A stretch of 64,000 nucleotides of DNA from Protoeuglena noctilucae (Eukaryota): NCBI GenBank assembly GCA_958009085.1, contig OY253674.1:992001-1056000 (forward strand), in the 5' to 3' direction. Shown here in pieces: positions 1 through 64,000 of this stretch. The notes beneath the pieces are model-generated. The model was not told the DNA's origin. It saw nothing but the letters and a program-made list of their open reading frames with translations, and made no database searches. Both the position numbers and the translations under genes were made by a program. Position 1 is the first letter of the stretch. Every line of letters begins with the position of its first letter.

Positions 1-2
1 AG

Positions 3-41
3 GAGCCCAACATGTGGCGGCTGTCCAAGCGCTTCGGCTGA
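3..41 (+). CDS. 3' end of an unidentified gene cut by the window edge (...EPNMWRLSKRFG*)
   Basis: Short GC3-rich reading frame ending in TGA at 39-41 and followed by UTR-like sequence. Too short to identify. Confidence 0.35.
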   Translation, partial: EPNMWRLSKRFG

Positions 42-290
42 GGCACGCGCGCGTGGCGCGGCGGTCGCAGGCCATGCCACCGGGGGGCGCTCTCTGCGTG
101 TTCGCTTGTGTTTGAATCGTGCGCGTCTGGCGCGAGGCGGCCAGCTGTTCGCGGGCAGGCAGTCCACATGCCGAACTGCGCCCTAGTACTGCCCTGCTGC
201 AGCTCCGCGCACAGGCACATGCTGCCGGGCGCGCCAATCTCGCGCGCCCTGCACTTCAGAGTCTCGACCCACGAGCGACCGCAGGCACCC

Positions 291-2217
291 CTAGGCCCTG
301 CCGGCCCATGGCTGCGAGAAGCGCTCCCTCTCTGGCGACGTCTTGCGGAAATCTGCGTCGTACACCATGCTCTCGAGGACCTTGTATTCCCGGCACACCG
401 CGTCGTGCACGAAGCGCGCCAGGATCTCCTCCGACTCCTCGCCCTCCTTAGACTGCAGACAAAGCACTCTGTCGCCGTTTCGTGAGCGGCCCATCCGCAT
501 GCACGGCCGCCATCACTGGTGCCCACCAGCCTCGCCTGCGCAGTGAGGGCGGCCACGTCGACCTCGGGGCATGCCGAGATGCCCACCCCTGTGAAGTTGG
601 TCAGGCGCCGCTCCCCCAGCTGCTTCTCTGTGGTCTTGGGCGGGGGCATGACGGCCCAGGACACCATGGCCACGGGGTACAGGTGCGTGGGGGACTTGGA
701 CGTGGCCGCCAGCTTGGCCATCAGGCCCACCGCCGAGGGGTCGAAGCGGTCCGGCATCCACACGTCCTGGCCGTCCACCTCCTTTGGCCTGCGACGCGCG
801 GCGAGGCGGTGCGAGATATGCGCATCCGATCGACCCAGGCAAGTGTGGGAATACCTTCCCGACGCCCCGCGGCTCACCGGTCCCGTCCCCCCGAGGGGGC
901 GATCCACACCAGGCGCCCGCCCTCGTTGAGCATCTTGGCCATGACGACGAGCGTCTTGCGGTTCTGCCTCTGCTTGGCGGGCGCGGTGGCGGGGTCGTCG
1001 AACATGTGCTTCTTGGAGTGGACGCAGAAGAGGTTGCGGCCCATGGAGAAGGGCTTGCACATGGCGTCCTGCACCACGCGGTCGCCTGCCACGTAGATGA
1101 CGTCCTCGGCCATGCGGGGCTCGAGGGCCTCGAGCATGTGCGCCCACACCGCCGGGTCCGCCTCCGTCTGGTGGTTGGCCAGCACGACCACGTTGTGCCC
1201 GGCCCGCAGCCGCTCCCCCATCTCCTGGAAGGTCCCCGCGTTGCCCACGAACGACGTCTGGAAGTCGATCAGCGCGCCCACGTAGCGCTGCCCGAAGTCA
1301 TAGTAGTTGTAGGGCTCTGCAGGGGGGGGACAGGACGTCAAGCCTTGCAGGAGGGCCCAGGGTGTCGATGGCAGGGCGAGGGGGGCGCTGCCGTGCACGT
1401 ACCCAGGAGGCGTTCGTGGAACGAGGGGAACTCGTACGGGTCCATGAACTGGTACACGACCCGGTCCGCGATCGCGGCCTGCACCTCCGCCACGAACGTC
1501 TCGTCCCGCAGCCCCGAGCCCAGGACCGCCGTCTTGTAGTTGTTGTAAAAGTCCTTCCAGGCCGGCACTAACTTGGCTGGGAACTGCAGCGCGTGCGGAG
1601 CTAGCGGTTTGCAGCGGAGAGACGGTCGGCGAGCGCCGAGGCGCGCCCACGGCCCTGGTCCAAGCAGACGTGCCCGCGGACGCACCTTCCCCGCGGCCGC
1701 GAGCGCCTCCATCGTCCCGAAAAACTCCGCCTCCGACTTGACCGCAAAGAACGGGGTCTTAACGACTGGGCTGGGGCTCGCGGTCGCAGGCGCCTGGGCC
1801 CGGGCAGGCGCGACACTCCGCGGCCTGCAGAGGACGGGGCTGAGAGGCGGTCCGGAGCTGCAGGTGGGTGCTAGGGACGTCGCCCCTGCTACCAAAGGTC
1901 ACTGCACGTCATTGTAGAGCGGGAAGGTCCGCCCGGGCTGCGAGCGCGGCCCGGGTGCCAGTCGCAGGCGATCCCCGCCGGAACGCGCGGCGTCGGTGCG
2001 AGCGACCGACCGCGTTGGGCGCGATGTGGGACCCACGATCGGCGGGCCAACCACACATTCGATGTTAGGCGCCAGGCAGGCGCGAGCCGACGGATACTGG
2101 GTCGTCGTACCTGGGGGTGCAGCTCCACCGCCCAGGATGAGGCGCGACACTTCGGTCACGTCGCTGAACAACATGGCCACAGTGCGCGACCCGCTGGGCC
2201 GCGGCAGCGACGGACAT
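291..2217 (-). CDS. ATS1: Plastid glycerol-3-phosphate acyltransferase (soluble GPAT), about 6 exons
   Basis: Spliced exons give the HX4D catalytic motif NHQTEADPA, plus YVAGDRV, CKPFSMGRNLFCVHSKKHM, WIAPSGGRDR and C-terminal FSQPW. The Ser/Ala/Arg-rich transit-like N-terminus starts at ATG 2217 (start less certain). The last intron (453-535) is GC-AG. Confidence 0.92.
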
Positions 2218-2448
2218 GACAGCCAGCAGGTGATTCCGAGCTCGACGGGCTAAGTGAAGGGCTCCCGGACGATTTGTGCTACCTCTGAATTGGCAGCGAA
2301 GAGCCGGTTTTCTCTGGTTTCGTCTCCTCACCACTTTTCTGTCACGGGGCATCCCCAGCTGTCACCTCAACCATCATGATGGCAGCGCGTATACGGGAGG
2401 AACTGCATTTGCACGTGCAATTTGACAGGCTGGAGTCATCAGGAAGCC

Positions 2449-3627
2449 ATGTTTGGCAAAGTCTTTTTCGACGGGAGCGATGGCGCGCTGCCTGGCGCCT
2501 TCGGGTTCATGGTGCGAGCCAAAATGCCACAGCCCTCCTCTGCCGGTCCTTGCTTTATATAAGTACGCGCTCTTCGCCTCCTTGCTTCGCAGGAGCAGGA
2601 GAGCGCCCCCTTTGCCTCGTGGGAGCGGATGGGGGAGGCGCTGTGTGCTTTGAACAACATGCTCCGAGACGATGACCTTTGGATCGACGCTGCGCTGGAG
2701 ACGCCGCAGGAGCTCGCTGTGGTGGGTGGCTGCGGGGCCGGGGGAGGGCTCAGCCCTGGCATGCCGGGGCTGCCCTTCGTGCACAACAACAACCGCCCGG
2801 CCACCTCCCTGAGCAACGCAGGAGCTCGCCAACACCCTTCATGCCCTAATCCGACGAAGGGGCGCCGCGTCCACCAGCGGGGATGCGGGACTCGTCGCGA
2901 GGCTGCGTTCCGACCTGGCCGCGCAGCAGAGCAAGTGTGAGCGGCTGGAAGCAAAGCTGACGGAGCAGGAGAGGGCGCTGGCATCCGCTGAGACGTCCGC
3001 ACGCACCGCGGATGCGGAGGGTCGCGGGGAGCTGCAGCGCACCGCCAGGGCCCTGCAGGCCATGACGGCACGCTGCGCTGACATGCAGTCGAGGCACGGC
3101 CAGTTCGTGCACGAGCTGCGCAGGAAGGACCTGGAGTTCGAGCGTCTGCAGGTGCATGACATGCTGCGGGCTGAGGGTTCATGAAGCCTGTGGACTGGCG
3201 GGGGCACGAAACAAACCGTGACACCGCCGCAGGCACGGCTGGGGCAGTTGCTGCAGGAGCGAGGCCAACGCAAGGCGTCACGGGAAGCACCGCGCGACGT
3301 GTCTTACCAAGAGCTTGGGCCAGCAGGCCCCCTCGAGCGTGATGCCACGTACAAGATGGTCATCAGCGCCTACAACGAGAAGGTGAAGAGGAGATTTCCA
3401 GCCTCCCCGCAAGACACATAAGCGCGCCCCCTTCTGCCTCTCATCGGCACAGCGACCCCGTCTGCACGCAGCAAGCGGAGCTACACGCGGAAAACGAGCG
3501 ACTGAGGCGCGCGCTGGAATCGCTGGGGAAGGAGCACAAGGAGCTGATGGCGAGCCAGGGCACGCCCCAGTACGCTGCCGCCGACGCCGGTTCTGCCCGC
3601 GCGCTTGATAGGGCCGATCACGCCTGA
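2449..3627 (+). CDS. ADIP / SSX2IP (Msd1)-like coiled-coil microtubule-anchoring protein
   Basis: Spliced exons read PFASWERMGEALCALNNML...FVHELRRKDLEFERLQ|ARL...YKMVISAYNEK|QAELHAENERLRRALESL. This matches the remembered ADIP-family pattern (HE..KKE.E..KLQERL; YK.IV.AYE.K..EL..EN..LR). Confidence 0.65.
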
Positions 3628-3644
3628 CATGGTCGCGTGTCGTC

Positions 3645-5427
3645 TCAAGGTGCAGGGATGACTGTCTTCCTCCGCTGGCTGCGCCGCGAGCCCTCGTTGT
3701 CGTCGGTCCGCGGCCTCTTGCTTGAGCCTAGGGTCGCCTTGCTCATGGCCGCCTCGGGCGTGCTCCTGCACGCATCAGACCTGCCCCATTGAAACCGACC
3801 CGCAGCGCTTGGGTGCGCGCCTCTCGCCTGCGACAGCTTTAGGGAGACCCGGCAAGGCCCTGCTCGGCCACTCGCCTCGTGCGCCGCAAGTTGCCGGGCC
3901 CGGGCTGCGCAACCTTCGTCGTTTCCACGGCGGGAGGTGCGGCCGGTGGAGTCGACGTCACCAGCGTGCTCTCCGCGATTTGCTTCCTCAGCAATGCGTT
4001 CTGCAGAGCACGACCTCGCAACATATTCCTTAGACCCTTGAGGACCCTCCTCAAGGGTGCCCCACATGCTTGGCAGTCATGTGCATGACACTCGCCTGGG
4101 CCTTGAGGTCGGCGACCTGTTGCTCCAGGCTCTCGGTGTACGCCTGCTTCATCATGCGGCTCTTGGCGGCACTCTCGCGGTTCTTGCGCGCACGCTCCAT
4201 TGCCTTGGCCTGGCGATCCACGTCGGTGCGCTCGTGGCCGCTGTCGCTCTCCGGGGCCGCACGCTTGCTCTGCGCTCGCTCCCGCATGCGCTGCCGGGCC
4301 GCACGCTGGGCTGACCGCACCTGCTGCGACTTCTGCGACTCGGGCAGCGGCACGACCGCAGCATGCTCCAAGGCTGCGGGGCTGGGCAGCTGCACGGCCG
4401 CGGGGGCCGTCGAGCGACTCAGGGGGGTGGGGCCCGCGCCCCGCCCCCGGCCGCGGCCCCCCTTGCGCCCACTGTGGGACGGTCCCGCCTCGGCGCCGTT
4501 GAAGCTCTGCGGGCGGGGCAAGCGGCGGGACAGCTGCCGGCAACCTTCGACGGCGACAGCGAGCCGCGCACTCGGCCGACGCAGCGCGCGCGGGGCTCAC
4601 CGGCAGGCGTGCTGGTGGGATGCCGAGCGCCGGGGGCACGTAGTCGATGTTTGCCGTCGCAAGATACGACCCTATGGTGAGTCCCTGTGCGGGACAAGAG
4701 AGCCGCCATCCATCGCACCGGCGCCGAGAGCCAGCCGGGGCATCTGGGCCTCGCCAGGGCGCTGTCCCGGCACCCACCTCGGGGAGTATGTCGTCGCCTG
4801 TGGTTAGCGCCGAGTTTATGCCCGAAAACTGCCTGAAGACGTCATGCACAGTCTGCGATCCGTACTTCTCCAACGTGTTGGTCCTCATGAGCGAGCGGCG
4901 CTTGCCCAGCGACGGTTGCTGGGGGCAGGAGAGATGCGACCACGTGCGCCGTCGCCCGCGCGCACGCCAAGTCAGCCTTGCCATCGGGATGGCAACACAT
5001 CCCACCATAGAGCCAGGAGCGCGGGCCCTCACCCGTTGCGGGGCCTTCGGCGTCGGTGCTGCGGGAGTTGCAGTTGACCCATCCGCGCTCATCAATCGTA
5101 AGTCAATCTCGCCCAGGCTGTCCAGGAACTCCTCCTGGAAAACAAATGACACAAGGCGTGGCATCTCCGCCGTAAATGACCTCGGAGCGGCGCCGCGGCG
5201 ACCAGCCGCATTGCTTGACAAGCCCGGCAAGCTCGCCGCCGGCCCTCTCGTCTGTCCAGCAAGCGGCAACATTCGTCTTTCTCCCCACGCACCAGGGTCA
5301 TCTGCCCGACCGACTTCGCGCTCCCAAGCTGCTCCTCCAGTTGCCCGAACGTCAGGTTCAAAGCTTGGCTCCCCGACCGCGACAGGCTGCCCGGCTGGCC
5401 CGGGCCCGGGCCCCGCGGGGGACCCAT
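3645..5427 (-). CDS. bZIP transcription factor, group A (ABI5/ABF/AREB)-like
   Basis: Basic region and zipper RARKNRESAAKSRMMKQAYTESLEQQVADLKAQ|NALLRKQ. N-terminal LSRSGS..LTFGQL..GQMTL|EEFL and GSQTVHDVF boxes. C-terminal LRRTRSTP appears if the GC-AG intron 3766-3875 is removed; otherwise the stop is at 3839. Confidence 0.85.
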
Positions 5428-5665
5428 GGCTTCACCACGCAACGCCAAGCAACGCCGCCCCCCGTCCAAAGCCCTGTTCGCCCTGCAAGCTCAATGTCTG
5501 CTCCAGCAAAACTGCTTCACGGCAACTGCTTCAACCCCACCGCTGATCTCGCACACAGGATCGCATGGAAGCAACTGATGACTGAGGCGTGGACACGGGG
5601 ACGCGCCATAGCGCTGCCAGTAGGGCACCAGAGGGGCCGCCAGAGACCGCTGCCAGTGGCGACCA

Positions 5666-8717
<3,052 letters not shown>

Positions 8718-9135
8718 GCGCCTAAACAGCTTCGCACATTGGCAGGGAACCCCTGCGTGGTTGGGATTGGCCCCCGGCCCTCCGCAATGAGCCGGTTGGA
8801 GACCCAGCCTGTGACATGCGGACGTCCGCGCAGCGATTCTGACGACGGAGAGCCCCAGTTGGCGGCAGCACTTCTGCAGACGACAAGCACTCACCTGACA
8901 CGTGAGGTCGTCAGAACCACGCCCACCCCGACCAGGTCGGCGACCTGGCTCGCGGCCTTCGCCATCCCACATATGTGCGTCTTGCGTGGGGCTCCCTGCT
9001 TGACGCTTTTAGAACGGCCCACGCTGTTTCCTGCTTGGTTTTTGCCGCGAGCGTGGAGTCCCCGAGGCTTCCTCTCGGCAGGTCGTCGATCTACCGTCGG
9101 TGCGAGTCCCGCTGGTCAATAATGCGCTGGTCAAA
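8718..9135. promoter_or_regulatory. Probable bidirectional promoter/5'UTR region between GYRB (-) and the F-box gene (+)
   Basis: About 420 bp between two divergent start codons. Positional inference only; no specific element identified. Confidence 0.35.
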
Positions 9136-12100
9136 ATGAGGCCGGCGAAGCGGGCGCGGCTGGCGGGGAGAAGGAAGCCGGAGCCGGTCCAGTTGCTTGA
9201 GCTCCCGGACGGTGAGGCCGCGCTTCAAGAGAAACCGCGCTATGGCTTCCGTAGTCATCCAGGCGCGATAACTTGTGTGCAACGTGATATGAGCTGCGAT
9301 GAAACGCGCCCTAGCCGCTCAAGCAACGCCCGCTCCGCCTCGTTGGTCTCCCAGACGTTCTGGAGCATATTCTGGGCTTCTGCGGCGCCTCCACCCTCGG
9401 TGCACTGGAGTGCACGTGCAAGTATTTCAAGAACGTCCTCTCCAGCGAGAGGTTCGTCCTGGGCTCGCTCTGCGGAGGAGTGGGGGGGGGCCATGGGATA
9501 CGCAAGCACAGTTTTGTCTCCCGTGCTTCTGCCCGCACAGGTTCTGGGAGCCATTGGTGCCTTTCCCATGGCGAAACGCTGGATTCGTGCCCGGCCACCG
9601 CGCGGAGATGCGGGGCTCGGGGACGGCCGAGTGCCCCGCGACGTGGAGGGCCGCGGCCATCATGTCCTCCGTGTTTTGCCGGAGGTGGCCCTTAGCGAGC
9701 ATCCGGTGAGTCGCAAGCGAGGACGTAACCGTAGCGTGCGCCTTGTGCGCCATGGGCACCGGTGCCGGGCCCACGCGCGGCCTCCAGCTGCCCTGCGCTG
9801 CCTGGCCCCCAGGTCGCCCCTGGTGCATGAGCGGGACTCGATTCTGCTGCAACTGCACCCGCGGACGGAGAACCTCCCCGACCACACCATCGCCATCTGC
9901 GACCTCGACGTCGACCTGGCGTTCGCCCTCTGCGACCAGGGCCACGTCTTCCAGGCCGACCTCCTCATGTCCCTGGTCTGCCTCGCCTTCGTGCGGGAGG
10001 CCCACCTGGCCGCGCCGTACATCTCCTCCGCGCACCACATCCAGGAGTCCCTGGCGGCGCCCGTCCTCCTCCCCCAGACGGCCTACGCCCGGGTGCTCCT
10101 CTTCTCGTGCGGCCACGTCCACCGTGCCGCCGTCCTCATCAACGAGGCGCTGCATCAGCTGCGCTACCGGGGGATCCCCTCGCCCGCCGTGGACGGCATC
10201 CTCGAGTCCCTGGGGGGGCCGCACCTGCCGAAGGTGGACACGCGCCTGCCGCCCTTCCTGGGCGCCGTGGCGCACCCGGCCCTGCTGCACAAGCGCTGCC
10301 CCACCTCGGTGTACGACCGCACCGTCCACACCGTCCTCGAGGACGGATACCTCCGCCTGCCACGGTGCAGCGGGGAGCCTCCGCAGAAGGCAGGTGAGAG
10401 AGATGCAGGGCGAGGGCTACAGGGCGAGACGGGGTCCGCTGAGCCAGGCTGGCCTGACCGCCGGGGTGCCTCTCCACCGCGTGAGGCAACCACCGCACCG
10501 CCTGCTGCCTCCCTGCAGGGCCCCAGACGCACCAGCAAGCGCGGGCGATGCAGCACCAGCAGCGGGTGGCGGAGGAGTCCCCGCAGCACCTCGTCATTCC
10601 CCTGATAAGCAAGGGCACGCAGTTCCTGACGCGGGTCGTGCCCCAGCAGTCCCTGGTCGTGTTGTTGGAGGGCGAGGACGGCACCTGGTCCGGTGAGGCC
10701 GCCGCCTATGCCCGGTCCCGGCCCACCTAACGCGTTGCTGCCGTTGTCACCGGCTTGCGGACCCGCCCGTGCAGAGGCTACGAGGATAGGCCACCCGTGC
10801 CAGTGCTTCGCCCGGCCCATGACCACGGAGGGCAAAGTTATCTACCCCGACAGGTGAGGGGACGCCCGCCATTGAGACATCTCATCCTGACAGCAAAGCG
10901 GGCACCGACCATTCTTAGGTCACAAAACAGCGGCCCTTGCCAGCCCTGACCGTCGACCCTCCCCACCTGTCCCTCCCCACGACCCACGACTTCGGTCCCT
11001 CGCCCCTCGTCACCGCTTGCAACCCCAGCCCTCTCCCTCCCCGCAGCATGCTCCGCATCGCCCCCGTCCTGGAGGGCTTTTTCTCCGACGACCCCATCGC
11101 GGACGGCTTCAAGGCAGACCCCGTGACGGGCGCGCCCCTGCACACGCGGCCCTGGTGGCGGGCGCAGGTGCTGCTGTCGCACGACATCCCCTCCACGCTC
11201 GGGTGGCCCCCGCCGCCGCCGCCCCCGGACGTCCCCGCGTCGCTGGGGGAGGCGGCCGAGGACCCCCCGGAGGCGGGGCAGCGCAGGTACCGGATGGCGC
11301 TGGGGTCGTCGTCCCTGGCGGTGGACGTGGTCAGCCTGCAGCCGCCGCGGGTGCACCAGGTGTCGCTGTACACGCTCGCCGTGCGCGCGGCCCTGTACGT
11401 GCGGATGGCGCACGACTCCGTCATCTGCACGCACAACCAGGGCGGCGGCGACGAGGAGCAGCGGGGGCATCGGGATGGGAGGGCGCACGAGGGCATGCCC
11501 GGGTACCTGTCGTGCGCGACGTGCAATGCGGCGGCCGTGCGTGACATGTCGCCCATCATGGCCATCGTGGGGGAGGAGGCCGAGGCGCCCACCCTGGGAG
11601 ACGACGTGGCGGTGCTGCTGGGGTTCATGCAGGACGTGGTCGAGAAGACACTGCCCACGCAGTACATGGGATGCGAGGTGAGGGACGGCAGCTTCTCTCA
11701 AGGGTCGGTGGTTGTGCCAGCCCTCACCGCGTGTCGACTGCGCAGGCTGGTATCGGCAGGCGTCGTGAGAGAGGCGCTCTCGCTGTCTCGCAGAGCACGG
11801 CCTACGCGGAGCTGGCGATTGGCTTTGCGCTGGTGCTGCGGCAGTGCGGCCGCTCCCCCCGACTGGTGGCCTCCCGGCTCTGCGACGGGGCGCTGGCCCT
11901 GCGCCACGCGGGGCTGGTGAGTGGCGCCGTCCGCATCCTCAAGGCCGCCGCGATGGCGCGACTGACGCCCGTGGCGGCCGCCTGGGCCTGGGCGCCCCCG
12001 CGGCCGGGCGCGCCCTCCCGCGCGGCCGTGGGGGTGCGCGGGGAGCCCTCGCGGGTGCTGCTGGACCCCGCGGCCTGCGCGCACCTGGGCCCCGAGGGCG

Positions 12101-15100
12101 ACATCGAGGCCCTCGTCCGCGGGGTGGGCTCCGTGGCGGACGAGGTGGACCCTGACTCCCCCGTGGGGGAACTCCTTATTGACCTGGCGCGCATCTGCCG
12201 CGAGCTGGGCACCACGTACGACCGCCTCGTCGGGGGCGCCTCGCAGCTCGCGGTCGCCCTGCCCCTCCGCCACCTCATGGCCGACGTGCGGCGCCTGGCC
12301 CTCCCGTCCCTGTGCCGCAAGTACACGCTCGACGAGGTCCTGCTGCCCCCCGAGCAGCGGCTCGTGGACCGCTCCAGCGGCATCCTCGCGGCGCCCGGGC
12401 ACTTCGGCCGCCCCCTGGCGTGGCACCCGCGCCTCCAGGCCGTGGCGTGGTTCGCGGCGGCTGCCACGTGCGCCCGCGCCGCCGGCCAGGCCCGCGTGCT
12501 CTTCGACGCCGTGTCCTGCCTCATGTCGTGCCTCTCGGGCGCCATGAGCGACACGGGCCACCCGTGGTTCGCCCCCGAGCGACGCGCCGAGGCCATGACC
12601 ACCGCCGACGACGTCCTCGCCCTCCTCCGCTGGACCATGCCGTGGGTCAACCCGGGCCTCCGCCTGCCCCTCGCGGAGGTACCCCCCGCGCCCGCCCTGT
12701 GCTTCACCTCCCCCGTCCCCTTCCAGCTGCCCCAGGCGGACGACTACCTCTGCGCCCTCGCGGCCCAGAAGCCCCTGGTGAGGGGGGCCGTGTGCCGCGA
12801 GAATGCCCGTCTAGGAAGCTGCGTGCCTCGGCAAGCGACGCCCGTGCGCCCCCGATCCTCTTCCCCGCAGCTGGCCGTGCCCCAGGAGCTGCCGAACGCC
12901 TTCCTGCTCGAGACGGAGCAGCCGATGCTGGACTCGTTCCTGTGCCTGGGGCCGGACGACCTCACCTTCGGGGGCCTGGAGTGCCCCGAGACGCTGTGCC
13001 GCCGCATGGTGCTGCCGTGGGAGGTGGAGGAGGGGGCGCTCGTGCTGCGGCTGGCCACGGGGGAGGCGGAGCCACTGCCGCCCGACCTCGTCGTGTCGCA
13101 GGCGCTGCGCTACCTGCCGCCCCCGCGCGACGCCGCCAGAGAGGCGGGCGCGTGGGGTGCGCTGGGGCGCGGCGCGCCGGATGACGGGGCCGCGGCTGCC
13201 GGCGCGTCGGGGCAGTCCGCGGCCGCGGGGTCCGAGGGAAAGGGTACGAAGAAGCGCCGCGTGCAGGGGGCCCCTGGGCTCCCGTCGGCGGGCATCCCCC
13301 GTGTCCGTCACTACGTGGACGTGACGGACGCCCTGATCGACGAGTGGGACGCCAACGAGCACGACGTGTCGGACGTGGGGTTCCTGGCCGAGGTGGCCCA
13401 CATGCTGAACGGGGCTGGGTGCGTGCACTTCCAGATGCGGCGCTTCCACAAGGCCGCGGCCTGCTTCGGGCGCACCTACGAGCTCTTCGCCCGCCGCTTC
13501 CACCGCGACAGCGACGGCGGGCCCCGGGACGCCATCAACCTGCTGCAGGCGGTCGAGGGCGTGGCCGAGTGCCTCATGGTGTGGCGGGAGAGCGAGCGGG
13601 CGTGCGAGGCCTTGTCCCGGGGCCTGGCCATCTGCGACATGATGGACAGCAACGCCGCGCTCATCAAGGGCGGCGACGGCGCGCAGTTCCTCGAGCCCCT
13701 CAACGACAACTCCGTGCCCCGCTTCGTCTCCTCCCTGGCCATCCAGCTCGGCCACTGCCTCACGCAGCTCGTGCGCCGCCGCGGGCCCCAGACGGTGGTG
13801 GAGCACCGGTTCGCGGAGCGGCAGCGCCCGAGGCTGTCCACCAACTTCCGCTCGGAGCACAACATCACGCGCGCGCGCGTCACGGCGTCCCTGGAGCGCG
13901 CCGAGGCCGCCTGCGACCGGGGCCGCGTCTCGGCCACCCGCTGCCACGACGTGCGCTCCCTGGCCACCCTCTCGCTCGAGCAGGGGGAGATCTGGGCGGC
14001 GCAGGGGCGCCTGGGGGAGGCCTGCACGATGCTGCAGTGCGCCCTCCGCGACTACCGCGAGGTGTCGGGGGGGGGAGTGGTGGACGTGCGGACCCAGGAG
14101 ATGGTGACGCTGGCTACGCTGGGGGCCACGCAGCTCAAGGCGGGGGCGTACCTGCTGGCGTCGAGGTGTCTGTTCGCGGCGCAGCAGATCCCCCACGGGT
14201 GCATCAGGCAAGGGGCGCTTGATGATGTGATCCCCATCTGGCGCGCCCGGCCGCAGGTCGCTCACTCCCACGCCCACGCCCTCCACGCCCCCGCCCCCGC
14301 CCGCAGCCAGCCCAACTCCGAGTTCCTGTACGAGACGGTGGCGCAGTTCGCCCTCTGCGTGGGCCTCCCCGGCCACGCCTACGCCCTGGTCTGCACGCTG
14401 GCCGAGGTCCAGCACCTCGAGTGGGCCCTGTCGCCGCACCCCCTGGGCGAGGCCATCGCCGCGTGCAGCCTGGCCGTCCTGGCCGTGCAGGTGCTCTCCC
14501 ACGTCGCGCCGCCCCACGTCGTCGGCCGCGCCGCCCTGGCGCTCCTGGAGGCCTGCCAGCGTCTGCCGGACGCGCAGCTGCAGACGCAGCTGTGTGCCAT
14601 CCTCTGCCGATGCGTCCTCGACCGCGGGGGCGCGCCGGGCCCCGTCCGCGACGACGCCGCGGTGTTCCTGCAGTCGTACGGGCCGCAGGGGGAGGAGAAG
14701 GAGGGGCGGAAACGTCGCGGCGCTCGGGCAGCCCCCTCGCAGAGGGCAGCGGGGGAGGGCGCAGGGGGCCCGACGCACGCAGGGGCGAGGGCGGGCGCGC
14801 CGGCCACGGCCGCAGCGGATGGGGCAGCGCAGACGGACCGCGCCCCGGATGCCGGGCGCCGCGTGACGCGCCTGTCCGCGCGCGCGAGGGGCAGCGCCGA
14901 TGCGGAGGGTGCCACGGGCGGCGGGCGCAGGCGGCGGCCCCAGGTGCCGCGCCGGCCGGCTGGGGAGGGCAGGGCTGATGAGGCTCCGTGCGAGACGCCC
15001 GGCACGCAAGAGCGCCTGGGCGACAACGGGGGTGCCAGTGCTGCGGGGACGGGGCGGCATGCGGGCGCGGCAGATGTGAAGGAGAGGAGGAGGGAGTGGC

Positions 15101-17580
15101 CTGCGCTGGAGGGGGGCGACGCGGGCGAGCCGCCGGCGGGCGAGCCGCGGGCGGGCGAGGACAGCCCCCCGCGTGCCCCGGAGAGGCACCGCTTCGAGCG
15201 CGTGTCGGTGGAGGAGGCGCTGTCGCAAATGGAGGCGGAGTTCTGGGCAGACGTGGGCAGGGACGGGCCCGGCACGCACCGCCTGCGGGTGGCCGGCGCC
15301 GGGTGGGCCAAGCGCGGGGAGCTGCTTCACATGGCCCTGCGGGATGAGCGCCCGGGCACTGCTGGGCAGACGGGGAACGGGGCACCCCCTCCCGGCGACA
15401 GCTTCCGCAAAATGTTTGGCATGCCCCCCGACTTTGGCTCTCTGGCGAGGCCCTCGGCATTGGAGTTCTATACCTGTCCCCAGAAGCGCGTGGACGCAGC
15501 TCGCGCGCACGCGCCTGCCAACTGGATGGACGTGGTGCGGGATGAGCTGGCGCTGGGGCCAGACGGGCCTGCGATGGCGCGGAGGTCTGGGCTGCTGCGT
15601 TGGCGTGAGGTGGACGATGCGGCAGAGGAGCTGGCAAGGAGAGTGGGGGAGGAGGCGGGCGCCTGGCCAGGTGACCTGACGCGGTGGTGCATGCATGAGC
15701 GATGCGCAGCTGGGGACCGGTGGGGGGTGACGCGTGCCAGCGACTTCGTAGCTCCGTCCGCAGACGAATCGAGGAGAACCAGTTACGTGGCCATCGACAG
15801 GATCAGGCCGGTGCCAGAGGAGGCACTGGCGGGCTGGCAGTGCGCGAAGCGGCTGATGTCGCTGCTGGCGGACGTCCCTGCCCAGGCCGCGTCCGGGGTG
15901 CCCCTGTTTGCCGTGGAGGAGTCGGTGGGGGGCGAGCGCGTGGTCCTGTGCCACCTGTGCCGGGGCCTGTGGGGAGAGTCGGGCCTGGACAAGTCGCGCA
16001 CGCTGCGCCGCCTGGGGGAGGGGTCCTTGCTGCACGGGGCGTGCAGGGATGGCATGTGCGGCCACGTGCGCGACCTCCTCGCCCTGGTCGACCACGCCGT
16101 GGGGTGCGTGGAGGAGGCCTGGGGGGGGGCGCTGAGGGAGCCCTCGAGCGCCGCGTCCCCGGTGATGCCGTGGCTGGGCGCCCTGCAGGACCGAGGGTGA
16201 GGAGGCGTTGGGGCGCGCTTGTGCCGGCATGGTCCCTGTGCACCCGTCCTACTCCAGTCGGCCCATGCCTCCCCATGTGCAGGTGCCATGGCCCGGGGGT
16301 CCGTGGCCCCGTGCCGCCGCTGTTCTCCTCCAAGAGCGGGGGCTACCCGCCGTCGTCGGTGTCCCCGCGCCCCGCCCCCACGACGCGGTCGCGGTCTGCC
16401 ATGGGGGCACAGCCGGGCAAGGCGCTGATCAAGCCAGCCGCGGCGCCGACCCAGCCGTCGAGGCGGCGGGGCGAGAAGCGCGCGGACAGGGCGCCGGCGG
16501 ACGGCGAGCCGGGGACGCCTGGCGAGCCCAGCGCGCCGACCGCCCCGTCGGGTCGCGTGCAGCCGCGGCCGGAGATGGCGAGGCTGCAGAGGTGGCCCCT
16601 GAAGGAGCTGCGCAAGGTGAGCGGGCCTGCTGCGTGCGTGGCTGGCTGTTGAGCCTGCGTCGCGATCCGTGGCGCCTTGCAGCAGCGCCAATCTCTGTCG
16701 AGCCCCGCTCCCGTTCACCGTCGCGGGGGTCGTGCTCACAGGACGAGCTGCAGTTCGTGCCCAATGAGCTGCCTGCCCTCTGCGTGCCCGGGACGGGTGC
16801 CCGGTGGACCCGCGCCGTGTCCCCCCGGGGCCTCGCCGTGGGGTCGCTTCTCAGCGAGGCCCTGCGGGGGGCGTGCACCACCAAGGGCTGCGTCCTCGAG
16901 GGCGCACTGCTGCGCATGGCGGACCGGTGGGGCCTCGCGGTGAACCACCGGGACTTCCCCATGAGCGGTCAGGCCGGCGACAGTCTCATCCAGGGGCGGC
17001 TGAGAGCCGTCGAGGCCGATCTGCGCGGCGCCATGGACCATTGGGAGAACCTCAACTGCCCGCACCCGTCGAACGGTGGGTGGCTGCGGATGGCGGGGCG
17101 GCGCGCGGAGAGCCAGGCGGGCGCCGTGGGCGACGCTGCCGTGCGTCGCCGCTCCCGCAGTGTTCCGCCACGCCCGTGGGCGGGCGGGCTTCGTGTTCAC
17201 GGACGTGACGTCGGCCATGAGGGGCCTGGTGAAAGGAGAGCCTCAGAATGAGCAGATGGAGGCCATCGTGTCCTATGCCGTCACCGAGATGCTCCACTCG
17301 CGCACAGAGGCGCGCCAGCGCGGTGAGGGGCGTGCGTGCCTCCATTCGTTGCGGTCCGCCCTGTGCTGGGGCTGGCAGCCACGTCCCTCGCTTGGTGCAC
17401 GCAGGGCTTGCGGAGGAGCTGCGGCTGCCCGAGCTGAGGTGGCTGAAGCAGGACAACGACACGGTCGCGCTGGACCTGCTCATCAGCGCGCAGCTTTTGG
17501 GGTTCGGGGTGTTGGGGGACCTCAAAGGGGCGGAGGAAAGATGGGTGGCGGTGCACCCTGACCTGAGCAGTGCACCCTGA
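9136..17580 (+). CDS. Very large F-box protein with a central TPR-like helical region (multi-exon, more than 2000 aa)
   Basis: Exons 1-3 splice to LLELPD|DVLEHILGFCGASTLGALECTCKYFKNVLSSER|FW (F-box). TPR-like helices at about 13380-14190 (e.g. LATLSLEQGEIWAAQGRLGEACTMLQCALRDYREV). A GTGAGG...TGCAG intron at 16197-16282 joins the ORF that otherwise stops at 16200 in frame to exons ending at TGA 17578-17580. Confidence 0.6.
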
Positions 17581-17665
17581 CCGGGCAGCTTGCACAACGA
17601 ACGTCTGTTCAGCGGTCACGCCTTGCAGTGTAGTGAGTGTGCATTGTGACGAGACCGCCCGTGCA

Positions 17666-19777
17666 TCAAAGGTCACCATAGGCACGGGCATCAAACATCA
17701 ATCCCCTAGCGGGCCGCGGCGCAGCCGGCGCCACCCCCGATTCGTTTGAAGTTCCACCTTTGCTTCCATTGGCGCTCGCGGGCGGCGCTCGGACGCTGCT
17801 CGCTGGGTCGGCGCGTGGGGCCGCCCCCATTGGTGGCGCAGCTGGCCCCGCGCCCGTCTCTGAGGCCCCCCTCAGCTTGCTGGCGGCCAGCGACGACCAC
17901 TCCCCCCTGCAGGTGGCAGGCAGACCTCGACTCACATTGTCCTGCGTCACCATCGCCACCCGCGCGGTACTCCAGCCACGCGTGCGCTTGCTCACCCCAA
18001 CACCTCCAGTGCTGCGGCCGCATCCCGCGCATTGCACGCCCCCGCAGCATCCACGCATGCCCCCTGCACCACCAGGGCGTCCCAAGCGCCCTTCCCCGCC
18101 CAGAACGACTCTGCCAGCCCCACCAAGTCGTCCAGGTACTCCTGCAAGGGCACGCGGTGTCGGAGGGATCGCGCGAGGCAGCAAAGGGAGGGCTTGACTC
18201 GCGCGGCTCCCCTCCCTCTCTGTCCCCGGCCCGGTATCTCCGCACCTCCACCAAGTCGCTGCAGGCCTGGCGAGCAGGGTTGGGGTAGGCCCCGTGCCGC
18301 ATGGCATACCGGAGGCACGCGCCGTCCAGCGCCGCGTCCACCCTCAAGTTCATCCTCTTGTTGCCCAGCTTGGGCCCCTGGATGGCCAGCTCGTACCGCA
18401 GGTCCGCCGTCACGTTCACGCACGCGCCGCACAGCTGCGGGCAGCGAGCCAGGGATGCCAATTGGGGATAAGCCTTGGCGTAAGCGAGGCAATCCTTGCA
18501 GAGGCTGGCTCAGAGGAGGAAACAGCCTGCGCCATCTCCCCCCTCTGCCAGGAGCGAGAGGCTCTCGGCCATGACATGACGGGGCCCACCTTGGGGACCT
18601 GGGGGGCGTCGGCAGCGGGGGCCCAGTCGGCGACGTCGGTGGGGCACGCTTGGACCATGTCCCGGCATACGGTCGCCCGGATGGACGGGACGACGCCGGG
18701 GTTGAGCTCCTTCCCTAGCAGCAGCCCCACGATGTCGCGCTTCCGGGCCCCCATGATGGCCTGGCACCCCTGCCGCAGCCACGCGGGCGTGTCACTGCCG
18801 TACACTTCCTCCATGGCGCAGAACCCCTGCACCAGGTCCTCCATGTCATCGTCGTAGGTCACGGACGGCGCTGGGGGGAGGCAGGGGGACACGTGGCAGG
18901 CAGGGATGGCGAAAGCTGACGGTGCAGCCGTCGTTGCGAGAAGGTCTGCCACTCACGGGCGTTGGGGTTCGCCTGCGCCTTCTCCCTCTGCCGGTGCAGC
19001 TGCAGCATCCACTGGATGTAGAAGTTCTCCACGAAGTACTGGCACGACGCGCAGAAGGGGTCGCGGGGCGCGAAGGGCGACGAAGGGACGCTGAGCTCCA
19101 CGGCCGACGTCAGCACCTCGGCGTTCACCGAGATGAGCTCCACGTCCACGGCCAGGCTGGGGTCGTCCTCGGACGTGGGGTCCGCCACCCAGACCCGGCG
19201 CTTCTCGCCTGCGGAGGTTATCCGGGCTGGTCGACGCCGTCCGCGGCAGGGCTGGGTGCGTCGCCGAGGCGGGCGGCCGGCGACGCCGCTTACCCAGGCA
19301 CATGCCCTCGATGGCAGGCGCCATGGCACCCAGGGGGGTGAGCCGCCGGGCCCCGACGGGCATCGGCACGTGCATGTCGCGCTCGTCAAAGACGTCCGGA
19401 TCTAACAGCCGCATGGACATGGGCCGGCCGACCCTGCGCGTCCCCTCGTCCACCACTGCGAGGGGCCACATCCGGACGCTCTGGCTGGGTGAGCCCCGCG
19501 GAGCCCGCCGCGTCGAGCGAATGACGCGACCCTTTCAGTCATCTTTTCGGTGAGGTTGGGCACGCGCGGCCTCGCCTTCGCCGCGAGAATCCCTCGTGAA
19601 ATAGTGGAATTCAATATCGTCCCCCATGGCCGCGGCCCGCTTGCAGGTCGGTGGGGCATAGTTCACCACGTACTGCACTCCGCCCTTCTCCAGCAGCTGG
19701 CATTGCAGGATGGGCGCGCACGCGGCAGCCAGGGCGGCGAGGAGAAGGACGCACTTCCCGCGCCGCAGCGCTCGCAT
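17666..19777 (-). CDS. Secretory-pathway protein: signal peptide, divergent FKBP-like domain and two saposin/Canopy-like Cys domains
   Basis: Hydrophobic N-terminus (VLLLAALAAACAP). FKBP-like CKRAAAMGDDIEFHY...IEGMCL|GEKRRVWV...LAVDVELISVN. Two six-Cys helical units (FCASC..FC..GC..VC....AC and LCGAC..AC..AC..AC....AC). C-terminus AYGDL*. Confidence 0.6.
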
Positions 19778-19900
19778 TGCCACCCGCTGCGCACCGCAAC
19801 GCGACGGGAACACAAGCCGGCAATCCCAGCAAACATGAATGCATCGCCCTTGCAATAGGACAGAAAGAAACGGCGATCCGAGTGGGAGAATCTGGCTGCG

Positions 19901-20878
19901 TCAACGCTTGTCCATCTCGCGTATCTGCCAGGCGTCCATCACGCCTTCCCTGGACGGCACATCCTCCCCGAGGACGAAGGAGACAGCTGCCTGGCCGACG
20001 CTGTCGACGCTCACGGGCGGGACGAACGGTGCCCCGACGATGGGAACGTGCATCAGCGTCTGGGAGATGCCCTGCAGAGCCAGGGCGACGCAGCCACAGC
20101 TTGTACGCGACTTTGTCTCTGTGCAGCATGGGTCACCACCTCTGTCGTGTTGGCTCGGCTTGCCTGGAGCGGCGGAATGGCCAGGAGCGTCTCCAAGGGG
20201 GCGCCGATGATGCCCAGGGGAAGGGTGATTCCCAGCGTGTCCACACGCCGGGGCCCGTAAATCATGCCAGGCCGGAGAGCCAGCCCGTCCGAGCCATATT
20301 GAGCGAACAGGGCCTGCTCGGCCGCCCTCTTCCCTTCCACATACCCCGCCAGGATGGGCTGCAGGGCAGAGCGCAGCAAGAGCCGACGTCATGTGCGCCA
20401 GCCAAGACTGGCTGAGGGCCGGGGCACCGGCATTCGCACGAGGAACGCAGCCGCCGCGCGCGGCTCACACCTTCGGGAAGCCGAAGTTGTGCGCCGACAG
20501 AAACGCGAACCTGGGGACCGAGGCCTGCCGGCAGGCCTCGATGGCCCGAATGTTCGCCGTCCCGCAGACCTCATACATCTTGCTGTTGCTCCCGAACGTC
20601 CCCACGCACGACACGGCGCCCAGGGCCCCTTCCAAGACGGCCTCGTACGTGCTGGGGTCTAACGCGGACCCCTCGACCCATCGGACCTTCTCGGCCCATT
20701 CCGCTTGAGTCCGAGGCCGCCCGGACCGATTCACCGACACCACACCCACGCCGCTCGCGAGGGCGGCGCGGCAAACGCTCGAGCCCACAAACCCGTTGCC
20801 GCCAAAGACGAGGACGTACGGGACGGCGCCGATGCCCTCTGCCGCCGTCGTCAGACCGCGCTTCCACGCGCGCAGCAT
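19901..20878 (-). CDS. NAD(P)-binding Rossmann-fold protein (atypical SDR / NAD-dependent epimerase-like), probably organellar
   Basis: Motifs VLVFGGNGFVGSSVC, VSVNRSG, GYVEGKRAAE (YxxxK), LRPGMIYG and PPVSVDSVG. Three exons; the second intron (20072-20163) is GC-AG. Confidence 0.88.
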
Positions 20879-21433
20879 CAACGCCCCTCCCCGGATGTAC
20901 GAGAAGGGAGGCGCGTGAAGAAGTACGCGAGGCTGCCACTGCAATTGCTTGGTCAGTGCATCAAGTACATGTGTGAAGGAGCTCAGACAGTTGCTTTCGA
21001 GACAGTGGGATGCGCTCTAGGCAAAGTGGTGCTGGCAATGCATCACTGGCATCAGGCTGAGGCTCGCACATGGGGAAAGCCCTGCCAGCTCTGCAGCGCA
21101 GGCAGCTGTTGTGAAAAAAGCCTCGCCCAGCTAATCGCGGCAAGGATAATAGGACAGCAGTGCGCCGGTGTGCCGCGTCGAGCTCGGCAAGCCTCCACGT
21201 GTCTTCAAGAAGTTCCACTAGGTTCAGTAATTAGCAAGCCCGTCCATAAGGCAACGCGTGTCCTGCCGTTCGCTGCGTCGGGGCGGCGGGATGTCGCTGG
21301 AGGGGCAGTTTATCCAGGCCAAGCCCCTGTTGCCCCGCGGCCTGTCGCCGACGCAGGTCGCCGACAAGGCGAGCAGCCCCTCGCTGGCTTGAAGACAGAT
21401 TGTTACGGCGTGACAAATGTGGTGGTGCTGCAG

Positions 21434-22116
21434 AGCCCCACCGCGCCGGCTCGGGGCTGTGCGTGCTCGCGCATCTCACGCATGTGCCGCTCCCCTGGGC
21501 CCGCTTGTCAATGCTTGGCGAAAAGTGGGCCGCGCTGCCCATACAGTTCTTCGAGAGTATTGACAAGCGAGACGTGGACCTTCTTCTAGCGACGCTGGTC
21601 TTCAACGCGAAGCGCGGGCCGAGCGCCCCGGGGGGCTTTTCGTGGGCGGAGTGGATCGATGGGCGGGAGAAGAGTAGGAAGTACCAGGCAAAGGTGGGTG
21701 CATGCGGTGGATGGCCGCCGACAGCGGCAACACCTGCCCCCGCACGTCGGCTGTGCTGACCCCTCGTGACCCTCCCGCGCCTGCCTGCAGTACAGTTTCA
21801 TGACCGAGGAGAGGCCCAACAGTGAAATATTCAACCCCAGCGTGGAGCGCTACCTCGTCTACAGCTCCACGGTGAGCCTTCCCAAGCACGGAAGCCGCTG
21901 CGCAACGAGCCACCAAGGGTCGGCCTCCCTGAACACCTGTGGCCCTCCCTCAACACACAGTACGGGCCGGTGCCTGGATACGCCGAGGGCGAGCAAACGG
22001 TGGACTCCCCCATCGTCGTCCACCTGCTGCTCGACGCGGGGGAGTGGAGGGTCAAGGACGCCAACATCGTGGGCCACCCCGGCTTCACGGCCAAACGGGC
22101 CCCTCCGAAGACCTAG
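21434..22116 (+). CDS. Hypothetical protein (three 3' exons; 5' end not resolved)
   Basis: GT-AG-bounded exons join in frame (...KYQAK|YSFMTEERPNSEIFNPSVERYLVYSST|YGPVPG...KRAPPKT*). No family recognised. Confidence 0.45.
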
Positions 22117-22182
22117 TCCGGCTTTTGCAACATCCCATATCTCTACTGCACTAGCGCTCTCCCAAGCAAGCATGCTGATCCA

Positions 22183-25100
22183 TTAAAGCTGATCATCGTC
22201 AAGGTCGTACACTTCATCCAGCTCGTCGCCGCCGTGCATGTAAGCAGCGTCCATGTCCAGGTGGTCGTGGTCGAGAGACGCGTGGTGCCCGCCTGCATCG
22301 ATGTGGTCCTGGCCCTGCGATGGCACAGCGCCACTTGTTGTGCGTCAAGCATCTCCGTCTGAGTGACGCAGAGCGCCAGGGGGCACAAGTGCCTGCATTA
22401 CGCACCGCGTCAGGTGTTGGCTTCCCGCCCCGAACTCCTGTCGCTTTCTTCTCCGCAACATCCTTGCGAGTCTTGTGGCCACGGAAAAGCGACTGCGAGC
22501 AGAAGAGACGGTTGGAGAATCACAGCCGGAGCTTTGGCACAGTATTGCCAAAAGAGCGCCACCCTATGCGCGCGTCGCACCTGGATCTTGGTGGCTGCTT
22601 GCTGCAGGACACCCTGGCTTTCCTCCTTGGCTGCCGCCGGCGCGCTGCTAGGCTGTCTCACTCCTGAAACGGCAGGCGGCGTCGAGCTGGCCCCGCCAAC
22701 GCTGGCACCCGTCGTGCCCGCCTCTTGTCTTTTCGCAGCTGGCGCACCCCGGGGGGGCTCGACAGCCGGTGCACCACGCACCGGTTCACCTGCCTCCTTT
22801 CTGATCTCATCTACCCTTTTCCGCGCCGTCATTCCCCTGAAAGCTGACTGGATTGACGTGGCTGCCTCATGAGCTTTCGCCTTTGCCGCCCCAAAGAAAC
22901 CCCCGGAGGCCTCCGCATTCGGGTCAGGGGCACCTTGAGCGCCAGCAGGGCCCTTTGCCGCATCCGGGTTAGCTTTGATGTCAGCTGTGCGTGGAAGTTC
23001 GGGTTTTTGACCAACCTGGGCTGCCCGTGGGTCCGATGAACTGCCTGCCGGAGCATCACCTCTTTTCTCGACAGGTGAAGGCACCGGAGGAGTTTTGTTT
23101 TGTGACCCAGCTGGTGCGGCCTGCGCAGGATTCACAGCTGGAGCCGTCGTGGGTGCAGGCTGTCCTGCTGCCGCTGTCGCGGGTGCAGCTGGCGCCGTCA
23201 TGGGTGCAGCTGAAGCCGTCGGTGCCGTCGTGGGTACAGGCATAGCCGACGCAGGCTTAGCTGCTGGCGCCGTCGTGGGTGCAGCTGGAGCCGTCGGTGC
23301 CGTCGTGGGTCCAGGCATAGCCGCTGTCGCTGTCGTGGGTGCAGGCTTCGCTGGTGCGTCGGCAGGTTCAGCCGCATTGCTTCCTGCCCTTCCTGCAACG
23401 GTGTTTGTGGTGCTCATCCCTTGAGCCTGCACACTTGCCTGCGGTCCAGCCTGCTGGGTCGCACGCCCCTGTCCAACGCCAGTGCCAGTAGCACCGGACT
23501 TAGCTGCCGCCGTCTGAGCTTGCACTGGCGGAGCAAGCGGAGGTGCGGGAGTTGCCGCCGGAGGGCTCGGATCAGCCTTGCCCCCTTTGGCTGCGACCGC
23601 TTGTGGCACAGGCTTCCCGGCGGTGTTGACCTCCGATGGCCTTGATGTTGCACTCGACGCGGACTGGGCAGTTGCCCCTCTCTCCGCGGGCACTTGAGCG
23701 GCCCCGTCGCCCACCGCAGGTGCAGGGGCCTTGTTACCGGCGCCTTTGCTTGTCGTCTTCTCCTGTTGGCGAGCTGCCTCCTTCCTGCCCATAGAGCCCC
23801 GAAATACGCTCTGTATCTTGGTAGCTGCGCGGTCCAAGAACCCTGGCGGGTGTTTCTCATCAGCGGTGCCCCCCTTTGCGCCCCCAGATGCGCTGCCGAC
23901 GGCCGTCTCCTGTGGAGCAATGGTGACCTTCTTGTCCTGCCCCGCCGCTTGTGGCTTCCCAGCGCCATGAAGGCCCGCTTTCTCGTCCTCAGACCCCTGG
24001 GTCGGGCCGGCCTGCGCTGCCCCCGCCTGTGCCGCCCGCCGGTGCCGGTCTTCGAACAAGTAAATGGGGTCGCCTTCGATCCACTGGCCGCACGTGAAGT
24101 GATACTCGGTACCCGTGGCTGGGTGGCGCACCGTCACGTCCTCCAGGAGCCAGCGGTCCTCTGGATTCTGCAGAGACGATGGCCCACACAAGAGTTCACA
24201 ACGGGCGGGAATGGTTGAAGAAGTGGGGCATGCTAAACGGCGACTGTTACTCACCTCCATATAGACACGCAGGCAGTACAAAGGCCCAATGTCGCCTTCG
24301 GGGCTAGACGTGTGAAACACGTCTGTCTTGCCCCGGTCGAAGGAGGCAGCAACCTGGTGCAGCTCGGGCATGAAGCCCTTCCGGCCCTCGTCCCCGTAAA
24401 TCTCGATGGCAACCAACGCATCCGTACCCGCCTCTGGGTCATCAGCGGTCCTGACCACCACCTCGTAGTCACCGGGGTGCGCGCGGGACTGCAGCGAGAG
24501 AAAAGAAAATGTTGCGCAAGCGGAAGTCTTGCGCCCAACAGCGGCAGCTAACTTCAGGGACGTCTAGTCTAGATGGCAGTGGGCGTACTCGCCTGTGACG
24601 CAGCTTGTGCTGGTTGCTCCTTGGACGTTGGCTGCACAGCAGCCCGGGCGAGCTTGGCTGGCACTCGGACGGCCCGTGTGCGTCCGCGGGGGATGTCCTT
24701 CCGCTTTGGGGGGTGGGGCTCGAAGCGCCACTTCCGCCCCGTGGCCTCCTCCTCCAACTCCACCCAGTCCATGGTCCACCCGTCTCCGACACCGAAGGGC
24801 GGCCCTGCCCCCTCCGTCCAGACTTCCGCGGAATCGAGCTCCCCGAGAGCTCCTCCAGATCGCACAAAATGGAAGGTGTCGACGTTGTGTGCCTCGAACA
24901 GATCTCGCGCCTCCTTGCCTCGAGGGAACAACGGCTGCCACGCAGCGCCCGCCTTATCTGTGTATGCCGAGAAAGAAAGAAATGTCTGATGAACTCCGCG
25001 TCAGCATACACAGATCACCACCCTGCTTCATGCAGTGATGCGCACCTGTGAACAGAATGAAGACGTCCGCCCCGGCACCAACGTTGTCCGCCGTAGCCAC

Positions 25101-28100
25101 ACGAATTGTGTACTTCGCCGCCTCCATGGCCGGGGCAGCAGCCTCAGGAGCGTCACGCAGGGGCGCTGTGCCGGATCCTTGTGAGGATATGCCGATGCCC
25201 TTATCAGGGGCAGGTTTCGCCTGTGGTGGCTGGGCGGCCGGTGCAGCTGTGGCGGGCTGGATCTCAGACCCCGCAGCTGGCTTCGGAGGCGGTGGGGGCC
25301 CCACTGCTGGCGCGCTAGCACCCACGCGTGCGGCGGTCCGCAACACCAGCGCCCCCTCGGATCCAGTAGACGCCGGAACCACGACCTGGTTGCCGGGGAA
25401 CTCGAAAGAAGCCCCGGAGGGTCCGTGCTTGGCGACGACGCGCTCCACAGCCCACTCCTCGCCGCCTTTCCTCCACAGCCGACACTGATGCAGCGAAAGA
25501 GACGGTCGGGATGTCGGGTGCATCATGCAGGACGCTGATCAATACACGACTGGATGTGGCCCGGCACTCACCACTACGGCGTCCGTTGCTCCTGAAGGTC
25601 CCACAACACTGAAAGTGTTGTTGCTGCCGATAACTGCGGTTGATCGGTCCAAGAGGGGACGCCACGCACGGCCTTTGGAGTCTTCCAACTCTGCCAGCAC
25701 CTGGAAAGGCCCCTTTCCGACCACCACGCCCTGCAAGGAAAGAGGACGCTCACGTCCTGACAATCATTCCATGCCAGCCGTGGCACTGTCTCCATGTAAC
25801 GCAGTATCCTCACCTTTGCTGAGAAAATCTGCAGCAACCACGGCTGATCTTGCGAGGCCATCGATGCCGGGGCTGGCGCAGCCTGGGTTGCCCGCTCTGC
25901 CGCAACGTCAGCAGACTTCGCGGGAGGCCCCGCGTTAACACTCGCAGGGGTTGTTGGCGCTGGTGGAACCTTCTGAGTCCCTGCCGAAGGCGCTGGCAAC
26001 TCCGTTCCAGCTATGGGCTGCGGGCTCTGCGAGGGCGCCTTTGCCGCTGGCGGCGCAGGGGGCGCTGCTGGTTTTTCCTGCAGGCCGGGTCCCCCACGCG
26101 CCGCGGGAGGTTGCGCTGGAGCTTGTGCTTGCGTGGCGGCTGGTGCAGGCGGGGTCGCACTCGCTTGGGAAGCGGTCGGTGCCGCAGCAACTGCAGGTGC
26201 TGTTCCCTCCTTGATCTTCTTCGCCTGCAGGGTCTTGGCCTTGTCAGGCCATTCGGCAAACGGGACCTGGTCATGGCAATCACATTGCCACACCGCCCCA
26301 GTGGCCAAACGGCACACCTCCACCTTGTCGCAGACCCACTTGTCACGGCCCTCCTTCCAGATGCGACACTGCGCATGGGCAAGCGGAACCTCGCAATGCA
26401 AACACTGCCAAAAGCCCCCAGACAGCATACCATTCATATCACCCTGAACTCACCAGACTGAGCTCGCTGATGGGTTTGGAGCACGTAGCAAAGAACTCGT
26501 CAACGGAGCCCGACTCAAACATCTTCTTCGTCTGCTGTAACGTCGGCTGCCAGGTGACACCCGTGTCGGATTGCAGCTCCAAGTGCACGACACTGTCCGT
26601 GCCTGTGAAGAAGCCCTGCGGCAGGCACAGAGCGAGTTGGCTTCACGAAGCCCCGCCAAAGCGTACAGTGTGCTAGGCGTGATGCGCCCCCTACCTTGGC
26701 CGTGTAAATCTTGATGGACCACTTTTCTTCCACCACCGGGGCTGAGCCTGGCGCACCCAGGGCGCTCAGACCCTCGACAAGCTCGAGCTGCTGCACCTTG
26801 CCCGCCCGGTGGTTGTCCAAAAGCCACTCCTTGCGGTTCCCGTGCGTCTTGTCGAACCACTCGCGGCACACCCACGAGTACGTGCGCCCATGCGCCACGT
26901 CAGTGACGCTGAGCCGGTCCAAGAACCAGTTGCCTCCGAACGAGAAGGGCTGCGGCGACGGGGAGGTGAGGGGGCGCTGGGCGGCTGCTGGGCTCCTGAT
27001 CTCTTGAAACCAAGCATGCCTGAATACTCACCATGGGCTTCTCTTCTCGACAGCAATTTTGGCAATGACGTTCGAGAGCGCCTGGTCGGCTGGGACCTCG
27101 ATTTGAAAAGAGTCCACCCGCCCTTGCTCGAAATTGTTTGTCGAATCGCGAAGCTCGTAAGGCGCTCCCGAAAGCATCCGCCCTTTGTCGTCTACGACCT
27201 CCAGAAGCACCTTGTCATCTGTGCCGGCGCCCCGCTTGTTGGCTGTCCACACCGTCGCCGTATACAGCACCTTCGGTGCCTCACCGCCCGCGACCATGCC
27301 CTCTGCCAGCTCGACACGGGGACTCTCTTTGTTAAGCCATTTGTTGCAGGGGAAGACGTACACCCGACCATCGCCCTTGTCCAGCACCTCGACGTGTGCA
27401 AGATGCCACGCATCCAAAAGACCAGATGGCTTGAGCTCCACCTCGATCTTCGACAGCCGCCCACAGTCCGTCCCCAGCAGGTCAAACGTGTCACATTTGG
27501 CGCGCTCAAAAGCCGCCCGCTGCGCCGGCAGGCGGTAGCCCCCGATGAAGCCCTTGTCCCCGTGGAGAGAGACAGAGACGTCACCGTCTGTACCGGCACC
27601 CCGAAGGTCCGAGGTGTACAGCTTGACGGAGAACGGGTGTCCCCCCGCTCCCTCAGAGCCTCCCTGGTCGCCCTTCCCGTCCCCGTCAGCATCCACTGCG
27701 AGCTCCCGCTGCAAGCCCGCCTTTCGGTCAAGCCATGCCTTGCAGGGGAACCGATAGGCCTTGCCCGTCTCGAGATGAACGACCTGGACGTGCGACAAAT
27801 GCCACTGCGACAGGAGGCCCCGCCCATCAGTCTTCACCACCACCTTGACCACATCCCCCAGGTCGTCGCAGTCGAGCATGAACACGTCCTCTTGGCCACG
27901 CTCAAACAGGTTGCGCCCCGGCAAAACAAGCGGCCGCTCACCCGAATCGCCCTTGGTCCCCACAAGCTTGATGGTCACATCCGAATCCGTCCCCGCACCC
28001 CGGATGTCACTGGTCTGCACAGCGACCCTGCGGCCAAGGTCCGTGAAGGCGTTTGCCAGCTGCGTGCCTGAGGCCAAAACCTCGCCTGACAAAGTTTCTG

Positions 28101-31100
28101 CTTCATGCATCACGCACCGATACCGATGCTTCACAGGAGCACCCTCCTTGGGCTGGGTCCCCTTGATCTCTGCACGGCATTGGTTGCGTTTGTCGAGCCA
28201 GTTGCGATAGCTGAAGAATGAACTGCGCCCCTGCACGGGGTGGTAAATCTCGACGTAGTCCAAAAGCCACGTAGGGAGGAGGCCCTTCCCGTCGTGCTCA
28301 ACCGTCACGCTCTGTATCTCGCCCACGTCCGGGGCCTCGAGGTGAAAGACGTCGCGCGCCCCTCGCTCGAACAGGTTGCCTGATGCGACCAAGGGCCGCC
28401 GCGTGACGGCGCCCTTGTCACCATGAATGGACAGGAACACGTCAGCGTCGGTCCCTGCCCCCCGCGCGTCTCCCGTCGCCACGGTGACGATGTACTCGAT
28501 CAGCGGCACCAACTCCGAGGCGCGGTCCGTGGAGGGCACCAGCACCTGCGTGAGGGATTTGGGGTCCGCCGACGAGAGCCAACGCCCGCAGGGGAAGAAG
28601 AAGGACCGGGACGCCACAAGGTCAACGACCTCCACGTCCTGCAGGTGCCAGTCGCCCCCGAGGCCCCGCGCGTCCGTCGTGACCTCGCACCGCGTGATGT
28701 CGCCAAGCGGGGGGCACGTGATTGTGAACTCGTCACGGCGGCCACGTTCAAAGTCGTTCCGGGACGACTCGAGGCGCTGTGCCCCAGAATCCACCGAAGA
28801 ACCATCCGCAGCCTTCCCGTACAGAGTAATGAACACGTTGGCGTCCGTTCCGGCGTTGCGTATGTTGCTGGTGCGGACGAGCACCTTGTACGCCTGGTGG
28901 TCGGGGGGCCGGTCGGCCGGGCTGCCAGCCACTCCTCGAACCCGGGGTCGGCTGGCAGTCACGGTGGCGAACAGGGGGAAGAAAGTCTGCTCGTTCGTCT
29001 CCATGTCCACCACCTGCACGTACTCCACCTCCCAGCCCCCTCCGATCAGCCCTCCCAGCGTGCCGAGAACGCCCTGCTTGGCCGCAAATCCGATATCCAC
29101 CTCTGTCAGTTTGCCAAGCACGCTGCCTGGCGGCAGCTCGACCAGGAAGGTGTCCATGCGGCCGCGCTCGAAGTCATTGGCGGATGACTCGAGGCGGAGG
29201 TCCGCGGACTTGCCGTCCTTGCCAGCCAACACGATCGACACGTCCTTGTCGGTGCCTGCCCCGCGCTTGTCCGCCGTCTTGACCTGAATCTGGTACCTGC
29301 GCCAACATCAGTTTCAGGCACGTGACGGTGAACACGAAAAACCAGCGTGCCCTGCACTGGCGGTTCGCGTGTCGGGGGGCGCGGGTGCGGGTACCTGTGC
29401 GGCTGGGTGCCCGTCGGGGCCTTCTGGTTGGGCAACAGCTTGACAGTCGTGCCCACGCCGTGCTTGCCGTCCAGCCAGTTGCCCAGGTAGAAGAGCGCCT
29501 TCTGTCCGGACGACAGGTTGAGTACCTCCACGTGGCTGAGGTGCCATGCTGGTGCAAGACCGCGGTTGTTGTGGCCTATGGTGAGACTCTGCGTGTGAGT
29601 GGCGAGGATACGCACCGGTGTCGCCGCAGGGGCCAGCCGCAGGGGGGAGTCGAGCGTCACAAGCAGCCCATGCCTGGCCCCCCCTAGCCTCTAAAGCACC
29701 TTGATCTGGCCGACGTCGGGCCCTTGCACCACGAATTCGTCCACGGAGTTGCGCTCGAAGGCGCCCTTGCCTCCGTCGAGGACCATGGCATGCGTGGGGC
29801 CCTGCAGCTGAGACTGGACGGGTCCCCCTAGCACCTTTGCGGTTGCTTGAAGCCGCTGACGAGCTGCTTTAGCCAAGGTCTTCGCGCACCTTGTCCCCCT
29901 CAATCACGGCCGACACCTCGGCGTCCGTCCCTGCCCCGCGGATGTCCGACGTGTGCACGATGAGCTTGTACTTGAGGAGGCCAATCTGCGGGACGGCCAA
30001 CGCCTCGAGTCGGTCTGGGAATCCGTGGGTTACCACCTCTTGATGATCAGCAACAGGCGGGGCAGCGCAGCGCAGGGTCACCTTGGCTTGCTCCGAGCCC
30101 TCCGGGAAGAGGGTGCACTCGGTAGAGAACGGCGGCGCCGACTTGTCCAGCCACTGGTCGGCGAGGAAGGACACGCGCTCACCGGTGGCCACCGACATGA
30201 CCTCCACGCTGTGCAGATGCCACCCGGGGTTGAAGCCGCGGTTGTTGTGCCCGATCCAGATGCTCTCGATCTTCCCCAGCGGCTTGCTCATCACCGTGAA
30301 GACGTCGGTGCGGCCCCTCTCGAAGTCGTCCTGCTCGAGTCGAGCTTGTGCCGCCCGGAGCTGACCGAAGCGCCCTTGTCGTCCCGCCCGAACATCTCGA
30401 TGTGGACGTCCGCGTCTGTGCCGGCACCCTTGAGGTCGCTGGTCCGCACCGTCACCTTGTAGGCCACCTCCCCGGAGGCATCCACGCGCGCCCCGGGCAC
30501 GAGGTCCCGCTCCACCTTGCCGTCTGCGGCACACCGGAAGAGAGGGCGCCTCCCGCGACGTGATGTGCGCGCATGGCAAGCGGAAACGGCATGCACAGTC
30601 CCCCTCACCGCCATGCTTCTTGTCGAACCACATCCGGCAGTCAAAGTAGTACTGCTTGCCGTTCCCCTCGTCGACCACCTCCACGTGGTCCAGGTGCCAC
30701 GCCGCGCCCAGGCCCCGGTTGTCGTGCCCGACCGTGATGCCCGTCACCTCCCCTACGTTCTTGGCCTTCTTGAGCAGGAACGTGTCGGCACGGTTCCGCT
30801 CGAAGTTGTTGGCGCTGTTGTCCAGCGTCATCTTGCCCGTCTCCAGCTCGCGTCCCCGCGCGTCCTTGCCGCGGATGTTGATGAACACGTTGGCGTCCGT
30901 GCCCGCCCCGCGGATGTCCGACGTGTAGGTCGTCACGCGGAAGGTCGTCGTGTCCAGGGAAATGTTCGCGCCGGGCTTCAATCGGATCCGCGACTGCTTC
31001 TGCGGGGAAGGCCCGAAGACGCGCCCTGCCTGGCCCACGGGGCGAAGGGCGTACCATGGCGCCCTCCCCGCCCGGCCAGCTGCTCGGAACCCGAGGGCCA

Positions 31101-34100
31101 CACCTTGTCGAGCCACTGGTTGGCGATGAACGAGAACCGCTTCTGCTTGGCCGAGTCCGTGATGACCACCTGCTCCAGGTGCCAGTCCGAGAAGGCCCCC
31201 GCGCCGTCGTGGCCAATCTCAATCTCCGAGAGGTCCCCGATCTCGTGGCTCTTGAGGAAAAAGGTGTTCATCGTGTTGCGCTCGAAGTTGTTCCTGCGAG
31301 GCACGTACCCATTGGCGGCCTGACTGGCGAGCCCGACCAGGCCGACCCCTTGGCCCGAGCCGCCGCCCCCCGGGCTCACTTGCTGTTGTCCAGGCGGACG
31401 GGCCCGTAACTGCGGGTCCCCTGCCCGAACAGCGTGATGGTCACGGTGGCGTCGGTGCCTGCACCCCGCACGTCAGACGTGTACACCTGCACGACGTACT
31501 CGACCAGGGAGTGCTTGGTGCCGTCGCTGGGCAGGAGCGTCACGTACCGCTCGCCCCCGCCGTCCTTGGGAATCCAGTCGCCGTGCTCGAAGACCATGGG
31601 CTGCGGTCGCACCAGGGGACAACACGTTCCTTCGGGGACACAGCCGGGCCGCACGCGGTGGCCCTCTGCGTGTACCCCCACCCCAGCAGGACTCACGCGC
31701 GACCCGGCCGCGGTGACGACGACCTTGTTCAGGTGCCAGGCGCTGAAGAGCCCCTTGCCGTCGTGGCCGATGCTGATGCTCTGCAGCTCCCCGACCAGGC
31801 ACTCGCACTGGAACTTGTCGCAGCGATTGCGCTCGAAGTTGTTCTTGCTCGTCTCGAGGCGGAGGGGGCCGAAGGATCCCTCCGTGCCGTTCAGCGTCAC
31901 GTCCACGTTGGCGTCCGTGCCCGCGCCCTTGACGTCCGACGTGTACACCTCAATGTCGTACAGCTTGGGCTTGGGGCCCTTGCCGTCCCGGGGGGTCAGC
32001 ACGCGCACCGTCTGCCCGTCGTCCTCGTCCTTGGCGAGCCAGCGCCCGCAGGGGAACACCACCGTCATCTTCAGCAGCTGCGTGCAGGTGCAGCTGCCAC
32101 GGGTGAGCCTCAGCCCACAGGCACAGGGATTGCAGAGGAACCCCACCGCCCTCGCCTTGTTCGTGACCTCGACGCGATCCAAGTGCCAGCCGGGCCCAAA
32201 CCCCGTGTTGTCGTGGCCGATGCGGAGGCGGTCGGGGAGCCCAACGTCGCGGGACCGGACCACAAACACGTCCTTGCGGTTGCGCTCGAAGTTGTTCTTG
32301 GCGTTGTCCAGGTTTAGTTCCTGGGTCCATGGCACGCTCGGAGATCCCGAGTCCAACATGCAGGGCAGCACAGCAAAGGCCCGCTCAGGGGCCATGACCT
32401 GTCTATGCTGCCACTCACCGGCGTGGACCCCTTGGGCCCCATCAGGACGATGTACACGTTGGCATCCGTGCCCGCGCCCCGGATGTCCGACGTGTAGACT
32501 GCCACCTCGTACCCCACCTCGTCCATGTCGACCTTGCGCCGCTTGGACGCCGCCGCCTCCGCCTCCGCCTCCGCCGCCGCCGCCGCGTCCCTCCGCCGCA
32601 GCTCCTTCTGCTGGTCCGCCAGCGGCACCGTCTGGGCCACCAACACCCGCAGGGGCCGCTCGTACACAAAGTTGTCGCCCGAGGGCAGCTTGGGGGGCGC
32701 GGGCTGCTCCGCGCGCAGCACGCGCCACTGCATCACGGCCCGGTCCCGGCCCCCCACCGACACCACCAGGGCATTGTCGGGGGACACGCGCACGTTGGCC
32801 ACGTGGGCCGCATGCCCACGCAGCTCCCTGCGGTGGCGGTGGCAAACGCGAGTGTGCTCCACATCTGCGCACCGCTTGCGTCCATGGATGCCCACCCGCC
32901 CAGCCGCTGCTCGCCTGCAGGGCGCCCCCTCCACGACGCAGGGGTAGTTGAAGAGCCGCACCATGCCGTCGTCCGACCCCGTCACCAGGACCTGCCCCAT
33001 GCCCTCCAGGAAGTTGGTGAGACCGGGGGAGGACGGGTACGACCGCGACACGGCGTTCACGTCCGTCCCGTCCGTGCCCTGGCCCAGCCTCCAGATGCCC
33101 ATGACCGGGAACCCCAGCACGCACGTCCACGTCGCCCACGCCACGTCCCGCTGCGATCCCCGCACCCGGCGCCCCGTGCCCCCGTCAAAGTAGAGGATCT
33201 CGTACGCCCCCGAGTCGCTGCGGGAGAAGACGGGGGTGCCGTTGCTGCCCGGGACGCGCGCGGCCGCAGCGCTCCCCACCGCGGCCGGCCCGGCACCTCA
33301 TGAGGATGGCGGAGTCGGCACTCCAGTCTAGGTGCGTGACGTAGCTCGAGTGCCCGGTGCACTTGGCCACCACGAGGTAGTTGTCCTCCACGCTCAGCAG
33401 GTAGACGAAGTTGTCGTGGGACGCCACGGCCAGCCGGGCCCCGTCGGGCGAGTACCGGACGTCGGAGATCTCCTCGCTCGACACGTGCGCTCGGGCCACC
33501 GTCTTGCGGAGGTCGGACGTGGGCAGCACGACCAGGGCGCCGTCGGTCGCCCCCACCGCCGCGTGCATCCCGTTGGGGGAGAAGTCCACCGCCGTGCACA
33601 GCAGCCCCAGGGCCACGCGCGCCAGGAGCTGCCGCGCCTGGGCGTCCCAGATGCACAGGTCCCCCACGTCGCTGGCCGTGGCGAACTTGTGCGCGACCTT
33701 GGGGTGGAACGCCAGGCCCGCCACGGACCCCTTGTGCCCGTCCACCAGCACCACCGGCTCGTCCTTGTGCGCGCGCACTACCTCCACCACGTCGCACCCG
33801 GACGTCCCCAGCACCATGTCCCCGGTCAGCGGGTGGCAGTCCAGGGCGCGGACCCCGGGTGGCACGGTGCTGCCGGGGTCGTCCAGGGGGATGCTCTGCG
33901 GCGGCCAGCAGCGACGCGCGCGTGACAAAGCCGTCGCGGTGCGGTGCCTCCGAGTCACCATCGCAATGCTCGGCCCTCACCTTCACGGGGCCCTCGAGCT
34001 TCCCTCCCAGCAGGTTCCAGACCAGGAGCTGCCCGTCCGCGCCCCCCGTGACCAGCTCCGTGTTGCCGTTGCGGAGGGCGAGCGCGCGCACTCCGCCGTA

Positions 34101-35716
34101 CGTCTTGATGCCGTTGAAGGGGTCCCGGATCCGCTTCCCCGGCGCGTGGGCCTTCTCCACATGCACCAGGGATCCCGTGGCCCCCGACCGCCCCGACACG
34201 TCGAAGAGGAGCACGTCGCCCTTGACACCCCCGGCCGCGAGAAGACCGTTCGGCAGGAAGCAGACGCCCCGGATGTCCTGCACCTCCACCCCGCCGAAGG
34301 TCCCCTGCGCTGCATTGTACGTCTCCCGGCCACGCGAGTCCCCCGACAGGGACCAGACCTTCAGGTGCTGCGGGGGGAGGCGCGAGGGGAGGCGCTTTGT
34401 GAAGCGAGCGGGGAAGGCGCAGGCTAGCCATTGGCTCCTCGGTGAGCTCGCAGACGGGAACCGCCCTCGCCTTGACGCCGAAGGTGACGAACATGTAGGG
34501 CTCGCTGGCGGCGGGGGGGGTCGCCTTGCCCGTCCAGTCGCCGCGCGGGAAGGGGTTCCAAGCAATCCCGGCGACTTGGGGCGGGTCGCCCTTCCGGGCC
34601 ACGCCCCGGAAGACGCAGGTGCGGCGCTCCCACTCAAAGACGAGGACCGTGTGCTGGTCATCGCCGAGGACCACGGCCAGGCGCGAGCCGCAGGGGCTGA
34701 AGGCGGCGGCCGCCACCATGGTGAAGCTCTTGTGCGCCTCGGGGGGGAACTCGAGGCGGCACACCTCCTGCAGGGTCACGGTGTCCCACACCACGCAGCA
34801 GGGGGGGGCCGCCAGCGACGCCACCTGCCCCGAGGCCGCGAGCCGCCGCCCCGGGTGCATGCAGAGGCACGTGACGTCGTCGTCGTGTCCCAGGAAGAAG
34901 CGCTGCCGGTTGCCCTCCTTGTCCAGGCACACCACCACGGCCGCCACCGGGAACACCACGTGGCCCTGGCTCGTGTAGAAGACGTTCGGGGCCGTGTGGT
35001 AGATGCCCGCGTAGCCGTGGACGTGCTCCAGCGCCAGGTCCACGTCCGGCACCCGCGCCGACCGCGCCACGTCCGCGTCCGCCAGCAGGGTCGGGGTGTG
35101 CACGGCCTTGCGGCAGAAGCGGTAGGTGATCTTGCCCCGGAAGCTGTAGTCGTCGCCCACCTTGAAGGGGCCGCGCTTCACGTCCGCCAGCCCCAGCATC
35201 CGCGTCTGGGACCCAAACAGCGTGTGGACGAAGACGTCGTAGGGCATGCGGTGCTCCTGGTCGCAGCCGTACTTGCGGAAAAGGGCCGACGCGTTGGCCT
35301 TCGTCAGCGTGACGCCCATGCGCCGCCACACCATCCGGAACTCGTCCTGCAAACGAGGCACGGGGCAGTACGCGTCGAGGAAGCCTTGGCTGGGGAAGCT
35401 GGGGTCGACACCCTCGCTGCGTGCGCACCATCGCGACGAGTCCCGGGGGCCCGTACTGCCCGGCGTCGCGCTTGGCTTTCTCATGCATGCGGAAGGCACG
35501 CAGCGCAATCATCTTGGCGTCCTCGTTGAAGGAAGCCATGGCGGCCAGCGTGTTGCGCATCGTGGTCTCCACGCCCGCCAGGCCCGACGTCTGCGGCAAC
35601 GAGAGGGGCAGCCGGCTCGATGAAGAGCGCCAGGGCCTCTGGGGCGGCACACATGTTTCCGTGAATGGCCCACCTCCCCCTCGGCCGCAGCACCCCGCGT
35701 CTCCGGGACCCCCCAT
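22183..35716 (-). CDS. Giant multidomain protein: EF-hand-like pair, EML-type HELP/WD40 propellers, about 16 PLAT/LH2 repeats (LOXHD1-like) and 3 IQ motifs
   Basis: HELP-like LEHVHGYAG...QRFFLGHDDDVTCL and WD40 repeats (GHSSYVTHLDWS, GHAAHVANVRVS..VSVGGRDRAVMQW). Repeated PLAT signature TSDIRGAGTDANV...NNFERN...IGHD...WHL...C..WL. IQ motifs AATKIQSVFRG, AATSIQSAFRG and AATKIQ|SLFRG. Stop TAA at 22183-22185; start approximate; one apparent frameshift near 30330. Confidence 0.8.
23189..23323. repeat. Coding tandem duplication: two 60-nt copies (23189-23248 and 23264-23323, 3 mismatches) in a Pro/Thr/Ala-rich linker
   Basis: Direct comparison of the two copies. They encode AMP[G/V]PTTAPTA[P/S]AAP[T/M]TAP on the minus strand, flanked by more degenerate PTTAPA units. 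Confidence 0.85.
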
Positions 35717-36297
35717 CGATTCGCGCTCCAATAAGGACTCGGCAGGCGGACTCGCTCCCCATCCGGGCCCATCGAGTGGGCGAGCGGGTTTACGGAGTGC
35801 TGCGATGAGAAATCAAAAACGCTGTGATGGACAAATGGCAAACGACGGAGATATTAGGCACAGCCATTGAGACGTTATGTAGATGGCAGCTCGTCGGAGT
35901 TCTGCCGGCACCCGCAGCGCCAACGCTGCGCACCGCGAGTGGGAGACGTCCCAAGGTGCTCCCCGGATCGCCGGGATCCTGGCCCGGACGCGCAGAAGGA
36001 TTACTCATGAGAGTTTCACGAGAAATGGCTGGCCATGCGGCCTGGACGGCGTCTCATGCATTCCCTGCAGTCATTCTTCTCGTGCATGTGACATCCTGGC
36101 TCCTGTGTGTTGAGCTGAAGCCGATACATGCAAGATGTCGTTGTCAACGTCTCAGTCCCGCAATGTCTGGCCACAACTGAATTAGGCTTTAGAGAGAAAA
36201 TGGGAGAAACAGTTCTGGCAGGGCTTTTACCGTTTTGGCGGCGCCAATGGCGCATGCAACCGCTTCCCAGCTTCCCATACCTGCGCCAAACGTAACT
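35717..36297. promoter_or_regulatory. Probable bidirectional promoter/5'UTR region between the EML-PLAT gene (-) and the CCDC82-like gene (+)
   Basis: Visibly more AT-rich stretch between divergent genes. Positional inference. Confidence 0.35.
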
Positions 36298-38401
36298 ATG
36301 GTCGACGTCCTTGACCTGAGGGCGCTCCACCGCCCACGAGTGATGGATAATTTGGAAGGTGACTGCTCTTCCCGGCCGGCAAATGCATGGAAACGCGAGC
36401 GATGACCGCCTGAAGCTGCACTTCGCACGAGCTCGTTTGCGCAGACGCGGTCGTGCGGAACTCGGTCCTGAAACGCCGTAGGCGACGCGCCCAGGCAATT
36501 GAGAGCTCGCCCTCGGCCGAGTCGCTCGAGGATGTCGTCGAGGTGGAGAGCGACACGCCGCGCAAAGCGGCAAGGGTTGTTGTGGTGGTGAGGGGCTACG
36601 CGGTCATTGCATCGCAGCCTTCATCCGCCGCCTTGAGGGGGTTTAGCAACCCTCGCACTTCGTCGCAGGATTCCGGTGATGAGGGCGATGGTGAAGAGCC
36701 CACGCAGCGGCAAGCGACGCAGCGGTCGCCAAGCAGAGTGAGGGGGGCCATGTCATGCGCGACGGGAGCGCTTGTGTACAGGGGTCGCAGCAACAAACTC
36801 GTGCTTCGTGCCTGACCCCCTTGTGCCTACTCCACTGCCACTGCCAGGCCGTGTGGGAGGAGCAGATGCGGGCCATGACGAAAGAGCAGCTGGAACCTCA
36901 AGGGAGTGAGGATGAGGACGAGACGGAGGGGGAAGACGAGGAATCGCTCGGCGGCTTCATTGTCGAGGACGAGGTGCGAATCTGATGACGACGCCCTGCA
37001 CCTAGCCCCAGTAGCGTGCACGATGCAGTCCTTGACGCGGTGCAGGAGGGGCACGTCACCACGCGGGGGGCCGAGGACAGGAAGGCAGTGGTGATGAACG
37101 AGCTTCACCTGCTTGGGGGCTACCAGGACGAAGCGGACGCTTTCAAGGTGTACTTGCAATACGTCTTGCTGGACCTCATCGACCCCGACATGAAGGTGGG
37201 ACCGGGCGGCGCAATCGTGTGCCGCAACCCCGCAAAGGTTCAAGGGTACGACGGGGCACGTACCTATCGCCCAACTCCCGCCCGCAGACGTCGCTGGCGA
37301 GGCCGGACATGCACGAGAACAAAGCATATTTCGACCGCGCCATCGACCGGGTGGAGGGCAAGGTCGGGGACTTGATGAAGCTCTGCGCGGGGAGCTCGGC
37401 TTGGATGTCCGCGGCCTCCTCGCGGGTGTTTCTGGCGGCCATGCACCAGCTGCCCGGGTGAGGGCGGCCCGGCCATCCGTTTGGCCTTACGCGGATGGGC
37501 AGCAGAGGATGAGGCAGGAATCCCACTTCCCTACCTCTGTGCTGCAGCATCGAGCTCAGCACGCTTGAGGAGCCGGCCAACTGCGAGATATGTGGTAGGG
37601 ACAGGCATCCGGCTATCTTTGAGATGTGCTTCCACGGCCGCCCCTGCCCCCCACCGTGGGCGCGCCTTGCCCCATCGCACGGCGTGGCGGAGGCCGTGCA
37701 GAGGACGATCGACGAGGTGAGGTGGAGAAAGGAAGGGCTGCTTGCAGAGACTCAACCTGGGAGCTCGCCGTGGCCTGCGACATCGCTGCTGTGTCGAGTT
37801 GCAGGACGAGGAGGCGGCGGACCTGGCAGAAGGTACCCGGGGCTTGACGACCCACTGCTTCAGCGTGGGTCGCTTCTGCAAGATCCGCGTGTCAACGTAC
37901 CACGCCCTGTTCCACTACCGCACGCACCTCGCGCGCTGGCTGCGGTCGCGGCTCCTGGAGGTCCGGCAGGAGGGCGTCGAGTGAGCCGTGCCGCTTGCTT
38001 TCTTTTAGCAGCACAAGTGCTTGAGTGAGGCACACAGAGACCTCAACGCTGTTGAGATACTTCCCCGCAGGCTGGACGCGCGCGCCGTGGAGTCGCTGCT
38101 GGACACACCGAGCCTGGTGGAGGAGGCATACGCGGTCTTTCAAGAGCTCATCAGCGTCGCCGTCAAGTTCCAGGACGAGATGCGGGGCAACTGGAGGGCC
38201 GTGTACCACGAGGTGGACTACCGGCAGAGCGGGCTGCTCAAGGCGCTCGTGGGCGGGTATGGCCCCGACGACCGATGGCTGCCGGGGGACGACCTGGAGG
38301 GGGGCCACCAGGAGAGCACGTCCGAAAGCACGTCCAGCGCGAGCACGACCACCTCCTCGTCCGAAAGCGACTCGGAAGCAGACGAGGACGAGGGCCCCTG
38401 A
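36298..38401 (+). CDS. CCDC82 / DUF4211-domain protein
   Basis: Acidic N-terminal region with ESLGGFIVEDE, then AFKVYLQY, CEICGRDRHPA and FSVGRFCKIRVSTYHALFHY, which fit the remembered DUF4211 Cys/His pattern. Multi-exon. Confidence 0.68.
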
Positions 38402-38417
38402 CACGGCGGCCAGACCC

Positions 38418-40397
38418 TCAGAGCATGACCAGGCCGATGTCGGACGGCTGCAGGGGGGGGCCGTCCTTGGCCCGCCCCGCCACGTACCAGTTGTAGAGGT
38501 AGTAGTGCAGTGACCCATCGCCGATGCCGAACTTGAGTTCCTTGAGGAATGTTTGGTTGTCCATGATGTCCAGGGCGTTGAAGACGTCGAATCCGGCGTT
38601 CTTGGCCAGGATCTGCGGGAAGAGGCGCAACGGGGGCTGAGAAGCCAGGTCACAGGGTACCAACAGAGTCGAGAGCATCTACAAACCCGCCCCTTACCAG
38701 CGCGTCCTGCATCAGCTGCTGCAGGGGCACGGTGTTGGCGCACGTGTAGAACATGTAGGCGGCCCGGAGCGTCTTGTGCTGCTCGTTGCCCAGGACCGTC
38801 GAGGGCTGGGAGCAGGGGGGGCAGCGAGGGCACGTCAGCATGCGTCAGCCTGTAACGTGACGGCGGCCTTCACCACGCATCTTCCCACTGCACTCGCGCC
38901 CTCACCAGAGAGTAGAAGGACACCACGTCCCGCACCTCCCCAGCCACCTCCGCCACGTACGTGGACACCACCCCCCCCCTCGGCAGAACCCAGTGCTCCA
39001 CGTCCTCCTTGCTCAGCGCAGGCGCCAACGAGAACTTGGCCAGGTACGTCTTGAGCAGCTGCACCACCGTCGGCACGTCCTCCCGCCGCATCTCGCGCAG
39101 CCCCGGAGTGGCAGTCGTCTGCAGGCGCACACAGGCAGAGTGCGAGACATCAGCAATATGCGATGCCGGACGTCCAGTTGCTGCGGCCCAATCGACTCAT
39201 GGCCCCAGGGATTGCGCACGGCCCATGCCCCCACCTCCGGCAGCTTGTTCAGCTTGATCGTGCGCGCCATCGTCATGTTTCTCGAGAGGCGCGAGAACTG
39301 GACCTCGATGAGCTTCTTGGGGTCAAGGGAGCGGTGGTAGTAGCGCCCCGTGCCCACCGGCTTGGGGATGACCACCCCGGCCGTGTACACCGCCTGCCAC
39401 ATGTCGCACAGGTTCACCCGACGCGTGATCTCCTTGATCAGAACTGCGGGTAACACTCGGCAGCAGCTTGAGTGCCCAGAGGGACTTGCATCCTTCCTGG
39501 CACAGCACCCCGGTGGCACTACCCATCGCTCGCGCAGCATGGCACCTGGGGCCAGCCGGCGGGACCGCAGTTTCTTGTGGACGCACAGGAAGTTGACTTC
39601 GGCGACGCGCATCTCCGCGTCCCTGACTCGGAGGGTGGCCGGGATGGCGGAGATGAAGGCGAACAGTTTGCCGGTGCGCGAGTCCATCACGCCAATGAGC
39701 CAGTCCTTGCGCCAGCCGGGCGGGCACATGGCCCACCGCAGGAAGGCGGGCGAGTAGTCGAACCTGGGCGAGGGGAGGCACGCTGTGTTGGCCACGGGGG
39801 CGCAAACGTGAACATGCGGGACGGGCAAGCACGGCCTGCATGCCTGAACATGTTGTCGTCGTCCTCCACGTAGTTCTTCGTCAGCAGTTCGTAGACCTGG
39901 TGCAGCGTCTCGTCGTCGGTCAGGTCGCAGTCCTTCCAATCAAAGGGTGCCGGCAGGGCCCAAGGCTCCTGGCGCACGTCCTGAGCGGCGTGGGGCAGGA
40001 TGTAGGCACTTTACTTACCGCTGACAGCTAACACGGGCAATTGCAGCGAATCCAACGAGCAAGCAGCCGCGTTCGGCCGAGCCTGGGGCTCGGAAGCTGC
40101 AGCGATCTCGCTCGCACCTGGGGAGTCTTCGGCGCATCGATGGGTCCATCCTTGCGGCCCGATCCTCCATCGCTGAACTGCGCCACGGGCTGGGTTTCCC
40201 AGAACGCGTACCGATCTTTGTTGCCACGGCTGTGCCTGCGATGCAGCAGGAAGCGGTCGCGTTGAAGCGCCGATGATGCGCGCCAGGACAGCAGATCCAC
40301 GGCGAGAAACTAAATGCTGGCCGGGGCACCTGGCTTGCAGCTCCAGTGCCTTGAGGGCATCGTGATCGCTGCTAGCCGCCCCTTCTCCCCCCGACAT
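38418..40397 (-). CDS. NMT1: Glycylpeptide N-tetradecanoyltransferase (N-myristoyltransferase), 8 exons
   Basis: Motifs [78 protein letters not shown] and C-terminal GLVML*. Confidence 0.96.
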
Positions 40398-40915
40398 CTC
40401 GCCCCGACCCCAGGAGTGCCGTCGTCGCCGGTCCTTCGCTAGTTGCTAGCTGTTTTGAACCTCCGCGCCGCCAGCAGATCGCCGCGAGCTCAGCAATGGC
40501 CGTGGATGTGGCACGCACACGTCTCACACGCTGTGCCGCCGATGTAACGCCGGGGTGCACAGGTCCTGGGCAGGCACACTTGTTTGTGGACAGTGCACGA
40601 CCATCCTGCCATTGGGGGCTTGAAGAAGTCATTATTGGGTAAAAACCCTGCAAGACCTGGGGGCGGCAGGGGAAACAGCCCTGAGACGTTTTCAAACCGC
40701 TGACGTGAAAGGCAAGGACCGCTTCCGCTGTTCGGCTAGCCGCGTGCCGATTTCTCCCCGCCAATTTTGTTCCTGTGCGCAGTGTTGAATGGGTTAGCCC
40801 AGTGACAGGCCGGCGCCAACTCCTGACGACGTCTTGAGAATGGTTTGGTAGGGTACTGGTATCGCTGCAGGAGGCCCTTGCGTGCTCAGGGTGCCCGGTG
40901 CCACGCGGGCAACTG

Positions 40916-43900
40916 ATGTCGCTCGGCGAAGATGAATTTGAGATGTGGCTCGCGGTGGGCGCGGAGGTGAGCGCGAGCACTCCCGCAAAGGGAATAACAC
41001 TGTTAGTCAGTTGGGGGAGAGCATCGTGCGCCCACGTTGGGTCAGTTCCACGCGCAGGGTCAGCTGCCGAAGGAGGCGGGGGTGCGGGCGCTGCAGGCCG
41101 TCCACGACTTGGAGATGAGCCGCAAAGAGACGGCGTACCGGCACAAGCTGCGAGCCTGGAAAGCCCTCGAGCAGGAACGCAGCCTGGAGCTGGAGCGCGC
41201 TCGGAGGGAGGCGACGGTGAGTCGCTCGCCGCTCCCTAGTGCCGAGGGTCTCACGGGGCAGTCCGGCAAACGTCACGGATTCCTTCTCGCAGGCTGTGTC
41301 CAAGGACAACGCGGCCCTGCGCAAGGCCATTGCGGAGGCACGGGAGCAGCTGCTGGGGATGATGGGGCAACGCGACACGCTGGCAGCCCAGCGCGGGGCT
41401 CTGGAGGCCGCACTCACTGAGGCCGGAGGTGAGGCGCGCATGCTGAGTCTGGCGACGGCGAAGAGCGGGGCGCTGCCTTGCATTCACGCTTTGGTTTGCC
41501 TCGACTCCCAGTGGCACTGGACGAGGCAGCGCGTCGCGAGGAGGTGGCCACGCAGGAGAGCGCAAGGACAGTGGTGCGACTGAAGGCTGAGCTCGAAGTT
41601 GCCAAGCGGTGAGGGGTGGGGGGCTGGGCTGGGCGTGATGCGCGCACACAGGCACTTGGAGTCATGCAGCGTCCTGGCTTCCTCTGCAGCGCTGCACTGG
41701 ACGCCACGTCGCGCACGGATGCAGCGCTGGCTTCCCGTGAACAGTTGCTGGTGGAGCTGTCCGCCAAGGACGCTCGCCTCGCCGAGCTGGGTGCGTGGCA
41801 GCAGCGTGGCAACCTCCAGCGACATGTGACCATCGCCACGCTGCGAACCAAGACGCTTGGTTGGTCCTCGCAGAGCACGAGTCGGAACTGGCACGGGCCG
41901 CTGTCGATGAGCTGTCGCGAGCGGTGGCGTATGAGCGTGCTAAGCGCCAGGAGCTTGCGGAGCGCGGCGCGAGCCAAGGCCCAGCAGGGAGCCTTGTAGG
42001 CGTGTCGGCTGCAGGGCTTCCCGGCAATGCGACTCGGGCGCCGGTGGATGGGGCGAGGCTCGGCGCCGATGGCCCTGGGCCAGCTGGTGCGGCCTCCATG
42101 CTCTCCCCTCAACCCCAGGGGACCCACCGCGATGCGAGCCGCGATGCAGGGGACGAACCCGCAACCCAGCAGGCAAATGTGGCACGCGCGGCGCTGGAGT
42201 CCCAAGCGATGCGTCGGGTGAGTGTCCACCGCTGACCCTCGCGCCCTGCACGAGCGCATGGGAGTGCAACAGCCGCAGCGTTTCGGGTCTGCAGGAATCT
42301 GGGGGGCAAGCAAGCGTAGAGAGTGCTTCAAACAGCAGAGGAGGGCAGGCACTCGAGGATGTCAGCCAACGGGAGGCGGCTGGGGCGACAGGCGGAGAAG
42401 CGGGGGAAGTCGCCCCATCTCCTGTCAGGGGGCTCGGGGCAGCCTTGTCCGGTGTTTCGGGTGCAGTTCGTGACTCGGAGACTTTTAGCCAGAGCCAGGA
42501 TCGGGGGGTTATCGACAATTCGTCGGGGCTGGAGGGGTCGGACAGCGAGGCGCGTCATCTGGGCCCGGAGACAACGGTTATGGAAACGGCGGGCTTGACT
42601 GTGCCATCGGTGGCGCCACGAGGGCCAGCAGAGGAGCGAATGGGTCGATACACGGCAGATGCGGGCTGTCAGACGGACCCAGCAACGGCGGTCAGCGTGG
42701 GCGACGCAGCCCTGGCCGAGGCAGGGCTCGGCTCGGTCGCCAGCGTCGGTGTGCAGACCAGCCGCGTCGGGGGGCCTCCTGGGGACGAGCGGGAGAGCCA
42801 GGGCCTGCCGTCCGCGGCAGTCACTCAAACGGCAGTGGCACTGTCAGGGCAAGAGGCCAACCCGGCAAGCGTTGGGGTCCATGCAGCGTCGGGCGAGCCG
42901 GCAGCAGCGGAGGGCGGGGAGAGAGAGGCGGAAGCACGTGCTGCGGCCAGCGGCCGCATTGGCGCTGCAGCGTCCCCAATGCGGGAGGTCGGGGTGAGAT
43001 TTAAAGCCTTTTCCACCTGGGCAGGGGTCGATGATGCACCTCTCAACGTCCGATGCGCTGTCCCTCCGCAGGACACAGTGGCCTACCCTGCAGCCCAGGG
43101 CAGGGCATGCGATCCAGAGTCCACGATGCCCCGGGGGGGGGGGTACGTCGGCAGGAGGCCTGTCGGTGCGATGCTGGGCGAGGACACTTGGGCACAGTCG
43201 CACAATGGCCCAGAGCAGGTGCTGAAGGCTGCGTTCCCTTTGCCCTTTGCAGGGTCGCTGGCGCCCGACTACCGCGAGCTGCTGCGGGAGAACGTGGCAC
43301 TCGAGTCGCGCGTGGGTGCCCTGCGCGCGCACCTGGCGTCGTCGGCTGCGTGGTTGATGGACGTGGCGGAGCAGCGGTACGGCCGGCTGGTGCAGAGGGC
43401 GGCCCTGGCGCTGTGGAGGGCCGCGGCGGGGAGGGACCGCGTGGCGAGCCTGGCCCTCGCGGCGGCCCTGGAGGCGGAGAAGGGCGTGGGGGCGACGGCA
43501 CTCGAGCCGGGAGCGCCCAGGGAGAACGACGCGGGCGAAGACGAGGGGGAGCGGGAGACGAGCGGAGGGAAGGCTGGACGGCTGCCGAGTGACGATGCGA
43601 GCAAGGTCGTCGCGGTGCGCCAACACCTGGAGGGGCTGCTGCAGGTTTCGCAGCAGCGCATCGCGTCGCTCGAGGAGCAGCTGCGGGTGGCGAGTCAGCA
43701 GATTGCATCGCTGGAGGCGCGGCTGGGTCAGGCGCGCACCGATGCCGTGCTGCTCGACGAGGGGCGGCGCGCAGAGGCAGAGTCGCTGCGTGGGCAGCTG
43801 CGCGCGGCCCGGCGCACGCAGCTCGTCTGGCGTGTCGCGTGGCGTTGGGCGCAACTGGTCGTGTGCGGCAGCCGCCAGAGATACGTTGCCGCAAGCCAAT

Positions 43901-45355
43901 CGGGCCAGGCGGCCGCCGACGGGGCTGGGGCATCTGCGGGTGCAGCTGCACAGGCGGCAGGCAGCCTTGAGGCAGGGCAGCCGCTGGCTACACCTCCCAG
44001 CGCAGTCTCGGTCCACTCCCAGACCGAAGGCAGGGCCATCACCGCGAACGCCTCCACATCCACGGAGGTCCCTCGGCAGTCCCGGCCAGCGGCCGCTGGT
44101 CCCAAGAGGGCGCGCTCGCGAGGCAGGCTTTCGAGTGGAGCGGCGGCTGGGCCGTTGGCCCCTCCACCCGCCCAGGCCAGCGCAGTGGCCGCGACGCCAC
44201 CAAGGCCCGCGTTGCCGCCACAAGTGCTTCGCGGCGTCACGCTCGCGGCGAGGGCCGCGCAGGAGGCCTCTGCCGTGAGTGCTGCCGCGCACTGGCTCGT
44301 GCTGTGAGGCACGGAACGCCGCTGCCGACCCTTGGCTCGTCGTTGATTGCAGCTCCGGTCGTCGTTCGTGGTGTGGAGGCTCGAGACCAAAGCACATATT
44401 GCGGCGCGGCAGTGGGGTGCAGTTTCAAGGTGCGGGACGAGGCCGACGAACATGCAAAGCTTAACGTTGGGTGGCAGCACGTGGCATGACCCTCACTTGC
44501 ATCCGTGTCCCACCGCAGGGAGGGAGAGGCGAGGGTGCAAGAGGGGCAGCCTGCAGAAGAGAGCTGTGCGCAGGCAAGGCCGTTCAAGAACGGGAAGCGG
44601 CACGCGTGCGCTTGCTGTCGCGCAATGTGCATGTGATTGACACACCGGGTCCTGATTTGCTGCGCAGGGGCCTGCTGTCGCGCCACCGGGCCCGCTGCAA
44701 TCGGTGGCCGCGGCGGTGAGCAAGCTTGCGTCCGCTGACATTGACGATCTGCGGGGCCGCCTGCACCACGAGATCATCGCCCTCAAGCATGTCTTGGAGG
44801 TGAGTGCAGCGTGTGCCAAGTGACTGGCAGACACCGCCATAGGAGAGCGGAGGGGAGGTTGTCCGTGTTGCCGCCGCTGCAGGGGTACAAGGACACGTTT
44901 GGGCCGGCCCACCCCTCGCTCGGGGGCCCAGCTCCATCAGCCACGACAAAGCAGCCATCCCGATACGCAGAGTGGACGCGGACGCCCGCGTCCCTGGGGC
45001 AGAGGCTGAAACGCCTGGACACGCTCAGGTGCCCCTGGCATGTGCTTCAACAAGCGGACTGCTGCCTCATTCGCGTGAGGTGATTTTCAAAGTCAACTGT
45101 GCTGTGCCCGCAGCCACGCGCTGGAATCGAGCGCGGCGACCGTCAAGCGGTGGCTGGCGGTCTCGCGGGAGCTCAGCGCGATGCACTTGGTGCCCCGCTC
45201 GATGGAGCAGGCACAGGTGGGCCAGCGCACAAGCCGAAGCCGCTGCGTGCACTCTACCCTACCCTGCGCTGACGTGCGCTAAGGGTGGCTTGTGCCGTCA
45301 TCTGTGCTCGCAGGATGCCTTGGAGCGGAGAGTCCTCCTCACCGCGTCCAAGTAA
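40916..45355 (+). CDS. Large coiled-coil hypothetical protein (multi-exon)
   Basis: GT-AG-bounded exons rich in E/A/R/L heptads (e.g. QQRIASLEEQLRVASQQIASLEARL) with low-complexity linkers. Last exon DALERRVLLTASK*. No family recognised. Confidence 0.55.
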
Positions 45356-45384
45356 CCGAGTCATGTGGACCTTCACAGCATGCA

Positions 45385-47622
45385 CTACCTGGTCTCTGGT
45401 CTTCCTTTCCTCAGCATCCGCAGCCGCGCCTTCAGACCCTCCACGCCGCTGTTGTGTGAACTTGAGGACGACGAGTCGAGGCTGCCACGCCTCTTCCGCT
45501 CATCGTCGTCGCTCGGAAGCGGATCATCCGCCCTGCGGCGCAGACAGAGCCCCGAAAAGCTGATCGAAACCCCAATCAGCAACGGCTCCGAGACATGCTT
45601 CCGAATTAAGCTTGCAGGCTCACCCTGCGGAGCCCAAGTCCAGCCCCTGTGGTCCGCCACGCTTGCTCTCTTCCCACGCGGACCGCAGAACCCGAACAGC
45701 CTCTGCGGCAGCCGCCCTCGCTGCTGACGAGAGCCGCTCAAACCCCTCGCCCCTCTCCCCCACGCGTGCCCCGGGCGCCAGGCACCGCTCCAGGATCTCC
45801 GCCATGTGCGCATACTCGGGGCGCCGGAGCTTGCCGGGGAGCTGCGGGCCGTCGTGGTGTGCCCACACGGCCAGGAGCAGGGCTTCGTAGTCGCCCTTGC
45901 CCCAGCGCACGCGCAGCGGCCCAGAGTCCAGCAGCGCACTGCAGAACCGCACCAGGCGCTCCTCTGGGAGGGCTGGGGCAGCGGCCTCCGCCAGCCACCT
46001 GGGAGGACGGAGGGCAAGGGCATGTCAGCGCTGCGATACCAGCAACCGGGACACCGGGAGTTGCAGCAAGCACCCGCCAAAAAGCTCACCGTCCGCCCAT
46101 GCGCTTGACCGTGGCGACGACCAACTTGGTCACGCCCTCTGCCGAGGTGGACGGCGTCAGCGAGGCGAGATCCGTGGCCCTGCGAGTGGTGGCATGGTGC
46201 TGCTCTTAGAGCAAGGACTCCACCTGGGTCAGACATCTCTTCTCAAACACGCACATCGTACGCAAGCACCGACCTCATCCGCCGGGTCGGCAGCGCCTCC
46301 TCCCACTCCTCCTCCTCCCACCTCCGCTTGGATGGCGGCCGTGGTTTTTGCCCCCTTTCCCGGTCCCTGTCCCGCGACACCCCGAAAATGCGTCGCAGCT
46401 CCTCGTCGTCCGCCCGCACCTCCAGAGAGTCCCTCGGCGCAGCCTCTTGGGACCCCACGTCCTCATCCACGTGGTGAGTCGGGTGCACGCTCGCGGCGCC
46501 CTCTCCATCCCTGTCCATTGAAGGCGCGCGCTGCTCTCGAGGCTTCGGGCTGACACGGCCCAGGCCCCGATCGTCCTCAGCAGCCGGGACAGCAGGGGGC
46601 GATGGCGCCCGCACCCGCACGCTCTGGTACATCGCCAGTGTGTCAGCGTCCATCTCGGCACCCCGGTTGCCCTTGACTCGGAAAGCGACGTCTGCGGTCG
46701 GCTCCTCCGCCTGCCGAGAAGCAGCGGCGTCAGCCACAGGCAGCTCGGCCCCCGAGTGGTCGCCGACGCTCCGGTGCCCCCCTCGCCCTCGCGGCAGACA
46801 CACGGCCAGCATGGCATCGGCAAACTCGTCCGCGTACATGTGCACCAGCTCGCCGTCCCCCAGGGTCTCCCTGCAGGGGCGGGACGAGCAGGTCGCAGTG
46901 CCTCGTCTGCAGGCGGGTGGAGTCGCGATGCAAAAGGTGCGCTTGCACGCTCACGCACCTCAGGTCCTCCGAGCGCCAGAAGTCGGGGCAGAAGTGCACC
47001 AAGTTGCGCACCGTGGCGACCACGTCCAGCTCGCAGAAGTAATGCATGCGCTTGGTAACGGCGATGGGAGCCTGGCCGTGACGGCCGGCCCACACCAGGA
47101 GGTGCCACATGTCGTTGCGGTGGGCGAGGGAGAAGCTCGCCAGCGCCTTGGCACCGCGCTGGAAGGCGGAGGGCCCCTGCATGCTGAAGTGGTCGAACCA
47201 GGCCCGGATGCGGCTGTCGCTCGCGGCGAAGAAGAGCGTCAGCAGGGGCGCGTCTGCAGCCACGACCCTCGCCACCACGGCCGTCGGGTCGTCGAGGCAC
47301 GCCTGCCTCAAGACGCGGCGGCATGCGGGCTCAAGCTCGCTGGCCTCGTCCTCTGGGTCACTGGGAGGGCAGGGCGAGGCAGCCGGATCCGCAAAGCTGA
47401 GTTCAGGAAGCAAGGACACGCAAAGCGGACATTTCGGGTGTCCGCTCACTCAGGTCGCGGGACGAGGCGCTTGGCCTTGGACACGGCCGCGTCGACGGGC
47501 ACGTGAGCCGCACGGAGGGCCCTCTCGAGGACCAGCCGCAGCTCGGCGGTCACAGACCTGGCCTTCCGCAGCTCATCCACGAGACGATCGTAGTGGACGG
47601 GGGTGTCATGCCGGGCCTGCAT
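45385..47622 (-). CDS. Conserved green-lineage protein of unknown function
   Basis: Exon RIRAWFDHFS...GAKALASFSLAHRNDMWHLLVWAGRHGQAPIAVTKRMHYFCELDVVATVRNL...PDFW resembles a plant uncharacterised family I recall (WKGKHGQSPAVVATKPHY..LDV..TV.NF). Gene ends are approximate. Confidence 0.58.
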
Positions 47623-47907
47623 CAAGAAGGGGATACGGCTCGCGGGGGAGTGCCCCGAGCACCGAGCACATCAACGCACACATGCTTCGCCGTGTCTCAA
47701 TTTGCCAAAAAAGCGAGGGCCAGTGCCAGGAATTGGCTCTGACGGTGGCACTGAAAGACTAAATGACTTCCAGCGCCACGTAACGCGAGTGAGCGTGGCG
47801 GAAGTGTCTGATCCATTCCGTTGTATCGGGGTGTCTGTGAAGCTCTGCACGAAGCGGGGGTTTAGCGCGCTGCCGGAGCGCGGGGAGCACGTTTGACGCT
47901 GGCGCAG

Positions 47908-48995
47908 ATGGACCATGACACGAAGGCGTACGCCCGCAGCAAACGGCGGTCCACGTTGCGACACTCCAGGGGACGAGGGCGCAGAGTGCCAAAGCTAGCA
48001 GAAGAGGACGCTGCCCAGGACGAGGGGCCCACGGTACGTGCCAACCACCGTGCCCCGCGCAGCGCAGTGCGCGATGCGGCCGAAATCGTATGGTGAATGC
48101 TCTTGTGCGCTTTGTGCCTTCCAGGACGCCGATGGAGATGCAGGGGAGGACGTGGCGCCGGAGAAAGAGGGCTCGGCGGGCGCCGACCTGCGGGAGCTCC
48201 TGGCCAGGGTGGAGAATCGCACGCAGGTGGCAAGCCGCCGGTATTACCGGGCGTGGGACGAGGCGAAGGATCCGGGGAAGGCCCTTCCATCAGCCGGGGC
48301 TGCGGAGACGTACTTGGAGATCGACGCCGAGGTGCGTGGAGCCTTGCAACGAGACAGTTTAGCCGTTGTAATGCTTTTCAAAGCTCGGACAGCTGCGATC
48401 TACCCTTTCGACCAACGTTTGTAGCCGCTGCTGCCCCCCGCAGAACCTCGGCTTGTGCCTGGGCCACTTGGAGCTGCACCAGGTGTTGCGGTGCCACCGG
48501 AACGACATCCCACCCGACCTCCAGGGGCGCCCCGTGGCAGACTGGGAGACGGACGGCCTGTGCGACAAGCTGATGCGGGTGCGGGAAGGGCGCAGGCAGG
48601 CCGAGGCACGGCCGTCGCCGGGGCCAAGAGAAGCCCATGCCGCGCCGTCAGCTGGGCAGCAAGCACCAGGGGGGACGCCCTCAATCGCGGGCGTCCCATC
48701 TCCGGCCCAGCCTGCAGCCAAGCCCGCGGCACCCTCCCCCCAACGACCTCCGACGCGGTGAGGACCAGCGAGCGACGAGCGACGACCATGACCACGACAT
48801 GCATCATGCGCCACTAAGCAATCTGTTCGCATTGGTGAACGCCGGCCGCATCCCGGGGATCCCCGCAGGTCCAGGGTGGACGATGACCTGGATGACCTGC
48901 TGGGCCCGCCTAGGCCTCGGCCCACGGATCCAGGCGCCCGCGTCACACAGCGCCCCGCCGTGGCCGACATCGACGACCTGCTCGACGGCCTCTGA
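47908..48995 (+). CDS. Small disordered protein, RIPR/CER16- or AVEN-like (4 exons)
   Basis: N-terminus MDHDTKAYARSKR, internal SAGADLRELL and acidic-Leu ends DDDLDDLL and DIDDLLDGL*. Short-motif similarity only. Confidence 0.45.
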
Positions 48996-49023
48996 CAGGG
49001 CGGGCGTCGCTGTCGACTGTCGC

Positions 49024-50327
49024 TCATCGCAGGGAGTCGGCGACCCGCAGCACCTCGAGCACGTCCACCTGCTCCGGGTAGTGCTGCAGGAGGTCCACGT
49101 TGGCGGCGAAGTCCCCGCGGAGGAGCTGGGCGCGGACGTCCGGGTGGCACAGCATGGCCAGGCAGACGCGGAGGAGGGCGCCGGGCCGGTCGTCGGCGTG
49201 GCAGAGGATGTGGTCCCAGAAGGGCAGGACGCGGTCCATGGCAAAGACCTGCGTCAGGAGCGTGGATAACCACCGCAGGGCGTAGAAGTGCGGCTGGACG
49301 CCGTTCTCCTGCTCCAGGTGCCGCCAGAGCTCCGGGTCGCGGGCGGCCAGCTGCCGCGACAAGCTGGCCAGCACTGCGTGGATGCCCTGCACCGAGTGGT
49401 CCATGGTGGGCGAGAACCAGTCCCTGGGGAGGCCGGGGGGTGGCAGGCTGCGTGGTGCACCGGAGCGCCGCTGTGCTCCACCCCGCGCGAGTCGGGCATG
49501 CTCACCGGAAGTCCGCCATGAGCTCGGTGATGGCCCAGAAGGCGTCGGCCTCCGCGCCGGACGCGTCACCCTCCTCGGCTCCGAGGGAGAAGACGTAGTA
49601 GAGGGGCGCGGCGATCTCGTTCATGCCCTGCACGTAGCGCACGCTCGGGTTGAGCCGGGCAAAGATGAAGAGAGCGCGCTGGAGCTCCTCGCGGTGCCTC
49701 TCGGCCACCGACGATGCGTCCCAGAAGAAGGGCAGCTCGCACTGCGTCCTCCGCACGTCCAGCTCCATCTGGTCCATCATCTCCTTGTCCCGGAAGAAGG
49801 TCCCCTGCGGCAGGGGCTCAGCGACCGTGTAACAGACGGTCGGTAGCTGGCCGGGCCCGGCGCCAGCCGCGTGCGCTCACCCAGCCACTCTGCTCGTTCC
49901 GCGTCAAGGGGTGGTCGTCTCCGTCCTCCGACCTCTTGGGCCCGGCTCCCGCAGCCCGGGCCTCCGGCTGAGGCCCTAAGAGATCCACGGGCCTCCGCGT
50001 CGGACCAGACGCCTGCTGCCGCCACTCCTCGTACTGCAGGCGCTTCCTCTGCAGCGCACTGGCCCGCCCGCCCCGCTCCAAAGGGACCAACTTGAGCAAC
50101 ACACGCCAGCACTGGGCCCGAAGGCGGTGGCTGCGCCCTGGGATGCCCCAGCAGCAGAGCGCTCGAATGAGCTGCAGGTCGGCCACGGGGGCTGCGAGCG
50201 CCTGGCTGAGCTCGGCTTGCAACCTGAGGTGGCCGGCTTCGGGCGGCGCGCCGGCCCGTTGGAAAGGGCTGCGCGAAGGACTCTCGTGAAAAAGCGGCTG
50301 CCTGGAGGGCCTAGCGCCGTTCCCCAT
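49024..50327 (-). CDS. Rab-GAP TBC-domain protein (TBC1D13-like)
   Basis: Motifs GIP..LRAQCWRVLL, DHPL, MELDVRRT (R-finger), YVQGMNEI (Q-finger), EADAFW, FYALRW and GDFAANVDLLQHYP. Confidence 0.9.
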
Positions 50328-51397
50328 CGATGCTACCTGCACGACCGGGGCAGGCACGCGGGGGATCGGGTGCAGGCTCTGCCAGCGTGCTGAGCGCCTC
50401 GCTCGCCTGGCCCGCGGCATCAGAGACCCGCACCTCCCTCCCAGAGGACCCACGCTTCGCAGGGCTCGAGAAGGGGTTCACGGCAGGCGCTGGCGACGAG
50501 GGCCCTGCGCACGCGGCCGCGAGAGACTCTGCTGGGTCACGCTACGCCACGCTTCTTGCCACCTGCGCCTCAATGGGTCTGTTCTCACCGACGCTGTGTG
50601 CGGGATGTCTTGAACCTAAGTCGTTGAGCTGCGTGGTGGTCGCGGTCGGCTCAAATTCCCACCAGTGCAGACCCCGCAGCTGCTCTCCGAGGTGCGCCCC
50701 AATTTTCTGCGCGTCGAGAGGACGAGCAAGAGCATAGGGGATGCACACATGACAAACATAGTTTCTTCATACCACCGCAAATGCCGAGAGCCCCTTAGAG
50801 AGCTGCACGCACCTGAGCTCGGGCCAACAAGGCACCGGGCAGGCCAGCGGCCATGGAGCGCCCCTTCTGAGGCGTCTCAGCATTGCCGTCCTCCCTGTCA
50901 GAGGTCACGCTCCCATTATAGCCTGGGCGCATGGCCTCTAGACCGCGGAACGGCCAGCGCTCCGGGACTGGGCCTCCCAGCGCACGCGCCCGCGCTGTGG
51001 GTGAGGGATGCCCCCTTGCCAGAGACGCTAGAACGACATGCTCTTTGGCCAGCTCAAAGTAATTGCTCGGTAAAGGTTGGCAGGGAGACACAGCACGCGT
51101 GGATGGCGCACCAGCACACCGCAACAAGGGCTGATGGATTGAGTGCGCTCAAGAGTTACAGTTCTCTTCTCAATAATGACGCAGATCTCTTGATAAAACT
51201 GGGCCTGAAACCCCTGAGTCAGCTGGAAGACGAAAAGACTCCGCGCTGGGCCAGAGCACATGGCCCCGCAACAGCCCTTCCCACCGTCACAAGTCGCGTG
51301 TTAGCACCTTTGCAGCAGACTGGGGTCGCCGCCTGCGCGTTACACTCAGCAGAACAGCCGCCTGCCTTCCGGACCCTCCCAGCCTGGCTCGCCGACA

Positions 51398-52181
51398 ATG
51401 AGTACCCCGGACCCGTTTGAGACCCACGACGATGGTTCGGCAAAGGATCCCATCGCGTTCAGGTGCGCAGTGGTCTTTGGGATGGCTGGCGAGCGCGGTT
51501 GCCCATGACGAAGTGCGCACACTTAGACCCGGGAGTCGCGCCTCCAGGCGCGCGACGCGGCGCCGTGACCATCGCATCTGCATAATCAAACCATTTTCTG
51601 TGCCTCGCAGCTGCTGGCGGTGGAAATGCGGCGATCTTGTGCGCAAGGCTGCGACACCCTTGTGCTGGCCCATGCTCGCAGGCAGGCCCTCATGCTCGAC
51701 CCCGAGCGATCGAAGGCGATCGAGAGTGACCCTTCCATTCGCGACGTCGTCATGGGCGACGACATCAGCGCCTTCCAAGACCTCCTCCGGGCCTCTTACA
51801 AGGTGAGGTCCCACCGTCTGCCGAAACGGCCGTGACTGCCGAGGCACAATGTTCCTTCAACTCATGCCGGCTTCAATGAGCAACGACGCAGGCAGAGAAG
51901 AAGCGCATGGAAAAGTACCAGCAGTCCTTGGGGGAGCGAACCATCGACGCCCAGCGCACCGACGCGGTGGTGCCCAGGGACACGGTGCAGCTGTACGAGC
52001 AGATGCGCGAGGTGAGGGCGGGCAAAGGGAGCAGGCATTCGACACACCACGCTGCTGTCGGCGCGGTCCACAGCGTCGTGCCCCGCCGCCCCGCCCGCAG
52101 GCCGGGCTCGAGTACGGGCCCAACTTCCGGCTGCTCCGGAACGTGCACGTGCCCGAGTCGGTCATGGCAGACATGGAGTGA
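51398..52181 (+). CDS. Small 4-exon protein with a DDI1-helical-domain-like N-half and a PKS-dehydratase-like GLEYGPxF motif
   Basis: Exons splice cleanly: MSTPDPFETHDDGSAKDPIAFR|QALMLDPERSKAIESDPSIRDVVMGDDISAFQDLLRASYK|AEKKR...QLYEQMRE|AGLEYGPNFRLLRNVHVPE..*. Confidence 0.68.
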
Positions 52182-52274
52182 GCGCCGGCGAGAAGGGGCC
52201 AGCTAGAGACTAGGAAAGGCGGTGAACAGACCGAAGGGCCGCCGCGGAAGGGTGTTGAAGTGTGTCAAAGGCCG

Positions 52275-55200
52275 TCAAAGGCCGTCCTCCCGCACGATTT
52301 CCGCCGCCCGCGCCACGGCCCTTCGCACATCGCCGAGGTTCGGGGAAGCCGTAGACTCGCACGCGTCGACGGCCCGCACCAGCGCCGCCGCCGCCCCCAC
52401 CTCCGGCCCGCCCCCCAGCGACCGCGACAGCACGGCCTCCTCCAACTCGGCCGCCTTCACGGCGGCACGCGCGACGCAGCTGCCGGGGACACCGGCCAGC
52501 GTCGCCACGTTGAGGCCGAAGGACCGCGGCGCCACGCCCTCCACGATCTTGTAAAGGAACGTGATGGCCCGGGATCCTCGCGCTTGGTCCCCGTCGCTCG
52601 CATGCTGGAGGACGGCCATGCAGACGGCGCGGACGAGCCCGGGCATCTGCGCGGCAGGCTAACAGTTTGGCATAAGCGCGCGGAGGGCCCGCGCCCGCTC
52701 GCCCGTCGACACCCTTACCCCCCCAACACCACTCGCCTCGCTCGCCAGGGCGGCGATCGTGTTGTAGTGCGTGACAAAGAGCACCAGGCCCAGCTGCGCG
52801 GCGATCAGGTGCCGCAGCGTGGCCTCGGCGATGGCCACGCCGTCGTGCGTGCTGGTGCCCCTACCCAGCTCGTCCATGACGATCAGCGACCGCGCCGTGC
52901 TGCGCCGGAGAAGCAGAGCCGCCTCAGTGCACTCTTCCAGGAACGTGGATGTCCCCTTTGCCAAGCTGTCGCTGGCGCCCATGCGGCAGAAGATGCCGTC
53001 CACGACGTGCGACTCGTACGCGGCGGCGGGCACGAAGCTCCCCACGTGCGCCAGGTGGCAGAGCAGCGCTGCCATCTTCATGTAGCAGCTCTTGCCGCCC
53101 ATGTTGGCGCCCGTGATGACCAGCGCGCGGGGGCCCTCCGCGCTCAGGCAGCAGTCGTTCGGCACCACTTCCGGGAGCAACGAGTCCAGCATGGGGTGGC
53201 GGCCCTGGGATCGCGGCAAAGCACGCAGTGCCTCAACAGCCACGCGCCTGTCGCATAACTGCAATGCCAAAAAATCCCTTCCCTCACCTCCCGGATCTCC
53301 AGCGCTGGCACGCCCTCGTCGTCCCCCCTCAGACGTGGGCGCACAAACCCCGGGCCCCGCGCCACGTCGGCCAGGGCTAACAGCGCGTCGAGCTCCGCCA
53401 GGGCGCGCACCGCCGCCCGCAGAACGAGGTACTGCTCCGACGCCATCTCCAAAAGCTGCAACCACGCTGCAGGCACGATAGGGACACACAGGCAGTGTCA
53501 CAGGGCTGCTGCGGCCTCTTGACACAGCGAAGCCCATCGCACATGCCGTCGCCGACTCGCCCCGGTCAGCCTCCGCAGCGAGCGTCTCCTTGCTAATCTC
53601 CAACTGCAAGCGGGCCTCCTTGACCTCGGGCGGCAGGTACCGGTTCACGGCCTTGGTGCCCCCCACGAGCTCCCAGTCCCTCGGCACAGCGGTGTGGCTC
53701 TTGGGGACCTCAATCAGGAAGTCGCCCTGGTGCTGCACGGAGCGGTACCCCAGCCCCGGGATGCGCAGCTGCTGGCGCAGGGCGGGCAGCAGGTCCTCCA
53801 GAGCCTGCAGCGCCCCGCGGAGGCGCTGGTGGCCCTCGAACACGCGCGGGAAGGCGCCCGACTCCTCGGCGAAGAGGTCCACCTTGGCGTTCTCGCGAGC
53901 GGCGTCGCGGCGGACCAGGGCCAGCAGGTCGGTGGCAGCGCGCGCGGCGGCAGGGTCTCTGGCGTCCGCCAGGAGGCGCGCCACGAGGGGGGGGCACGTG
54001 GGGGGAGGGCCGCCCCGGCACAGGCGCTCCGGGAGGCTCTGGACGGCCTCGAGGGTGGTGACGAAGTCCGCGGGGCTGGCCGTGCGGTGCAGGATGCGCG
54101 TGAGGCCGCGGTCGAGGTCGGGGAGGGACCCCAGCGTCGCAGCGAGCCCCCCCAGGGGACCCGCCGCGCCCTCGTCCCCCGCGTCGCGGAGGAAGTCGAC
54201 GGCGTCGAGGCGCCGCTGGATGGCCTCACGGGAGCTGAGGGGGTGCGCCACCCACCGCCGCAGCAGCCGCCCGCCAGCCGCGGTCCGCGTGCGGTCGAGC
54301 AGCCACAGCAGTGACCCCCGCTTGGTCCCCTCGGTGCTCTCCAGGATCTCCAGCTGCACCAGGGCGTTGGGCGACAGCAGCACCTCGTGGGCCTCGCTCA
54401 GCGGCCGGAACACGGACGCCTGCCGCAGCAGGCCCTCGAGGCGGAAGGCCCGCAGGTGGTCGATGCACAGCGCCAGGCACCGCAGCACCGGGGGCGGCAG
54501 CGACAGCGCCTGGAGGGCCGCGGCCCCCGACCCCGCCGCGTGCCCCTCGGGGGACTGCTCCCCAAAGAAAGCCTCCACCGCCTCCCGCGCGAAGGGCCCC
54601 GCGAGCTTGTCCTCCGGCACTCGTTCCAGGCGCACCGCGCTCTGCGGGAAGCGGGACTGGGGCGCATCGTCGATCCGCGAGCAGCCGCTGTGCATGGCAG
54701 TGACCCCTTGCACGGCTGTGCGTCCCTCACCTCGCTGCGCGCGATGTAGTGCTCAACGATGCGCGTCGTCTCCCGCGAGAGCCCCTCCGGCAGCAGCACC
54801 TCCGCGGGGCTGCACAGCAGCAGCCGGGCCTCTAGGTCGGACCGGACGGGCCCGTCTGTGAACGTGTCATACAGGACCTCCCCGCACGCCACCTCCACGG
54901 CCACCACGCTCAGGGAGGCCGTGGGCCCCGCACGGCCCGGGTCCTCCACAATGCACATCAAGTAGCTGCTCTGCCGCCCCGTCTGCCCCGCCGAAACTGG
55001 CGGCCCATCCTCCTCGGCTGCCGCATCTCCGGCCGCAGCCTCCACCCCCGCCGCCGCCGCCAGCCCCTCGAGGCCCCCCGCATCGAGCGTGGCCCGCGTG
55101 AACACGGACGTCACGTGGCGCTCAAAGACCTTGTTGCGCGTGTCGCTCACGCTCTTCAGCGCTGCCGTCTCCACCTGCCGCACGATGCCCACCTTGTGAC

Positions 55201-56186
55201 CCGCCTCGACCTGCACAGCCACACGAGGCAACTGGGCGTGAGCCAAACAGGCGCACCTCCTGCGCCCTGCCATCCCTATGCAGCCCCTGCTCTCACCAGG
55301 CGGCGCACGTGCACGTGGACACGCTGGGCAGGCACCCACGTGCTGAGGAAGTTGTTGTCCTGCCCCAGGTGGATCCGGCACACCCGCGACGCCAGCTCGG
55401 CGTCCTCGCCAAACAGCTTGTACTTGTATCCGACCTCGATGACCAGCACCACGCCCGGGTTCTGGCGGCGCAACGCCAGCACCTGCTGCTCGAAGGGCGT
55501 GTACTTGGGGCGAGACGACGCCGGGTGGGGGCCGCCGAGCTGCCGGTCGGGGTCGATGAGGCCGTCCGTGCGCGACCTGCGTGCGACGGCGTGAGATGCG
55601 TCTTGAAGGCTCACAACAACAGGCGCACTCGCAGTCAGCGCTGCAGGCCAGTGCCCGGGTCTCACCCGTGAACCAGCTTCCTCTGCAGCTGAGCCGCCTT
55701 GCTCGCGTCACGGGCGGGAATCGCCGGCGCATGGGCCCCAGATACACGAGGTGATGGCCCCACGTCAGGTGGCGAGGGGGAGGCTGGGCCAGCGGAAGGT
55801 GTGGCTGGCTCTGCAATCGGCACGGCTGGCCCCAACGAGGTCAAGGCTGGTTCGTCCGAAGCCGTGGCTGGCTCTGCCGCAGGCGCCGCCCCAGTGCGGA
55901 CTGCCTCATCCCGCTGCGCCACTGATGACCCCGCTGCCACCCTCCCGAACGACAGTTGCGTCTGCTTGAGTCCGCCCTTCGCCGGGCGCTTGGACGAGCC
56001 GACGATTGCGACATCGCCCTCGGCACCAGACGGGGCCGGGCGCTTGCCTGCGTGCCATGAGCACCAGCGCCGCTCCACGCTGTGCAAATACCACGAGATG
56101 GTCTGTCCAAGCGCCACGCGCTCACCGGAGGCTTTCCCTTTGCCCCCGCTCTTTGCAGAAAAGCGACCGAACGGGCGGCCAGACAT
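52275..56186 (-). CDS. MSH3: DNA mismatch repair protein MSH3
   Basis: MSH3-type domain I (KYTPFEQQV...[31 protein letters not shown]) and MutS ATPase motifs ([41 protein letters not shown]). PIP-like KQTQLSF near the N-terminus. Confidence 0.94.
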
Positions 56187-56509
56187 CGTGCGCGGAGGAT
56201 CCGCCCCCACGAGGACGCGCCGGATTGATTCCACGCACGCACGCCTTGTTTTCCTCGCTTGGCCCGAGTCCAGCGGCCTATTTCAGCTGCAATTCCTAGG
56301 AGAGACGACAGGTCGCATTGAATGACGCTCTCTACTGCACGGAGTTCTCTGGCGCTCTCCGACGCTTGCCGCCCTCTGCCAATTCCATTATTCCTGCGAA
56401 TCCGCCCAGCCTCGCCGCATTCCTCGTGCACGTCCCCATCCGCCGAGGTCACCATCATGGGAGCGACTCTCCTACGCTGAAGGGCAGGGTGGGGGGGGGC
56501 GGGCGGAGG

Positions 56510-57676
56510 ATGCCCAACACGGCATACCGTCCTCTGACGCCCGGGGGGGGCTCCAGGGCGTACGTCTTTCGCTTCTGCAAGGGCTTGTCCTTCCTGGGTT
56601 ATTCCATCGTCCTCGTCGTCGGTGCAATCGCAGGTAAGACGTGGTCGAGGGATACGCACGCCCCGCACGGCGACGTGGCTCGACATCAGCCCCGCGCCTG
56701 CCCCGCAGGCCTCGTCGTCATCACGACATGGTCCGTCGTTCTGGTCCCCATGATGTCAGCGGGCGGCGGCCGCGCGTTCCTGGGCGCGCTGCTGGCCCTC
56801 GTCTTCACCGCCCTCGCGGCGCTGGCCCTGTGGAGCTACGCCGTCGCTCTCCTCACGGACCCCGGGCGCGTGCCCCAAGGCTGGCGGCCCAGCCTGCGCC
56901 AGGCCCCAGCTGCGCTCGCTGACTCGCCCCGCTTCACAGCCGCGGGTCTCGTCCCCAGCATGTGCCCCACCTGCCACCAGTGGCGTCCCCCACGCGCCCG
57001 CCACAGCTCAGCCATGGGCCGGTGCGTGTTGAAGATGGACCACTTCTGCGTGTGGGTCGTCAACGCCGTGGGCCTCCTCAATTACAAGGCCTTCCTTCTG
57101 TTCATGACCTACACGTGTGCTGGCCTGGTGAGCTGAGGCAGCCTGCAAGGAAAACGAGCAGGGGCCCATTTGGCACCGCCTGATCCTGTGAAGCCCCTGG
57201 CACCCCCGCAGCTGCTCGCGTTTTCCCTCCTGTGCCCTTTGAGCTGGCGGTACCTCTGGGTGGGAGCTGGTGCGGGCCTGCAGATGTTCACCCCAGTCAT
57301 CCTCTCATCGACCATGTCCCTGGGTCTCGGGTCAGCCCTCGCCCTCATGCTCGGCATGCACGCCCGCATGGTCTGGCACAACTTCACCACTGTGGAGACG
57401 CACTATTTTGAGGTGAGCGCAGGTCTGGTGGTTACAATGCGCGCTGAGCTGGCATCGCAAGCAGGCACATCGCGCTTTGCCCCGTGGACGGCGCAGATGG
57501 ATCCCCAAGAGTGGCCGCCGGACAAGGGAGGGCCTGCCAACGCACGGACCGTGTTTGGCACGGCTCCGCTGCTGTGGTTCGTCCCCGCCCTCTCCGACGC
57601 GGAGCGTGAGCGGCTGATCAGTGAAGCGCTGGCGGGAGTCGTGGGGGATTCCGTTGACCCACAGGAGCTCGCGTGA
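56510..57676 (+). CDS. DHHC-family protein S-acyltransferase, DHFC variant
   Basis: TM helices, TDPG motif, CPTC...RARH...RCVLKMDHFCVWV..VG..NYK.F, TTVE motif and N...VFG in the C-terminal tail. Confidence 0.9.
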
Positions 57677-57795
57677 ACACCTTCTCACTAGCTGGGCCCT
57701 TTCCTGTTGTCCCTCATTGGCTTGGTTCGGTTCAAAGCCGCATTCCGCGAGACGGTATGGCTAGCCCTTGGTGCTCGCTAGCAGGCGGCGTTATA

Positions 57796-60700
57796 TCAAG
57801 ACAGGTACTGCTCCACCGACTCGACGGGCTTGGCCGGGGCCTGGGGCGAGCGCAGGGCTCTCAGCTCCCGGCACAGCGTGTCCAGGAGGTCATCCGACGC
57901 CTGCAGCGCCACCTGCGTGACTCAGAAGGCAGGCCGCGTTTGCACGGGCCTGCCAGACCGGGCTGCGAGGGAGCTCCGGCACGTGCACACCCGTCCCCAC
58001 CTGTCCCCACTCCCCCGTCCCTGACGTGCCCTCCTGCACAGCGCGGAAGCCCCCCCGCGACATGGCCAGCAGCCGCACTGACTCCGCCGTCAGCTCCTCC
58101 TGGATCAACAGCTCCTCCACTGCGGGAGTACGCGAGCGGAGGCGTTGGGGCATGCGGGGCGGCCGCCTGTCGAGCACACGCCTGTCACCGCGCGGGGCCT
58201 CACTGAGGGGGATGAGGATGTGCTTATTGCTGCGCAGGATGGCGAGGGCGTCCCCGTAGCACGCCAGCACCAGCTGCAGCGCCTCGCGCTCTGCGGCATG
58301 CAGGGCCTCGGGGGACGGGGGGAAGTCGGACACCTGGGCCTGGGTGCCGAGGACGTCTGCGGAAAGGAGCGGGCCGGGTGCATGGCCACTAAGCAAGGGG
58401 GACGGCGGTGCGTGCGCTGGGCAGCCGCGCATGCGAGCACCGACCTCCGTCGAAGCTGACCATCAGCGGCTGCTGCCCCTCAATGACGGGCGCCCACCGC
58501 TGCAGGGGCCCCGCGCCCATGCCGTACGACGTGACCATCTTGAGCGCCACCCGCACCGCCGCCCCCAGTGCCTCGGCGTCGTACGTCGTCGCCGCCCCCA
58601 GCACCACCTCCTGCGCCGCCCGGCCGGCCAGCAGCGCCCGCAGACGGTCCAGGAGCTTGCCCCGCGTCGTCACCACGTAGTCCTCGTCCGTGCCCCTGCG
58701 CTCAGCCAGGAGAGCGCGGAGGATGCGATGCCGCTGCGCCAGCATGGCGACACCCGCGGCGACCCCGCACGCGTGCCCCTGCGCCTCGCCTGGCGAAGAT
58801 GGTGCGGGAGAGGGTCGAGCCCCGCGGCACGATCGACACGCGCTCCAGGCTCTCAATGCGCCCGTGCTCGTCGCGCAGGAGCGTGGCCACCACGGCGCGG
58901 CCCGCCTCGGTCGCGGCGAACGTGCGCATCTGAGGGTGCGCCAGCCGCCGTTCCTCCGCCCCCGGCCCCGCCGGCACCAGGGGCGGCCGGCGCACGCCCT
59001 GGGTGATGCGGTCCACCGCGTGGTTGAGGTCCCCCATGGTGATGGACGAGGGGCAGTCGGGGCCGCCCGCGCTCTTGCCCGTCTCCTGCTCGTGCTGCGG
59101 GCAAGAGAGGGCGGCGCAGCATGACATGCTAGTCCAGGCGAATCGTGGTGCGGGCGGGGAAAGGACCCGCCTGGGTGTCTAGCCACTCACCAAGGCCATG
59201 CGGCGCACGGCCTCCAGGGCCCCCTCGTTCAGCACGTTCTCCAGCTCGGCGCCCGAGAGCCCCAGCAGGTCCCGCGCGAGCTGCGACAGGTCCACGGACG
59301 GGTCCAGCTGGAAGCGCCGCGCGTGCACGCGCAGGATGTCCAGGCGACCCTTCTCGTCAGGCCTGCGTAGAGGCAGACATTGCAAGGGTGAGACTCACAG
59401 GTCTTTGCCTGTACAAGAGCTCACTTGCTCCCACTCGCCCCTCCTCCCCCACTCGCCTCTGCACGCGGATCTTGCGGTCGAAGCGCCCCGCCCGCAGCAG
59501 GGCCGGGTCCAGCAGGTCGGCGCGGTTGGTGGCGGCGATGAAGACCACGCCCGAGTCCGACGCGAACCCGTCCATCTCTGTCAGGAGCTGGTTGAGGGTC
59601 TGCTCGCGCTCCTCGTTCGTCTCCTGCCCCACGTCGGCGCGCTTAATCCCGATGGCGTCGATCTCGTCCACGAAGATGATGCAGCCGCCCACCTCGGCGC
59701 GGGCGCGGGCGCGCTTGAACAGGTCGCGCACCCGCGCCGCCCCCACGCCCACGATGACCTCCACGAACTCCGACCCGGACATCTGGTAGAAGGGCACCGC
59801 GGCCTCCCCCGCCACGGCCTTGGCAATCAGCGTCTTGCCCGTCCCCGGCGGGCCCTCCAGCAGCACGCCCTTCGGGGCCTTGGCGCCCGTGCGTGACGCC
59901 TTGCTGGGGTCCTTGAGGAACGACACGATCTCCATCAGGTCCTGCTTCACGGACTCGATGCCCGCCACGTCCGAGAAGCGCACGTCTGAGGGTGGGGGCG
60001 AGGGTGGAGTCGATGGTCTGCCGGCGGGAAACGATGGCACCGTGCAGTGCAGTGTGGACACCCCGTCGGCCCTTGCAAGAAGGGGCACCCGCGACGGAAA
60101 GCTAACCACCTTAGCCATTCCCGCCCCTCACCCGTCTTGCCGTCCTTCCGTGCCTTTGCCTTGCTCTGCGCGAACTCCATCGCCTGCAATGGGTCGCTGG
60201 GCATCTGCTTGCGTGGCTTGAGGATGCCGAGGCCGATGGCGATGAAGACGAACGTCAGGCTGAAGCCCAGGAAGGCCATGGCAGGGAGCTTGTCCCAGAA
60301 GCCCGCCAGCGATATCTCGGGCGTGGTGCGACGGAAGGACACCTGGGGCGAGGCCGTGGCGGCATGGTCGGCGCAGCCTCAACAGCAACGACAGCGACAG
60401 TTGCCGCGCCGGTAGTCACCCCGAGGAGCTTCTCGCCGGGGCAGTCCCACATGCCGCGCTCCTTGTGGTTGAGCACCACCATCTCGCTCCACTGCTTCCT
60501 CCCCTTGGCCGTTAGGCGAGGCTCGTACGCCGCGAAGATCTCTCGGAAGGCCTGGTTGTAACCCCAGTCCGCGACGGTCCGGGGCTTGCCCTGCGTGCAC
60601 GTGCCCGCCCGGTCGCCCTGCGCTCGCCTACCCCTGGCACGAAACAAAACAGAAGGAGGGCCCCCACTCACCGCGTCGCGCTTGAACCGCCACACCCCTC

Positions 60701-61650
60701 CCGGACCACCGCCGGACATGTAGTCGTAGGGGTACGTCTCCTGCCCGGGCCAGGGGAGGTTGGCCCACGCCTGGGAGCCGTCGGGCCTGGTGACGAGTGC
60801 GCGGTACCCGGGGAACACCGGCCGCAGGAAGCGCCCGGAGTCTTCGTAAATCACAACGTCCCAGCGACCCGCCTTGGCGTCGAAGCTGGGGTGTTGCCAA
60901 TTACGCTTCCTGCGGCACGCAATGACGAGGCCGATGAGCATTGCCGGGTCGAAAATGCCGTGACGCAGGAGCGTCTGCATATGACATCTGCCCACCTGAT
61001 CCCCGCAATGAACTCTGAAAAGGGCATCTCGGGTATTTGCGACCAGGAGGGCTCCTTCCCGTAGCCCCGGCGGCCCAGCACTTCCACAGGGATGTACTTG
61101 TACTGGTCGGTGGTGCTGGCGCCGTCTGCGCGCACATGACACTCCTCGTGTCAGCAGCGAGGGAGCGAACGCACCAACGAAGGCTCGCGAGCAGCCCGCA
61201 GCCCGTGCATGGCCCAACCGGCTCGCCCGCCCGCACCCTGGGTCTCTCCGGACGCGAACTCGATGCTGTGCTTCACGTCATCGATAGTTGGGCCATGCTG
61301 CTTTATGCGCTTCATGTCCGCCTTCGAGAATCGCGGATTTGGCCGCGGCGGCTTCCCTTCTGCCGGACCGGCACCGACATCCCCCCGCAGCGCCGCGACC
61401 GACGAGCCTGCGCAGGTCCGCCGGCAATGGAAGGCTTCATAATCATTCTTAGATCGATGGGGCGGATTCAGAGGAATCGTCGCGGACGACCGGCGCGAGG
61501 GCGAGGCCTCAATGCGCGCCCGTTTCAGTTGTCAAGCGCCTCACCACGCATGGGCCTCAGCCGCGGGAGCAGGGGCCGATAGGGTCCTCGATGGATACAC
61601 GAGCAACAGGCGTGCGCATCGCGCCACCCCATGCCCCCCGCCGCCTGCAT
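57796..61650 (-). CDS. FTSHI1: FtsH-like AAA ATPase lacking the zinc motif (FtsHi1/ARC1-like), plastid envelope
   Basis: [21 protein letters not shown], Walker A GPPGTGKT, Walker B IIFVDEID and [25 protein letters not shown] is replaced by [17 protein letters not shown] and [10 protein letters not shown] follow. The start is approximate. Confidence 0.82.
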
Positions 61651-62100
61651 GGCGGGGTAAGCCGGGGCTCGGGGCGCCGGTCGCCCCCGGCGTCCGAGAC
61701 TGCGCGCCCCGTCCACACCTCCGCACTACGCCAAGCGGATTACGCGTGCAAGAAAGGGAATAGGGCGCGAGCCGGCGCCGCTGACTTCACTCGTGCTGAG
61801 CCCACTCGACCAGCTCACGACACGGCTGTCCAGACTACGCAGGCATCACTTAAGATTGTAGCGATCGCTGCATGCCCGCCGGGGCGAGATTGACGGCGAA
61901 GTACAAAAGTCTGGCAAGACTTTTTGCCAGAGCCCGTCAAATGCGGCAGATTCGCGGCAGGAAGGCCGGTTTCAGCCTGATGCGTGGTAAAAAGCGCTGC
62001 GGTGACGCGACCGCGGCGTCTCTCCTGCGACCGCTGTTGCTCCACCGTGCGACACTCGTCGTGCTCTTTGCGCATGGCTAGCGAGCGCTGAGGTTGCCGG

Positions 62101-64000
62101 ATGCAGGGAGGGGCGGGCCGGAAGTCCCAGTCGTCTGGGCTGGTGGGTCAGAGGGACGCCGGTCGCGAGCTGAGGTCGTCGGGGTGGAATGAGTACAACC
62201 ATGGGGCGCGACCGCCCGCCTCGGAGTCGGCCGACAGCGAGTGAGCGTTGCGCGCGCTCGTGTGTCTGCGGAACTGGACCGCGTCGGGGGCGAGAACACA
62301 GTCCCTCCATGCACGGGGATGCAGAGATTTAGGGCCGGTTGATTGCTGCCGCAGGGGGAGCAGGAGCGGCAGCGAGAGCCGCGATGAGGAGCTGAGCGGC
62401 TTTGAGAACGTCGGGAAGCAGATATGGGACATGATGAAGTGGATGGTGTTGCCAGGGGAAGACCAACCGCAGCAGGGGGAGGCTGGGCTGGGGACAACCA
62501 TGCTGGGGCAGCCTCAGCGCGCGCGGCGCGGGAGCAGGTCAATGCGCCTGCGTTTGGGATGCTGAACGAAGCAGATGTTGGCGCCGCAGTTGCCGCATGG
62601 TGCCAAGCCATGCAAACCCTTGTTTGCGCGGTGGCCGCAGTGAGGAGGGCTGGCAGCTCCCCGTGCAAATCTCCAACATGGGCGGCGTTGCCAAGGGACT
62701 GTACGTCGCTTTGGCGATCATCATTGCCTGGCACCTCTTCCTGGAAGCCCACGCCGCCCTGTGTCCTGCGGATGGCCTGAGGAGCGCCGTGACCATCCCC
62801 ATCTGTGGGGCTATGTCCACGCTTCACGGGCACGCGATGAGGTATGGGAGATGCCCCTCGCACCTCGCGGTGTCTCTGCTGCCGCGGGAGCACAATTTGC
62901 GTCGCCCTTCCTCGTTGCTGCAGGCATTTGGGGATCCCCATCCGCCTCCTGCGACCCTTCTTTCTGCCGCTGCTCACCGTGGCCAGGATCCTCGTCAACG
63001 CGGCGGTCTTCGTCTTCATGTTCGCCTTCGGGCCATTGTGGTACCTCGTCTGGAACGACGTCCTCGGGACCACCTTTGGGGTGACCCATGCGTGGTGCCT
63101 GGCGCCTGCCCTGCGCTCCCACGCGCCAGGGCCGCTGTCGAACGCGACCCCGCTCGTCGCCGCAGATCCTCCGTCGCATCGTCCGCCTCGCCGTCTCGAC
63201 GTTGCGGGGCGGCCGCGAAAGTGCGGACGGCGCATGGGCCTGGATCACGCAGGGGATCGAGAAGCGGCCCCCCGGGCGGGCGTGGGTGTCTCTGTCGATG
63301 CCGGGCGTCATCGCGCCCCTCGCGCGCCTGGTGTCCCTCTTGCCCCGGGGCGCCCTGCACCCCTCTGCAGTGTGGCATGCCGCGCAGTCGCCCCGAGGTG
63401 TGACGGGGCTCCTGTGCCTCGTCACCGTCACGGGCTGGCTGGCGCTCTTCCGGGGCGCCTGGGCCGGCAACCTGACCACCCCCCGCGCGCCCAGCCGGCT
63501 GGCCCCGCTGGCGGTGGTGGCCCGGCACTCGGCCGGCCTGCTGGGCGTGGCGGCCGTGTGGCACTCCGTGTGGACGCGCTCGCCGCTCATGGCGGCCCAG
63601 CGCTGCACGCTGTGGCTGATCGTCCTCGAGGTGGCCGCGCCCTGGGCCCTCGCGGTCGTGGTGCGGTGGGCGCGGGGGGGTTACCGGGAGGAGGGGGCCC
63701 CGGAGGCGGGGGTGGCCAGGTCCTTCCGGGAGGCCGTGGCGCACATGCTCGTGGGATCGCAGGCGGGGCTGCAGTGGGACGACAGCCAGGTGCTGTCGAC
63801 GCCCCCACTGGACGACTACGCCGACGTCAGCACCGACCGCCAGTCGGTGCCCGAGCTGCTTTCGCTCCTGTACCCGAGCCAGAACTGGCGCGACGCCATC
63901 CCCGAGACGGACGTCACCGACCTCCGCGGCATCCGGATGGAGGTCCGGGAGGAGCGTTGCCTGGCGTGGACGGCCGCGCGGCCCCTGAGGCGAGGGGCAG
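62101..64000 (+). CDS. Hypothetical membrane protein, truncated by the window end
   Basis: In-frame exons with hydrophobic segments (GLYVALAIIIAWHLFL; ILVNAAVFVFMFAFGPLWYLVW). The frame stays open from about 63166 to the window end. Confidence 0.5.

Follow-up and report, generated by a model that had tools for sequence, protein, structure and literature searches.

An expressed gene of the green-algal EML-PLAT family in Protoeuglena noctilucae combines a HELP and two-propeller head, a PLAT array and an IQ-bearing tail

LOXHD1 is an animal stereocilia protein with a role in hair-cell mechanotransduction. Its PLAT domains, each distinct from the others, form a long chain that resembles the array described here; the likeness is limited to that array, since LOXHD1 has neither an EML head nor an IQ tail. 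EML proteins provide the other point of comparison. As far as the available part of the source goes (PMC4761370), their HELP motif is buried, the TAPE domain (EML1) binds soluble tubulin, and microtubule association of EML1-4 needs an N-terminal trimerisation domain together with a basic region. Chlamydomonas FAP16/ADF3 is a flagellar EML required for deflagellation signalling (accessible portion of PMC5068960), and the excerpt available on Drosophila DCX-EMAP describes an EML with a foreign module added that acts in sensory cilia. These EML/EMAP proteins (EML1-4, EML5/6, FAP16/ADF3, DCX-EMAP) share HELP and a two-propeller TAPE with our locus, but none carries PLAT domains, and the single TAPE unit of our gene contrasts with three in EML5/6 and, judged by size, in FAP16. 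Two PLAT-bearing proteins are placed at the flagellar base: the transition-zone proteome of Chlamydomonas includes POC2 and MOT51, both of them LH2/PLAT proteins (PMC4888484, in part), and POC2 was placed at the flagellar base by antibody (PMC6215392, in part).

The locus lies in a stretch of 64,000 nucleotides (the window; contig OY253674.1, positions 992,001 to 1,056,000). An earlier note, made from the letters of this DNA, had claimed that an EML-type module, about 16 PLAT domains and three IQ motifs are fused in one gene.

Gene model and continuity of the locus

A single gene, on the minus strand at 22183..35772, lies between two plus-strand neighbours. The model, built with our own splice-aware dynamic programme and hand curation, has 28 exons, 27 introns and 3,727 codons (CDS 35772..22183), giving a predicted protein of about 3,700 residues; all 27 introns are 75-111 nt long, with GT/GC..AG ends (Table 1). 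The model runs collinearly with four homologues, and no insertion or deletion of 8 or more successive residues occurs before residue 2581. The host is a GC-rich marine green alga and the gene is nuclear and expressed; the one database 'protein' that fits it exactly comes from an ORF call made without splicing. Very probably this is one real gene of the chlorophyte EML-PLAT family.

Table 1. Coordinates of the predicted gene and its features within the window.
Feature	Position	Strand	Basis or remark
Exons 1-5	35772-35674, 35590-35429, 35346-34471, 34367-33981, 33895-33297	-	gene model
Exons 6-10	33217-32915, 32827-32419, 32320-32156, 32077-31697, 31600-31380	-	gene model
Exons 11-15	31293-31104, 30999-30609, 30523-30082, 29985-29890, 29801-29700	-	gene model
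Exons 16-20	29588-29395, 29296-28143, 28067-27032, 26949-26695, 26615-26454	-	gene model
Exons 21-25	26368-25814, 25730-25572, 25484-25046, 24957-24593, 24488-24255	-	gene model
Exons 26-28	24167-22581, 22492-22406, 22314-22183	-	gene model
Conserved N-terminal motif YWSANRWG	35710..35733	-	pattern W..N[RK]WG
Conserved helical module, ~90 residues, split by intron 35428-35347	35212..35560	-	family alignment
HELP motif	34930..35049	-	Pfam PF03451, 42.2 bits (cut-off 27), exon 3
Two EML beta-propellers (TAPE domain), exons 3-7, end RDRAVMQWRV	32719..34929	-	Pfam
Junction exon: last EML blade, linker, PLAT 1 start	32419..32827	-	one stop-free frame
PLAT 1-4 (GAGTD type)	32511-32024, 31960-31562, 31498-30994, 30942-30613	-	own profile, Pfam
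PLAT 5-8 (GAGTD type)	30461-30139, 29970-29463, 29295-28972, 28890-28567	-	own profile, Pfam
PLAT 9-12 (GAGTD type)	28494-28183, 28029-27721, 27633-27325, 27264-26842	-	own profile, Pfam
Divergent PLAT 13-16	26721-26270, 25840-25377, 25112-24719, 24467-24072	-	61, 1.6, 46, 75 bits
Frame break 1, inside PLAT 5	30331..30332	-	KLDSS / DDFERG one base apart in frame
Frame break 2, exon 18 donor	27032..27033	-	GTGAGT donor and acceptor, both strong, out of phase by one base
IQ motif 1	23775..23828	-	Pfam IQ on exon 26; pattern match
IQ motif 2	22812..22865	-	best Pfam IQ stretch, exon-26 residues 433-452; also in frame scan
IQ motif 3, split by intron 22580-22493	22457..22598	-	pattern match, spliced model
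Acidic/His-rich C-terminal tail, last exon	22186..22314	-	gene model
Stop codon	22185-22183	-	gene model
3' untranslated region, at least 223 nt	21960..22182	-	X2 contig record 9

Marine metatranscriptome contigs confirmed five minus-strand introns and the 3' end of the gene. The last three exons are spliced in RNA contigs, and one contig (X2 record 9) runs unbroken from 22313 to 21960, crossing the stop codon. The 3' untranslated region overlaps the end of a convergent plus-strand gene with joints at 21691/21789 and 21870/21960; such flanking joints on the plus strand indicate that the neighbours are separate genes. Other RNA contigs cross intron 29589-29699 (X1 record 3) or enter introns 29297-29394 and 32321-32418 (X3 records 17 and 19), and hence the libraries hold unspliced RNA or DNA too.

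The EML-PLAT joint falls within one exon, nearly where the earlier note had put it (about 32420-32828). This exon carries the EML end and the PLAT 1 start, with a linker of 69 Ala-, Glu- and basic-rich residues between them (32718-32512), and the stop-free ORF 32314..33297(-) contains both RDRAVMQWRV and YEVAVYTSDIRGAGTDANV. The splice between GSTP and ELNLDN agrees with homologue P0197, and the junction aligned as a single stretch in P0094, P0097, P0101 and P0197. It is extremely unlikely that two adjacent genes, one EML and one of PLAT repeats, or an assembly chimera, only give the appearance of fusion. Such an arrangement would fit the short RNA contigs, among which no piece bridges the whole gene, joins the EML-PLAT exon to its adjacent exons or runs from exon 6 through exon 8. 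However, with the last EML blade and PLAT 1 sharing an exon, there is no stop and no space for a terminator and promoter; more than 13 species have independently annotated proteins with the same junction, which ocean metagenome contigs contain too, and one 154-kb DNA contig spans the locus in one piece. One gene with the order of parts given in the earlier note is supported; in the model these parts are the N-terminal helical module, HELP, both EML beta-propellers, PLAT array, Pro/Ala linkers, IQ motifs and acidic/His tail.

The DNA as it stands contains two 1-nt frame breaks, in PLAT 5 and at the exon 18/19 junction, both absent from the earlier note. An X placed at the break gives PLAT 5 a score of 122 bits, against 71 bits if a 125-nt bypass intron is used instead and 40 bits, with stops beyond, when the DNA is left unaltered; for PLAT 12 the scores are 80 bits with X and 71 bits if a weak in-frame donor (27069) is chosen. 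Were the breaks real, the window copy would be a recently disabled gene (a pseudogene or strain-specific null) whose protein is truncated after PLAT 4. The unaltered DNA does meet stops 15 codons past the first break, and a DNA-run contig agrees with the window over 21500-36500 with 0 differences and 0 gaps, but this contig may be the window's own source and is therefore not independent. About 2,270 codons past the first break stay open in the correct frames, with domains of 45-112 bits, the 3' exons are transcribed and spliced, and each break falls at a GG run, where full-length PLAT matches return once a single base is added, the typical pattern of a miscall. We therefore regard a disabled gene as very unlikely. 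For this genome, the outcome is a full 28-exon model together with two sites at which either the assembly or the gene is broken.

Domain architecture

Pfam located the domains in the three minus-strand frames, in which every stop was replaced by X. HELP and TAPE together place the protein among the EML/EMAP-like proteins: Beta-prop_EML_2 scored 135.7 and 121.8 bits in two exon frames (cut-off 90), Beta-prop_EML scored 66.7-69.4 bits on the exon 3 part (profile positions 1-120 of 267), and the EML1 structure 4ci8 matched exon 5 with an E of 9.4e-23. The motif W..N[RK]WG, near the N-terminus in 8 of the 16 homologues examined, supports the predicted exon 1 and a start near 35772. A degenerate EF-hand-like pair had been proposed for this end of the protein. 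Exons 2 and 3 gave zero Pfam EF-hand matches at E<=1, and the canonical 12-residue Ca-loop pattern had 0 matches in the model and seven family members; the same pattern matched three of four EF-hand-annotated EMLs scanned (P0019, P0023 and P0024, not P0010). Membership of the EF-hand proteins was accordingly rejected, while a conserved helical module does occupy the region, aligning across the family and with sister algal EMLs. No coiled-coil trimerisation domain of the EML1-4 type was seen in the N-terminus, as judged by alignment.

Pfam PLAT (PF01477) matched 8+2+2 stretches across three frames (431, 123 and 96 bits), and by profile the array belongs to PLAT/LH2. Our own profile, run on the spliced model, placed 16 PLAT positions between 32511 and 24072, of which 15 have i-E<1e-3 and one, no. 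14, is marginal and not significant (i-E 0.29, 1.6 bits); the earlier count of 16 therefore stands as fifteen clear units and a marginal one. PLAT 1-12 (26842..32511) are of the canonical GAGTD type at 74-127 bits each. PLAT 13-16 are the weakest of the array, and the linkers among them contain 34-47% Ala+Pro, agreeing with the divergent, Pro/Ala-separated units noticed before. The closest solved relatives are the PLAT domains of lipoxygenase and polycystin-1, with Rab6-interacting protein also named.

All three IQ motifs were recovered, so that the gene product is predicted to be an IQ-motif protein. Pfam IQ (PF00612) scored 37.1 bits on exon 26 (cut-off 20.3) in two stretches; the third motif, found by pattern, arises only across intron 22493-22580, which an RNA contig joint confirms. 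The acidic/His tail follows them, as had been noted.

The chlorophyte EML-PLAT family

The architecture is already known, in that fusion proteins are annotated in many green algae without study. At least 13 named chlorophytes have annotated proteins of 2,667-4,183 residues with HELP, EML and 12-23 PLAT domains, under the labels 'hypothetical', 'LOXHD1-like' or 'flagellar associated', and the junction is also present in ocean metagenome contigs. Both EML and PLAT Pfam families occur in 12 of the 16 junction matches listed in the 2566-8168 residue class, and EML_2 with PLAT in 2 of the 33 matches listed in the 574-2000 residue class. When homologues were re-scanned with Pfam, P0002 and, of eight others, seven showed HELP, EML and EML_2 together with 6-20 PLAT stretches; the N-truncated P0041 is without HELP, and the partial protein P0001 has EML_2 and PLAT only. 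The novelty first attached to the fusion thus falls as regards the architecture, which is that of a family; a literature search found no published characterisation of an EML-PLAT fusion.

The window gene, in which HELP and TAPE lead directly into a PLAT array, is an orthologue of this conserved HELP-TAPE-PLAT family. In a 35-row tree built on the EML region, the 13 fusion rows came together as one group (SH-aLRT 95), with the window copy sister to the chlorophycean set. The fusion seen by eye is real, and behind it stands an old, well-conserved green-algal family.

An IQ-bearing member comes from Pedinophyceae sp. YPF-701 (CAG9464667.1, P0094; 3,109 aa, 'unnamed protein product'). Like our gene it joins HELP and the two EML propellers to a PLAT array and an IQ tail (Pfam IQ 58.1 bits), and it aligned with model residues 37-2648 at 49% identity in one BLASTP alignment. 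Each PLAT best matches the PLAT of the same number at 13 of 13 positions, 12 of them reciprocally; beyond these, PLAT 16 matches its PLAT 14, and PLAT 14 and 15 best match its PLAT 13. The Pedinophyceae protein has 14 PLAT and four IQ against 16 and three in the window, which has two extra divergent PLAT resembling no. 13 and much longer Ala/Pro linkers, and it ends in a WW-like sequence (W...YYFN...W..P pattern) where the window has the acidic/His tail.

The Chlamydomonas reinhardtii member (CHLRE_03g178100v5, P0050; 3,624 aa), named 'Flagellar associated protein' in UniRef, likewise combines HELP and the two EML propellers with a long array, here of 20 PLAT. It shares 42% identity with the model over about 2,550 residues, falls in the same EML-tree clade, and has counterparts in volvocine algae, Dunaliella, Tetradesmus and Monoraphidium. 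PLAT numbering agrees only partially between the window and Chlamydomonas-type proteins, which showed no IQ in their tails (the strict pattern occurs in 1 of 19 homologues, at residue 281 of P0049, outside the tail) and end in a conserved Trp/Tyr-rich, WW-like sequence, carrying PF00397 in Tetrabaena. The locus, Cre03.g178100, is different from that of POC2 (Cre10.g436000), and a literature search found no paper on it.

Possible role of the fusion protein

The protein may be a long modular scaffold whose TAPE head would hold tubulin or a microtubule-based structure. Since its PLAT domains are individually conserved, the chain would be a ruler with distinct stations rather than a simple repeat, and might reach membrane or membrane-protein partners, as in lipoxygenases, polycystin-1 and LOXHD1. 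Calmodulin- or centrin-like light chains on the IQ tail could make the link calcium-sensitive, and the protein would most likely sit at the base of the flagellum, in the transition zone or in the rootlet region, and not along the shaft. We put forward this tether of tubulin or microtubules to membrane tentatively, at rather less than an even chance; gene identity and mechanism, judged as one, come out slightly above even.

The same gene and family could also work without any membrane tether. The PLAT domains would then dock other proteins, or serve as a spacer, on microtubules of the cytoplasm, the spindle/phycoplast or the basal bodies, or else the protein would be a tubulin-handling factor; it would neither touch lipid directly nor act in the flagellum. 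This we consider unlikely, though to be taken seriously. The fusion occurs in Tetradesmus, Monoraphidium and Pycnococcus, which are non-motile in their usual form, and in Rab6-interacting protein and polycystin-1 the PLAT domains serve contacts between proteins; however, most named carriers are flagellates, and, as a weak point, among the named matches listed none is from Trebouxiophyceae or Mamiellophyceae. TAPE, in the available part of the source, binds soluble tubulin rather than the lattice (PMC4761370). The flagellar proteome check, suggested at the outset, went mildly against a flagellar location: Cre03.g178100 is not in the Sakato-Antoku and King cilia mass-spectrometry tables (v5.5 ids), which list PKD2 and another PLAT protein, and it is missing in seven of eight supplementary files of a deflagellation transcriptome paper. 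The calcium-regulated flagellar or rootlet tether of the earlier note is thus mildly supported by the UniRef name of the Chlamydomonas orthologue and weakened by this absence and by the EML trimerisation domain not being seen. Mutants and tagging are routine in Chlamydomonas, so the role of a tubulin-binding head on a PLAT ruler is directly testable there.

A more specific and improbable extension would make EML-PLAT proteins a microtubule-anchored counterpart of LOXHD1, an unnamed linker from flagellar-base or axonemal/rootlet microtubules to polycystin/TRP-type channel complexes, gated by calcium through IQ-bound calmodulin or centrin in the window's Pedinophyceae-like lineage. If so, the 13 one-to-one PLAT stations would mirror an unchanging set of partners on a ruler tens of nanometres in length. 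Assignment to the LOXHD1 family itself was rejected, given the EML head, the IQ tail and the place of the gene among algal fusion proteins in the EML tree. The best PLAT-only matches listed include LOXHD1 of sea urchin and of mink, and several algal family members have been automatically named after LOXHD1.

Gene model and domain content

The EML-PLAT locus proved to be a single expressed gene whose parts follow a conserved order. The window is GC-rich (62–75% in 2-kb steps), and a Pfam scan of the three minus-strand frames between 22000 and 36000, in which X stood for stops, detected in strand order HELP, both EML beta-propellers, PLAT (in 8, 2 and 2 stretches) and IQ. The end of the EML region (…RDRAVMQWRV) shares one uninterrupted exon with the beginning of the first PLAT (YEVAVYTSDIRGAGTDANV), as the earlier note had described at about 32420–32828, and the ORF that holds them is free of stops.

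The gene model was built with a splice-aware dynamic programme, using codon log-odds from the obvious exons and donor and acceptor weights from the introns, and was corrected by hand in the Ala/Pro-rich linkers. The first automatic models were rejected, as they ended early or jumped across these linkers through false introns of 141–390 nt, and long open frames were used instead. The resulting model spreads 3,727 codons over 28 exons; its 27 introns all measure 75–111 nt, 23 of them with GT and 4 with GC donors. Exon 1 is backed by the motif YWSANRWG, which recurs near the N-terminus in 8 of 16 homologues. Furthermore, in a MAFFT alignment of the model and four homologues, indel runs of at least 8 residues are absent before residue 2581, so that the model agrees with the relatives over the EML part and PLAT nos. 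1–13.

Coordinates of the EML-PLAT gene, its features and its surroundings (window-based)
Feature	Strand	Position	Remark
Coding sequence	minus	35772..22183	ATG at 35772, stop 22185–22183
Stop-free ORF with EML-PLAT junction	minus	32314..33297	region matched by P0092
Junction exon	minus	32827–32419	last EML blade, linker, start of PLAT 1
Simple repeat, GCC/GAG type		32541–32599	in EML-PLAT linker
GC-donor intron	minus	34368–34470	
GC-donor intron	minus	32828–32914	87 nt
GC-donor intron	minus	32078–32155	
GC-donor intron	minus	24489–24592	GC-AG; exact in X2 contigs
Intron	minus	29589–29699	exact in X2 contigs
Intron	minus	24958–25045	exact in X2 contigs
Intron	minus	22493–22580	exact in X2 contigs
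Intron	minus	22315–22405	exact in X2 contigs
Frame break 1	minus	~30331	in PLAT 5
Frame break 2	minus	27031 / 26950	strong donor / strong acceptor
PLAT 14	minus	25377–25840	
PLAT 15	minus	24719–25112	
Plus-strand joints	plus	21691/21789, 21870/21960, 36356/36443	GT..AG ends
Convergent gene, end	plus	21691–22313	introns 21691–21789 and 21870–21960 seen in RNA

A share of 4 GC-AG introns in 27 is high for a single gene. The simple repeat accounts for the Ala/Glu run in the linker between EML and PLAT and was masked as a repeat in read mapping.

A PLAT profile made from the homologues and run on the spliced model found 15 domains at i-E<1e-3 (45–127 bits) and a marginal no. 14 (i-E 0.29) with a β1-like start, WLLQIFSAK. 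The 16 PLAT units counted in the earlier note were thus recovered as 16 positions, and the last four are divergent, as it had said, with linkers of 49–153 residues (34–47% Ala+Pro) between them; the GAGTD-type motif is present in nos. 1–12. The three IQ motifs and the acidic, His-rich tail also hold. Pfam detects IQ at 37.1 bits (cut-off 20.3) in two stretches of exon 26, the third motif forms only once the RNA-confirmed intron 22493–22580 is removed, and the tail is encoded by the last exon. The proposed N-terminal EF-hand-like pair was not borne out, with no Pfam EF-hand match at E<=1 and no canonical loop pattern; this end carries a module of about 90 residues conserved across the whole family and sister algal EMLs.

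Transcripts and neighbouring genes

RNA evidence came from three marine metatranscriptome runs of one study (X1, X2 and X3), which contained 7–23% of the sampled words, all words being present in DNA-like runs. Run contigs were mapped on 21500–36500, where the RNA cover of the gene is partial. Five minus-strand introns were found exactly as modelled, and the last three exons are joined in one 601-nt contig that continues unbroken past the stop codon to 21960. Introns, one of which is spliced in X2, are entered or crossed by three contigs, record 3 of X1 and records 17 and 19 of X3 (at 29507–29722, 29087–29318 and 32383–32540), indicating that these libraries also contain unspliced RNA or genomic DNA of the alga, so that only joints count for splicing. 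Four further joints were set aside as looking like paralogues or other organisms: three from the DNA run X4, with 709–1734 foreign letters between sides of 23–27 letters, and X2 joint 32961/33091, with CA..CT ends and a side of 24.

Both neighbours are separate plus-strand genes, as the joints flanking the EML-PLAT gene have plus-strand GT..AG ends. No Pfam family was detected in the plus-strand neighbours at E<=1e-4 (16000–22400 and 35800–42000). The convergent gene ends within the EML-PLAT 3' untranslated region, and the two transcripts therefore overlap tail to tail.

Relatives and origin of the fusion

With the junction ORF as query, EML_2 and PLAT occurred together in 2 of 33 matches of 574–2000 residues. 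When the junction exon was scored inside a frame-long query, both were present in 12 of 16 matches of 2566–8168 residues, the other 4 being PLAT-only; named sources of these long matches are Edaphochlamys, Pleodorina, Tetrabaena, Astrephomene, Chlamydomonas schloesseri, Chlamydomonas sp. UWO241, Dunaliella, Gonium, Tetradesmus and Monoraphidium. Cluster look-up added the Chlamydomonas reinhardtii member CHLRE_03g178100v5 (3,624 aa, ‘Flagellar associated protein’ in UniRef), C. incerta, Pycnococcus provasolii, Pseudoscourfieldia marina, Pedinophyceae sp. YPF-701 and a cluster with a Tara Oceans member. On re-scanning with Pfam, HELP, EML and EML_2 with 12–20 PLAT stretches were found in five of six long proteins and in the Pedinophyceae protein P0094 (CAG9464667.1); the sixth, the N-truncated P0041, is without HELP. 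P0002 has the same domain order with 6 PLAT stretches, and the partial protein P0001 only EML_2 plus PLAT.

An exhaustive HMMER search of the junction exon against 1.84 billion representatives gave 4,847 matches at E<=0.001. The best 150 of these comprise 4 full EML+PLAT proteins, 5 fragments of such (one being the window's unspliced ORF call) and 63 more PLAT-only proteins, the rest being WD40. An ESM Atlas search with the same exon returned only WD40/EML clusters under 0.9.

The sole database protein identical to the window here, P0092, is an ORF of 276 residues called on ENA contigs. It reads through the 87-nt intron, a result of bacterial-style gene calling applied to eukaryotic DNA, and has three sister calls on 14 further contigs. 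P0046 and P0047 (Volvox reticuliferus and Chlamydomonas sp. UWO241), PLAT-array giants of about 2,650–2,710 aa in which a PH domain (PF00169) replaces the EML head, belong to another, separate family of such proteins in algae.

The EML-region tree comprised 35 rows, leaving out 11 rows with <450 query residues, 5 PLAT-only proteins and 1 same-cluster duplicate, with P0094 absent. The 13 fusion rows all grouped together (SH-aLRT 95), and the window's copy branched as sister to the chlorophycean set, which is consistent with the fusion having arisen once.

The model aligns with P0094 at 49% identity in one alignment over model residues 37–2648. For nos. 1–13, each window PLAT best matches the P0094 PLAT of the same number (13/13, 12 reciprocal), and window no. 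16 matches P0094 no. 14. This one-to-one correspondence indicates an array of individually conserved stations rather than a homogenised repeat. Window nos. 14 and 15 best match P0094 no. 13 and resemble additional, lineage-specific copies from which the GAGTD motif has gone; no. 14 has ceased to score as PLAT.

The three IQ motifs of the model are recovered with a strict pattern, which has one match among 19 homologues (Monoraphidium P0049, residue 281, outside any tail). Instead of IQ, the chlorophycean and Pycnococcus tails carry a conserved Trp/Tyr-rich terminal block, termed WW-like from the tail alignment and PF00397 on Tetrabaena, the WW pattern having missed the chlorophycean tails. Among nine further proteins, IQ motifs occur in one, P0094, which has four of them (Pfam 58.1 bits) and, after these, a WW-like end. 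The complete HELP+WD+PLATn+IQ architecture is thus already on public record, in a proteome entry labelled ‘unnamed protein product’. The gene belongs to an already known, uncharacterised family, to which the window adds a new member.

Alternative readings and proposed function

Two readings question the gene itself, and both are much less likely than the functional readings below. Separate EML and PLAT genes would fit the observation that none of the short RNA contigs on 21500–36500 spans the EML-PLAT exon together with neighbouring exons; the fusion is, however, directly readable from the sequence, because one stop-free ORF holds the last EML blade and the start of the first PLAT, and a split is highly improbable. 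A disabled window copy, with recent lesions as its frame breaks, is improbable to a lesser degree. In PLAT 5, KLDSS and DDFERG are one base out of phase, as are the strong donor and acceptor at the second break, and a GG run lies at each. With X at the break, PLAT 5 scores 122 bits end to end, against 40 bits, then stopping, as it stands; an in-frame bypass ‘intron’ of 125 nt, 30455–30331, gives 71 bits. For PLAT 12, X yields 80 bits and the weak in-frame donor at 27069 yields 71 bits. The window is matched by a 154-kb DNA contig, which may itself be the window's source. Among proteins, the PLAT 5 ORF had no match at E<=1e-10, and metagenome contigs scanned twice by exact pattern, each time with one more base permitted at a break, gave 0 loci. 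Base-calling error is most likely behind both breaks, since about 2,270 codons downstream stay open and conserved.

For the intact protein, our tentative first choice is a microtubule-to-membrane tether. By analogy with the respective families, the TAPE head (the two EML propellers) would bind tubulin or a structure built on microtubules, either by itself or via a partner, as the lattice-binding parts of EML1–4 are not seen in the model; the 16 PLAT domains would form an extended chain whose stations contact membrane lipids or membrane proteins; and the IQ motifs may carry calmodulin- or centrin-like light chains. A scaffold role that is neither membrane-bound nor flagellar is a slightly less likely alternative. 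As site of action for the tether, we tentatively favour the flagellar base or rootlet, given the orthologue's source name, the other PLAT proteins present in the transition zone and the absence of the orthologue from an isolated-cilia proteome. The observation made in the earlier note was confirmed, and its interpretation is partly supported. The family as a whole matters more than the window's copy, being amenable to study in Chlamydomonas.

Among the papers searched, there was none joining ‘PLAT domain’, ‘PLAT domains’ or ‘TAPE domain’ with EML terms, none on Chlamydomonas, LOXHD1 and flagella together, and none with ‘Cre03.g178100’, the Chlamydomonas orthologue, in its main text. This identifier is likewise absent from the supplements of PMC6215392, PMC5430608, PMC9561859 and PMC8226298, from the files searched of PMC4966982 and from the 7 files searched, of 8, of PMC3689809. 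The cilia mass-spectrometry tables of PMC9561859 (v5.5 locus ids) contain PKD2 and the PLAT protein Cre03.g166800 and do not contain Cre03.g178100. FAP16/ADF3 is described as a flagellar EML5/6-like protein needed for deflagellation, with no mention of PLAT in the passages on it (PMC5068960), and the transition-zone proteome includes two LH2-domain proteins, POC2 and MOT51 (PMC4888484). POC2, for which antibody staining is reported (PMC6215392), is Cre10.g436000 (PMC5430608) and hence not the locus of the EML-PLAT family.
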